From NCBI RefSeq assembly GCF_046119375.1, contig NW_027362767.1:260896001-260960000 (forward strand): a stretch of DNA of 64,000 bases. The letters are read 5' to 3'. Origin of the DNA: Phyllobates terribilis (taxonomy: Eukaryota). A program made the position numbers and the translations under genes. Under the pieces are notes generated by a model. That model worked only from the letters and a program-made list of their open reading frames with translations, did no database searches and had not been told where the DNA came from. Below are positions 1-64,000 of the stretch, in pieces; within the stretch, counting starts at the first letter, position 1, and each line of letters begins with the position of its first letter.

Positions 1-495
1 CCGCGATACCCCAGCAGACTTCACCCCCTTAGGAGCGCCAGAAACGGGAAAAACACCAGCCCTGGAAAGGGAGAGCAGCGGTGAGCGTCCCTACCTGACG
101 ATGGACTGGTACGTCCTCCGCAGCGGCAGCAAGACCTCGGCCGTCGGCTTGACACGTGGCGTGCAGGGAGACCCCAAGATGGCCGCCAATGAAGAGGCTG
201 TGCGTGCTTCACAGCCGACAGCAGGTGAACCACCTGGGAGGGAAGAGGAGCAATCTATTGAGGCACAGGAGGGGTGGAGGACAGGAGTAAGGAACTGGAA
301 TGGGGGAGAGAACCTGAACAGCCTGTAAAAGGGATATAGATAGCAGGCACAACAACTCCTAGCAGTATGAACTATAAAGATCTTGCACAAGAAGTAGCCA
401 GACTCATTGCCCCAGATATAACAGACTCTGTAACAAAGCCTGTGCAAAAAGCTCTGGAAGATCTTAAAGGGGCCGCAACACAACATGAAATAAGA

Positions 496-1302
496 TGTGA
501 CATGCAGAAGCAGTGCTGTTGCAGAGTGTGACATGCAGAAGTAGTGCTGTTGCTTTAAAAGAATTCAGCAACTATTAGAAGTAACACAAGCACAGGAGAC
601 AGGAAATGTTGTGCTCCAGAAGCATTCAGCAACTAGAGGGGTTAACACAGTCACAGGAGAAGGGGAATGTTTTACAAGAGCCCCAGGGGGATTGTGGGGA
701 AGTTGTTTACTGTCTGGCTGGAGCCGAAGAGAAAGGTGGCTTATGATCTGTATCTCACAGAAGGCAAGGGAACAGAATTCAGGTCATGAGGGAAGCTAAA
801 CAAAGGTCAGCTAGACTCCCTGAGCTAATAGTGTGGAGTATTATCGGCCAGGAAGATAAGGACTAGAAGGAAGCCTGTCACAGAGATCATCTCCCTCATC
901 ACCCCCCCCCCTTCCATCTCCATGCAGGATAAAGAATGCTGTGTACTATTGAGTCCTTGTGAAGGAAAAGCCTGTGGTTGTGTATGCACTAAAACTGTGC
1001 TGTACTGTACTACTGGATAATAGACTGTACACTGCTGTGCTGCGAAGGAAACTGTACTGTTATTACTGGAGCCTGTTGCTCAAAGAGACATCTGCATTGC
1101 ACTGGCTGTGCCTCATTAAGTGTTACTGTTCTACCGTTTATGAAGACTCTTGTCAGATGTGTCTGGTCAGCAACTGAATCTATCATGTGCCTGAGAGAAG
1201 CTGTAGCCTATGTTCACCCTTAGTAACGGTTCCCCCAGGATTCCAACAAATTCATGTAACCGGTCTTGCCCCTATCTGAACTTAGGCGGCGTGCGTGTAA
1301 CA
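496..1302. mobile_element. Solo LTR (about 807 bp) inserted in L1 ORF1
   Basis: Termini TGTGAC...GTAACA, flanked by AAGA/AACA (4-bp TSD, one mismatch). Removing it restores the ORF1 frame H-E-I-R-L-E-E. Confidence 0.75.
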
Positions 1303-2351
1303 AACACTTGAGGAAAGTGAAAATAGAGTGGGAAGAATGCAGGATGAAAATGATCAGACAAAAAAAGACATTAGTTTACTGCAAAACAGTGTCCACATTC
1401 TGGTAGACCGCGTTGAGGATTTTGAAAATAGATTGCACAGGAACAACCTGAGACTAGTAGGTCAGCCAAAGTCCATCAAACCTGGTCAATTATAGAAAAT
1501 ATTTGAGGATGATTTGCCTGAACCACTGGGAGTTGCCTCCAAAAGAAGAGTGGAAAGAGCACATAGGATAGGCCCTCAGAGGACAAAAAATATGTCTACT
1601 GACAACCAGAGGCCGAGACAAGCAATAGGCAAATATCTGGACTTTAATGATAAAGAAACTATCTTGGAGCTTTTAGATGGCGTAAACAACCACTGTCTTT
1701 CCAAGCACTCAAGATTATCATATTCAATGATTATTCTGTGGATGTCAATAAAAGGTGCAAATTATTTAGTGGTTGTTACTGCAGATTGTTCAAAAAGCAA
1801 ATTCAACTTCAACTTTTGTATCCAGTAATTTTGAAATTAAGACAGGAGGATGGTACAACTAAGAGCTTCCAGGATCCGGTGGAGGCAAAGGACTATGTGC
1901 TAAAGTTGCTGGGAGATGGTGGCAAAGAGGAGCGAAGAACAAGAAAATCACAGCAAGTGGAGGCAGATACAGATCAGGAATTAGAAAGTGACAAAGGACT
2001 GAGGAAGCAGAATACTGGCCCATAGAACCAAAGACAAAGGATACCACGTGGCAACAGGAAAGACCAGGAGGGTGTTATTGGCTCAGATAAGTTAACCTGA
2101 AGAAAGACCGAGACTTTGGGAATGTGTCACTTTGACTGATCTAAAGACCCAAGTGGCTCTCCGTTCGGCCTCACTAAAAGGGGTGAACATTTAAAAGAAC
2201 TTTAAAGTTGTTTAACATTACAGTTATTGCTGGGCCGAGGAGCTCATGGGTAAGAGGAGCCAGAAAAAAGGGAGTTAAAAAGATAGATAAATACCGACTT
2301 GGAATGATAAGTTATTCTTGTTTGTTAATTGGTGTTTGGGTTAGTTGGGGG

Positions 2352-3561
2352 CAGGGCCCGCTTCAGGTTTTCGTGGGATTGGGCAAAAGCGTCTCAGTGG
2401 CCCCTTTAACACATACCACCATTCATGATGCACAGATACGGCAGAGAAATCTAGGTATACAACAGAGGGCCCAGCCTGCCCCCTCATCCTTCACATATGC
2501 AAACATGCACGCGCACACACACACACACAAACACAGTATGAGACATGCACACACACACGGTACGCAGACATGCACACACACACGGTACGCAGACATGTGC
2601 ACACATACGGTACGCAGACATGTGCACACACACGGTATGCAGACATGTGCACACACGCACACATGCACACTCACAGTACGCAGACATACACACACGGTAC
2701 GCAGACATAGACACACGGTACACAGACATGCACACACACACGGTACACAGACATGCACACACACACGGTACACAGACATGCACACACAGTACGCAGACAT
2801 TTTCACACACGGTATGCAGACATGCACACACACGGTACGCAGACATCCAGACACACGGTACACAGACATGCGCACACACACACATGCACATGGTACACAA
2901 ATATGCACACATACAATATGTAGATATGCACATACACAAACATATACACATATACGTACACATACAGGCATACGTACGTATTTGAACACAGATTCTTAAA
3001 AACACATATAAAATAGACAAATATATATACACAGTCATAAACACTGACATTCACATCATACATGTGCACACACACACATTAGAAATATTTTTAATATGGG
3101 GATTAGGGAAGCCTCACTCACCTGTCCTCGGTCCTGTGTCCAGTTCAGCAGCTCCTCAGGTATGTGGCAGTGCAGGGCCGCCAGCGTGTCACAGACATCA
3201 TGGCCCTGCACCATCAGAGGGACCCACTCGCTGTCGGAGCCCGGGTTGCTCCCCCTCATCTGTGCAAGGCCGCCGGCGTGTCACAGACATGGCCCTGCAC
3301 CATCAGAGGGGCCCACTTTCCACAGCAGGGCCGACACACAAGCACAATTAAAGGCTCAGTGTCGCCCTTGACGTGTCATTACTACCAGACACAGCCGCAC
3401 AGCGCATGGCCATGTCTGGGGAAGTGCCGGCAATCAAGCAGCTCCGGCCGTCCTGAACAGGTGCCGGGAAAAAGGCCCGGGCCCCGACAGTGAGTGGGCC
3501 CCTCTGATTGTCCAGTGCCCCGGCACTTGCCCGGGTACACCGGGTGCTGATGCCGGCCCTG
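2352..3561. mobile_element. Non-autonomous hAT element carrying a CA-rich minisatellite
   Basis: TIR CAGGGCCCGCTTCAG versus reverse complement CAGGGCCGGCATCAG (13/15). Perfect 8-bp TSD GTTGGGGG at 2344-2351 and 3562-3569. Confidence 0.8.
2508..3075. repeat. CA-rich minisatellite (about CACACACGGTACGCAGACATG units)
   Basis: Directly visible tandem array. It explains the spurious H/T- and C/V-rich ORFs. Confidence 0.9.
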
Positions 3562-3669
3562 GTTGGGGGGACATGCAGAAAGAAAAAAATAGGGATCAAA
3601 ACTGGAAAGACAAAAACAATAAGTGGAATGTACACGTAGCTTATAACATAAAAATGAAAATAACTTTGT

Positions 3670-4092
3670 ATGCATATTATATCATGGAATGTTAAGGGCC
3701 TCAGAGCCCAGACCAAAAGAATGATGGTTTTAAGGCATTTGAAGAAACTAAAAGCGGATATCGCTCCATTGCATGAAACGCACTTGAAGTCTGAGGATTT
3801 ATTTAGGATGAAAAAGTTGTGGGTGGGAGAGGTGTACGGGGCAGAAGGGGAGGGAAGGGAGGCAGGAGTCTTAATACTGTTAAATAAAAACCTGCCTTAC
3901 ACGGATAAGCTAGTAGATAGAGATGTTGAAGGAAGATATATTATGATAAAACTGGAAGATAGAGATGGAGAAATCTGTGCAGTTAATTTATACGCTCCTA
4001 ATTCTGACCAAAAACCCTTCTATGAAAAACTGCGTGTTAACTAGCTCCAAAATACAGTGCGTAAATTGATATTAGGAGGGGATTTTAATGCC
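3670..4092 (+). pseudogene. L1 ORF2 apurinic-like endonuclease domain (stop at 4044, truncated after GGDFNA)
   Basis: IISWNVKGL, HETHL, AGVLILL, DVEGRYI, NLYAPN and ILGGDFNA are APE motifs. Confidence 0.9.
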
Positions 4093-4305
4093 TTCCCGAC
4101 ATGGGCGTATTAATACGTATCTGCGCCCTGGGCCTATTGGACCTGATACATATTAATACGCCCTGGCGATTGCGCCCGCACAAAGGTTGTGCTGGCGCTA
4201 TCGCCGCCGGGTGTCAGCTGATCGTCACAGCTGACACCCGGTACTATGTGCTAGGAGCGGTAAGCACCGCTCCCAGCACATTAACCCCCGAAATGCAGCG
4301 ATCTA

Positions 4306-4367
4306 CAGTACAGACCAAAAGTTTGGACACACCTTCTCATCTAAAGATTTTTCTGTATTTTCATGAC
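4306..4367. mobile_element. Terminal fragment of the DD38E Tc1 family found at 26801 and 36798
   Basis: TA+CAGTACAGACCAAAAGTTTGGACACACCTTCTCAT matches that family's TIR. Confidence 0.8.
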
Positions 4368-4619
4368 TGTGCAGTTCACAACACCCAGGATAATATCGGC
4401 AGGTCTGCGCTGTCAATTTTGGATAAATTGGGATTGGTAGGCAATTTCAGAAACTTAGTGGGCGCACTGTATACTAACCCAACGGCTAAAATTCAAACCA
4501 CTGGGTTTGTATTAAAAAGTTTTCTCTTGAGAAGGGGACTCGACAGGTATGTCCCCTTTCCCCTCTAATATTTGATCTAGCATTAGTGCCTATTGCACGC
4601 TATCTGTATATATATATAC

Positions 4620-5330
4620 AGTGTGGGGGGAGCGGTAGCGGAGGAGGAGCGGGACACAGGAGGCAGCAGCCGCCTGCTGCAGCCTACACTGTCGCCGCTG
4701 CTAAAGAAAATGAATATCCACTGCTCCCCACACCCATGGGCGTGGGGTGCACTGAATATTCATGCTCCTTAATAGCGGCACACAGTGTATCAGCAGCGCG
4801 GCTCCTGCTGTGCCCGCTGTTAAAGAGCATGAATATTCACCCCCTCTCCACACCCATGAGTGTGGGAAGGGGGTGAATATTCATTCCCTTTAATAGATCG
4901 CCCGGCAGCAGGTGTGCCATGCATACCAGGATAGGGATGAGGGGTGCCATGCATACCAGGATAGGGATTGCTGTGCCATGCATACCAGGATAGGGATTAG
5001 GGGTGTCATGCATACCAGGATAAGGAAGAGGGGTGCCATGCATACCAGGATGGAGGGGTGCCATGCATATCAGGATGGAGGGGTGCCATGCATACCGGGA
5101 TGGGGGTGGAGGCCACGTATAATAGGAAGGGGGGGACATATATACCAGGATGGGGGATATTATCAGTATTGGGGGACATTACCCCTATACCAGTATCAGC
5201 AGCAGACCCCCTCCCCCTTAACAGTGCATCGTGAACACATTTTTTGCTTAAATTTTCTTTTTCTATTTTCCTCCTCTAAAACCTAGGTGCGTTTTATGGT
5301 CCGGTGCGTCTTATAGTCCGAAAAATACGG
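4620..5330. mobile_element. One-ended non-autonomous Tc1/mariner-superfamily (Tc2/pogo-like) element with an internal minisatellite of about 26 bp
   Basis: Ends GGTGCGTCTTATAGTCCGAAAAATACGG followed by TA. Internal GGGGTGCCATGCATACCAGGATAG repeats at about 4910-5110. The other TIR was not seen. Confidence 0.55.
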
Positions 5331-5332
5331 TA

Positions 5333-7838
5333 TGTTGTTCTCATTCAAATATTTGGAAAAATAAGAAACATCATGAGAAGAATAATTAGAAGAAAAAATG
5401 AAAATCAGATCATCAATATATCTTGCATAGTATGTAATATTATTGTGCAGGGGATTGGACGATGAATATAATATTGTCTCCTCCCACCACGCCATGTAGA
5501 GATTCGCAAGGGAGGGGGAAAATTTCGCCCCCATTGGACAGACCAAAACCTGTAAATAAGACCTATTATCAAAAGAAAAATAATTATTAGTTAATAGAAA
5601 TGAGGTTACAGAGAGAAAACACATGATTAGATCACCTGAAAGGAGCTATACTTCTGCAGGTGGTATGACAGGTGGTATGACAGTGCAGTGAGTGCTGCAT
5701 CATGTGGAATACACGAGTATAATGATATCACATGTGACCCAGTTATCATGTTCATGCCATGTGATTCTGTCCATGATTTGTAATAGATGTTTGGTGTCCT
5801 TTATATGGCTGCTTGTTTGTGTCACAAAGGGCTGTAGAGTGCTGTCAAGCCATGATGATAAGTTCTCCGTCACTGAATTTATGCCAGCCACAAAGGGTCG
5901 GAGAGGAGGAGGAAAACGCTTTTTATGCAGTTTTTCAAGAGCGTGAAAAATAGGGCATGTGAGTGTTTCATTCATAATAAATTCCTGTTCCTTTTTGGAA
6001 ATAAATTCCAAAGTAACTCCTTCTTCCAACAATTTAGACATCTTTGCAGATATATGGTCAGTAGGATCAGAGGAAAGTTCCTGATAGATAGATGAATCTG
6101 AAAGATGATCCATAACAGATTTATGATACAACATATTATCCATAATGACAATTGATCCTCCTTTGTCAGCTGCTCGTATTGTGATATTTGGGTTCTCCCT
6201 TAATTGTTTAAGCGCCATTCTTTGTTTGTTAAGGCCCCGTCACACTTAGCGACGCTGCAACGATCCCGACAAAGATACGACCTGTCAGGGATCGTTGCTG
6301 CGTCGCTATGTGGTCGCTGGTGAGCTGTCAAACAGGCAGGCTCACCAACGATCAGGGGAGCAGCGACATCGTGGAAAGAATCTTTCCACGATGTCCTGCT
6401 CCTGGTTACCAGCCTGCTGAAGCAGGAGCAGGCTGGTAACCATGATAAACATCGGGTTACTAGGGGCACACACGCACCTAGTAACCCGCTGTTTATCATG
6501 GTTACCACTCTGCTACGGTGAGCGGGAGGTTACCGCTCACTTTAGCAGGCTCGTAACCATGATAAACAGGGGGTTACTAAGTGCGCGTGTGCCCCTAGTA
6601 ACCCGATGTTTATCATGGTTACCAGCCTGATCGCTGCTCCCGCTGGTCACACACAGCGATGTGTGCTGACCAGCGGGAGGGCAACGACCAAAAAATGGTC
6701 CAGGACACTTTGCAGCGATCAGCGACCTCACAGCAGGGGCCTGATCGCTGCAAAGTGTCACACATAGCGACATCGCTGGTGAGGTCGCTGTTGCGTCACC
6801 AAAACCGTGACACAGCAGCGATCTCGCTAGCGATCTCGCTATGTGAGACGGGGGCTTAAGTCAAGTTAGATTCTGTCTTTTTTTTGGATGGAAAAATATT
6901 CTTTCAAGTCCCATTCTTTAATATGTTGAAAATTGTCCATAGCTGATACTCTGGTATTAATAGGGTAAAATTTAGGATTAGGAACATAAAAAACCGGAAG
7001 ATTATTATCCACAACATCATTGTGCCGGTTGCTCAAATCTGGTTAGAGTATTAATGGAGCATTGTTCTTGAAAGGATAAAATTTCACAGGATGGGTTATC
7101 CAGTTGTGAATGGTGTATGTCATTATTAGTTGAACCCTCATTGAAAAAATGACGTTTGACAATTAAGAGCCTTATAAATTAATTTATGTCCATAATAGTA
7201 TTAAATATATTAGTATTATTAGAAGGTACAAAATTTAGACCTTTAGAAAGAATGTGTATTTGGTCTGATGTGAGGATATTAGCTGATAAATTCAGAACTG
7301 TGAATCTCTCGGCTGAATGGGATGGGTCAGAAACACATGCACCTATCTCTTGTTTCGAGCTTAGTAGGGGTTGTTTTTTCTTGTGTTTCTTCCCTGCCCT
7401 ATGCCCGGGTCGTCTTTTGGAAAATTAGAGTGATTGGTGCTCTGAGTAGTATTAGCCTATTCATACGAGCCACCTGACTTGTGTCTGAGCCACTTGCATC
7501 AGTGTATACAGAGAGGCCCTCACATGAGTCCTGTTCAGACGAACTGAAGCTAACACGTGCTGCTGTTTTATATGCATGTTTTTTGCTAACAGACAATGTT
7601 TTTAAAATGGATTTAGGAGAAAATTTATTGGTATTAACTTGCCATATGTATACTAGATTTTCTTTGTAATCTTTGAGATCTCTATTAAATGTTTTTAGTT
7701 TAGTTTGCATAATGGATTCTTCATTTTCATTTACGGTAGCCTGTAATTTTTCTTTCATGGAGTTATATTCTGGGGTACCTGAAAAACTATTAAGAGAATC
7801 CTGCAACTTAATAACAGTTTCAAGTTCTTGTAACCTTC
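5333..7838 (-). mobile_element. Penelope-like element, inverted copy (N-terminal region plus RT, truncated)
   Basis: Minus-strand ORFs: RDLKDYKENLVYIW, ALKQLRENPNITIRAADKGGSIVIMD, CPMGAKFSPSLANLYM, YARYIDDLIFI. Reverse complement of 15455-16210 plus 25624-26530. Confidence 0.9.
6233..6855. mobile_element. MITE (PIF/Harbinger- or Kolobok-type) with internal inverted repeats
   Basis: TIR GGCCCCGTCACACTTAGCGA versus reverse complement GCCCCCGTCTCACATAGCGA, with TTAA on both sides. A second copy lies in the opposite orientation at 51888. Confidence 0.8.
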
Positions 7839-8499
7839 ATAAACTGCAATACAACACATGTAATATATTCAGCCACTTGTTCCTTGTGTGACATTCAACA
7901 CATTGGCTGCTCTTCTCCCAAGTTGAAAGTTAGAATTGCTGAGCACTAGTGATGAGCGAGCATGCTCGCTACTGCTCAGTGCTCGCCCAAGCATCTCACT
8001 GCTCGAGATGCTCGGCGCTCGCCGAGTATTTCCGGGGTTGCTCAGCGGGAGCCCGGGTCCCCTCTCTGCATGTTTGGCGCTCTTTAGAGAGCCAATGAAC
8101 ATGCAGGGACTGTCTGCCACTCACTGTAATGCCGCAGCCATGTTGGTTGTGGCATTACAGTGATTGGCTGGCCGCACAGCATCATCAGGTCTATATCAGA
8201 CCTGGCGCCGCCATGCTCATCACAGTCACTCCGGAATCAGACAGTGTAGGGAGAGGTGCTGCTGAGCTAGGGAGAGATTTGCTTGTTTATTAGGTAGTGT
8301 AGGTAGAACAGAAGTATATTACACATATCCATCTCAACAAACAGTCCTTCTGAGGACTAATCCATCTGCAGAGATATCAGGCAGGCAGTGTATATAGCAG
8401 ACTACAGTGCATATAGCACAAGAGGCTCCATTCTAGTTCTGTCTGCTGCTGCTGCTGTTAGACATTTCTAGACATAGGCCCAGGTCTCAGGGGCCAGGA

Positions 8500-9270
8500 A
8501 TAATTTTTTGGGGGATCTTAATCCTCATTATTTGCTTAAAAAGCAATCCAGAGAACATCGTTTTTCTGCGCATTTTGCTTGTTGGCAGTGCAGAATACAG
8601 CCAGGTCCTTTCCATATTACAGCGCTAAAAATCCAGCTATTTAAAACTGTGGTTTGTCCGTCACACGGATCACATATAATTGCGCTGAAAATATTGCCAT
8701 TTCTGGTCTCCATTGAAATTTTGCTTCAGTGTGTCAGTGAACCTATTGACACCAGTTTGCTGTTAAAAATAGTTACCTACAGGCCAAGCAATGCAGAGAA
8801 CATCGTTTTTCTGCGCATTTTGCTTGTTGGCAGTGCAGAATACAGCCAGGTCCTTTCCATATTACAGCGCTAAAAATCCAGCTATTTAAAACTGTGGTTT
8901 GTCCGTCACACGGATCACATATAATTGCGCTGAAAATATTGCCATTTCTGGTCTCCATTGAAATTTTTCTTCAGTGTGTCAGTGAAGCTATTGACACCGG
9001 TTTGCTGTTCAAAATAGTTACCTACAGGCCAGGTATTTAAAACTGTGTTTTCTCCATCACACGGATCACATATACGTTTTCAGAAAATACTGCCATTTCT
9101 GGCCTCCATTAAAAATTTGTTTCCGTGTGTCAGCGAAGTTTTTGACACCAGTTTGCTGTTCAAAATTGTTACCTACAGGCCAGCTATTTAAAACTGTGGT
9201 TTGTCTGTCACATGGATCACATAAAAGTTCGCTCCAAATTCAGCCATTTGTAGTGAGCGTGGAAGATATT
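8500..9270. repeat. About 245-bp tandem repeat (about 3 copies) in the left subterminal region of the hAT
   Basis: Near-identical ORFs at 8528 and 8773 (offset 245), with a third diverged copy following. Confidence 0.85.
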
Positions 9271-9284
9271 GTCCTCCATTTAAA

Positions 9285-12200
9285 ATGGGCAAGGCACGTG
9301 GCAAGGGACGGGGAACTGGACGTGATGGTGCATGCAGAGGCCGAGGCCGTGGGCAAGCTGAAATTGTGCCACAACAAACACCCACATCTTCTCGCTCGAT
9401 CTTCCTGTCCCAATTAATAGGGGACCGCAGAACACCACTATTGAACACAGAGCAGTGTGAAAAGTTTTTTGGTTGGATAGCAGATAATACTTCCAGTCAC
9501 TTAGCCACCACCACCACCACCCTGTCTTCCACACGGTCAAGTCTCAGTAACCGTGAGCCTGGACCGCATGTTCCTCACCCTGAACCTCCTTCCTCCCACC
9601 ATGTCGAGTGCTCAGAGACAACTGATCCCACACTTGGAAACTCCGAAGAGCTGTTCACTTTTCCATTTATAGATTCGGGCCTCTTGCCCGGTCCACTTGA
9701 AGCGAGGCAAGAGGAGATCACATGTAGCGATGCCCAAATATTTGAGCAGCCATGGTCACACGAAGGCAGCGGTGGGAAAGTGTCACAAGAGGTGGACGAT
9801 GATGAGACACAATTGCCAGAAAGTCAGGAGGAGGACCAGGGTGCGGAAGTGGAAGACGAAGTGGTGGATGATATAGTAACTGACTCAACCTGGCAGGAGG
9901 ACATGCAGAGCGAGGACAGCAGCACACAGGGGGAGGGAGGCAGAGCACCCCAGCAGGCAGGAGGAAGCAGTGTGGTGGCCACAGACAGAAGGCAGGCAAC
10001 CGTTCCCCGTAACACCAATACGAAGAAGTTGCCAGTACAACTGTTAGGTCTTGCCGAGTCTGGTTGTTTTTAAAGACTCTGCCGATAACCCCAAAAAGGC
10101 CATTTGCACCACCTGCCAGGCCAGCATCAGCAGGGGTGGCAAAACTACCAGCCTGACCACCACCAGCATGATTAGGCACATGGCAGCAAAGCACCCTACT
10201 TTGTGGGCCGAACCCCAGGGTCCAGGAACAGTGATTGCGGGTGGCACCACTGCTTCTTCCCCTGTTGTGCATGCAAGCCAATCCCCTGTTCATGGTGCAT
10301 GTGAAGATGCCTCCTGCCCTGCACCTGTCATTGCAAGTAGCAGCATCAGGAAGCACGTCCATGTCCTTGTCCAAGCGCAGCGTTCAGTTGTCCATACCCC
10401 AGTCCTTGGAATGCAAGCGCAAATACGCAGCCAACGCCCCACCGGCCACACTACTAAATTCCCACATTTCAAGACTGCTTGTGCTGGAAATGTTGCCTTT
10501 TAGGCTCATGGAGACGGAAGCATTCCACAACCTGATGGCGGCAGCTGCCCCTCGGTACTTGGTCCCCAGCCACCACTATTTCTCCCGGTGTGCCGTTCCC
10601 GCATTACACAAGCACGTGTCCCAAAACATTAGCTGTGCCCTCAACAACGCAGTTATCGGGAAAGTCCACCTAACCACAGACACGTGGACAAGTGCTTGTG
10701 GGCAGGGACGGTACATCTCGCTGACAGCACACTGGGTTAACATAGTGGAAGCCGGGACCCAGTTGGCCCTTGGGACAGAACACGTTCTCCCGACACCAAA
10801 GATTGCGGGCCCTAGGTCAATCAGGGTTGCCCCCACAGTCTACAGCTGCTGCACCTCATCCTACTCCTCCTCTTCAGCTTCCATCTCCGAAATGACCACA
10901 TCAGTCACAAGCTGGAAGCACTGCAGCACTGCCTTGTTCAAGCGGTAACAGGCTGTGCTGAAGCTAATATGCTTAGGTGAAAAACTTCACAATGCTGAAG
11001 AGTTGTGGACAGCTCTGAAAGAGCAGGCAGATCTGTGGCTCACACCGCTGAACCTACAGCCAGGCAAGGTCGTGTGTGACAATGGCTGGAACCTGGTGGC
11101 GGCTCTGAGGCGAGCTCACACACGTACCATACCTGGCCCATGTGCTTAGCCTCGTGGTTCAGCAGTTTCTCAAATTCTGAGGAGCTGCCGGATCTGCTTG
11201 TTAAAGTACACCGCCTTTTGTGCCCATTTTAGAAAGTCACCTACAACTTCCGCCGCCCTTGCCATGTTTCAGCAGCCTTTGCAGCTTCCGGCTCACAGAC
11301 TGGTGTGTGATATCCCCTCGCGTTGGAACTCTACACTGCAGATGTTGGGAAGGATTTGTGAGCAAAAGAGGGCAGTTGTTGAGTACCAGCATCAACAAGG
11401 CCGTCAATATTCAGTTCAGACTCCACACATAAGACCTCAGGAGTGGACATGGATGTCAGACATATGTACCATCCTCCAAAACTTTGAGGACTCCACCAAG
11501 ATGTTGAGCGGCGATGACGCCATAATTAGCGTCACCATCTTCTGAAAAGCTCTCTGCTCACATTCAAAGAGGAGCAATCAAAGATGGAGCAAGGAACCAT
11601 ACAGGGTGATTACACACAGCCCAGCCTCATCTCATCCCAACGTGGACTGGGATGAGGAAGATGAGGAGGAGTAAGAACAGGAGCTAGTTTCATGCGCTAT
11701 AGACGGTACTACCTGCACAACTGTCATACCGTCTGTTCAGCGTGGATGGCTTGAGGGCAGAGAGGAGGAGGAGAGCATGGTCAATCGTCCTCTTAGTGAG
11801 GACACGGAAGTCTTGCCTGTTAGCAGTCTGGCAAGCATAGCTGAGTTTATGTTATGCTGCCTTTCTCATGACCCTCGCGTTCTCAAAATTTTGGGTGACA
11901 GTCATTACTCGTTGGTGACACTTCTAAGCCCACGCTACAAGAAGAAATTTATATCTCTTATTCCTGAGGTGGACAGGTCTACAAAAATGGGGCAGTACCA
12001 GAAGGCCCTTGTTGCGGAACTATTAAAAAAATTCCCATCTGAAAACACTTGCGGCAGAGGTGGTCACAGTTCGTTGGACAATCAAGGACTACAGGTGAGA
12101 GAGACACAACTCCAATCCAGCAGAGGCAGGGGAACACTGTCAAAGTTCTGGGAGAATTTTCTCAGCGCCTCCCATCGCACAGGCCTTGAGGCGCGGGGTA

Positions 12201-12527
12201 CTCTCACAAGGAGTGCAAAGTTTGGGAAAATGTTGAGGGAGTACCTTTCCGACCGTACCAACGTCCTCCGTGATTCCTCTGTGCCTTATAATTATTGGGT
12301 ATCCAAGCAGGATACGTGGAATGAACTGGCTCTCTACGCCTTGGAGGTCCTGGCCTGCCGCTAGCGTTTTATCAGAGCGGGTTTTTAGTGCCACTGGTGG
12401 AATTATAACTGATAAGCACATCCGCCTGTCAACTGAAAATGCTGACAGGCTGACTCTTATAAAAATGAACAAGGGCTGGATTGGGCCAGACTTCTCAACA
12501 CCACCGAATGATAGCAGCGTAACATAA
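9285..12527 (+). pseudogene. hAT (Ac/ZBED-like) transposase with BED zinc finger; several frameshifts and stops
   Basis: AICTTCQASISRG...MIRHMAAKH (BED finger), VHLTTDTWTS (first catalytic D), VVCDNG.NLV, CDIPSRWNSTLQML, and ASVLSERVFSATGGIITD (catalytic E, dimerisation domain). Confidence 0.92.
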
Positions 12528-12779
12528 ACTCAAATCCAGTGTCTTTTTTTGGGAGGTGTATTCCCATGCACCTCTTCACACCCACACATGGGTATACGCT
12601 TCTTGATTTTGGCTATTTGCTCTTGTCCTCCTCCTTCTCCTCATCCTCATCCTCCACCACCATATCACCGGGGTGACCGTGGTCCGTGATGCAACACCCA
12701 CATAATTTTTTTAAAGGGTGTTTATGATGCCTGTAAAAAATTTTTTTGATACAGTATGTTCATGTATACCCCCCAGGGG

Positions 12780-14150
12780 TAAATGTTTGTCAGCCCTTAC
12801 ACTTAGTGCATGGGCATTACAAGTACAGGAGACCTGCTCCTTTGTATTGGCAACATTTTTTCATGAGGCCCTCCTCCACGTCTCTTCCAAGGGGCATTGG
12901 AGTGCCTCCTAATTTTTGGCAGCCCTTGCATTCACTGCATAGGCCAACACTATGGGAGACCCACTTCCTAATGATGGGTACATTTTTTCATGAGGCCCTC
13001 TACGTCTTTTCCAAGGGCATTGGAGTGCCTCCCAATTTTTGGCAACCCTTGCATTCACTTCATAGGCAAACATAATGGGAAACCCACTTCCTAATAATGG
13101 GAACATTGTTTTCAGGAGGCCCTCTGACCTCCACGTCTCTTCCAAGGGGCATTGGAGTGCCTACAAATTTTTTGCAGCCCTTGCATTCACTGCATAGGCC
13201 AACACTATGGGAGACCCACTTCCTAATAATGGTAACATTTTTTTCATGAGGCCCTCTACGTCTCTTCCAAGGGCATTGGAGTGCCTCCCAATTTTTGGCA
13301 ACCCTTGCATTTACTTCATAGGCAAACACAATGGGAAACCCACTTCCTAATAATGGGAACATTGTTTTCAGGAGGCCCTCTGACCTCCACGTCTCTTCCA
13401 AGGGGCATTGGAGTGCCTCCCAATTTTTGGCACCCCTTGCATTCATTGCATAGGCCAATACTATGGGAGACCCACTTCCTAATAATGGGAACATTTTTTC
13501 ATGAGGCCCTCTACGTCTCTTCCAAGGGGCATTGGAGTGCCTCACAATTTTTGGCAACCTTTGCATTCACTGCATAGGCCAACACTATGGGAGACCCATT
13601 TCCTAATAATGGGAACATTTTTTCAAGAGGCCCTCTACGTCTCTTCCAAGGGGCATTGGAGTGCCTCCCAATTTTTGGCAGCCCTTGCATTCACTGCATA
13701 GGCCAACACTATGGGAGACCCACTTCCTAATAATGGGAACATTTTTTCATGAGGCCCTCTATGTCTCTTCCAAGGGGCACTGGAGTGCCTCACAATTTTT
13801 GGCAACCTTTGCATTCACTGCATAGGCCAACACTATGGGAGACCCACTTCCTAATAATGGGAACATTATTTTCAGGAGGCCCTCTGACCTCCAGGTCTCT
13901 TCCAAGGGGCATTGGAGTGCCTCCCAATTTTTTGCAACCCTTGTATTCACTGCATAGTCCAACACTATGGGAGACCCACTTCCTAATAGTGGGAACATTG
14001 TTTTCAGGAGACCCTCCTGTAAGTCTCTTCAAAGGGGTATTGGGTGCATCCAAATTTTCAAAGGGGTATTGGGGTGCGTCCAAATTTTTGGCAGCCCTGC
14101 CACTCACTACATACGCAATAACAGTATAGGAGACCCACTCTTTAGTAATG
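12780..14150. repeat. About 120-133-bp tandem repeat (about 11 copies) in the right subterminal region of the hAT
   Basis: Recurring GGGCATTGGAGTGCCTCCCAATTTTTGGCA...CACTGCATAGGCCAACACTATGGGAGACCCACTTCCTAATAATGGGAAC. Confidence 0.9.
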
Positions 14151-14264
14151 GGAACAACAAAGCCTAGCCAGCTGATGGCTCTCTAAGAATAGTGAGGGCC
14201 AACTGCTGGCCCTTTAAGAATAGTAAAGGCTGCCTGATGGCCCTATAAAAATAGGCTTTGTGAC

Positions 14265-14540
14265 TTATTATTATTATTTATTATTATAGAGCCATTTATT
14301 CCATGGTGCTTTACATGTGAAAAAGGGGTATACATACATGAACTATTATAAAGATTTTTAACAAAACGTGACGACTGGTACAGGAGGAGCGAGGACCCTG
14401 CCCGTGAGGGCTCACAATCTAAAAGGGATAGGTGTGGATACAGTAGGTGAGGGTAGAGCTGGTCGTGCAGCAGTGTGGTGGAGCAATGGTTACTGCAGGC
14501 TTGTCAGAAGAGGTGAGTCTTCAGGTTCCTTTTGAAGGTT
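14265..14540 (-). mobile_element. L2 LINE 3' fragment inside the hAT
   Basis: (TTA)n tail at its left end. Reverse complement of the 3' end of the L2 at 35258-36298. Confidence 0.8.
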
Positions 14541-17500
14541 GTCCCTCCTTCATAAATGAAACAGGATGTGTCTGATCATGTCTTAAACACACCACATGGC
14601 CAAATAAGGTTGTAAAATGTTAAAATGACATTTCCCAGTGAATGCGTTTGTCACGGTTGAAAGCAATGCAAAAGTGCAAAAACGCATCAAAAACGCTACG
14701 TGTGAACATAGCCCAAGGTGTGGAGGAGTATTTTTGTTTTTGGCTATTTATTTTGCCTTATATACAAGTCATTACCCTGGAAAGGATGTTCCTTAACATA
14801 CTTCCCAGGAAAATCCATTTTAGTTTCGTTTTAGTATGTTTTATTGTGAGTCCGTAAAAGTGGCGTAATACTCTGACAACATTGTTGACAGCAGTGACCT
14901 GGGAGTCAGAAATGCTTCCATGGGTCTTCCCCATGCAGTCCCCATGCCATTTTAGCACTGTTCCCATTGATTTGGGCAATTTTTAGGCCCTCTGCAGACT
15001 GCTGGGGGGAGACGCCTGAAAAATGCTCGTGTTTCCTGAGCACCTGAGTATTTCAATGTGCTCGACCCGAGCAACGAGCACCTGAGCATTTTAGTGCTCG
15101 CCCATCACTACTGAGCACATTAACAATGCGATACCAGACCCTTTAAAAGTAAAAAAATCTGGTTTATCTAAACATTTCCATGACATTCACCAAGGAAATT
15201 GTTCCACTCTATCAATCACAGGCATAGAGAGAGTTAACCGTTCGGCAAGAGGTGGGGATTGGTTGGGGCTTCAAACAAGAAGCCTTCTGGATTTTTCATC
15301 TAACCACCAGATTCCCCAGTGAGATAAATTCTAAAAATGATTTAATGTACCTTTATTAAAATGTTTTATTATTATAAGAAAATATACATTGTCTTTTGCT
15401 ACTTTGAGAAACTTGTATCAGGTTTATCCATAGAAGAGAACTGTAAATACTATATTCATTTTAAAAACATTGTCTGTTAACAAAAAACATGCATATAAAA
15501 CAGCAGCACGTGTTAGCTTCAGTTCATCTGAACAGGACTCGTGACGATCTCTCTCATTACACTGATACAAGTGGCTCAGACACAAGTCAGATGGCTGCGT
15601 GAATAATCCAAGGTTTAGCTCTGATAATACTACTCAGAGCACCATACACTCTAATTTTTCAAAAAATGACCCGGGCATAGGGCAGGGAAGAAACACAAGA
15701 AAAACAACCCCTACTCAACTCGAAACAAGAGATAGGTGCATGTGTTTCTGACCCATCCCATTCAGCCGAGAGATTCACAGTTCTGAATTTATCAGCTAAT
15801 ATCCTCACATCAGACCAAATACACATTCTTTCTAAAGGTCTAAATTTTGTACCTTCTAATAATACTAATATATTTAATACTATTATGGACATAAATAAAT
15901 TTATGAGGCTTTTAATGATCAAATGTATTTTTTTCAATGAGGATTCAACTAATAATGACATACAGCATTCACAACTGGATAATCCATCCTGTGAATTTTA
16001 TCCTTTCAAGAAAAATGCTCCATTAACACTCTAACGGATTTGAGCAACCGACATAAAGATGATGTGGATAATAATCTTCTGGTTTTTCATGTTCCTAATA
16101 CTAAATTTTACCCTATTAATACCAGGGTATCAGCTATGGACAATTTTCAACAAATCACAGAAAGGGACTTGAAAGAATATTTTTCCATCCAAAAAAAGAT
16201 AGAATCTAACTGTCACAGGTGTATCAAGTATGACAGATAGTTGTTCTGGATCCGGCTGTAGAAGGTCACTGCGTTTGGCTTTGCAGATGCCTTCTTGATC
16301 CTTTTATCTCTGTAGTGTAGTGATATCCTTCTCCCTTTAGGACCTAGCAGTGACTTAGACCTTCTGCTGCTAATTGACACACCCTTGCTTGATAGTTAAA
16401 AACTCTCAGTGTCTCCAGAGAGTCGCCGGTGATACTCCAGGCTTGGGCAGAGGAAAATAGTACTTGCAGTTGGCTAGTTTCTTCTTGGAGTTCCTTTGAG
16501 GATTGTTGTCGTGATCTCTCTGGTGTTTTCTCAAGCTAAGTGTATTCCCTTTGTCTGTTTACCTTGTTGTCTTTAGTTGCAGTGGGGGCTGACTAGTGCT
16601 CACCCTGTCCCCTCCCTATCTAGGGCCTAGCTCTAGGGACATTCAGGGATTAGGTTTCTTGCTCGGCGATAGGTGCGGCACCTATTTAGGGACGATAGGG
16701 CAGTCAGGGTGATATTAGATCTGGCTAGGGGTCTCCACTCCCCCTTCCCATCATTGTACACTCGATCTTTCCCTCACCCAGCATGACATTATCACCGGCC
16801 ATTTATAAAGAAAAAAAAACTTGATACATGTTTTTTTTGTGTGTTTTTTTTCTCTCCCCTGGTTCATGGATCCCGTTGCAATGCTGGCAGAGCAGCTGCG
16901 GAGGCTGTCACTGGAGGTGAATGACCTTCGATCTGAGGTTTAGCAGCAACGTCAGCGGCTGCAGACTCCTGATGTTGGGGACTCTGCGTGTAGGTCGGTC
17001 CAGCTTGAACCCAAAGCCTGTCCAGCCTGTCCCTCGTTTACTAAGCAAAAAGAAACTTGATTAACCCTTGGTAGTATGCAGTTGGATAATCAGGGGGTGG
17101 GTTTGTAGTCAACCTGCAGTTCTCGGTTTGTCCTGACACCAAAGGTGGTGCTAGAGAGCAGGACTGAGAAAATTTTGTAGACAGTGGAGCTGGAGTCAGC
17201 ATGGTTAATGCTGAGTTTGTGAGAACTCATGGGCTTGCTTGCTGTACTTTGGCTAAGCCCATTCCTATTTATGCCATTGACTTAGCACCACTTGCACAGA
17301 AGGATCTGACTCAGATTGTACATAATATAAGACTGAGGGTGGGGTCTTTTCATTATGAGGTAAATCATTGTCATGTTCTGGACTCCGATTGAACTGTGTC
17401 TACCCTAGTTGGTGAAACATAATCTGATATTGGATTGGCAATCCAGCGAGATTGTTGAATGGGGAGATTACTGCCATGAGAACTGCTTAAACATTTCCCT

Positions 17501-18097
17501 TTCTGCAATCTCTACGGAGACATTACCTGCATTTTTGTCTGGTTTTGAGGACATATTTTTTGAGAAGGGGTGTCATGATTTGTCTCCTCATCATTCATAT
17601 GACTATCCTATTAACCTGACCTGTGAGCTAAACGACCAAAATCCAGTCTGTATAATCTTTCTGGCCCTGAGAGACAAGCCATGAAGTATTTCATTGCTGA
17701 GAGTCTGGAGAAGGGACATATCAGACCCTCATCTTCGCCCGTGGCGGCAGGGCTCTTCTTCGTGAAGAAAAAAGATGGCGGTCTCCGTCCCTGTTTATAT
17801 TTCCAGGAATTGAATCAAATTACCATCCGAGATCCTCACCCTCTTCCTCTGATTCCAGATTTGTTCACCAAGGTTGTGGGAGCCAAGATGTTCTCCAAGT
17901 TGGATTTAAGGGGGGCCTACAATCTGGTAAGAATCAGAGAAGGGAATGAATGGAAAAAGGCGTTCAATACCCCTAAGGAGCATTTCGAGAGTCTGGTTAT
18001 GCTTTTTGGTCTGACCAATGCACCCGTTGTGTCCCAGCATTTCATAAATGATATTTTCCATCATTTGGTGGGTAGGTTTGTGGTGGACTATCTAGAT

Positions 18098-20098
18098 CAG
18101 GGGTCTCAAACACGCGGCCCGCGGGCTGCATGCGGCCCCTCCGGCTGCTTCTTGCGGCCCGCAGGCATCAGCGCTGTAGCGCAGTGTATTGCCGCGCAGA
18201 GACCGGCTCTCTGCACAGCAATACCAGTGTCAGCCGCCGGCCTATCAGAGGCCGGCAGCTGACCTCTGCGCATGGCAGTGACGTCATACGCCGCTGCGCT
18301 GGGACGCAGATGTCAGCTGCTGGCCTCTGATAGGCCGGCGGCTGGCACTGGTATTGCTGTGCAGAGAGCCGGTCTCTGCGTGGCAATACACTGCGCTACA
18401 GCGCTGATGTCGGCGGTGGCTGCAGAGAGCCGCGATCGTTACGGGGTCTGTGCCTGCGGGCCACAGGTGCATAAAGGACGCCGAGGGAACGGAGGACAGG
18501 TGAGAATCTTTTTTCTCTGTCATGTGAAATACAGCACAGGGGGGCACTGTGCGCAGTATTGGGGGACGGGGACCCTGACCGCAGTATGGGGGGACGGGGA
18601 CCCTGACCGCAGTATGGGGGGACGGGGACCCTGACCGCAGTATGGGGGGGACGGGGACCCTGACCGCAGTATGGGGGGAACCTGGATGGGGGACATGTCT
18701 GCAAGATAAGGACCAGGATGGGGGACCATGTCTGTAATATGGGGGACCTGGATGGGGGACCATGTCTGTAATATGGGGGGCCTGGATGGGAGACCATGTC
18801 TGCAATATGTGGACCATGTCTGCAATATGGGGGACCAAGATGGGGGACCGTGTCTGCAATATGGGGCACCATGTCTACAATATGGGGGACCTGGATGGGG
18901 GACCATATCTACAATATGGGGGACCTGGATGGGAGACCATGTCTGCAATATGGGGACCATGTCTGCAATATGGGGGACCTGGATGGGGGACCATGTCTGC
19001 AATATGGGGGACCATGTTTGCAATATGGGGGACCTGGATGGGGGACCATGTCTGCAATATGGGGGACCATGTTAGTAATATGGGGGACCTGGATGGGGGA
19101 CCATATCTGCAATATGGGGGACCTGGATGGGGGACCATGTCTGCAATATGGGGGACCATGTTTGTAATATGGGGGACGTGGATGGGAGACCATGTCTGCA
19201 TTATGGGGAACCTGGATGGGAGACCATGTCTGCAATATGGGGAACCTGGATGGGAGACCATGTCTGCAATATGAGGGACCTGGATGGGAGACCATGTCTG
19301 CAATATGGGGGACCTGGATGGGAGACCATGTCTGCAGTATGGGGGACCTGGATGGGAGATCATGTCTGCAGTATGGGGGACCATGTCTGCAGGATGGGAG
19401 ACTATGTCTGCAGTATGGGGGACCTGGATGGGAGACCATGTCTACAGTATGGGGCACCTGGATGAGAGACCATGTCTGCAGTATGGGGGACCTGGATGGG
19501 AGACCGTGTCTGCAGTATGGGGGACCTGGATGGGAGACCATGTCTGCAGTATGGGGGACCTGGATGGGAGACCATGTCTGCAGTATGGGGGACCTGGATG
19601 GGAGACCATGTCTGCAGTATGGGGGACCTGGATGGGAGACCATGTCTACAGTATGGGGGACCTGGATGGGAGACCATGTCTGCAGTATGGGGGACCTGGA
19701 TGGGAGACCATGTCTGCAGTATGGGTGACAAGGATGGGAGACCATGTCTGCAGTATGGGGGACCTGGATGGGAGACCATGTCTGCAGTATGGGGGACCTG
19801 GATGGGAGACCATGTCTGCAGTATGGGGGACCTGGATGGGAGACCAAGTCTGCAGTATGGGGTACCTGGATGGGAGACCATGTCTGCAGTATGGGGGACC
19901 TGGATGGGAGACCATGTCTGCAGTATGGGGGACCTTAAGGGGAGACCATGTCTGCAAGATGAGGACCAGTTCAAAAGGTGTATAGAAAATAAAATGGTAT
20001 CACTAAAAATGTCACTTTGTCATGCAAATAATGCGGCCCCCCAAATTAAATGTTTTTCCGTGTGCGGCCCATATGCCCAGTTGAGTTTGAGACCCCTG
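18098..20098. mobile_element. Non-autonomous hAT (Charlie-type) element, 2001 bp, with a large internal minisatellite
   Basis: TIR CAGGGGTCTCAAAC at both ends. Perfect 8-bp TSD ATCTAGAT at 18090-18097 and 20099-20106. Confidence 0.95.
18555..19945. repeat. G-rich minisatellite: short GGGGACCCTGACCGCAGTATGG units, then a 34-bp unit GGGGGACCTGGATGGGAGACCATGTCTGCAGTAT
   Basis: The period of 34 is directly countable and yields the 34-aa periodic spurious ORFs. Confidence 0.92.
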
Positions 20099-21048
20099 AT
20101 CTAGATGATATTTTGGTTTACTTACCTGATTTTGAGACTCATCAGGGGCATGTTAAACAGGTGCTTCAGATATTAAGGGATAACAAACTGTATGCCAAAC
20201 TAGAGAAATGCGTTTTCGCTGTCCAGGAGGTGCAGTTTTTGGGGTACTTGTTGTCATCTTCGGGTTTTCGGATGGATCCGGAGAAGATCCGTGCTGTACT
20301 TGATTGGGACCGCCCCGAGAACCAGAAAGCATTGCAGAGCTTTCTGGGCTTTACTAATTTTACCGGAAATGTATTCAAAATTATTCGGTAATTGTGAAAC
20401 CCCTCGCTGACATGACAAGGAAGGGTTCTGATTTTTCTAAGTGGTCGAATGCCCAGCAGGCTTTTTCCTCCCTAAAGAGATGTTTTGCCACAGCAGCTAT
20501 AATCAGTCAGCCTGATGTTTCTCAATCTTTTATCGTAGAAGTTGATGTGTGGAGGTGGGGGTTGGGGCTGTGTTGTCTCAGAGTAAGTCCCTTGGTAAAT
20601 GGCGTCCATGCACTTTCTTTTCCACAAAATTATCTTCGCCTGAGAGAAATTATGACATGGATAATAGGGAGCTTTTGGCGATTAAACTGGCATTCAAAGA
20701 ATGGCGACATTTGTTGGAGGGGACAGCCCATCCTATTACTATAATCACAGACCATAAAAACCTGTCATATCTTCAGTCTGCTAAACCTATTTTTTACTAG
20801 GTTCAATTTTGTTGTCAGTTTCTGTCCAGGAGTTACAAACATCAAGGCTGATGCTTTATCCCGGAGCTTCGCTGGTGGTGGTGACCATGAGAACCATGCC
20901 CCAATTTTGCAGAAGGGGGCAGTCATTTCAGTGTTGTACCCAGCCAGACCTGGAGGGTGAGGTGTTGGAGGCTCAGGGGGACGCCCCTGCCTCCTGCCCT
21001 TCGGGGAGGTTATTTGTACCATCTAATCTGCGCCATAAAGTTATTAAG

Positions 21049-21186
21049 AGATAGATGCTGGAAAAATAAGTTGTTTCTGCGCTTTATAGGTGTTGCGTCC
21101 CACACAACCCTACCAGGTGAGCAGTTTTTAATACTTCTGTAACAATTATTAATTGGATAAGACCCTATTGCGCTCTTGCATTTTTT
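21049..21186. mobile_element. Unclassified 138-bp insertion with a 14-15-bp TSD
   Basis: CATAAAGTTATTAA(G) occurs at 21034-21048 and 21187-21200. Removing the insert and the piggyBac restores LRHKVIKEHHNSVFAGHPGG. Confidence 0.7.
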
Positions 21187-21200
21187 CATAAAGTTATTAA

Positions 21201-23744
21201 CCCTCCGTCACATACAATATCGGTTCTAACGAGTTCACATACAATGTGACTGTCAGGCGCAGGCTAGAAAAATACCTATAATATCTAATATTTGCAATTT
21301 CAGTGCTCTAAAAGTGATCAGTGACCTTCATAGGGATGTAATAAAAGAGACTACACATAATCAGGTGCAAAAAAACCCCATTTACTTAACATAAAACTAA
21401 TAACTCTGAAATACAAACATTTCAAAACTCCCGCCAAATAGTCCCCAGTTCGACTCTGTCAAAAAACTCTACAAAGAAAATTTATGGAAACAAACTTAAT
21501 TTTAAGGTACCTTAAGTACTATTAAACACATATTCAATCAGAATTAGATCCTGAAGTTTCCCCAGAAAAATTACACTTGCAGAGCAAAGAGCAAGAATTA
21601 CACATCATTTTTGCATGTGTCAGGCAGATTGCATTATGACATTTGTGACATTCATAATTAGAAAGCCTTCTGATTCCGCTTTCCGTGGTGCAGGTGGTGC
21701 CTCTCCTTTTGGGAGGTGGTGCAGGTGGTGCATCTCCTTCTTTTGGGAGGTGGTGCAGGTGGTGAATTTTCACTATCATCTTCTGGGCGGAATCTTTTGA
21801 GCTGAACTTGAAGGCGAGAGGGGATACCGATTGTTTTCATACTTCTCCTGCGTAGCTCTCCAAGCACTAGTTCATGGGCCAATTTTTTCAGATAGAATCG
21901 TCTACGGAGTGGTTCAAGCTTGATTTCAAGGTAAATGACTTGTGAATTTATACCACCCAAATTCAACATAGCAAAAAATATGACCATTGGCCAGCGTTTG
22001 GTGTTTCTGCTGACGTTGAAAGTTGAGCACATCTGATCAGCTGTATCAACACCCCCTTTGGTTGCATTATAAAATGTAATTATCTCCGGGTTTTTTTGTG
22101 CCTCAGTCCCAGGATCGATGGCATCATCATCATGAAGTGTTGATAGAAGAAGTACAATTTTTTTTGCTTGTGGTACATAAGAAACCAAAACCTTTCCATT
22201 ATGGAATGCAAACATACTGCTGTACTGTTGTCTCCCTTTCACACTTACAAACTGTGTAGGCAATTCTTTTTTATTTTTTCTTACAGTTCCGACATATGAA
22301 AGCTTCTGCATTTTCAGATAATCAATCAGATCACAATTTGAAAACCAATTGTCAGCTGTTATATTGCGACCCGATCCAAATAAGGGCTCAGCCAGTCTTT
22401 TTACAACATCACTGGGTTTATTGCTGACACAGTAAGGACCTTCTGGTTATTTTCCTGCATAAACTTCCAGGTTGTAAGTGTAGGTCTTACTGGCATCAAC
22501 AAGGGCATACATTTTTATTCCATATTTGTTAGGCTTTGATGGAATATATTGACGAAAGGCACATTTACCACGAAAACCAGGGAGCATTTCGTCAATAGTG
22601 AGATTCTCCCCAGGGCAATAGCTTTTTTTTACAGTTTTCAACAAATTTTTGGAATATATCACGAATTGGAGCAAGTCGGTCATGTGTTTTACGTTCGGTT
22701 CGGGTAGTTCTGTCGTCAAACCGAAGGCAACGAATTAGAAGCTTGAATCTGTTTATGGACATAACAAGGCCAAATATTTCAACTCCATCCCCACCTTTAC
22801 TCCAAAGTTCCTCCAAACTTTGTCTATTTGCCCTATAAGCTCCTGCAAGGTATAATAATCCAAAAAAAGCACGCAGTTCTATTTCATTTGTGGCCTTGAT
22901 GGTTCTGTTGCAGATGAACTTGTCCTTTATAATGTCTATATATTGGTTGGTATATGTGACAATAGAGTCCAGAATGTCATCTGTGAATAAACTATTCCAG
23001 CATTCAACTGCAGTTTTTGCATTACTTGCAGTTCCTATAACTGCAGGAAGGTGAGTAATAATGTTTTGAGGTTCCCTACGTTTTTTCTGGAGTGGCTTCT
23101 TGTTCCATTGTTTTTTTTTTATCTTTTCCCATATAATAAGATTCTACATCTTCATCCTCATCACTGTCACCATCTTGCTCTGTTTCAGAATCCACTTCAC
23201 ATACTTCCACCTCATCATGAGAATCAATCTCACTTTCCTCTCCTAAATCCTCATTCAGTGTGGGGTCTGCATCATCTAACAGCATGTTTGTTACTTCCTC
23301 AACATCAAGGTTTTTTGATAAATTGTACATTTTCCTCTCCATTTCAGCAGATAATCTGAAGCAAGAGAAGGAATATGTGTTAGGGAACTACTGTATATGC
23401 CTGAGCAGCACACTTTCTTTTTAATCTGCCTTATTTCTAAGAAATATCCTCACACTTTGTGCTATACATTCATAAAACAAGCTAAATAAACAATTGTGAT
23501 GAATAAAAACATAAAATACCAACCTTATTGAGTGTGACGTGTTCACATACAATGAGCCTGAGAGATTAGCGCAGTTATATCTGTCCTCCTGAAGCTCTGC
23601 AATCCAACTGTGGTATGAGGTTTCACAGAGCTGCTAGAGACAGGAGACTACCTGGAGGGAGGGGATTTCCTCACAATCTGGTGAGGAAGGAGAAATGAAA
23701 GTAAAAGAGATGTGCCTGTCAGGCCTATTGTATGTGACGGAGGG
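21201..23744 (-). mobile_element. Near-complete piggyBac transposon (2544 bp)
   Basis: TTAA TSDs and a perfect 19-bp TIR CCCTCCGTCACATACAATA. Transposase motifs: TIDEMLPGFRGKC, NITADNWF, YNATKGGVDTADQ, and a C-terminal Cys-rich domain. Confidence 0.95.
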
Positions 23745-26700
23745 TTAAGGAACATCATAACTCGGTGTTTGCAGGACATCCAGGTGGTAAGGCAACTGCG
23801 CACCTCCTTTCTCGTCATTTTTGGTGGCCGGGGTTGCATAAGGATGTGGTTCAACATGTGTCTGCTTGTAGTATTTACACATGTTCTAAAGTATCGCATA
23901 CCCGTCCTTCTGGTCCTCTTCTTCTGCTGCATATTCCTAGCAGGCCATGGATACACTTGACCATGGATTTTATTACTGACCTACCGGTAGCTGCAGGCAA
24001 GACTGTGGTTTTAGTGGTTGTAGATAGGTTCAGTAAAATGGTTCACTTCATCACATTACCGGCACTTCCGAATACCAAGACTCTTTCTCAGGTGTTTATA
24101 AATAAGATGGTGAAGCTTCACAGGGTTCCCTCCAATGTGGTGTCAGATCGGGGAGCCTAGTTTGTTTCTAAGTTCTGGAAAGCTTTCTGTACTCGACTGG
24201 GGGTGCAGGTGTCTTTTTCCTCTGCCTTCCATCCTCAGTTAAATGGACAGACCGAGCGCATTAATCAGAATTTGGACACTTACCTCAGGTGTTTTGTCTC
24301 CAAGAACCAGGAGGATTGGACATCTTACTTACCATTGGCCGAGTTTGCTATTAATAATCATCACCAAGAATCTACTGGCAGGTCACCTTTCCTTGGTGCA
24401 TACGGTTTCCATCCACAGTTTGGTACTTTAGTGGGGGAGGGGCTTCGAGAGTTCCCGAGGAGGAAAGTTTTGCTTCATCTCTCTCTTCTGTGTGGCGGGG
24501 GGTTCAAAGTAATTTGAAGATCATGGAAGACAGGTGCAAACGTATGGCTGACAGGAAATGCTCGCCAGGTCCGGACATAAGTGTGAATGACTTTCTGTGG
24601 TTGTCTACCAGGAATATCAAGTTGAAGGTTCCTTCTTGGAAGCTGGGACCTAGATTTATTGGTCCCTATAAAATAACCACCGTCATTAACCCAGCAGTGT
24701 TTCGTCTTGAGTTATCTCAGACCCTTAAGATCCACAATGTGTTTCGGCTCACGAAATATGTAGAACCTCTCTAGTCCTCTCCCCTACCGCCGTCCCCAAT
24801 CATGATTGATTGTGATTTGAAGTTCCAAAAATTTTGAGGATTGTGGATTCTTGTCTCCAGTGTTGTTCCCTACAGTACTTGGTGCACTGGAGGGGTTATG
24901 GTCCAGAGGAAAGGATGTGGGTTTCAGCATTGGAGGTGACTGCCCCTAAGATGGTTCATTTGTTCCATGCCTCTCATCCAGAGAAACGTGGTCCTGAGTG
25001 TCTGGAGGCCACTCGTAGAAGGGGGGTACTGTCATGGGTGTATCAAGTGTGACAGACAGTCGTTCTGGATCCGGCTGTAGAAGGTCACTGCACTTGGCTT
25101 TGCAGACGCCTTCTTGATCCTTTTATCTCTGTAGTGTAGTGATATCCTTCTCCCTTTAGGACCTAGCAGTGACCTCCACCCTCTGCTGCTAATTGACACA
25201 CCCTTGCTTGTGTCTCCAGAGAGTCGCTGGTGATACTTCTATTTTCCTTTGTCCAGGCCTGGAGTACTTGCAGTCGGCTTGTTTCTTTTTGGAGTTCCTT
25301 GGAGGATAGTTGTCGTGATCTCTCTGGTGTCTTCTCAAGCTAAGTGTATCCCCTTTGTCTGTTTACCTTGTTGTCTTTAGATGCAGTTGGGGCTGACTAG
25401 TGCTCACCCCTTCCCCTCCCTACCTAGGGCCTAGCTCTAAGGACATTCAGGGATTAGGTTTCCTGCTCGGCAATAGGTGCGGCACCTATTTAGGGACGAT
25501 AGGGCAGTCAGGGTGATATTAGATATGCCTAGGGGTCTCCACTCTCCCTTTCTCTAGTTGTTGGGCTCCCTTCCCCCTCTTCCCATCATTGTACACTCGC
25601 TCCTTCCCTCACCCAGCGTGACACTGATTTGACTTACAAACAAAGAATGGCGCTTAAACAATTAAGGGAGAACACAAATATCACAATAAGAGCAGCTGAC
25701 AAAGGAGGATCAATTGTCATTATGGACAACATGCTGTATCATACATCTGTTATGGATCTTATTTCAGATTCATCTACTTATCAGGAACTCTCCTATTATC
25801 CTACTGACCGTATATCTGCAAAGATGTTTAAATTGTTGGAAGAAGGAGTTACTTTGAGATTTATTTCCGAAAAGGAACAGGAATTTATTATGAATGAAAT
25901 ACCCACATGCCCTATTTTTCATGCTCCTCCAAAACAGCATAAAGAGTGTTTTCCTCCTCCTCTCTGACCCATTGTGGCTGGCATAAATTCACTTACGGAG
26001 AACTTATCATCATGGCTTGACAGCACTCTACAGCCCTTTGTGACACAAACAAGCAGCCATATAAAGGACACCAAACATCTATTACAAATCATGGACAGAA
26101 TCACATGGCATGAACATGATAACTGGGTCACATGTGATATCATTATACTCGTGTATTCCACATGATGCAGCACTCACTGCACTGTCATATCACCTGTCAT
26201 ACCACCTGCAGAAGTATAGCTCCTTTTCAGATGATCTAATCATGTGTTTTCTGTCTGTAACCTCATCTCTATTAGCTAATAATTATTTTTCTTTTGATAA
26301 TAGGTATTATTTACAGGTTCTGGGCTGTCCAATGGGGGCAAAATTTTCCCCCTCCTTGCGAATGAATCTCTACATGGTGTGGTGGGAAGAGACAATATTA
26401 TATTCATCGTCCAATCCCCTGCACAATAATATTACATACTATGCAAGATATACTGATGATCTGATTTTCATTTGTTATTATTATCCTTCTTATGATGTTT
26501 CTTCATTTTCCAAATATTTGAATGAGAACAACATAAATCTGAAATTTGCAGTAAACTGCCACACCAATATGACACCTTTTTTGGATGTAACACTGACAGG
26601 TAATATATATACTGGCAGAATTGATACAAAACTTTACAGAAAACCAGTGAGTGGTAATTCCATCCAGAACGCAACTAGTTGCCATCCCCCGAATCTAGTA

Positions 26701-26800
26701 AAGAACTTACCAGTTGGAGAATTTATAATAGCGCGGAGGCGTGCGTGCTCTGAGGAAACTAGTTTTATAAGAGAATGTGCAGTGCTGGGTTTATGGTATA

Positions 26801-28421
26801 CAGTACAGACAAAAAGTTTGGACACACCTTCTCATTTAAAGATTTTTCTGTATTTTCATGACTTTGAAAATTGTACATTCACACTGAAGGCATCAAAACT
26901 ATGAATTAACACATGTGGAATTATATAGTTAACAAAAAAGTGTGAAACAACTGAAAATATGTCTTATATTCTAGGTTTTTCAAAGTAGCCACCTTTTGCT
27001 TTGATGACTGCTTTGCACACTCTTGGCATTCTCTTGATGAGCTTCAAGAGGTAGTCACCGGAAATGGTCTTCACTTCACAGGTGTGCCCTGTCAGGTTTA
27101 ATAAGTGGGATTTCTTTCCTTATAAATGGGGTTGGGACCATTATTTGTGTTGTGCAGAAGTCAGGTGGATACACAGCTGATAGTCCTACTGAATAGACTG
27201 TTAGAATTTGTATTATGGCAAGAAAAAAGCAGCTAAGTAAAGAAAAACGAGTGGCCATCAATACTTTAAGAAATGAAGGTCAGTCAGTCCGAAAAATTGG
27301 GAAAACTTTGAATGTGTCCCCAAGTGCAGTTGCAAAAACCATCAAGCGCTACAAAGAAACTGGCTCACATGAGGACCGCCCCAGGAAAGGAAGACCAAGA
27401 GTCACCTCTGCTTCTGAGGATAAGTTTATCCGAGTCACCAGCCTCAGAAATCGCAGGTTAACAGCAGCTCAGATTAGAGACCAGGTCAATGCCACACAAA
27501 GTTCTAGCAGCAGACACATCTCTACAACAACTGTTAAGAGGAGACTTTGTGCAGCAGGCCTTCATGGTAAAATAGCTGCTAGGAAACCACTGCTAAGGAC
27601 AGGCAACAAGCAGAAGAGACTTGTTTGGGCTAAAGAACACAAGGAATGGACATTAGACTGGTGGAAATCTGTGCTTTGGTCTGATTTTGAGATCTTTGGT
27701 TCCAACCACCGTGTCTTTGTGCGACGCAGAAAAGGTGAACGGATGGACTCTACATGCCTGGTTCCCACCGTGAAGCATGGAGGAGGAGGTGTGATGGTGT
27801 GGGGGTGCTTTGCTGGTGACACTGTTGGGGATTTATTCAATATTGAAGGCATACTGAAGCAGCATGGCTACCACAGCATCTTGCAGCGGCATGCTATTCC
27901 ATCCGGTTTGCGTTTAGTTGGACCATCATTTATTTTTCAACAGGACAATGACCCCAAACACACCTCCAGGCTGTGCAAGGGCTATTTGACCAGGAAGGAG
28001 AGTGATGGGGTGCTACGCCAGATGACCTGGCCTCCACAGTCACCAGACTTGAACCCAATCGAGATGGTTTGGGGTGAGCTGGACCGCAGAGTGAAGGCAA
28101 AAGGGCCAACAAGTGCTAAGCATCTCTGGGAACTCCTTCAAGATTGTTGGAAGACCATTTCCGGTGACTACCTCTTGAAGCTCATCAAGAGAATGCTAAG
28201 AGTGTGCAAAGCAGTCATCAAAGCAAAAGGTGGCTACTTTGAAGAACCTAGAATATAAGACATATTTTCAGTTGTTTCACACTTTTTTGTTAAGTATATA
28301 ATTCCACGTGTGTTAATTCATAGTTTTGATGCCTTCAGTGTGAATGTACAATTTTCATAGTCATGAAAATACAGAAAAATCTTTAAATGAGAAGGTGTGT
28401 CCAAACTTTTGGTCTGCACTG
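26801..28421 (+). mobile_element. Tc1-like DD38E (Intruder-type) transposon with TIRs of about 270 bp
   Basis: TA TSDs. TIR begins CAGTACAGAC(A/C)AAAAGTTTGGACACAC and extends to GGAAATGGTCTT (about 27071, mirrored from about 28151). Confidence 0.95.
27215..28258 (+). CDS. Tc1-family transposase, open 347-aa ORF, DD38E, with an in-frame 3-residue deletion (ESK) after the first catalytic D
   Basis: Paired-like HTH and GRPR motifs. VLWSD-FEIFG versus DESKFEIFG in the second copy. There are 38 residues between the D of QDND and the E of NPIE. Confidence 0.85.
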   Translation: MARKKQLSKEKRVAINTLRNEGQSVRKIGKTLNVSPSAVAKTIKRYKETGSHEDRPRKGRPRVTSASEDKFIRVTSLRNRRLTAAQIRDQVNATQSSSSRHISTTTVKRRLCAAGLHGKIAARKPLLRTGNKQKRLVWAKEHKEWTLDWWKSVLWSDFEIFGSNHRVFVRRRKGERMDSTCLVPTVKHGGGGVMVWGCFAGDTVGDLFNIEGILKQHGYHSILQRHAIPSGLRLVGPSFIFQQDNDPKHTSRLCKGYLTRKESDGVLRQMTWPPQSPDLNPIEMVWGELDRRVKAKGPTSAKHLWELLQDCWKTISGDYLLKLIKRMLRVCKAVIKAKGGYFEEPRI

Positions 28422-30196
28422 TATGTAATAACTGAATGTGATCATTACTTGTGGTAACATAAGGTTTACCTAAATGACACGTGACCTAGTTAATCTATTT
28501 TCTACATTGGTTTAGTTTCTCTAGCGCTTGCTATGCCGTGCATGTAGACCAGATAGATAGCCTTTATCTTTTTCTGTGCTATACAAACGATTTTGACAGA
28601 TAGGGTGTTTCCATGGCTATAATTATAATAGTCTTGGTATGACTTATGGGGGATACAGATGTAGGGATCTTTTGGATACATTGGACCTGTACCCATTTAC
28701 CCTTTCCTCCTTTTTTTGCATGAGACTCCATAATCTATGTATGGTTGGGTAGTTATTCATACAAGAGGAATTTGACATACCACATAGGTGTGAGTGTGTC
28801 CTACCCATTTATACTTATTCTAGAGGCATATTAACCTAGTAGAGTAATTCTGTTGTTAAATGACATATACTCTCATATGTAGTACACTAACCTATGGTAT
28901 GTGTCATAGATATTAAGAAGATATTAAGAATCCTCTCTCCCAGACCCCTCTTCATGCCCCCTCCCTTATCCACCATTTGTCAAAGGACCAAGAGCTGACA
29001 GTCCACCATCTGTCTGTATGCAAATTAACACACACATGAGAAGTGCCTTGTAAGCAAATGCTAACACCAAGGGTGCTGCCAACCCAATTAAAATGCGAGT
29101 GTGTTTTCCTCTGGCACAGGCTTGCGACAAATTTACACGTAGATGAGGAAGGTTGAGTCAGGAACTTCAAAGGGACTCTGTCACCCTACTCACAATTCCC
29201 AGCCACAAACTCCAGGACGTCCGGCACCGATACGAAATATGGAATATCTGAAGTTCTATACTTCTGATACTAATGGGACCCATATTTTTAGTGACAGGGT
29301 CAGCTAAGGAACAATATCCTTATTTTCCCGTAGCTGTGAGCCCCTCTGGGGAGCTGTGGTGCAAAAGTAACAAATTAGCAGACCGCAGCTATGTCATGTG
29401 TGGTCTCTACAGGAAGGTAAATTCAACACGGAAAAAATGGTATCACTTTCGGGCCTCTACGATCAACCACTGATAAGTTACCACAAAAAACAGATATCTT
29501 AATAAAAATGTGAAGGCTGGAGCCCAGCCCATGTGATTTTAGCACAGGAGGTGTGTGGGCAAGTCTATCCTTAGGCATAAAAGAATCCACGGAGGATGAA
29601 TCAGTATTCATTGCCGGGAGTATATATTTATTATAAGTAATGGATCACTTTCAGTAATGGTCAAATCTGGAGTGCCTCCCCTCCATCTATATTGAATCGT
29701 CTCTGCGATCTTATAGTAAGTTTCTTCTTTAATCCTGTTTATTTTGTGTAACTGCATATGTATTGTATTGTCCCCTGTTGTAAAACCCTTTGTATATTTT
29801 TCCTAAACACTGCCTCCCTTTTGGATTAAATATAAAATTTAATAGTCCTGTTTCTTTTGCTCTGCAATCGTTCCCTCCCCCGAAGCCATATATGCTACTA
29901 GAAAGCAGGAATCCGACCAGGCCTGTATTATATTTCAAATCTGGCCGGTGGTGGCAGCGAATAATAATAATTGGGCTATCGTGAAGTTGGCAGTGACCGT
30001 ACGGGGGCCTATACACATATTCCATGCATTGGAATCTGGAGATGTGACGCCATGCGCTTTCCGCTCGCTTGCCAATACCTACGTAGTGAGTAGTCGGGAT
30101 CGTGTGCTCGCGAATCCCTGACGAAATCCAGACAGAGTGAGGCACGGTGAGATATTGTGCGATCTCCCCGGTGTTGTCGCTGACGGTCCTGACAAA

Positions 30197-30216
30197 TGGG
30201 GGGCAAGCGGTGGGAT
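30197..30216 (+). promoter_or_regulatory. Primer-binding site, probably tRNA-Leu
   Basis: TGGGGGGCAAGCGGTGGGAT resembles TGGTGGCAGCGGTGGGAT, the complement of a tRNA-Leu 3' end as recalled. Confidence 0.6.
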
Positions 30217-30412
30217 ATAACACAACATCAGTGACTGGATTAAGCAATCATTCCTGTCACTGAAAACTTGCACGGTTCTTGCAAGAATTCTGTGCAGAGT
30301 TTTAAGAAATCAGACTCAGTGTTTTAATATTTTTTATCTGGGACATTACTGTAAGTGCAGCAGTTGCATCCCCCCCCTTCTCTTGTTATTCTGTCCTATC
30401 TTTTATTTGGCA

Positions 30413-32060
30413 ATGATGGCTACATGTCAAGAGCCCTGGTATCACCAGCAGTCAAAGGCCACTCTCACTGCCCTCTGTGAGCTGAGACAGATTGACCCCA
30501 TGGGCAAAAACAAGGCCCAAATGACTGCTGAATTGTTGCAAGGTGCTGCAGAGCCCGTCCGAAAGCAGAGCCCTGATGATGGGGTAGCCAGCCAACATCC
30601 AGATGGCGCTGCTGCAGGGGTTCCACCTGTGATTGCCAGCCATACCCGCAGCCAGGGTAGTGCGGACCCCCACCTGCAGATGGCCTTGGAGCAGCTCGCC
30701 GCAGACAATCGTTACGGACGACTGCAGCTGATCCTGAAATTCCAAGAGCGAGAGGCTGAGAGAGCCGAGCATCTGGCCCAAGCTGACCGAGAAACTGCTG
30801 AGCGCCGGGCCCAAACTGCCCAAGAGACTGCTGAGCGTCAGCCAGGCCCAAGCTGACCAAGAGGAGCGTAAGGCCCAAGCTGACCGGGAAGCAGCTGAGC
30901 AAAAGTGGCAAGATGAGAAGCGGTACCAGCTGGAGTTAGCCAGAATCCAGCTGCCGAGATCCACCCCATCAATCAGTGAGTCCAGCAGCACCAACGGCTT
31001 TAAACTCCTTCCTGAGCATTTCCAGTAATGGAAAAGGACGGAGACTTGGACATATTTCTGTGAGGGTTTGAAAAAGCCCGAAGGCAGTATCAGTAGCCTG
31101 AAGCCCAGTGGGCCAGATATTTAACTCCAGGGCTCAGAGGAAAGGCTCTGGAAGTGTTTGCTTCTCTCCCTCGAGACCAAGATGGAGACTATGAGGCTGT
31201 CAAGCAGGCCCTGATAAAAAAGTACCAGCTGACTCCGGAGGTTTACCGGAAAAAGTTCAGAGCCCTCCAGAGTGGACCACATAGCAGCTATGGCGATGTG
31301 GTGGATGGGCTCAGAACCAACTTTGAGCAGTGGGTCCAAGTACTGTAAGTCACCACCTTTGAGGACCTGAAGGATCTGATGGTGAAGGACCAGTTTCTTC
31401 GTCTTTGCCCAGTGAAAGTGCGACAGTTTGTGCTTGACACGGAGCCAAAGGAGGCCGCCAAAGCAGCCCATATCGCAGATGCCTATGAGGCCAACTGCAT
31501 ACCAGAGGTGCAGAAGTCGGCCACCGCCAGCTGGAAGGGGAGTAAGCCTACAACAGCCCCCAGTGTTCCAGCCAGCCGGCCCTTTGTGGGTTCTGTCCCA
31601 TCTTCCAGCACCTGGACTGCATTTGACTCCCGTAAGAGTTATACTTGTGACCAAACTGGTCACATCAGCCTTGTCTGCCCGGAGAGGCAGAATATGAACA
31701 CCACACCTGAGGCCCCAGGGCCTACTGCAGCCATTCTTTTTGTGGGTGGGGCGGTTAGCCGGGCCCATGAGAACTTAAAACCGGTTACTGTGGGCAACAC
31801 CGTTACTGTTGGCCTTAAGGACACTGGCACAGAACACACCCATATCTACCCTGAGTTCGTGTTACCTGAAGAACTCATTCCTGGGAAGACCCTGACTGTC
31901 ACCGGGTTTGGGGGTGTTCGGCATCCCATACCGACGGCCCTAGTTTTCCTGGATTAGGGTGCGGGTAGGGGGTTAAGGGAAGTGGGGGTGTCGGAGAATC
32001 TCCCCACTAATGTGCTATTGGGAACTGATCTGGGACGGTTGGTTGCCCGATACATTCCTG
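30413..32060 (+). pseudogene. Gmr1-like gag-protease (SCAN-like capsid region, CCHC-like knuckle, aspartic protease), frameshifted
   Basis: LRGKALEVFASL..DYEAVKQALIKKYQLTPEVYRKKFR, EQWV, KDQFLRLCP, TCDQTGHISLVCP, GLKDTGT, NVLLGTDLG. Confidence 0.85.
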
Positions 32061-34454
32061 ACAACCCTCCCAGATCTGATATGTCATGCAATGCCACTGT
32101 CAATACTGTCAATGTCATGTACAATAAAAATGTGTGTTGTGGTAAAGGGGAACTCAGCCACCTCACCCCGCTGGGTGATGCTGCTGAGGATCCGCTAAAA
32201 CGAGCCAGCATAAGTTCTCTGGGCAAGGGGAGCAGGTACGGACAACAGGAAGCAGGTTGTCCCGTGCAGGTGACCAGTGTCACGTCAGATAGTGACATGG
32301 TCAGGGGTAGCTGCCCCATGACTAGCACGGCTCCAGAGGTGATGAGAAAAGATGGGGAGAAACACGGGGATCACAAGGAAAGTGGTCCCGTGCTGCCGAC
32401 CGGTGTCACAACGGACTGTGACATGGCCGGTCGTAGCTGGCTCTTAACTAGCATGGCCCCCCAGGTAGCCATGAAGGATGGAAGGGTGAGCCCCACAACC
32501 AGGCAAGGTAAAAGAAAAGTGTGTCCCCCTGTCTGTCAGGATTATGGGAGGAAGGCACCCATAGCCTGTCAGAGGTATGGGAAAAATGTATTCCAAACTG
32601 GTCAGGGTGATCGGAAAGCTGGATCCCCAGTCGGTCAGGGTGGTGGGGAAGCTGGGTCCCCCGGCTTGTCTGATCAGCTGGAAGGGTGAGCCGCGAGGTA
32701 GGCTCAAGTGGCGATCTGTAAATTGGCCCCTATGCCACTTCCAAGAGGGGAAGATGTCATAGATATTTAGAATCCTCTCTCCCAGACCCCTCTTCATCCC
32801 CCCTCCCTTATCCACCATCAAAGGACCAAGAGCTGACAGTCCACCATCTGTCTGTATGCAAATTAACACACACATGAGAAGTGCCTTGTAGGCAAATGCT
32901 AACACCAAGGGTGCTGCCAACCCAATTAAAATGCGAGTGTGCTTTCCTCTGGCACAGGCTTGCGACAAATTTACACGTAGATGAGGAAGCTTGAGTCAGG
33001 AAGTCCGGCATCGATACGAAATATGGAATATTTGAAGTTCTATACTTCTGATACTAATGGGACCCATATTTTTAGTGACAGGGTCAGCTAAGGAACAATA
33101 TGCTTATTTTCCCGCAGCTGTGAGCCCCTTCGGGGGCTGTGGCACAAAAGTAACAAAGTAGCAAACTGCAACTATGTCATGTGTGGTCTCTACAGGAAGG
33201 TAAATTCATGACGGAAAAAATTGTATCACTTTCGGGCCTCTACGATCAACCACCAATAAGTTATCACAAAAACCAGATATCTTAATAAAAATGTGAAGGC
33301 TGGAGCCAAGCCCATGTGATGTCAGCACAGGGGGTGTGTGGGCAGGTCTCCCCTTAGGCATAAAAGAATCCACAGAGGATGGATCAGTATTCATTGCCGG
33401 AAGTATACATTTATTATAAGTAACGGATCCCGTTCGGTAATGGTCAAATCTGGAGTGCCTCCCCTCCATCTATATTGAATCGTCTCTGCGATCTTATAGT
33501 AAGTTTCTTCTTTAATCCGGTTTATTTTGTGTAACTGCATATGTATTGTATTGTCCCCTGTTGTAAAACCCTTTGTATATTTTTCCTAAACACTGCATCT
33601 CTTTTGGAGTAATATAAAATTTAATAGTCCTGTTTCTTTTGCTTTGTAATCGTTCCCTCCCCTGGAGCCATATATGCCACCAGAACGCAGGCGTCTGACC
33701 AGGCCTGTATTATATTTCAAATCTGGCTGGCGGCAGCGAATAATAATAATTGGGCTATCGTGAAGCTGGCAGTAACCATACGGGGGCATATACACATATT
33801 CCATGCGTTGGAATCTGGAGGTGTGACGCCATAAGCTTTCTGCTCGCTTGCCGATAACTAGGTAGTGAGTAGTCGGGATCGTGTACTCGCGAATCCTTGA
33901 TAAAATCCGGACAGAATGACGGCACGATGAGTTAATTGTGTGATCTCCCCGATGTCGTCGCTGACGGTCCTGACACTATGTACTTTTTATTCATGGTATG
34001 CGGTTAAGCACATTGCACTTTGGTTTTTGTCTATATTTTTCATTTTAATATTTATAATAAAGTTCATTTTAACCCCTCCGCTATATCTATAGGATTTCAT
34101 TTATCTTTGTGAAATATACGTTTTTTTGAGTCATTAATTCATCTTTCAATTTGTGTATCATTTTTTTTCTTCCTCCCTCCCCACATTTTCTCCCCTCCCC
34201 TCCTTCTTTTCTCTTCTCCTGTGTATAGATAGGGTTAATAATTAAGCACATATGTGATTTGTCTATTCCACATCTATTTTCTATGCTATATATTTCCACA
34301 GCTCCTGTATATTAGTTGTTATGATTAAAAGCTAGTGTAGCTCGAAAAGAGTCGACTGTTGTGCTATCATGTTTTTTAAATTTTACTTTTTCATGTTTTA
34401 ATCTACAAATAAATGTGAGGTTTTAATGAAAAGTTTGATACATTCTGCAAAAAA

Positions 34455-35257
34455 AAAAAAAGAGCGCACTGTTGAGGTTGTGAACTCAAGAAGGCCTGGA
34501 AATCCACGGAAGACAACACTGGTGGATGATCGCAGAATCTATTCCATGGTGAAGAAAAACCTCTTCACAACATCCACCCAAGAGAAGAACACTGTCCAGG
34601 AAGTAGGTGCTTCAGTATCTAAGTCTACCATAAGGAGAAGACTTCATGAGAGCAAATACAGAGGGTTCACATCAAGGTACAAACCATTAATTAGCCTGAA
34701 AGGCCACGGCTCCACTATCAATATTTAGTCAGTATTCGGCCAGTATTTTTTCTCAGGAGTGGGAGCCAAAACCAGGAGTGGGTGATAAATGCAGAATTGG
34801 TGACTTGTTTCTATTATACCTTTTCTCTGATTGTTCCTTACCTGGTTTTGGCTCCTACTCCTGAGAAAAAATACTGACCGAATACTGACAAAATACTGAT
34901 AGTCTGGCAGTGACCTTCCAAATAGAAAGGCCAGATTAGACTTTGCCAAAAAGCATCTAAAAAGCCGCCTAGTTCTGGAAAAGCATTTGGACAGATGAAA
35001 TTAAGATTAACCTGCATCAGACTGATGGGAAGAAGAAAGTATGGAGAAGGCTTGGAGTAGCTCATGATCCAAAGCACAGCACATCGTCTGTAACACATGG
35101 TGGAGGCAATATGATGACGCGGGCATGCATGGCTTCCAATGGCACTAGGTCACTAGTCTTTATTGATGATGTGACTGAAGACAGAAGCAGCCAGATCCTG
35201 TGTGTACAGGGCGATACTCTGCACAGATTCAACCAAATACAGCAAGGTTGATTGGAC
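34455..35257 (+). mobile_element. Internal fragment of another Tc1-like transposase, split by a MITE
   Basis: RKTTLVDDRRIYSMVKKN...SVSKSTIRRRLHE...KPLISLK|NRKARLDFAKKHL...TDEIKINL...HGGG. Confidence 0.8.
34702..34915. mobile_element. Palindromic MITE (GGCCACGG... family)
   Basis: Long inverted arms. A second copy lies at 39654-40779. Confidence 0.7.
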
Positions 35258-36298
35258 CTGATATCACCTACTTACTAACCAGAATCCCACAATGTCTGTC
35301 CGCTATTTCAACCTTTTTCTCTGCTAGATTTCTAAAACTTAACATGGACAAAACAGAATTCATCACCTTTCCCCCATCTCACTCAACCCCCCCATCTGAC
35401 CTATCCATCAAAGTCAATGGCTGTCCACTCTCCCCAGTCATGCAAGCTCGCTGCCTTGGGGTAACCCTGGACTCTGATCTCTTCTTCAAACCACATATCC
35501 AAACCCTTTCCACTTCCTCCCGACTCCAACTCAAAAATATCTCCCGGATCCGCACATTCCTCAACCAAGAATCTGCAAAAACACTAGTGCATGCCCTCAT
35601 CATCTCCCGCCTCGACTACTGCAATCTCCTACTCTGTGGCCTCCATTCTAACACTCTCGCACTCTTCCAATCTATTCCAATCTATTCTAAACTCTGCTGC
35701 CCGACTAATCCACCTGTCCCCCCTCTATTCCCCGGCCTCTCCTCTCTGTCAATCCCTTCACTGGCTCCCTAGACTCAAGTTCAAAACCCTAACCACGGCA
35801 TACAAAGCCATCCACAACCTGTCTCCTCCATACATCTGTGACCTAGTCTCCCAATACTTACCTGCACGCAATATCTGACCCGCTCAAGACCTCCTTCTCT
35901 ACTCCCCTCTTCTCTCCTCTTGCCACAATCGCATACAAGATTTCTCCCATGCATTCCCCCTACTCTGGAACTCTCTACCCCAACACATCCGACTCTCGCC
36001 TACTGTGGAAACCTTCAAAAGAAACCTGAAGACCCACCTCTTCCGACGAGCCTATAACCTGCAGTAACCATTGCTCCACCATACCGCTGCACGACTAGCT
36101 CTACCCTCACCTACTGTATCCTCACCAATGCCTTGTAGACTGTGAGCCCTCGCGGGCAGCGTCCTCTCTCCTTCTGTACCAGTCGCTGACTTGTATTGTT
36201 CAAGATTATTGTAATTGTTTTTGCTATGTATACTCCCTTTTTCACATGTAAAGCTCCATGGAATAAATGGCGCCATAATAATACATAATAATAATAAT
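35258..36298 (+). mobile_element. 5'-truncated L2 LINE (RT C-terminus, 3' UTR, (TAA)n tail)
   Basis: FLKLNMDKTE, ARCLGVTLDSDL, AKTLVHALIISRLDYCNLLL. Ends ATAATAATAAT. Confidence 0.9.
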
Positions 36299-36309
36299 TG
36301 GACAGCGAT

Positions 36310-38465
36310 TCACAGTACAGAGGATGCCCAGGTTATACCGGCTGTAGATATATAATTATATACAGAAGATACCCAGGTTATACTGCCTGTACATATACAA
36401 TTACAGTATATACAGGAGATACCCAGGTTATACCGGCTGTAGTTATATAATTATATACAAAAGATACCCCGGTTATACTGACTGTACAAAAACATATATA
36501 TATACAAGAGATACCCAGGTTATACCGGCTGTAGATATATAATTATATACAGAAGATACCCAGGTTATACCGGCTGTAGATATGTAATTATATACAGAAG
36601 ATACCCAGGTTATACCGGCTGTACATATATAATTATATACAGGAGATACCCAGGGTATACAAGCTCTACATATATAATTATATACAGGAGATGCCCATGT
36701 TATACTGGCTGTACATATGTAATTATATAAAGGAGATACTCAGGTTATACCAGCTGAACATATAATTATGTTACTCAGGTTATACCAGCTACACATACAG
36801 TACAGACCAAAAGTTTGGACACACCTTCTCATTTAAAGATTTTTCTGTATTTTCATGACTATGGAAATTGTACATTCACACTGAAGGCATCAAAACTATG
36901 AATTAACACATGTGGAATTATATACTTAACAAAAAAGTGTGAAACAACTGAAAATATGTCTTATATTCTAGGTTCTTCAAAGCAGCCACCTTTTGCTTTG
37001 ATGACTGCTTTGCACACTCTTGGCATTCTCTTGATGAGCTTCAAGAGGTAGTCACCGGAAATGGTCTTCCAACAATCTTGAAGGAGTTCCCAGAGATGTT
37101 TAGCAATTGTTGGCCCTTTTGCCTTCACTCTGCGGTCCAGCTCACCCCAAACCAGCTCGATTGGGTTCAGGTCTGGTGACTTTGGAGGCCAGATCATCTG
37201 GCGTAGCCCCCATCACTCTCCTTCTTGGTCAAATAGCCCTTACACAGCCTGGAGGTGTGTTTGGGGTCATTGTCCTGATGAAAAATAAATGATGGTCCAA
37301 CTAAACGCAAATCGGATGGAATAGCATGCCGCTGCAAGATGCTGTGGTAGCCATGCTGGTTCAGTATGCCTTCAATTTTGAATAAATCCCCAACAGTGTC
37401 ACCAGCAAAGCACCCCCACACCATCACACCTCCTCCTTCATGCTTCACCGTAGGAACCAGGCATGTAGAGTCCATCCGTTCACCTTTTCTGCGTCGCACA
37501 AAGACACGGTGGTTGGAACCAAAGATCTCAAATTTGGACTCATCAAACCAAAGCACAGATTTCCACTGGTCTAATGTCCATTCCTTGTGTTCTTTAGCCC
37601 AAACAAGTCTCTTCTGCTTGTTGCCTGTCCTTAGCAGTGGTTTCCTAGCAGCTATTTTACCATGAAGGCCTGCTGCACAAAGTCTCCTCTTAACAGTTGT
37701 TGTAGAGATGTGTCTGCTGCTAGAACTCTGTGTGGCAATGACCTGGTCTCTAATCTGAGCTGCTGTTTTTAACCTGCGATTTCTGAGGCTGGTGACTCAG
37801 ATAAACTTATCCTCAGAGGCAGAGGTGACTCTTGGTCTTCCTTTCCTGGGGCGGTCCTCATGTGAGCCAGTTTCTTTGTAGCGTTTGATGGTTTTTGCAA
37901 CTGCACTTGGGGACACTTTCAATGTTTGCCCAATTTTTCAGACTGACTGACCTTCATTTCTTAAAGTAATGATGGCCACTTGTTTTTCTTTACTTAGCTG
38001 CTTTTTCTTGCCATAATACAAATTCTAACAGTCTATTCAGTAGGACTATCAGCTGTGTATCCACCTGACTTCTGCACAACACAACTGATAGTCCCAACCA
38101 CATTTATAAGGCAAGAAATCCCACTTATTAAACCTGACAGGGCACACCTGTGAAGTGAAAACCATTTCCGGTGACTATCTCTTGAAGCTCATCAAGAGAA
38201 TGCCAAGAGTGTGCAAAGCAGTCATCAAAGCAAAAGGTGGCTACTTTGAAGAACCTAGAATATAAGACATATTTTCAGTTGTTTCACACTTTTTTGTTAA
38301 TGTGCTAATTCATAGTTTTGATGCCTTCAGTGTGAATGTACAATTTTCATAGTCATGAAAATACAGAAAAATCTTTAAATGAGAAGGTGTGTCCAAACTT
38401 TTGGTCTGTACTGTATATAATATGCACAGGAGATGCCCAGGTTATACCGGCTGTACATGTATAAT
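36310..38465. repeat. About 45-bp minisatellite (GAGATACCCAGGTTATACCGGCTGTACATATATAATTATATACAG), split by the Tc1 at 36798-38413
   Basis: Array at 36310-36797, with one more unit at about 38414-38465. Confidence 0.85.
36798..38413 (-). mobile_element. Second DD38E Tc1 copy, frameshifted
   Basis: Same TIRs and TA TSDs as the copy at 26801. ORF pieces 37194-37556 and 36961-37197 match the 27215 protein. Confidence 0.95.
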
Positions 38466-38712
38466 TTGTAGGGGTTTCTGCTCTCTGGTAGACCTTGGAT
38501 ACACACAGGCACAGGCTGTTTATATAAAAAGAGAAAAAAGTTTACTGTCCTTTATAAACTTTACAGCTCCAAACTGAAAACAGACTTTCTTCAGCACAAA
38601 TGAAGAACAAAACAGTCCTCTCTCTGGGTACGGCAAAGTAAATCAAAACAGTTCCACCAACTTGGTTTTACAGACACTATTACAGTCTCTAGCATAGACT
38701 GTCCAACATTAA

Positions 38713-39587
38713 GGCTGCGTGCCCACGATGCGTTTTTTAAGCATTTCCGCAGCAGCAAAAACGCTGCAGAAACGCTTAAAAAACGCATGGTAGAAGGTCT
38801 GCCATGTTGCCCAATGATAATCCGCATGTGCTGTGCACATGCTGCGGAAATTTCCGCTGCGGATTATCATTGTGGAAAAAAACTCAGCACTACCAATTAT
38901 TTTGCGGAATCGCTGCGTTTTCGCCGCCATTGACTTGCATTAGAACGCATGGATTCTGCTTCACTAGATAAGGACATGCAGAATACATGCGTTCAATGTG
39001 CGGATGGTACCTAGGTCTAGAGGACAGGAGTCTCTCCTCCGGACCCAGGTACCATAGTACCCGTCAAAAAAAGAATAAAATAAAAATAAATGTTATATTT
39101 ACCTTCTGATGGCCCCCGCTGCGCTCGTCCTCTCATGCCGGCAGATCGTGATGGACTGGAGGACCTGCGCTGACGTCATAGTCATGTGACGGGTCACACG
39201 ACCGCTGACGTCGGCAGGTCCTTCAGTGTACCGCGATCTGCAGGCAGCCAGGACGGAGCGAAGCAAGACTGCGGGGGCCATCGGAAGGTAAGTATAGATT
39301 TATTTTTTATTTTTAAACATTCTTTCGGTCACAGTATATAAATCCATGCCGTTTGCATGGATTTATATAGTGTGACCAAGTTGTCAAGCATTTTCTAAGT
39401 GATGCTAAAATCGCTTGTCAATCCGCATGCGGAAATGCAAGTGAAGAACGCTTCACATCCGCATGTCCCTGGCAGGAAAAACACATATACAATCCGCATG
39501 TACAATCCGCATGCATTTTTTCTGCCAGGGAGATGCAGAAACACTCAGGAAATAATCCGGAGCATTTCTGCATCGTGGGCACATAGC
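38713..39587. mobile_element. MITE family H, copy 1 (TIR GGCT(G/A)(C/T)GTGCCCACGATGC)
   Basis: TIRs at both ends with TTAA flanks. Related copies at 39768, about 50680-51699 and 59552. Confidence 0.85.
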
Positions 39588-39653
39588 TTAAGGGTCTTTC
39601 TACAACTCCAATACAACACACTCTAACCCAGCTGCCTGCTACTATGCCTGAAA

Positions 39654-40779
39654 GGCCACGGCCCCACTATCAGTATTTGGTCAGTATTCGGTCAGTATAT
39701 TTCTCAAGAGTGGGAGCCAAAACCATGAGTGGGTGATAAATGCAGAATTGGTGACTTGTTTCTGTAAGGCTATGTGCTCACGATGCAGAAATGCTTCATA
39801 TTGTTTCCGCTTCTCCCTGGCAAGAAAAACGCATGCGGATTTTACATGCGTTTTTCCTGCCAGGTAGAAGCGCTGTCAAGCGTTTTTGCATGCGGGTTGT
39901 CAAGTGCTTTTCCAAGCGATTTTAGCATCACTTAGAAAGTGCTTGACAACTTGGTCACACTATATAAATCCATGCAGCCGGCATGGATTTTTATATTGTG
40001 ACCAAGTAATAGTTAAAAAAAAAGAATAAGAATGGTGAAAAATAAAGATTATACTCACCTTCCGATGGCTCCCGGTCTCCTTCTCCGCTCCGTTCGGTCT
40101 CCCACGATGGTGTGAAGGACCTGCGATGACGTCATTGAGTCATGTGACAGGTCACGCGATCGCTGACGTCGGCGGTCGCGTGACCTGTCACATGACTTAA
40201 TGACGTCATGTCAGGTCCTCACACCAAAGCGAGCCGCCCAACTCACCGCACGCATCGCTATGGAGACCGGGGGACATTGGAAGATAAGTATAATCTTTAT
40301 TTTTTACTTTAAATTCTTTTTTTTTACAGTTTCTATGGTACCCGGGTCTGGATGAGAGTCTCCTCTTCTCCAGACCCAGGTACCATCCGCACATTGAATC
40401 GCTTCATATCCGTATGTGTACGTGTAGTGATGCGGATATGAAGCGATTCAATGCAAGTCAATGGCGGCAATTACGCTGCGTGTTCGCAAAATTAATGGAC
40501 ATGCTGCGTATTTTTCCGCAATGATAATCCGCAGCGGAAATTTCCGCAGCATGTGCACAGCACATGTGGATTATCATTGGGGACCATGGGGCATGTATTA
40601 CCAAGCGTTTTTTAAGCGTTTTCGCTGCGGAATTTCCGCAGCAAAAACGCTTGAAAAACGCATAGTGGGCACACAGCCTTATACCTTTTCTCTGATTGTT
40701 CCTCACCTGGTTTTGGCTCCCACTCCTGAGAAAAATACTGACTGAATACTGACCAAATACTGATAGTGGGGCTGTGGCC
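39654..40779. mobile_element. GGCCACGG-family MITE containing a nested family-H MITE
   Basis: Arms match 34702-34915, which serves as the empty-site reference. Confidence 0.75.
39768..40678. mobile_element. MITE family H, copy 2
   Basis: TAA|GGCTATGTGCTCACGATGC ... GTGGGCACACAGCC|TTA. Confidence 0.85.
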
Positions 40780-41060
40780 TAAGACCCTGACTGGAGTATG
40801 GGAGCAACCTTTCCCACTCAGGGTCTTTTGGTTGTTCCTAAATCCCGGACCTAAAATCCAGTCATGTAAAAACCCTCTCAGTAATCTAGTGCTCCTGGTA
40901 CAGACTTTTCATTACCGAGGCGAGTCGCTTCAGTGACACATACCTGCCATCCAGGACCTTGTATGCTGTTTTCATATAAATTATATAAAGAAAATGCCCA
41001 GGTAATAGCAGCACGGTACATGAAGCTATATAACACATTTATCCTGTTTTCTCTCTTTAG

Positions 41061-41162
41061 TTCCTGTCGTACTTGATGATTTACCTGCTTAGTGTGGTGG
41101 GCTCCATATTTTGTGGACATTTGGGGAAGTTGGAGCTGGACGCAGTGTCACTGGCAATTGCG
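41061..41162 (+). CDS. SLC47A: SLC47A/MATE exon 2-equivalent: [34 protein letters not shown]
   Basis: tttag/gtaag, 102 nt. [13 protein letters not shown] matches human MATE1 as recalled. Confidence 0.95.
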
Positions 41163-41324
41163 GTAAGTTGATAACTATTGCAATCTAATATAAATGTGTG
41201 CAATCTATGGGGTCCGGCACTTAGAGCCCCCACCAGTCTTCTGCATAAGGGGAGTCCTGTCCTTTAAAGACAGATACATATGGATCCTATGTATATTCTT
41301 CTACATCTGCATCTCTCTTTACAG

Positions 41325-41393
41325 ATGGTAAATATTACGGGAGTCGCAGTGGGGTCAGGCTTGGCCGGTGCATGCGATACACTAATGTCGCAG
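41325..41393 (+). CDS. SLC47A: SLC47A exon 3: MVNITGVAVGSGLAGACDTLMSQ
   Basis: tacag/gtcag, 69 nt, in frame. Confidence 0.95.
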
Positions 41394-41621
41394 GTCAGTA
41401 AATTTATCCTTGTAATTGTGCATTTAATACAGTTCTGGAAAATCTGTTAGATCCTACTGGAAAGAGTCAGCAAGATGGTTGTCAGGCATGCCCTTAGAGG
41501 CATAGCTGAGCTTCTATAATGCAGGGGGCAGTTATTCTTTTGCTGCCCGGTGACAGCTAACATTTCCCAGAATGCAAATTAGCTCCGTGCAGACACAAAA
41601 CATGCAGGGAGAGTTCACTAA

Positions 41622-41976
41622 GAGTATGTGCACACGATCCTTTTTTGGCAGCGCTTTGAACGCAGCATACTTGTGCTGTGTCCAAAGCGCTGCACGCAGG
41701 TGAATCCGCATGTATTCATTGAACACATGCGGGTTCACCGCAGCCTATACATTACACTCATAGAATTTCTCTTGCGGAGACAAGAAATTAACATGCTGCG
41801 GTCTGTGACACGCCGCATGTCCGTCGGTGAGTCACAGGAGCACGGGAACGCACAGTGGGCATGGGATTTCTTGAAATCCCATCCACTATGCTGTAACATC
41901 TGGCCGCTGCGGATTGCTCGCAGAGCAAGGGCACTGCGTCCAATCCTCAGCGTTTACCTACTGTGTGCATGCACCC
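41622..41976. mobile_element. PIF/Harbinger-type MITE in intron 3
   Basis: TIR GAGTATGTGCACAC versus reverse complement GGGTGCATGCACAC. Direct TAA TSD at 41619-41621 and 41977-41979. Confidence 0.75.
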
Positions 41977-41997
41977 TAAAACAGATTTCTCTTTCAG

Positions 41998-42146
41998 AAT
42001 TATGGTAGCAAGAACCTGAAGATGGTTGGTACCATCCTGCAGAGAGGGATCCTCATCCTACTCCTGTCCTGTTTCCCCTGCTGGGCCCTATTTGTGAATA
42101 CAGAACCAATACTCCTCCTATGCCGGCAGGACCCAGAAGTGTCGAG
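41998..42146 (+). CDS. SLC47A: SLC47A exon 4: NYGSKNLKMVGTILQRGILILLLSCFPCWALFVNTEPILLLCRQDPEVS(R)
   Basis: ttcag/gtgat, 149 nt. Confidence 0.95.
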
Positions 42147-42371
42147 GTGATACATATGTCTGGTGCAGGGCCTGAGGGGGCGATCTGGGTGACTCGAAAC
42201 AAGTTCACCATAGTCCATCACAAGGCTCACTATCTGGGTCACAAAAGGTCTCAGCATTGCATCACACTCAGGGAGGACACTGCAGAATGGAGACCACGGC
42301 CCACAGCCCCGGGGGCATCTGTGTAATGAGACCCGAATGCTATCACTTATATCACGTCTTTTTCCTTATAG

Positions 42372-42414
42372 ATTAACTCAGACTTACGTCTTCATATTCA
42401 TTCCAGCCCTTCCG
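42372..42414 (+). CDS. SLC47A: SLC47A exon 5: LTQTYVFIFIPALP
   Basis: tatag/gtaag, 43 nt. Confidence 0.95.
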
Positions 42415-42511
42415 GTAAGAAAATCAGCGTCTCATACCACCTGCTGAACGTAGACAAGTATGGTGGTCCCAAGAGGGAAGGGGTGCTGAGGACATACCAG
42501 AATCATGACAT

Positions 42512-45500
42512 GGGGGGAACAGGATAATGACACTGACACTCAGGGAACAGGATAATGACACTGACACTCAGGGAACAGGATAATGACACTGACACTCAGG
42601 GAACAGGATAATGACACTGACACTCGGGGTACAGGATAATGGCACTGATACTCAGGGTCAGAATAATGGCACTGACACTCGGGGTACAGGATAATGACAC
42701 TGACACTCGGGGTACAGGATAATGACACTGACACTCGGGGTACAGGATAATGGCACTGACACTCGGGGTACAGGATAATGACACTGATACTTGGGGTACA
42801 GGATAATGGCACTGACACTCGGGGTACAGGATAATGACACTGATACTTGGGGTACAGGATAATGGCACTGACAGTCGGGGTACAGGATAATGACACTGAT
42901 ACTCGGGGTACAGGATAATGGCACTGACACTCAAGGTACAAGATAATGACGCTGACACTCGGGGTACAAGATAAGGACACTGATACTTGGGGTGCAGGAT
43001 AATTACACTGACACTCGCGGTACAGGATAAGGACAATGACACTCGGGGTACAGGATTATGACGCTGACACTTGGGGTACAGGATAAGGACACTGCCACTC
43101 GGTGTACAGGATAAGGACACTTGGGATACAGGATAAGGACACTGACACTCTGGGTACAGGATAAGGACACTCGGGGTACAGGATAAGGACACTGACACTC
43201 GGGTACAGGATAAGGACACTCAGGGTACAGGATAAGGACACTGTCACTCAGGGAACAGGATAATGACACTGTCACTCGGGTACAGGATAAGGACACTCGG
43301 GGTACAGGATAATGACACTGACACTCAGGGTACAGGATAATGACACTGACACTCAGGGAACAGGAAAATGACACTGACACTCGGGGTACAGGATAATCAC
43401 ACTGATACTCGGGGTCAGAATAATGGCACTGACACTCGGGGTACAGGATAATGACACTGATACTTGGGGTACAGGATAATGGCACTGACACTCGGGGTAC
43501 AGGATAATGACACTGATACTTGGGGTACAGGATAATGGCACTGACAGTCGGGGTACAGGATAATGACACTGATACTTGGGGTACAGGATAATGGCACTGA
43601 CAGTCGGGGTACAGGATAATGACACTGATACTTGGAGTACAGTACAAGAGCACTGACACTCGGGATACAAGATAATGACGCTGACACTTGGGGTACAGGA
43701 TAAGGACACTGCCACTCGGTGTACAGGATAAGGACACTTGGGGTACAGGATAAGGACACTGCCACTCGGGGTACAGGATAAGGACACTCAGGTTACAGGA
43801 TAAGGACACTGACACTCGGGTACAGGATAAGGACACTTGGGATACAGGATAAGGACACTGACACTCTGGGTATAGGATAAGGACACTCGGGGTACAGGAT
43901 AAGGACACTGACACTCGGGTACAGGATAAGGACACTCAGGGTACAGGATAAGGACACTGACACGCGGGGTACAGGATAATGACACTGACACTCGGGGTAC
44001 AGGATAATCACACTGATACTCGGGGTCAGAATAATGGCACTGACACTCGGGGTACAGGATAATGACACTGATACTTGGGGTACAGGATAATGGCACTGAC
44101 AGTCGGGGTACAGGATAATGACACTGATACTCGGGGTACAGGATAATGGCACTGACACTCAAGGTACAAGATAATGACGCTGACACTCGGGGTACAAGAT
44201 AAGGACACTGATACTTGGGGTGCAGGATAATTACACTGACACTCGCGGTACAGGATAAGGACAATGACACTCGGGGTACAGGATTATGACGCTGACACTT
44301 GGGGTACAGGATAAGGACACTGCCACTCGGTGTACAGGATAAGGACACTTGGGATACAGGATAAGGACACTGACACTCTGGGTACAGGATAAGGACACTC
44401 GGGGTACAGGATAAGGACACTGACACTCGGGTACAGGATAAGGACACTCAGGGTACAGGATAATGACACTGACACTCAGGGAACAGGATAATGACACTGA
44501 CACTCGGGGTACAGGATAATCACACTGATACTCGGGGTCAGAATAATGGCACTGACACTCGGGGTACAGGATAATGACACTGATACTTGGGGTACAGGAT
44601 AATGGCACTGACACTCGGGGTACAGGATAATGACACTGATACTTGGGGTACAGGATAATGGCACTGACAGTCGGGGTACAGGATAATGACACTGATACTT
44701 GGAGTACAGGATAAGAGCACTGACACTCGGGATACAAGATAATGACGCTGACACTTGGGGTACAGGATAAGGACACTGGCACTCGGTGTACAGGATAAGG
44801 ACACTTGGGGTACAGGATAAGGACACTGCCACTCGGGGTACAGGATAAGGACACTCAGGGTACAGGATAAGGACACTGACACTTGGGTACAGGATAAGGA
44901 CACTCAGGGTACAGGATAAGGACACTGACACTCGGGTACAGGATAAGGACATTCGGGGTACAGGATAAGGACACTGTCACTCGGGTACAGGATAAGGACA
45001 CTGACACTCGGGTACAGGATAAGGACACTCGGGGTACAGGATAAGGACACTGTCACTCGGGTACGGGATAAGGACACTCGGGGTACAGGATAAGGACACT
45101 GTCACTTGGGTACAGGATAAGGACACTCGGGGTACAGGATAAGGACACTGTCACTTGGGTACAGGATAAGGACACTTGGGGTACAGGATAAGGACACTGT
45201 CACTTGGGTACAGGATAAGGACACTCGGGGTACAGGATAAGGACACTGTCACTTGGGTACAGGATAAGGACACTTGGGGTACAGGATGAGGACACTGTCA
45301 CTCGGGGTACAGGATAAGGACACTGTCACTCGGGTACAGGATAAGGACACTCGGGGTACAGGATAAGGACACTGACACTCGGGTACAGGATAAGGACACT
45401 GACACTCGGGGTACAGGATAAGGACACTCAGGGTACAGGATAAGGACACTGACACTCGGGTACAGGATAAGGACACTCGGGGTACAGAATAAGGACACTG

Positions 45501-45637
45501 TCACTCGGAGTACAGGATAAGGACACTTGGGGTACAGGACAAAGACAATGACACTCGGGGTACAGGATAAGGACACTTGGGGTACAGGACAAGGACAATG
45601 ACACTCGGGGTACAAGATAAGGACACTTGGGGTACAG
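42512..45637. repeat. 3.1-kb minisatellite in intron 5 (28-bp GGGGTACAGGATAATGACACTGACACTC and about 20-bp variants) with higher-order duplication
   Basis: Visible array. Matching ORF blocks recur at an offset of 1228 bp. Confidence 0.95.
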
Positions 45638-45735
45638 TTTTGTCTATGTCACTACATCTCTTATGTTCTTACTTTGGTCTGCTCCTGATTTCCCATTTCT
45701 ATGTGACACATAATGGCTTCTCTATTTTCTCTCAG

Positions 45736-45780
45736 GCCTCGTTTATATACCAGCTTCAGGCTAAATACTTACAGAACCAG
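45736..45780 (+). CDS. SLC47A: SLC47A exon 6: ASFIYQLQAKYLQNQ
   Basis: ctcag/gtact, 45 nt. Confidence 0.95.
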
Positions 45781-45872
45781 GTACTGTGAACGCTGCGGTC
45801 CTGCGGTACCAGACACGGGACGTCCTCTCATGGTGCAGATCAGGGGAGGTTTCTCATTACTCTCTGCAGTTT

Positions 45873-45957
45873 CCCATAGCAACCAATCAGAACTCTTATT
45901 TTATTTTCAAAATGACCTGTGAAAAATAAGAGCTGCAGTCTGATTGGTTGTTATGGG
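45873..45957. mobile_element. Small palindromic MITE-like element (CCCATAGCAACCAATCAG...CTGATTGGTTGTTATGGG)
   Basis: Near-perfect 18-bp inverted arms. Recalled as a common anuran repeat. Confidence 0.6.
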
Positions 45958-46024
45958 CACCTGCTGCCCTTTCGCACTAGTGTCGTTGAATATTCCGGGG
46001 GGTTTGCTCTTTTATCTTGACCTA

Positions 46025-48088
46025 TATACTCAGTCTCCTACTGACTGTATATTGTATACTCAGTCCTAACATTAGCGCCACCAATAGATGGTATACTTAG
46101 ACCGGACATTGGTGCCCCTTTACGGACCATATACGCTGCCCTGATGTTAGCGCCTCCTAATGGCTGTATTCTCAGTCCTGACGTTAGTGCACCTTTAGAC
46201 CCTATACCATGTACTCAGTTCTCACGTTGGCGCCCTTACCCAGTCCCAGTCCTGATGTTACCTCCCCCTACAGACCATATACTCAGTCCTGACATTAGCG
46301 CCCCCTACAGACTGTATACCATATACTCAGTCGTGACGTTGGCGCGCCCTTCAGACTGTACACCATATACTCAGTCGTGACGTTGGCGCCCCCTACAGAC
46401 TGTATACCATATACTCAGTCGTGAAGTTGACAGTCTTACAGACAGTATACCCAGTCCTGATATTAGCGCCCCTGCAGATAGTATACCATATACTTAGTCC
46501 AGACATTAATACCCCTACATACTATATACTCAGTCCAGACATTAGAGCCCCCTACAAACAATATACTCAGTCCTGATGTTAGAGCCTCTACAGACCGTAA
46601 GCCATATACTCATTCCTGACATTAGCACCGTCAGACCGTATAGTCAGTCCTTATGTTACCGCTAACTAATGACCGTAAACCCAGTCCTGACGTTAGCCAG
46701 GGTTGTGGAGTCGGAGTCGTGGAGTCAGAGTTGAAGCCCATTTTGGTGGAGTCTGTATAAAATGGACCGACTCCAACTTCTAAAATATATAATAAGTTGG
46801 GTACAGTAGTTCAATGCAGTCTGTGGGGAATATTTTTTCATAAGAACTTGGGAAAGTTATGAAATGTCCTATAAATGTCTGTCCTATTCCTGATCTAAGG
46901 GTCTAGACTTTTAGCTGAGATGAATCTGTGTACGGTAAATTTATCACTTACACATGAGCCGTGTATGAGGGAGTCGTAGTCGGAGTCGGTGTCATGGAAA
47001 TTGAGGAGTCGGAGGTTTGGCTTACCGACTACAGCCCTGACGTTAGCACCCCCTAGAGACCATATCCTCAGTCCACCGCTGCAGACTGTATATCATATGT
47101 TCAGCCTTGATGTTGGCGCCCTTATAGACTGTATACTCAGTCCTGATGTTAGTGCTTCCTAATAACTGTATACCCAGTCCTGACGTTAGCAACCCCTACT
47201 GACTGTATACCCAGCCCTGACATTAGTGCCCGGTACTGACCATATACCCAGTCATGATGTTAGAACCCCCTACTGACCGTATACTCAGTCTTGAAGTTAG
47301 CATCCCCTACTAACCATATACCTAGTCCTGTCGCTATCACCCCCTACTGACCATATACCCAGTCCTGACGTTAGTGCCGCTACCGACTGTATACCCAGCC
47401 CTGGCATTAATGCCCCTTCTGACCGTATACCCAATCCTGATGTTAGCACTTCCTACTGACCGTATACTCTGTCCTAACGTTAGCATCCCCTACTGACCAT
47501 ATACTCTGTCCTGACGTTAGCATCCCCTACTGACCGTATACTCAGTCCTGACGTTAGCACCCCCTACTGACTGTATACCGAGTCCTGATGTTAGCACCCC
47601 CTACTGACCGTATACCCAGTCCTGACGTTAGCGCCCCTACTGACCGTATACCCAGTCCTGATGTTAGCATTCCCTACTGACCGTATACTCTATCCTGATG
47701 ATAGCATCCCCTACTGACCGTATACTCTATCCTGATGATAGCATCCCCTACTGACCGTATACTCTATCCTGATGTTAGCATCCCCTACTCAGTGTATACT
47801 CAGTCATGACGTTAGCACCCCCTACTGACTGTATACCGAGTCCTGATGTTAGCACCCCCTACTGACCGTATACCCGGTCCTGACGTTAGCGCCCCTACTG
47901 ACCTTATACCCAGTCCTGACGTTAGTGCCCCTCTACTGACTGTATACCCAGTCCTGACGTTAGCACCCCCTACAAACCGTAAACTCAGTCCTGACGTTAG
48001 CACCCCCTACTGACCGTATACTCAGTCCTGACGTTAGTGCCCCCTACTGACTGTATACCCAGTCCTGACATTAGTGCCCCCTACTGAC
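46025..48088. repeat. About 36-37-bp minisatellite in intron 6 (CCCCTACTGACCGTATACTCAGTCCTGACGTTAGCA)
   Basis: Visible array, more homogeneous toward the right end. Confidence 0.92.
46698..47039. mobile_element. hAT MITE inserted in the intron-6 minisatellite
   Basis: CAGGGTTGTGGAGTCGG ... CCGACTACAGCCCTG, with a perfect 8-bp TSD ACGTTAGC. Confidence 0.9.
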
Positions 48089-48124
48089 AGACTACGTCCT
48101 TATCTTTATCTTGTCTTTCTACAG

Positions 48125-48222
48125 GGAATTATTTTTCCTCAAGTCTTAACTGGATTCATTGCGAACCTGTTCAATGCAATCATCAACTACATCTTCCTGT
48201 ACATCCTGGGTCTGGGGGTCAT
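48125..48222 (+). CDS. SLC47A: SLC47A exon 7: GIIFPQVLTGFIANLFNAIINYIFLYILGLGV(M)
   Basis: tacag/gtacg, 98 nt. Confidence 0.95.
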
Positions 48223-48558
48223 GTACGTACTGCTGGAATATTACTATGGGGGGATTGTGGATGGCTGCACCCTAAAACTGCCCGACAAATGTAAAATTGT
48301 ACTCTTCTGAGTGACTACCAAAAAATGAGTTGGTAACAGGATTCTCCAGGACAGTACGATTATGGCAATACCAAACTTGTATACAGTAGTTTTTATTATA
48401 GTGGTTAAAAAAGTCAGAACTTGAAAAAAACATCATGGAGCTAGAAGGATATTTATTGGAAATTTTAGGAATAAATGGCAATTAAAGGGGCTGTCCATTT
48501 TTGAAGAACTCCTGTCCTGGCATCACGTGTAGGAAAGTTTTTCTTTTTTCTCCCCTAG

Positions 48559-48656
48559 GGGCTCGGCCTTGGCAAATACGTTATCTCAGTACATCCAGGC
48601 GGTCCTGTTATTCCTCTACATTGTGTGGAGGAGGCTCCACGTGGACACATGGGGAG
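48559..48656 (+). CDS. SLC47A: SLC47A exon 8: GSALANTLSQYIQAVLLFLYIVWRRLHVDTWG(G)
   Basis: cctag/gtacc, 98 nt. Confidence 0.95.
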
Positions 48657-49404
48657 GTACCGGCCAGCAGAGCTCACGTCCTGAATCGTATATTATTATA
48701 ATACTTGTCCTGCTCATTTTTTGTACTTTCAAATTCATTCTATTGTCTTCTGTTATCAGCCAATCCAGGCTAACTACAGTGTTCCTCAATAGGATGGCCT
48801 AAGTGGAAGATGTTTCATGGGATCCCTAAGTCCCAAAGGTTTTTTTTAATACTCTTTGGGCCCAATTCCTCATTTGTGCTATTTTTGTCCCTTTTTTCAT
48901 GTTGATATTTTTTTGCACCAAATTCTTGAATTGATGAATTTTGTGCAAATTAAAAAAAATGCAATTTATTTTTGTCTTTGAACAGTTTTAGACTTTTTAG
49001 CTCAAAAAGTTTCATCTTCTGCTAAAAATTGTAAAATTTGTGCTGAAATGTCTATCCCACATAAAATTACTCCAGGAGGGACTGGAGTACATTTGAGCCA
49101 AACTTTACAACTTCCTAAGGTCTCTATTGATGAATTAGTTTAATATATTTGGAAACTCCAAACCTTGGCCGCAGTGGTGAATGTGAAAAAACAAACAGGC
49201 GAACATATAAAATAGACAAAAAAAAAAAAGCGCAAAGCAAAAGAAGACAGCGCAAATGAAAAACATGTGAAAAACATGAAAAAAATATACAAAAAAAGGC
49301 TCAAATGCAATAATTACATTGAGCTCTTTGTGTTTAAATGTTTACCAGTTGCAAGATCTCTGGTTGCTGGCAGTGAATGGAGACGCTCTGCCTTACATCA
49401 TGAG

Positions 49405-49711
49405 TAGTGATGAGCGAGTATGTTCTCTTAACCCTTTTGGCGAGCATGCTCGGGCGAACACCGAGTATCTTCAGCTCAGCATGCTTGGGTGTTATGTTTC
49501 AGTCTCTCTGTGTGCGACTGTTTGACAGCTTTAATACATGTGAGGAATGTCTGTTTCTTAGGCATTCCTCACATGTATTAAAGTTGTCAAACAGTCGCAA
49601 ATCATGCACACAGAGAGACTGAAACATAACACCCGAGCATGCTGAAGAAACTTGGTGTTTGTCCGAGCATGCTCGCCAAAAGGGTTAACAGAACATACTC
49701 GCTCATCACTA
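49405..49711. mobile_element. Palindromic hAT MITE (307 bp) sharing its TIR with the hAT at 7947
   Basis: TAGTGATGAGCGAG at both ends. Perfect 8-bp TSD ATCATGAG. Confidence 0.92.
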
Positions 49712-49729
49712 ATCATGAGTTAATGAAAA

Positions 49730-50073
49730 GGCTCTGCTCACATGTGCGTTATGTACATATTTTGGTTCCTACAATGGACACCATAATGGGATCAGTCTTC
49801 TTTGTTTCGTATTTTTGGCCGCATCTGCGATCTTCTTTATCAATGTGAACAAACCCAAAACTGACAAGACTCAAAACATCTCACAGTTGAGAGTTTGTTA
49901 CAACTGCATCAGTCTAAACAGTCCTCTGTGAGTTAAACATGTCACTCTCCTGTCCTGACAGTTTGTTGCAGTGTATCAGTGCAGCGTGACAGATTACGAT
50001 TGTTTCCATTTATTGACATCAGACAGAAACAAGAAATTAATATGAAATTAGTTTGATGCATAGTGAATGGGGC
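49730..50073. mobile_element. Probable old Harbinger-type MITE ending 20 nt before exon 9
   Basis: GGCTCTGCTCAC ... GTGAATGGGGC|TTA. The TIR matches 7/11, and all mismatches are transitions. Confidence 0.4.
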
Positions 50074-50093
50074 TTAACTGCGGCTTTTCCCAG

Positions 50094-50207
50094 GGTGGTC
50101 CGTTGCCTGCTTTGAGGACTGGGGCCCCTTCATCCGTCTCGCCATTCCCAGCATGCTGATGGTCTGTGCAGAATGGTGGGCATTTGAGATTGGAATCATA
50201 TTGTCCG
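50094..50207 (+). CDS. SLC47A: SLC47A exon 9: WSVACFEDWGPFIRLAIPSMLMVCAEWWAFEIGIILS(G)
   Basis: cccag/gtaag, 114 nt. The EWWAFE motif (E273/E278 equivalents) is intact. Confidence 0.97.
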
Positions 50208-50679
50208 GTAAGTTAAAGCCTCTCTGTAGTCTGGCCGGATGCCATACTGCATCCTGATTCTTTTTTTTTTCTCCTTGGGATAAGCGGAGTCAGGCAGCCA
50301 CTTATCCTTATGTGCACTATACACCACTGCATGCTGTGTACAGCTGAAACCAGATGTTTCCATACACTATATAAAAAGACACATCTGCATGTTTTTCTCA
50401 ATATCTGACATGAAATCAGAATAAACCTTTCCTGTTTTAGGTCAGTTAGGATTACCATCATTTTTAATATTTGCCAAATGCCAGAATAATGAGAGAGAGA
50501 GAATGTTTTAAGGCATTTTTATTACTTACTGCAAAGTCTAAAGTTTACATTCACTAAGACTTCTATGCCTTTAAACAATTCTGGACGGCCTATATGATGA
50601 TGTCATGTGTTTGGAAGCTTCTGACTTCTGTTTTTTTGGCAACATCTGAGTTAATTAGAGACACACCTGTGGATGTATT

Positions 50680-51699
50680 CTTCTGATGGCCCCCGGTCTC
50701 CTGTACGATGCGTCCGGTGTCTTCGGCGGCTCGCAGTGGTGTAAAAGGACCTTCCATGACGTCATTCAGTGACAGGTCACACGACCGCAACGTCGGCACA
50801 GCACATGCGGATTATCATAGGGGACCATGGGGCACGTATTACCAAGCATTTTTTAAGCATTTTCGATGGGGAAATTCCGCGTCAAAAAGCTTGAAAAACG
50901 CATAGTGGGCACGCAGCCTTAGGCGGATTGTACATGCGTTTTTCCTGCCAGGGACATGTGGATGTGAAGCGTTATTCACATGCGTTTCCGCATGCGGGTT
51001 GACAAGCGCTTTCCAGGTGATTTTAGCATCACTAGGAAAGTGCTTGACAACTAGGTCACACTATATAAATCCATACAACCAGCATATATAGTGTGACCCG
51101 AGAGAGTGGTTAAAAATAAAAAATAAACCTATACTTACCTTCTGATGACCCGCGCTGTCTTGCTGCGCTCCTGTGCTGGCTGCCGGCAGATCGTGGTACG
51201 CTGTACTGAAGGACCTGCCGTCACATGACTGTGACATCACTGCAGGTCCTTCAGTCCTGCGCGATCTATCGGCAAGCACAGGGAAGGAGTCCGGGGGCCG
51301 TCGGAAGGTGAATATAATCTTTATTTTTTATTTTATTCTTTTTTTACAGCTTTTAATGGTACCTGGGTGTGGAGGAGAGTCTCCTCTCCTCTACACCCGG
51401 GTACCATCCGCACATTAGAACGCACCAATTACACAAGTACAGATTCAGTCTTGCGGAATTGGCGCGTTCTAATGCAAGTCAATGGCGGCGAAAACGCAGC
51501 ACTTCCGCAAAATTAATGGACATGCTGCGGATTTTTGAGCGCAGCATAAACGCTGCATAAAAATACGCAGCATGGCCATTGAAAGTGCGGAATTGCATTG
51601 GAGACCATGGGGGAAGGTTTACCAAGCGTTTCCCAAGCGTTTACGCTGCGGAAATTAAGCAGCATAAATGCTTGAAAAACGCATCGTGGGCACATAGCC
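50680..51699. mobile_element. Two one-ended family-H MITE pieces in tandem (ends at 50918 and 51699)
   Basis: Both end GTGGGCAC(G/A)(C/T)AGCC|TTA. The left TIRs are absent. Confidence 0.75.
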
Positions 51700-51887
51700 T
51701 TATTGTTATTCTGATTTTCTGAGTGGATAACCCAAAGCAAACAACTACAGTAGGTTTACTTGCTGTAGTAACTATCCCTTTGTTGGGAGCTGATAGCAAA
51801 CAATAGTTTATCATGGATTGCAAGGGAACTTAATGTCAATAGTTTTCAAAGCACCGAGTAATGGGTAAATCCTGCTGACGGCGTTAA

Positions 51888-52502
51888 GCCCCCATCTCAC
51901 ATAGCGAGATCGCTAGCGAGATCGCTGCTGTGTCACGGTTTTGGTGACGCAACAGCGACCTCACCAGCGATGTCGCTATGTGTGACACTTTGCAGCGATC
52001 AGGCCCCTGCTGTGAGATCGCTGCAAAGTGTCCTGGACCATTTTTTGGTCGTTGCTCTCCCGCTGGTCAGCACACATCGCTGTGTGTGACCAGCGGGAGC
52101 AGCGATCAGGCTGGTAACTATGGTAAACATCGGGTTACTAGGGGCACACACGCACCTAGTAACCCGCTGTTTATCATGGTTACGAGCCTGCTAAAGTGAG
52201 CGGTAATCTCCCGCTCACCGTAGTAGAGTGGTAACCATGATAAACAGCGGGTTACTAGGTGCGCGTGTGCCCCTAGTAACCCGATGTTTATCATGGTTAC
52301 CAGCCTGCTCCTGCTTTAGCAGGCTGGTAACCGGAGCAGGACATCGTGGAAAGATTCTTTCCACGATGTCGCTGCTCCCCTGATCGTTGGTGAGCCTGCC
52401 TGTTTGACAGCTCACCAGCGACCACATAGCGACGCAGCAATGATCCCTGACAGGTCGTATCGTTGTCGGGATCGCTGCAGCGTCGCTAAGTGTGACGGGG
52501 CC
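51888..52502. mobile_element. Second copy of the 6233 MITE, opposite orientation
   Basis: Reverse-complement match along its length. Flanks TTAA/TTTA. Confidence 0.85.
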
Positions 52503-52843
52503 TTTAGCTGCAGCTGTACTCACTTGCTTCCAAGGCGTGCATCCGACGGTAGATTTTAGATAGACGTAGCATGATGTGCTTACTTTCTTGATCCACATGG
52601 AGCGTTGGCGTCTGGTAGAAGGTAGTGGGTAATTATCACCCTCTGTAGTGCGGAGTAGAATCCGTGTATCCTGTGCAGCCTGCAGCACGGGCTACACGTG
52701 TGCACATGAAAAGGAGAAAGTAGGTATCACAGAGCCACAGGCTCTCCGGCGGGCAGCGTCCCTGATTACCAACCTCTGTTGAACGTGTGCTGGGATGCCG
52801 CGTGACGTCACTGGGTACAAGGAGTTTGAAAGCCAAAAAGCAG

Positions 52844-52888
52844 ACCAACCAGTTTCGGGGAATCCTCAATCCCCCTTCATCAGGGTAC
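52844..52888 (-). ncRNA. Minimal type-I hammerhead ribozyme, probably from a Penelope terminal repeat
   Basis: The minus strand reads ACC-CUGAUGA-A-GGGGGA(UUGAGGA)UUCCCC-GAAAC-UG-GUU-GGU. Confidence 0.7.
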
Positions 52889-53034
52889 CCTGGCGGATTT
52901 TCTATCTATTTTAACAATTTCAAGATACCTGAAGGTGCCTCGTTCATCTCTACAAACAATTAAACGCAAGTGCAAACAAGCCATCATACCGCTCAGTAAG
53001 GAGATGGGTTCTGTGTCCCAGAGATGAGTGTGCT

Positions 53035-53843
53035 TTGGTCCGACATGTGCATATCAACCCAAGGACAAAAGCAAAAGACCTTGTGAAGATGATGGCGGAA
53101 GCTGGTAAGATTGTGTCAATAACCACAGTGAAACAAGTACTGTATCAACATAAGCTGAAAGGCCACTCTGCCAGAAAGAAGCCACTACTCCAAAAGAAAC
53201 ATAAAAAAGCCAGATTAATGTTTGCAAATGCACACAAGAACAAAGACCTTCATTTTTGGAGACATGTCCAGTGGTCTGATGAAACTAAAATGAAATTTTC
53301 TGGGCATAATGACCATCGTTACGTTTGGAGGAAAAAGGGAGAAGCTTGGAAGCCTAAGAATACCATCCAAACTGTGAAACATGGGGGTGGCAGCATCATG
53401 TTGTGGGGTTGTTTTGCTGCAGGAGGGACTGGTGCACTTCACAAAATAGATGGCATTATGAGAAAAGAAGATCATGTGGCAATACTGAAGCAACATCTCA
53501 AGACATCAGCCAGGAAGTTAAAGCTTAGGCGGAAATGGGTCTTCCAAATGGACAATGACCCAAAGCATACTGCCAAAATTGTAAGAAAGTGGCTTAAGGA
53601 TAACAAAGTCAATGTTTTGGAGTGGCCATCACAGAGCACAGATCTCAATCCTATTGAAAATTTATGGGCAAAGCTGAAAAGGCAGGTGTGAGCAAGGCGA
53701 TGTACAAACCTGGATCAGTTACTCCAGTTTTGTCAGGAGGAATGGGCCCAAATTCCGACTAACTATTGTGAGAAGCTTGTGGAAGGATATCCCAAATGTT
53801 TCACCCAAGTCATTCAGTTTAAGGGCAATGGTACCAAATACTA
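53035..53843 (+). pseudogene. SB-like DD34E transposase; catalytic domain open 53035-53691, then a stop
   Basis: WSDETK, TVKHGGGSIMLWGCFAAGGTGALHKIDGIMRKE, FQMDNDPKHT, LNPIENLW. Confidence 0.92.
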
Positions 53844-54127
53844 ATGAAATGTATGTAAACTTTTGACTTTGCAGTAAGTAATAAAAATGCCTTAAACATT
53901 CTCTCTCTCTCTCATTATTCTGCCATTTGGCAAATATTAAAAATGATGGTAATCCTAACTGACCTAAAACGGGAAAGGTTTATTCTGATTTCATGTCAGA
54001 TATTGAGAAAAACATGCAGAAGTGTCTTTTTATACAGTGTATGTAAACCTCTGGTTTCAACTGTATGCCAATCACAGAAGGACCATTATAATACATTGCG
54101 AGCTATAATAATTCTCCATCCTCTCAG

Positions 54128-54195
54128 GGGTCCTCAGCATGGAAGATCTCGGTGCTCAAACGATTATCTATCAGATGGCCGTGATTGCCTTCATG
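54128..54195 (+). CDS. SLC47A: SLC47A exon 10: VLSMEDLGAQTIIYQMAVIAFM
   Basis: ctcag/gtaag, 68 nt. Confidence 0.95.
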
Positions 54196-54381
54196 GTAAG
54201 GACCCCCATTCTTTTGTCTCGTCTTACCCCCTTCTGTGCCGACCATATATAATCCCCTGCCACGATTCATGAGAAGCAGCACCTAACTAAGCAGCGCTGC
54301 AGGGACCTAAGGGACCACAAGGAGCAGAGTCCACTGGGGTGGGGACAGGTCTTATAATGCGGCACTGTTTCCGCTCTACAG

Positions 54382-54490
54382 GTGCCAATAGGGTTCAGTA
54401 TCGCGGCCAGCGTCCAGGTGGGTCATGCCGTCGGGGCAGGAGACATTGTACAAGCCAAGAAATCAATGGTTGTCGCCATATCAATGGCAG
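54382..54490 (+). CDS. SLC47A: SLC47A exon 11: VPIGFSIAASVQVGHAVGAGDIVQAKKSMVVAISMA
   Basis: tacag/gtaat, 109 nt. Confidence 0.95.
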
Positions 54491-54718
54491 GTAATGAAGA
54501 AACTGCTCCACAAACATCACATAAAAGGACACTGCAGCCTTCTGAAACACTCTGCTGCTGTGGTTTCCGCCACATATCAGTAGATGCCATCCCACTTTTC
54601 CACAATCATTGCTATTATGACCTTGTCCTTACTATTGTTATCACAAATGCCGACTCTTCTGAAATACTCTGTGCTGCATTGGAACCAGCTATATGATTTA
54701 GCCTTTTTTTTGCTACAG

Positions 54719-54794
54719 AATCCTGTGCCCTGGTAACTTCCATTCTGCTATTAAGCCTGAAGAATGTGATCGGCTACATTTTCACTTCAGATGA
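54719..54794 (+). CDS. SLC47A: SLC47A exon 12: (E)SCALVTSILLLSLKNVIGYIFTSD(E)
   Basis: tacag/gtaag, 76 nt. Confidence 0.95.
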
Positions 54795-55002
54795 GTAAGA
54801 GGGGGCACTGTTCCTTTAAATGTTTCGTCACAGGATGTGTAATATCCAGCAGACATACTGCCACTGTTTATGCTTGGCTATGTCTGGAGACTGCTCTGGT
54901 TCTTTGGTGTTTGCTGTCTGTAAATCGGCCAAAACTGCAATTGTCTGTAGAAGTAAAAGGGAGATTCTGCCTACACTGACCACCTGTGACCGTCCCCCCG
55001 CT

Positions 55003-57025
55003 GGATGTAGCTCAGGATCAGTAATGTAATGTATGTACACAGTGACTGCACCAGCAGAATAGTGAGTGCAGCTCTGGAGTATAATACAGGAGGTAACTCA
55101 GGATCAGTACAAGATAAGTAATGTAATGTATGTACACAGTGACTCCACCAGCAGAATAGTGAGTGCAGCTCTGGAGTATAATACAGGATGTAACTCAGGA
55201 TCAGTACAGGATCAGTAATGTAATGTATGTACACAGTGACTGCACCAGCAGAATAGTGAGTGCAGCTCTGGAGTATAATACAGGAGGTAACTCAGGATCA
55301 GTACAAGATAAGTAATGTAATGTATGTACACAGTGACTCCACCAGCAGAATAGTGAGTGCTGCTCTGGAGTATAATACAGGATGTAACTCAGGATCAGTA
55401 CAGGATAAGTAATGTAATGTATGTACACAGTGACTGCACCAGCAGAATAGTGAGTGCAGCTCTGGGGTATAATACAGGATGTAACTCAGGATCAGTAATG
55501 TAATGTATGTACACAGTGACTGCACCAGCAGAATAGTGAGTGCAGCTCTGGAGTATAACACAGGATGTAACTCAGGATCAGTACAGGATAAGTAATGTAA
55601 TGTATGTACACAGTGACTCCACCAGCAGAATAGTGAGTGCTGCTCTGGAGTATAATACAGGATGTAACTCAGGATCAGTACAGGATAAGTAATGTAATGT
55701 ATGTACACAGTGACTGCACCAGCAGAATAGTGAGTGCAGCACTGGAGTTTAATACAGGAGGTAACTCAGGATCAGTACAGGATAAGTAATGTAATGTATG
55801 TACACAGTGACTGCACCAGCAGAATAGTGAGTGCAGCTCTGGAGTATAATACAGGAGGTAACTCAGGATCAGTACAAGATAAGTAATGTAATGTATGTAC
55901 ACAGTGACTCCACCAGCAGAATAGTGAGTGCTGCTCTGGAGTATAATACAGGATGTAACTCAGGATCAGTACAGGATAAGTAATGTAATGTATGTACACA
56001 GTGACTGCACCAGCAGAATAGTGAGTGCAGCTCTGGGGTATAATACAGGATGTAACTCAGGATCAGTACAGGATAAGTAATGTAATGTATGTACACAGTG
56101 ACTGCACCAGCAGAATAGTGAGTGCAGCTCTGGAGTATAACACAGGATGTAACTCAGGATCAGTACAGGATAAGTAATGTAATGTATGTACACAGTGACT
56201 CCACCAGCAGAATAGTGAGTGCTGCTCTGGAGTATAATACAGGATGTAACTCAGGATCAGTACAGGATAAGTAATGTAATGTATGTACACAGTGACTGCA
56301 CCAGCAGAATAGTGAGTGCAGCTCTGGAGTATAATACAGGATGTAACTCAGGATCAGTACAGGATAAGTAATGTAATGTATGTACACAGTGACTGCACCA
56401 GCATAATAGTGAGTGCAGCTCTGGAGTATAATACAGGAGGTAACTCAGGATCAGTACAGGATCAGTAATGTAATGTATGTACACAGTGACTCTAATGTAT
56501 GTCCACCAGCAGAATAGTGAGTGCAGCTCTGGGGTATAATGCAGGATGTAACTCAGGATCAGTACAGGATAAGTAATGTAATGTATGTACACAGTGACTG
56601 CACCAGCAGAATAGTGAGTGCAGCTCTGGGGTATAATGCAGGATGTAACTCAGGATCAGTACAGGATAAGTAATGTAATGTATGTACACAGTGACTGCAC
56701 CAGCAGAATAGTGAGTGCAGCTCTGGAGTATAACACAGGATGTAACTCAGGATCAGTACAGGATAAGTAATGTAATGTATGTACACAGTGACTCCACCAG
56801 CAGAATAGTGAGTGCAGCTCTAGAGTATAATACAGGAGGTAACTCAGGATCAGTACAGGATAAGTAATGTAATGTATGTACACAGTGACTGCTTCAGCAG
56901 AATAGTGAGTGCAGCTCTGGAGTATAATACAAGATGTAACTCAGGATCAGTACAGGATAAGTAATGTAATGTATGTACACAGTGACTGCACCAGCAGAAT
57001 AGTGAGTGCAGCTCTGGAGTATAAT
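55003..57025. repeat. 97-bp satellite, about 21 copies, in intron 12
   Basis: Near-identical ORFs are spaced exactly 97 bp apart (55772, 55869, 55966, 56063, 56160, 56257). Confidence 0.97.
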
Positions 57026-57156
57026 AGAGCATATTTTTATATGTAAAATGGAGACACCCTTTACAGAGAGAACCAAGGTGCGATGTATGTACTGACTTTG
57101 TGAAGTGCAATTATAGTGGGTAGTCATATGTGATAATAACAATCTCTGTCCTATAG

Positions 57157-57226
57157 GGGTATAGTGAAGCTGGTCAGCTACGTTCTTCCTGTATACGCCG
57201 GGAGTCATCTTTGTGATGCATGTGTG
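57157..57226 (+). CDS. SLC47A: SLC47A exon 13: GIVKLVSYVLPVYAGSHLCDACV
   Basis: tatag/gtgag, 70 nt. Confidence 0.93.
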
Positions 57227-57523
57227 GTGAGATTTTTTTTTTCTTTGAAAATGAAGTTCCCATGACATTTGCTGTCCGGGCCCTGGCCATCTTTAACAAT
57301 GTTGTAGGAGCAGTGTAGATGCAGTGATGCCAGAGATATAGATATATATATCTATATCTCTCGACCCAAATAATGCCCTTATGACGCTTGTTACAATTAA
57401 GAACAGGAAGTTTTTTCATAGAGTCAGAGTAAACGCAAAGACATTTTAGCCAGTTGTTCATCTCCGGGGCCATATCATTGGAATTTGATGGTGGTTCACT
57501 CTCTATTCTGTCCTTTCTCGTAG

Positions 57524-57656
57524 GCCACGTGTAGTGGCGTTCTGCGTGGCACTGGAAAGCAGAAAATTGGGGCCATTTTTCATGCTGTCGGCTATTACAT
57601 CATTGGTCTTCCGGTGGGAATCTCCCTAATGTTTGCAGCCAAAATAGGAATACTAG
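57524..57656 (+). CDS. SLC47A: SLC47A exon 14: ATCSGVLRGTGKQKIGAIFHAVGYYIIGLPVGISLMFAAKIGIL(G)
   Basis: cgtag/gtaat, 133 nt. Confidence 0.97.
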
Positions 57657-58148
57657 GTAATCGCTTCTTAAAATCGAATTATCCCATGTATACATCATGT
57701 GTCGTCCATTCCCTACCAAAGATGCGTTTAAGAGTCCTGCTTAGTGCCTTGACCAAACTGTAGCTTTGCTACCAAACATGAAACCCTAAAACTTAAGTGT
57801 AAGAGTGTGACTTTCCTATGAGCTCCCACAATCCACCACACTCTGGGATGTATTAGGATGCAGATCTGGATGCGAGTGGAGGATAAGCATTTTGATTAGA
57901 ACTGTAAAAGATTAAAAGCAGGGTTCCCCTTTCAACTAAAAATCAGCAACATTTTTGATGCAGCTCTTGATGGGAATAGAGCATCAATATTTTATGTAAA
58001 TTGTAATGATAAAACAGTAAGTGTGGAGTTGCCCTTTAAGCACATCACATAGAATATCAATATTTTACAGTGTGAGGAATGTAGAAAACACAAGCTGAAG
58101 TATCAGTATGGCTGCCAATGATATCACCGCTGCCTTGTTTGGTCCTAG

Positions 58149-58243
58149 GGTTCTGGCTCGGGCTCCTGCTCTGCGCTTTCCTGCAGATATTCACTTTCTT
58201 AGTCTTCGTATTCAAGATTGACTGGGAACAGGCGTCACAGGAG
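58149..58243 (+). CDS. SLC47A: SLC47A exon 15: FWLGLLLCAFLQIFTFLVFVFKIDWEQASQE
   Basis: cctag/gtcag, 95 nt. Confidence 0.93.
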
Positions 58244-58320
58244 GTCAGTGTCCCCGAGTTGTAGGGCTGAGCAGCGGTCATGATGTGTGCTGTGACTTCA
58301 CCATCTTATTCCTATCTTAG

Positions 58321-58399
58321 GCACAGGCCAGGGTCAGTCAGAGGGTGACACGAGACTTGCAGAACAATGCAGCCATTTATCAGGGTGCGGCCATGAGCG
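58321..58399 (+). CDS. SLC47A: SLC47A exon 16: AQARVSQRVTRDLQNNAAIYQGAAMS(E)
   Basis: cttag/gtatg, 79 nt. Phase 0 in and phase 1 out fits both neighbouring exons. The sequence is poorly conserved apart from the initial AQ. Confidence 0.8.
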
Positions 58400-58736
58400 G
58401 TATGTAAACCTCTCTTCACCCAGTCGTCCTTTTCAGTCAAGTTGCTAAAATTTCCATTGAGCCTGAGATGCATCTGGTCCTGGGAAAGCTGGGTGCCAAG
58501 CAATGTGTTCACTGTTCCTGGTCATAGGGGTGTTGTTATGCAGGGGGGTACCATCATTGATCCCTGCCATACTGCATAGGGGGCTGGTGCCGAGTCTGGG
58601 GAGGCAGGGAACAACTTGCCAGTAATGGGAGGCCATATTCCTGGTCATATCTGGATGTAAGTGGAGGATAGAAGATGTTGCCCCTTGAGCCCTCGCTCTT
58701 GACCATCGCACTATTGACAATTTCCTAATTTTACAG

Positions 58737-58939
58737 AAATCACAGAAGAGCCCAGGACTTTGAGCTCCACGGACACAGAAGGTGACCAGAGGCCGGACCC
58801 CTTGCAGGTTGACTCCCCACACCCTGAAGGAACCTTTAGACCTTTATCCAGAAAGCAGCTGTTCCTGTGCAGATCTTTAGTTCTCCTCGCCGCGCTCACC
58901 TTACTAATGATTGGGATACTAATAAGGCTATGTGTTTGA
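58737..58939 (+). CDS. SLC47A: SLC47A last exon: ITEEPRTLSSTDTEGDQRPDPLQVDSPHPEGTFRPLSRKQLFLCRSLVLLAALTLLMIGILIRLCV*
   Basis: ttacag acceptor. LSRKQL plus a terminal hydrophobic helix (TM13) as in vertebrate MATE1. The 16 exons total 1551 nt (517 codons including stop). Confidence 0.92.
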
Positions 58940-59127
58940 GCGCAGCTCCAGGGAACTAAATGCAGCCATCGATTAAATCCATGCTGTCCAGGGACATCTT
59001 TCTGCCTCACGGATGATACTGGCAGGGTTTGGACCCATCTGGGCAAAACCGCAGCAGGCAGTAAAGCAGGACTGTGCCAGGAAGGCATCATCACATTTCA
59101 TTTACAGAGAGCTTTATTTTTGGTGAA

Positions 59128-59133
59128 AATAAA
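59128..59133 (+). promoter_or_regulatory. Candidate polyadenylation signal of the SLC47A gene
   Basis: First AATAAA noticed after the stop (about 190 nt downstream). Not verified by transcript data. Confidence 0.45.
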
Positions 59134-59551
59134 TTATACGCCAAGTCTCCAACATGGAGATGAAGCATGGAGACGTTCCCTGCATCACTGTATTACCGTA
59201 TATGCCTTGTGTTCATTGTCAAGATCTTACATTATACCCTAGGGCTGAAACCTGTTCACCTGATCCTTCTCCGATGGCTGTTACAGTTGGATCCAGTTTA
59301 CAAATTGTTTTTTCGTGCACTGATACATTGTAGCAAACTATCAGAAAAAATGAGATTTGTGCTGTTAATGTGATTTTCTGGACTGGATACATACAATATT
59401 AAAATATATATATATTTTTTTCCAAATACGTTTGCTCTGATTTTAGTCTCTGGATGTAAACATGGGAGTTTCTGTTCACCGACAGCAGGCAAAGAGCTGG
59501 GAAATAATGAGGTTTTCAAACAAAGACTTCTACATAAAAAAAAATGTCTAA

Positions 59552-60442
59552 GGCTATGTGCCCACGATGCAGAAATGCTCAGGATTTTTTCCTGAGCGTT
59601 TCTGCATCTCCCTGGCAGAAAAAACGCATGCGGATTGTACATGCGGATTGTACATGCGGATTGTACATGCGGATTGTACATGCGTTTTTCCTGCCAGGGA
59701 CGTGCGGATGTGAAGCGTTCTTTACTTGCATTTCCGCATGCGGGTTGACAAGCGCTTTCCAAGCGATATTAGCATCACTTGGAAAGTGTTTGACAACTTG
59801 GTCACACTATATAAATCCATGCAGCCGGCCTGGATTTATATAGTGTGACCGAAAGAATGTCAAAAAATAAAAAATATACTTACCCTCCGATGGCCCGCGC
59901 TGTCTTGCTTCCCTCTGTCTCGGCTGCCGGCAGCAGTACACTGAAGGACCTGCCGACGTCAGCGTCGCGTGACCAGTCACATGACCATGACGTCAGCGCA
60001 GGTCCTTCATTCCATCGCGAAGTGCCGGGAAGCAAGGAGCGCAGCGCGGGCCGACAGAAGGTAAGTATACATTTATTTTTTATTTTACAGCTTTTTTAAT
60101 GGTACCTGGGTGTGGATGAGACTCTCCTCTCCTCTCCACCTGGGTACCATCCGCACATTAGAACGCGCCAATTACGCAAGTACAGATGCAGTCTTGCGGA
60201 ATTGGCGCGTTCTACTGCAAGTCAATGGCGGCAAAAACGCAGAGCTTCCGCAAAATAATTGGTAGTGCTGCGTTTTTTTCCGCAATGATAATCCGCAGCG
60301 GAAATTTCCGCAGCATGTGCACAGCACATGCGGATTATCATTGGGGGACATGGCAGACCTTCTACCATGCGTTTTTTAAGCGTTTCTGCAGCGTTTTTGC
60401 CGCTGCAGAAACGCTTAAAAAACGCATCGTGGGCACACAGCC
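59552..60442. mobile_element. MITE family H, complete copy
   Basis: TAA|GGCTATGTGCCCACGATGC ... GCATCGTGGGCACACAGCC|TTA. Confidence 0.88.
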
Positions 60443-60469
60443 TTAATACATTTTGTTATATACCATATA

Positions 60470-62032
60470 CAGGTGCTTCTCACAAAATTAGAATATCATG
60501 AAAAAGTTCATTTATTTCAGTTCTTCAATACAAAAAGTGAAACTCCTATTATATAGAGTCATTACAAACAGAGTGATCTATTTCAAGTGTTTATTTCTGT
60601 TAATGATGATGATTATGGCTTACAGCCAATGAAAACACAAGAGTCATTATCTCAGTAAATTAGAATAATTAACAAAAAACACCTGCAAAGGCTTCCTAAG
60701 CGTTTTAAAAGGCCCTTTAGTCTGTTTCAGTAGGCTCCACAATCAGGGGGAAGACTGTTGACTTGACAGATGTCCAGAAGGCAGTCATTGACACACTCCA
60801 CAAGGAGGGTAAGCCACAAAAGGTCATTGCTAAAGAAGCTGGCTGTTCACAGAGTGCTGTATCCAAGCATATTAATGGAAAGGTGAGTGGAAGGAAAAAG
60901 TGTGGTAGAAAAAGGTGCACAAGCAACCGGGATAACCGCAGTCTTGAAAGGATTGTTAAGAAAAGGCCATGCAAAAATTTGGGGGAGATTCACAAGGAGT
61001 GGACTGCTGCTGGAGTCATTGCTTCAACAGCCACCACACACAGACGTATCCAGGACATGGGCTACAAGTGTCACATTCCTTGTGTCAAGTCACTCATGAC
61101 CAATAGACAACGCCAGAAGCGTCTTACCTGGGCCAAGGAGAAAAAGACCTGGACTGTTCTCAGTGCTCCAAGGTGTTGTTTTCAGCTGAAAGTAAATTTT
61201 GCATTTCATTTGGAAATCAAGGTCCCAGAGTCTGGAGGAAGAGTGGAGAGGCCACAATCCAAGCTGCTGGAGGTCTAGTGTGAAGTCTCCACAATCAGTG
61301 ATGGTTTGGGGAGCCATGTCATCTGCTGGTGTAGGTCCACTGTGTTTTATCAAGACCAAAGTCCGCGCAGCCGTCTACCAGGACATTTTAGAGCACTTCA
61401 TGCTTCCCTCTGCCGACAAGCTTTTTGGAGATGGAAATGTCATTCTCCAGCAGGACTTGGCCCCTGTCCACACTGCCAAAAGTACCAATACCTGGTTTAC
61501 ACACAACAGTATCACTGTGCTTGATTGGCTGCAAACTCGCCTGACCTTAACCTCATAGAGAATCTATGGGGTATTGTCAGAGGAAGATGAGAGACCCCAG
61601 ACCCAACAATGCAGACGAGCTGAAGGCTGCTATCAAAGCAACCTGGGCTTCCATAACACCTCAGCAGTGCCACAGGCTGATCGCCTCCATGCCACATTGC
61701 CACATTGCCGCATTGATGCAGGAATTGATGCAAAAGGAGCCCGACCAAGTATTGAGGGCATTTACTGAACATACATTTCAGTAGGCCAACATTTCAGATT
61801 TTAAAAACATTTTTCAAGCTGTTGTTATAAAGTATTCTAATTTACTGAGATAATGACTTTTGTGTTTTCATTGGCTGTAATCCATAATCATCAACATTAA
61901 CAGAAATAAACACTTGAAATAGATCACTCTGTGTGTAATGACTCTATATAATATAGGAGTTTCACTGTTTGTATTCAAGAACTGAAATAAATTAACTTTT
62001 TGATGATTTTTTAATTTTGTGAGAAGCACCTG
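60470..62032 (+). mobile_element. Tc1 DD34E element (1563 bp), frameshifted transposase at about 60740-61790
   Basis: TA|CAGGTGCTTCTCACAAAATTA TIRs|TA. Motifs SVMVWGAMS, QQDLAPVHTAKS, PDLN.IENLW. Confidence 0.92.
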
Positions 62033-62311
62033 TATATAAAAGCACTTGAATCCAGTGGTCTGCAGCCTGGTGATCTCCAGCAGCTGGGGAACTACAACGC
62101 TCAGAACATCATGGCAGCCTACAGCCACATATAGGCAGATACTGAATATATTAGATGACTAAAAGGAGATGCATCACTCAGTGTACTGGCTTAATATAAG
62201 GGGGACTAACAAAGGGGGTGATTTGAGGGTTACTACAAAGGGAGGAGCTCTGCACATATTAGCATTGTGCTCCCACAGAACAGACATGGATCCTGGTCTC
62301 CTCTGCAGGTT

Positions 62312-62317
62312 TTTATT
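62312..62317 (-). promoter_or_regulatory. Candidate polyadenylation signal of SSNA1
   Basis: AATAAA on the minus strand, about 85 nt after the stop. Confidence 0.55.
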
Positions 62318-62400
62318 ACATTACAGCTCATTATAAAAATACTATAATACACTAACTGTCATCTCATCCCCTCACCCCATAAACACTCAGTCCGGTCTGA

Positions 62401-62499
62401 TCACGTGCTCGGGGCATTTCCTCGTACGTCAGTGGCTTTACCAAGATTACCAGCCTCCCTCTTGAGGACATTCAATAATGTCTGTGAGCTTTCCAGGAT
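62401..62499 (-). CDS. SSNA1: SSNA1 (NA14) last coding exon: [32 protein letters not shown]
   Basis: Minus-strand acceptor cttctctttttgggtttattacag|ATC. The peptide matches human SSNA1 [23 protein letters not shown] as recalled (21 of 23). Upstream exons lie beyond the window. Confidence 0.9.
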   Translation of the reverse strand: [32 protein letters not shown]

Positions 62500-62625
62500 C
62501 TGTAATAAACCCAAAAAGAGAAGCTGAAGACTCAAATATCTGCTACATGTGATGACCCCATAACATTCCTGTACGTATGAGGCCATATTATAGCAGTTAT
62601 ATTCTTGTACATAAAGGACAGAACC

Positions 62626-63923
62626 ATAATACTGCCCCTATGTACAAGAATATAACTACTATAATACTGCCCCTATATACAATATAACTACTGTAAAACT
62701 GCCCCTCTGTACAAGACTATAACTACAAAAATACTATAATACTGCTCCTATGTGCAAGAATATAACTACTATAATACTGCCCCTATGTACAAGAATATAT
62801 CTACTATAATACTGCCCCCTATGTACAAGAATATAACTACTACTGTATAATACTGCCCCCTATGTACAAGAATATAACTACAATAATACTGCCCCCTATG
62901 TACAAGAATATAACTACTATAATACTACCCCCTATGTACAAGAATATAACTACTATAATACTGCCCCCTATGTACAAGAATATAACTACTACTGTATAAT
63001 ACTGCCCCCCTATGTACAAGAATATAACTACTATAATACTGCTCCCTATGTACAAGAATATAACTACTATAATACTGCTCCCTATGTGCAAGAATATAAC
63101 TACTATAATACTGCCCCCTATGTACAAGAATATGACTACTATAATACTGCTCCTATGTACCAGAATATAACTACGATAATACTGCCTCCTATGTACAAGA
63201 ATATAACTACTATAATACTGCTCCTATGTACAAGAATATAACTACTATAATACTGCTCCTATATACAAGAATATAACTACTATAATACTGCTCCTATGTA
63301 CAAGAATATAACTACTATAATACTGCCCCCTATGTACAAGAATATAACTACTATAATACTGCCTCCTATGTACAAGAATATGACTACTATAATACTGCTC
63401 CTATGTACCAGAATATAACTACGATAATACTGCCTCCTATGTACAAGAATATAACTACTATAATACTGTCCCTATATACAAGAATATAACTACTATAATA
63501 CTGCCTCCTATGTACAAGAATATAACTACTATAATACTGCTCCTATATACAAGAATATAACTACTATAATACTGCTCCTATGTACAAGAATATAACTACT
63601 ATAATACTGCTCCTATATACAAGAATATAACTACTATAATACTGCCCCTATATACAAGAATATAACTACTATAATACTGCTCCTATGTACAAGAATATAA
63701 CTACTATAATACTGCCCCCTATGTACAAGAATAACTACTCTAATACTGCCCCCTATGTACACGAATATAACTACTATAATACTGCTCCTATGTACAAGAA
63801 TATAACTATTATAATACTGCTCCTATGTACAAGAATATAATTACTATAATACTGCCCCTATGTAGAATAATATAACTACTATAATACTGCACCCATGTAA
63901 AAGAAAATAACTACTATAATACT
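62626..63923. repeat. About 35-40-bp minisatellite (TATGTACAAGAATATAACTACTATAATACTGCCCCC) in the last SSNA1 intron
   Basis: Visible array. One inverted unit precedes it at 62586-62613. Confidence 0.95.
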
Positions 63924-64000
63924 GAAGAAGTAGGAGAAAAGCCAGGTCATCAAGGAATAGGTGCACGGATCCTGTACAGCATCAGAGGAGTAAAACGGAA

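What the first reader, a model, noticed from the sequence alone, without database searches (positions are those of the whole stretch)
41061..58939. Intact but divergent MATE transporter with changes at conserved C-lobe positions
Seen: 16 exons splice in frame with GT-AG sites and no stop, although the introns are full of decayed repeats, which suggests purifying selection. Against human MATE1 (sequence and numbering recalled), N82, E273 and E278 are kept. Five positions differ: E300 is Q (IIYQMAV), R319 is Q and N322 is H (SVQVGHAVGAG versus SVRVGNALGAG), E389 is D (SHLCDAC), and N412 is H (GAIFHAVGYY versus GAIVNTIGYY). Established: E273, E278, E300 and E389 are the transmembrane glutamates implicated in H+/organic-cation exchange and substrate affinity of MATE1. 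Inference: this paralogue may have altered substrate range or coupling. If the species is a toxin-handling frog, it is a candidate alkaloid transporter, since alkaloids are organic cations.
Basis: partly seen in the sequence, partly recalled or inferred. Interest (0 to 1): 0.7.

Follow-up and report, generated by a model that had tools for sequence, protein, structure and literature searches.

The report
Ordinary frog MATE1 cation exporter gene
This is an intact, spliced poison-frog copy of the MATE1 gene, which likely pumps out organic cations as in other vertebrates; four of its five supposedly odd residues are shared by most frogs, so they are not a poison-frog adaptation.

Summary
In detail: 16 AG/GT exons give a stop-free 516-aa frame, and the five differences from human MATE1 are real. 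These are exons 2-17; exon 1 lies 14 kb upstream of the window. Spliced contigs occur in runs of two studies. The product equals residues 59-574 of an annotated Phyllobates terribilis MATE1-like protein.

The interpretation mostly fails. The gene is the frog orthologue of MATE1 (97/97 support; AU test rejects origin from the frog MATE2-like cluster). Among 31 frog orthologues, Q300 is in 30, H322 in 26, D389 in 30 and H412 in 28, non-toxic frogs included; D389 is the majority vertebrate state. Only Q319 is restricted (2 of 31). The acidic pair E273/D389 and W274 are kept, so H+/cation antiport is likely.

Weak leads remain: a Phyllobates-only cluster in helix 1 (Q49Y; p about 0.01 uncorrected), I/V303 in all four Dendrobatinae, and faster evolution across dendrobatoids, including a genus assumed undefended. 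No convergence with Mantella or Pseudophryne was found. Transport and tissue were not tested.

The parts
41061..41162 (+). exon 2 (helix 1; Y49 at 41070-41072, Y53 at 41082-41084, G59 at 41100-41102, human numbering)
   Evidence: no other letters in contigs of 4 of 4 runs
41325..41393 (+). exon 3 (N82 at 41331-41333)
   Evidence: joint skipping 162 nt in 4 of 4 runs
41998..42146 (+). exon 4
   Evidence: joint skipping 604 nt in 4 of 4 runs
42372..42414 (+). exon 5
   Evidence: joint skipping 225 nt in 4 of 4 runs
45736..45780 (+). exon 6
48125..48222 (+). exon 7
48559..48656 (+). exon 8
50094..50207 (+). exon 9 (E273 at 50171-50173, W274, F277, E278)
54128..54195 (+). exon 10 (Y299, Q300 at 54172-54174, V303, F306)
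54382..54490 (+). exon 11 (Q319 at 54415-54417, H322 at 54424-54426)
54719..54794 (+). exon 12
   Evidence: loose ends before 57157 in 4 of 4 runs read as the end of this exon
57157..57226 (+). exon 13 (D389 at 57215-57217)
   Evidence: covered without other letters, joint skipping 297 nt in 4 of 4 runs
57524..57656 (+). exon 14 (H412 at 57581-57583, Y416)
   Evidence: joint skipping 492 nt in 4 of 4 runs
58149..58243 (+). exon 15 (Q449)
   Evidence: joint skipping 77 nt in 4 of 4 runs
58321..58399 (+). exon 16
   Evidence: 337-nt joint in X1 and X6, the same joint with two other letters in X2, none listed for X5
58737..58939 (+). exon 17 coding part to the TGA stop (loop and predicted 13th helix)
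58940..59394 (+). 3' untranslated region, approximate end
   Evidence: contigs of X1 and X2 run on to 59390 and 59394; those of X5 and X6 leave at 59338
1..41060 (+). 3' part of the 55,321-nt intron 1; exon 1 lies outside the window at G000:C7:260881566-260881739

Best explanation
This intact, spliced 17-exon gene is the frog orthologue of SLC47A1/MATE1 and likely works as a proton-coupled exporter of organic cations, with Q300, H322, D389 and H412 being the usual frog states rather than poison-frog changes. Shown: gene structure, splicing, orthology, distribution of residues, retention of E273, W274, Y299 and an acid at 389. Predicted: the MATE fold with a 13th helix. Inferred from human and plant MATE work: a cation binds in the C-lobe pocket between E273 and D389; protonation of that pair collapses the pocket and releases the substrate; W274 shields the pair. 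Also inferred: F277, F306 and H412 would retune substrate preference in frogs generally, and Q319/H322 near the end of helix 8 lie outside the solved pocket and would affect packing or gating more than recognition.
For: Open frame and splice sites. Spliced contigs in 6 of 6 runs laid, from two studies; in X1 one 2281-nt contig has 1348 nt between the starts of exons 2 and 17, equal to the sum of exons 2-16. Pfam MatE at 177.7 bits against a cut-off of 24.9. Best fold match is human MATE1 9r1f, E 1.1e-35, TM 0.88 by target length. In the 25-row tree, amphibian and mammalian MATE1 group at 97/97; holding frog MATE1 with the frog MATE2-like copies costs 145.6 log-likelihood units, p-AU 1.7e-9. 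All 31 frog rows form one clade. Counts among them: Q300 30, H322 26, D389 30, H412 28, F277 29, F306 26; D389 is in 31 of 35 other vertebrate rows. Plant MATEs carry Asp at the 389 position (PMC12559748), and a Camelina-type plant MATE aligns Thr at 300. The solved human pocket is E273, E389, W274, Y277, Y299, Y306, N82 and I303; E300, R319, N322 and N412 are not named in that paper's main text.
Against: No transport assay of any frog MATE1 was found, so activity is inferred. Human N412 mutation strongly reduces TEA transport (PMC5696359) and human Y277F keeps only about half of MPP uptake (PMC12559748), so frog MATE1 may differ from the human protein. R319 is kept in 199 of 215 proteins covering the site and Q49 in 222 of 230; this gene lacks both. 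Dendrobatoid MATE1 evolves 1.5-3 times faster than other hyloids.
Confidence: 0.75

Rival explanations
1. All frog MATE1 proteins shifted function at the base of Anura (Q300, F306, H322, H412) to a different substrate class or weaker proton coupling, and this gene simply inherits that shift.
For: Q300, F306 and H322 are near-fixed in frog MATE1 (30, 26 and 26 of 31) and rare or absent in the 35 other rows (2, 0 and 0). N412 and Y306 are functionally tested human residues. A MATE2-like copy on C2 keeps E300, R319, N322 and N412 and could cover the ancestral role.
Against: E273 is kept in the frog rows shown, an acid at 389 in 31 of 31, and W274 likewise; these are the residues whose loss abolishes transport in human MATE1. 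No functional data exist either way in what I read.
Confidence: 0.12
2. In alkaloid-sequestering dendrobatids MATE1 was remodelled to handle dietary alkaloids differently, by the helix-1 cluster (Y49, Y53, G59), I/V303 and Q319, either exporting them into storage tissue or excreting them less.
For: Y49 is in 1 of 27 frog rows covering the site and read in 4 of 4 runs. Q49 and F53 contact ligands in a docking study of human MATE1 (PMC11423340). Five of 17 Phyllobates-branch changes fall in residues 49-59, p 0.007-0.011 uncorrected. Pocket residue 303 is I or V in 4 of 4 Dendrobatinae and N, T or S in 8 of 8 other hyloid rows. The gene's rate excess over Bufo is 33:13, against 23:14 for one MATE2-like control.
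Against: Q319 is absent from both Ranitomeya. The window size was chosen after seeing the cluster, 20 branches were tested, and Rhinophrynus scores similarly. I/V303 is also the X. tropicalis and common mammalian MATE1 state. Phyllobates is not faster than other dendrobatoids, and Anomaloglossus, of a group assumed undefended (PMC11677230), is as fast. The gene-versus-control difference is significant with 1 of 3 outgroups (Fisher 0.48, 0.015, 0.13). No site is shared by all six sequestering rows and absent from the other 25. No paper links SLC47 to dendrobatids.
Confidence: 0.07
3. The gene is under relaxed constraint in dendrobatoids because the MATE2-like cluster is redundant with it, and the private changes are drift.
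For: The rate excess is spread over all dendrobatoid branches. At least seven MATE2-like exon-4 matches lie on C2. Substitution rate varies with metabolic rate in Dendrobatidae (stated in PMC3551647).
Against: The frame is intact and spliced, and Phyllobates has 5 changes at highly conserved sites in 425, inside the frog range of 0-9 when the poorly aligned Pyxicephalus row (30) is set aside.
Confidence: 0.06

Closest known systems
[quoted passage not shown]
   Same: Residues 59-574 are identical to the window product; exon 1 found upstream in G000.
   Different: None; probably the annotation of this very locus, so not independent evidence.
Frog MATE1 orthologues, e.g. Xenopus tropicalis MATE1 (P0137), Bufo bufo (P0014), Dendrobates tinctorius (P0123)
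   Same: One clade; Q300, H322, D389 and H412 shared; 85% identity to Dendrobates, 80% to Bufo, 61% to X. tropicalis.
   Different: Q319 only with Dendrobates; Y49, L55, G59 and V324 only in Phyllobates among frog rows.
Human MATE1 / SLC47A1 (PDB 9r10, 9r1f)
   Same: Orthologous clade, same fold, N82, E273, W274, E278, Y299, Y416 and Q449 kept.
   Different: Q49Y, F53Y, Y277F, E300Q, I303V, Y306F, R319Q, N322H, E389D and N412H; not next to the MATE2-like genes in this genome (C7 against C2).
Frog MATE2-like cluster on G000:C2 and mammalian MATE2
   Same: Same family; D389 and F277 shared.
   Different: Separate clade; the one C2 copy examined keeps E300, R319, N322 and N412.

Membership tests
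MATE family (Pfam MatE) | Two MatE repeats above the curated cut-off | tested here: met
   PF01554, 177.7 bits against 24.9, two stretches
MATE family (Pfam MatE) | Two-lobed 12-helix MATE fold | tested here: met
   Predicted model (pLDDT 76.2, pTM 0.75) matches human MATE1 at E 1.1e-35, TM 0.88; a model, not a solved structure
Eukaryotic MATE subfamily | C-lobe acidic pair (human E273/E389; plant E265/D383) and W274 | tested here: met
   E273, W274, D389; definition from PMC12559748
Vertebrate SLC47A | Extra C-terminal 13th helix after a long loop | tested here: met
   Model helix 546-573 after a low-confidence loop 490-541; matches human 525-566
SLC47A1/MATE1 orthology group | Groups with mammalian MATE1, apart from MATE2 | tested here: met
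   97/97 in the careful 25-row tree; AU test against a frog-only clade p 1.7e-9; only one fish row as outgroup, on a long branch
SLC47A1/MATE1 orthology group | Conserved synteny, next to MATE2 | tested here: inconclusive
SLC47A1/MATE1 orthology group | H+/organic-cation antiport activity | not testable with these tools
   Needs an uptake assay
SLC47A1/MATE1 orthology group | Apical kidney and liver expression | not testable with these tools
   Runs show spliced contigs but give no tissue or level
Poison-frog-specific alkaloid transporter (proposed) | Signature residues confined to alkaloid-sequestering frogs | tested here: not met
   Q-x-H-D-H in 25 of 31 frog rows; no site shared by all six sequestering rows and absent from the other 25

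The most novel reading that the evidence does not exclude
Dendrobatine MATE1 was retuned for dietary alkaloids: a hydrophobic residue at pocket position 303 arose in Dendrobatinae, and Phyllobates rebuilt the cavity face of helix 1 (Y49, Y53, G59), changing how alkaloids such as batrachotoxin are excreted or moved to storage. That would be the first membrane transporter tied to poison-frog sequestration.
Probability: 0.07. Interest if true: 0.72.

Novelty: already known. Interest (0 to 1): 0.2.

Why it matters
As found, it matters little: an annotated MATE1 orthologue whose differences from human are mostly old frog states. Two side points have some value. The frog-wide Q300/F306/H322/H412 state is a natural variant of a drug-transporter pocket that I did not find described. 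And the membrane transporters behind poison-frog alkaloid handling are, to my knowledge, still open; Q49Y and I/V303 give a cheap, specific test, though with low odds.

Tried and rejected
Pseudogene or chance frame: rejected. Frog-specific duplicate of the MATE2-like cluster: rejected by AU test. E389D as a special change: rejected, D is the majority state (139 of 198 proteins covering the site). Phyllobates-specific acceleration: not found (Tajima p 0.30-0.75 against other dendrobatoids). Convergence with Mantella or Pseudophryne: one site (S106, Pseudophryne, also the chimpanzee state) and none shared by all. Exon 1 inside the window: not found. First splice attempt had off-by-one boundaries, corrected. 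The 66-row careful tree did not finish; the quick tree was used, with two Ranitomeya imitator isoform rows dropped. The search for shorter proteins gave no further dendrobatid orthologue above 78% identity among the 120 listed, so Oophaga, Epipedobates, Ameerega, Allobates and other Phyllobates are unsampled. The run search listed no holder on record as RNA; the splice joints stand on their own. dN/dS was not run, as no orthologous DNA was available. The structure model gave no coordinates, so residue distances were not measured. The primary paper on E278 and E300 was not found; their role is recalled only. The Atlas look-up failed. Earlier findings: nothing shown.
Full report
1. Observation. 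I spliced the region by coordinates. Sixteen exons between 41061 and 58939 all have AG acceptors and the 15 introns GT donors; 1551 nt translate to 516 aa and a terminal stop, against 29 and 13 stops in the other frames. A search of solved structures gives human MATE1 (9r10) as best match, E 8e-177, gap-free over human 30-437, so human number = window residue + 45. Exon 1 is not in the window but at G000:C7:260881566-260881739, followed by a 55,321-nt intron. The window product equals residues 59-574 of P0121, annotated as Phyllobates terribilis MATE1-like X1. That record lies on a contig of the same length as G000:C7, so it is probably this locus and not independent support.

2. Expression. 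Eight runs from two studies hold about half of the words of 57100-59500; none is on record as RNA. I laid six of them. On 57100-59500, contigs skip exactly the predicted GT-AG introns of 297, 492 and 77 nt in 4 of 4 runs, and the 337-nt intron in X1 and X6 (X2 with two other letters; none listed for X5). On 41000-42450 they skip 162, 604 and 225 nt in 4 of 4 runs, and exon 2 has no other letters. One X1 contig has 1348 nt between the starts of exons 2 and 17, the sum of exons 2-16. Tissue and level are unknown.

3. What it is. Three protein searches and one cluster look-up returned 332 proteins. From these I hand-picked 68 rows, mostly one per gene and species, and dropped two Ranitomeya imitator isoforms, leaving 66. 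In the quick tree all 31 frog rows related to this gene form one clade (SH-aLRT 100) that broadly follows frog relationships as I recall them. In a careful 25-row tree these frogs group with salamanders and caecilians (100/99) and with mammalian MATE1 (97/97), apart from MATE2, the bird and reptile genes, a second frog group and one fish; holding both frog groups together is rejected, p-AU 1.7e-9. The fish outgroup is a single long branch. In this genome exon 14 has one match on C7 and six on C2; one C2 copy examined keeps E300, R319, N322 and N412. Pfam MatE scores 177.7 bits, and the model best matches human MATE1.

4. The five residues. Among the 31 frog rows (29 named species, 2 unnamed): Q300 in 30, H322 in 26, D389 in 30, H412 in 28 and Q319 in 2 (Phyllobates and Dendrobates; R 26, L 2, H 1). 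Q-x-H-D-H occurs in 25 of 31. D389 is in 31 of the 35 other rows, so the human Glu is the minority state; H412 is also in three salamanders and one caecilian. Q319 is absent from both Ranitomeya, and the site has changed in other lineages too (Pseudophryne, Mixophyes, Pyxicephalus, two marsupials, a shark).

5. Mechanism. The human cryo-EM study (PMC12559748; I read parts 1-4 of 8, not the supplements) places the pocket in the C-lobe, lined by E273, E389, W274, Y277, Y299 and Y306, with N82 and I303 contacting ligands. Mutating E273, E389 or W274 abolishes MPP uptake; Y277F keeps about half; Y306F lowers the cimetidine IC50; plant MATEs have Asp at 389. E300, E278, R319, N322, N412 and Q49 do not occur in its main text. 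PMC5696359 (passages) reports that mutating N412 strongly reduces TEA transport. The role of E278 and E300 is recalled only; the primary paper was not found. This protein keeps E273, W274, Y299, N82 and an acid at 389, so I infer H+/organic-cation antiport. F277 (29 of 31 frog rows), F306 (26 of 31) and H412 would retune specificity in frogs generally. Residues 319 and 322 fall near the end of the model helix 302-339 in P0121 numbering, outside the named pocket; that they act on packing or gating is my inference.

6. Leads for a poison-frog role. (a) Y49 occurs in 1 of 27 frog rows covering the site; over all proteins the site is Q in 222 of 230, with Y in this gene's two isoforms and one catfish fragment that I did not check. 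Q49 and F53 contact ligands in a docking study (PMC11423340, passages). Five of 17 Phyllobates-branch changes lie in 49-59, p 0.007 (uniform) and 0.011 (weighted); but the 11-residue window was chosen after the fact, 20 branches were tested, and Rhinophrynus gives 0.010 and 0.038. (b) Position 303 is I or V in 4 of 4 Dendrobatinae and N, T or S in 8 of 8 other hyloid rows, but also I in X. tropicalis and chimpanzee. (c) Dendrobatoid MATE1 is faster than other hyloids: 17 of 20 Tajima tests give p under 0.05 (not independent tests), yet Anomaloglossus is as fast and Phyllobates does not differ from other dendrobatoids. Anomaloglossus belongs to a group mostly assumed to lack alkaloid defences (PMC11677230, one passage). 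One MATE2-like control shows no clear excess (23:14, 13:10, 14:17, 16:13); the contrast with MATE1 is significant for 1 of 3 outgroups. Rate variation within Dendrobatidae is noted in PMC3551647 (passages). (d) No site is shared by all six rows that I classed from recall as sequestering and absent from the other 25. Against degeneration or special remodelling, Phyllobates has 5 changes at highly conserved sites in 425, inside the frog range.

7. Literature. No held paper has both 'slc47' and 'dendrobat'. In the listings (20 of 122 shown; 20 of 40 shown), no listed paper mentions MATE or SLC47A1. A 2026 preprint on sequestration genes (10.64898/2026.07.13.737953, word search of the main text) names other solute carriers but not SLC47; its supplements were not seen and may list it. 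The zebrafish MATE paper (PMC4928094, passages) includes X. tropicalis in its tree; the passages seen give no residue analysis. Subscription papers were not searched.

8. Verdict. The gene is real, intact and spliced. It is the annotated frog MATE1 orthologue, and four of the five flagged residues are general frog or vertebrate states. Novelty: already known. Interest 0.2. The alkaloid-adaptation reading is not excluded but rests on other residues than those flagged; probability about 0.07.

Noticed in passing
window 59338 to 62377: Contigs of runs X5 and X6 leave the 3' untranslated region at 59338 and continue with letters that match 62377 onward; the junction is not GT-AG, while X1 and X2 run on to about 59390. 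Likely a 3-kb deletion allele that changes the 3' end.
   Followed up: partly
window 58397-58398: Run X2 reads two other letters at the end of exon 16, which would give Thr for Ser in the loop; likely a polymorphism.
   Followed up: no
G000:C2:428.7-431.0 Mb and 443.7 Mb: At least seven MATE2-like gene copies by exon-4 matches. Two exon-14 matches (L005, L007) have Phe at the N412 position. Other frogs also show several copies.
   Followed up: partly
G000:C7 against G000:C2: Frog MATE1 sits on another contig than the MATE2-like cluster. Longest-contig figures differ in 8 of 8 frog pairs compared by eye and agree in 4 of 4 mammal pairs, suggesting an old separation in frogs; these figures are per cluster and may mix species.
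   Followed up: partly
G000:C8125 (L019:3879-7297); also C6507, C7522, C3633: Intron-poor MATE genes on small contigs (32-44 kb for the three fetched). The C8125 one is closer to plant DTX14 (E 2e-44) than to human MATE1 (E 4e-30) and lies beside a LINE-like fragment; likely plant contamination of the assembly.
   Followed up: partly
window 1-41060 (intron 1): Dense with mobile-element remains judged by eye from open frames: a 353-codon Tc1-like frame at 27197-28255, piggyBac-like at 21661-22446, hAT-like at 9225-12361, and a broken LTR element at about 28900-33950. Labels are recalled, not tested.
   Followed up: no
window 42514-45627, 47127-48088, 55013-57026, 62732-63924: Long tandem arrays with periods 28, 37, 97 and 35 nt in introns 5, 6, 12 and downstream.
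   Followed up: no
proteins P0142, P0129, P0138, P0011: Other amphibian MATE1 oddities: the caecilian Geotrypetes has Ala at 273 and 300 and Glu at 389 and 412; Ranitomeya imitator has Glu at 389; Pseudophryne and Mixophyes share L319, Q322 and N412.
   Followed up: no
tree: Bird, turtle and lizard proteins sampled, some named MATE1, group with mammalian MATE2; no sauropsid row fell in the MATE1 clade among the six included.
   Followed up: no
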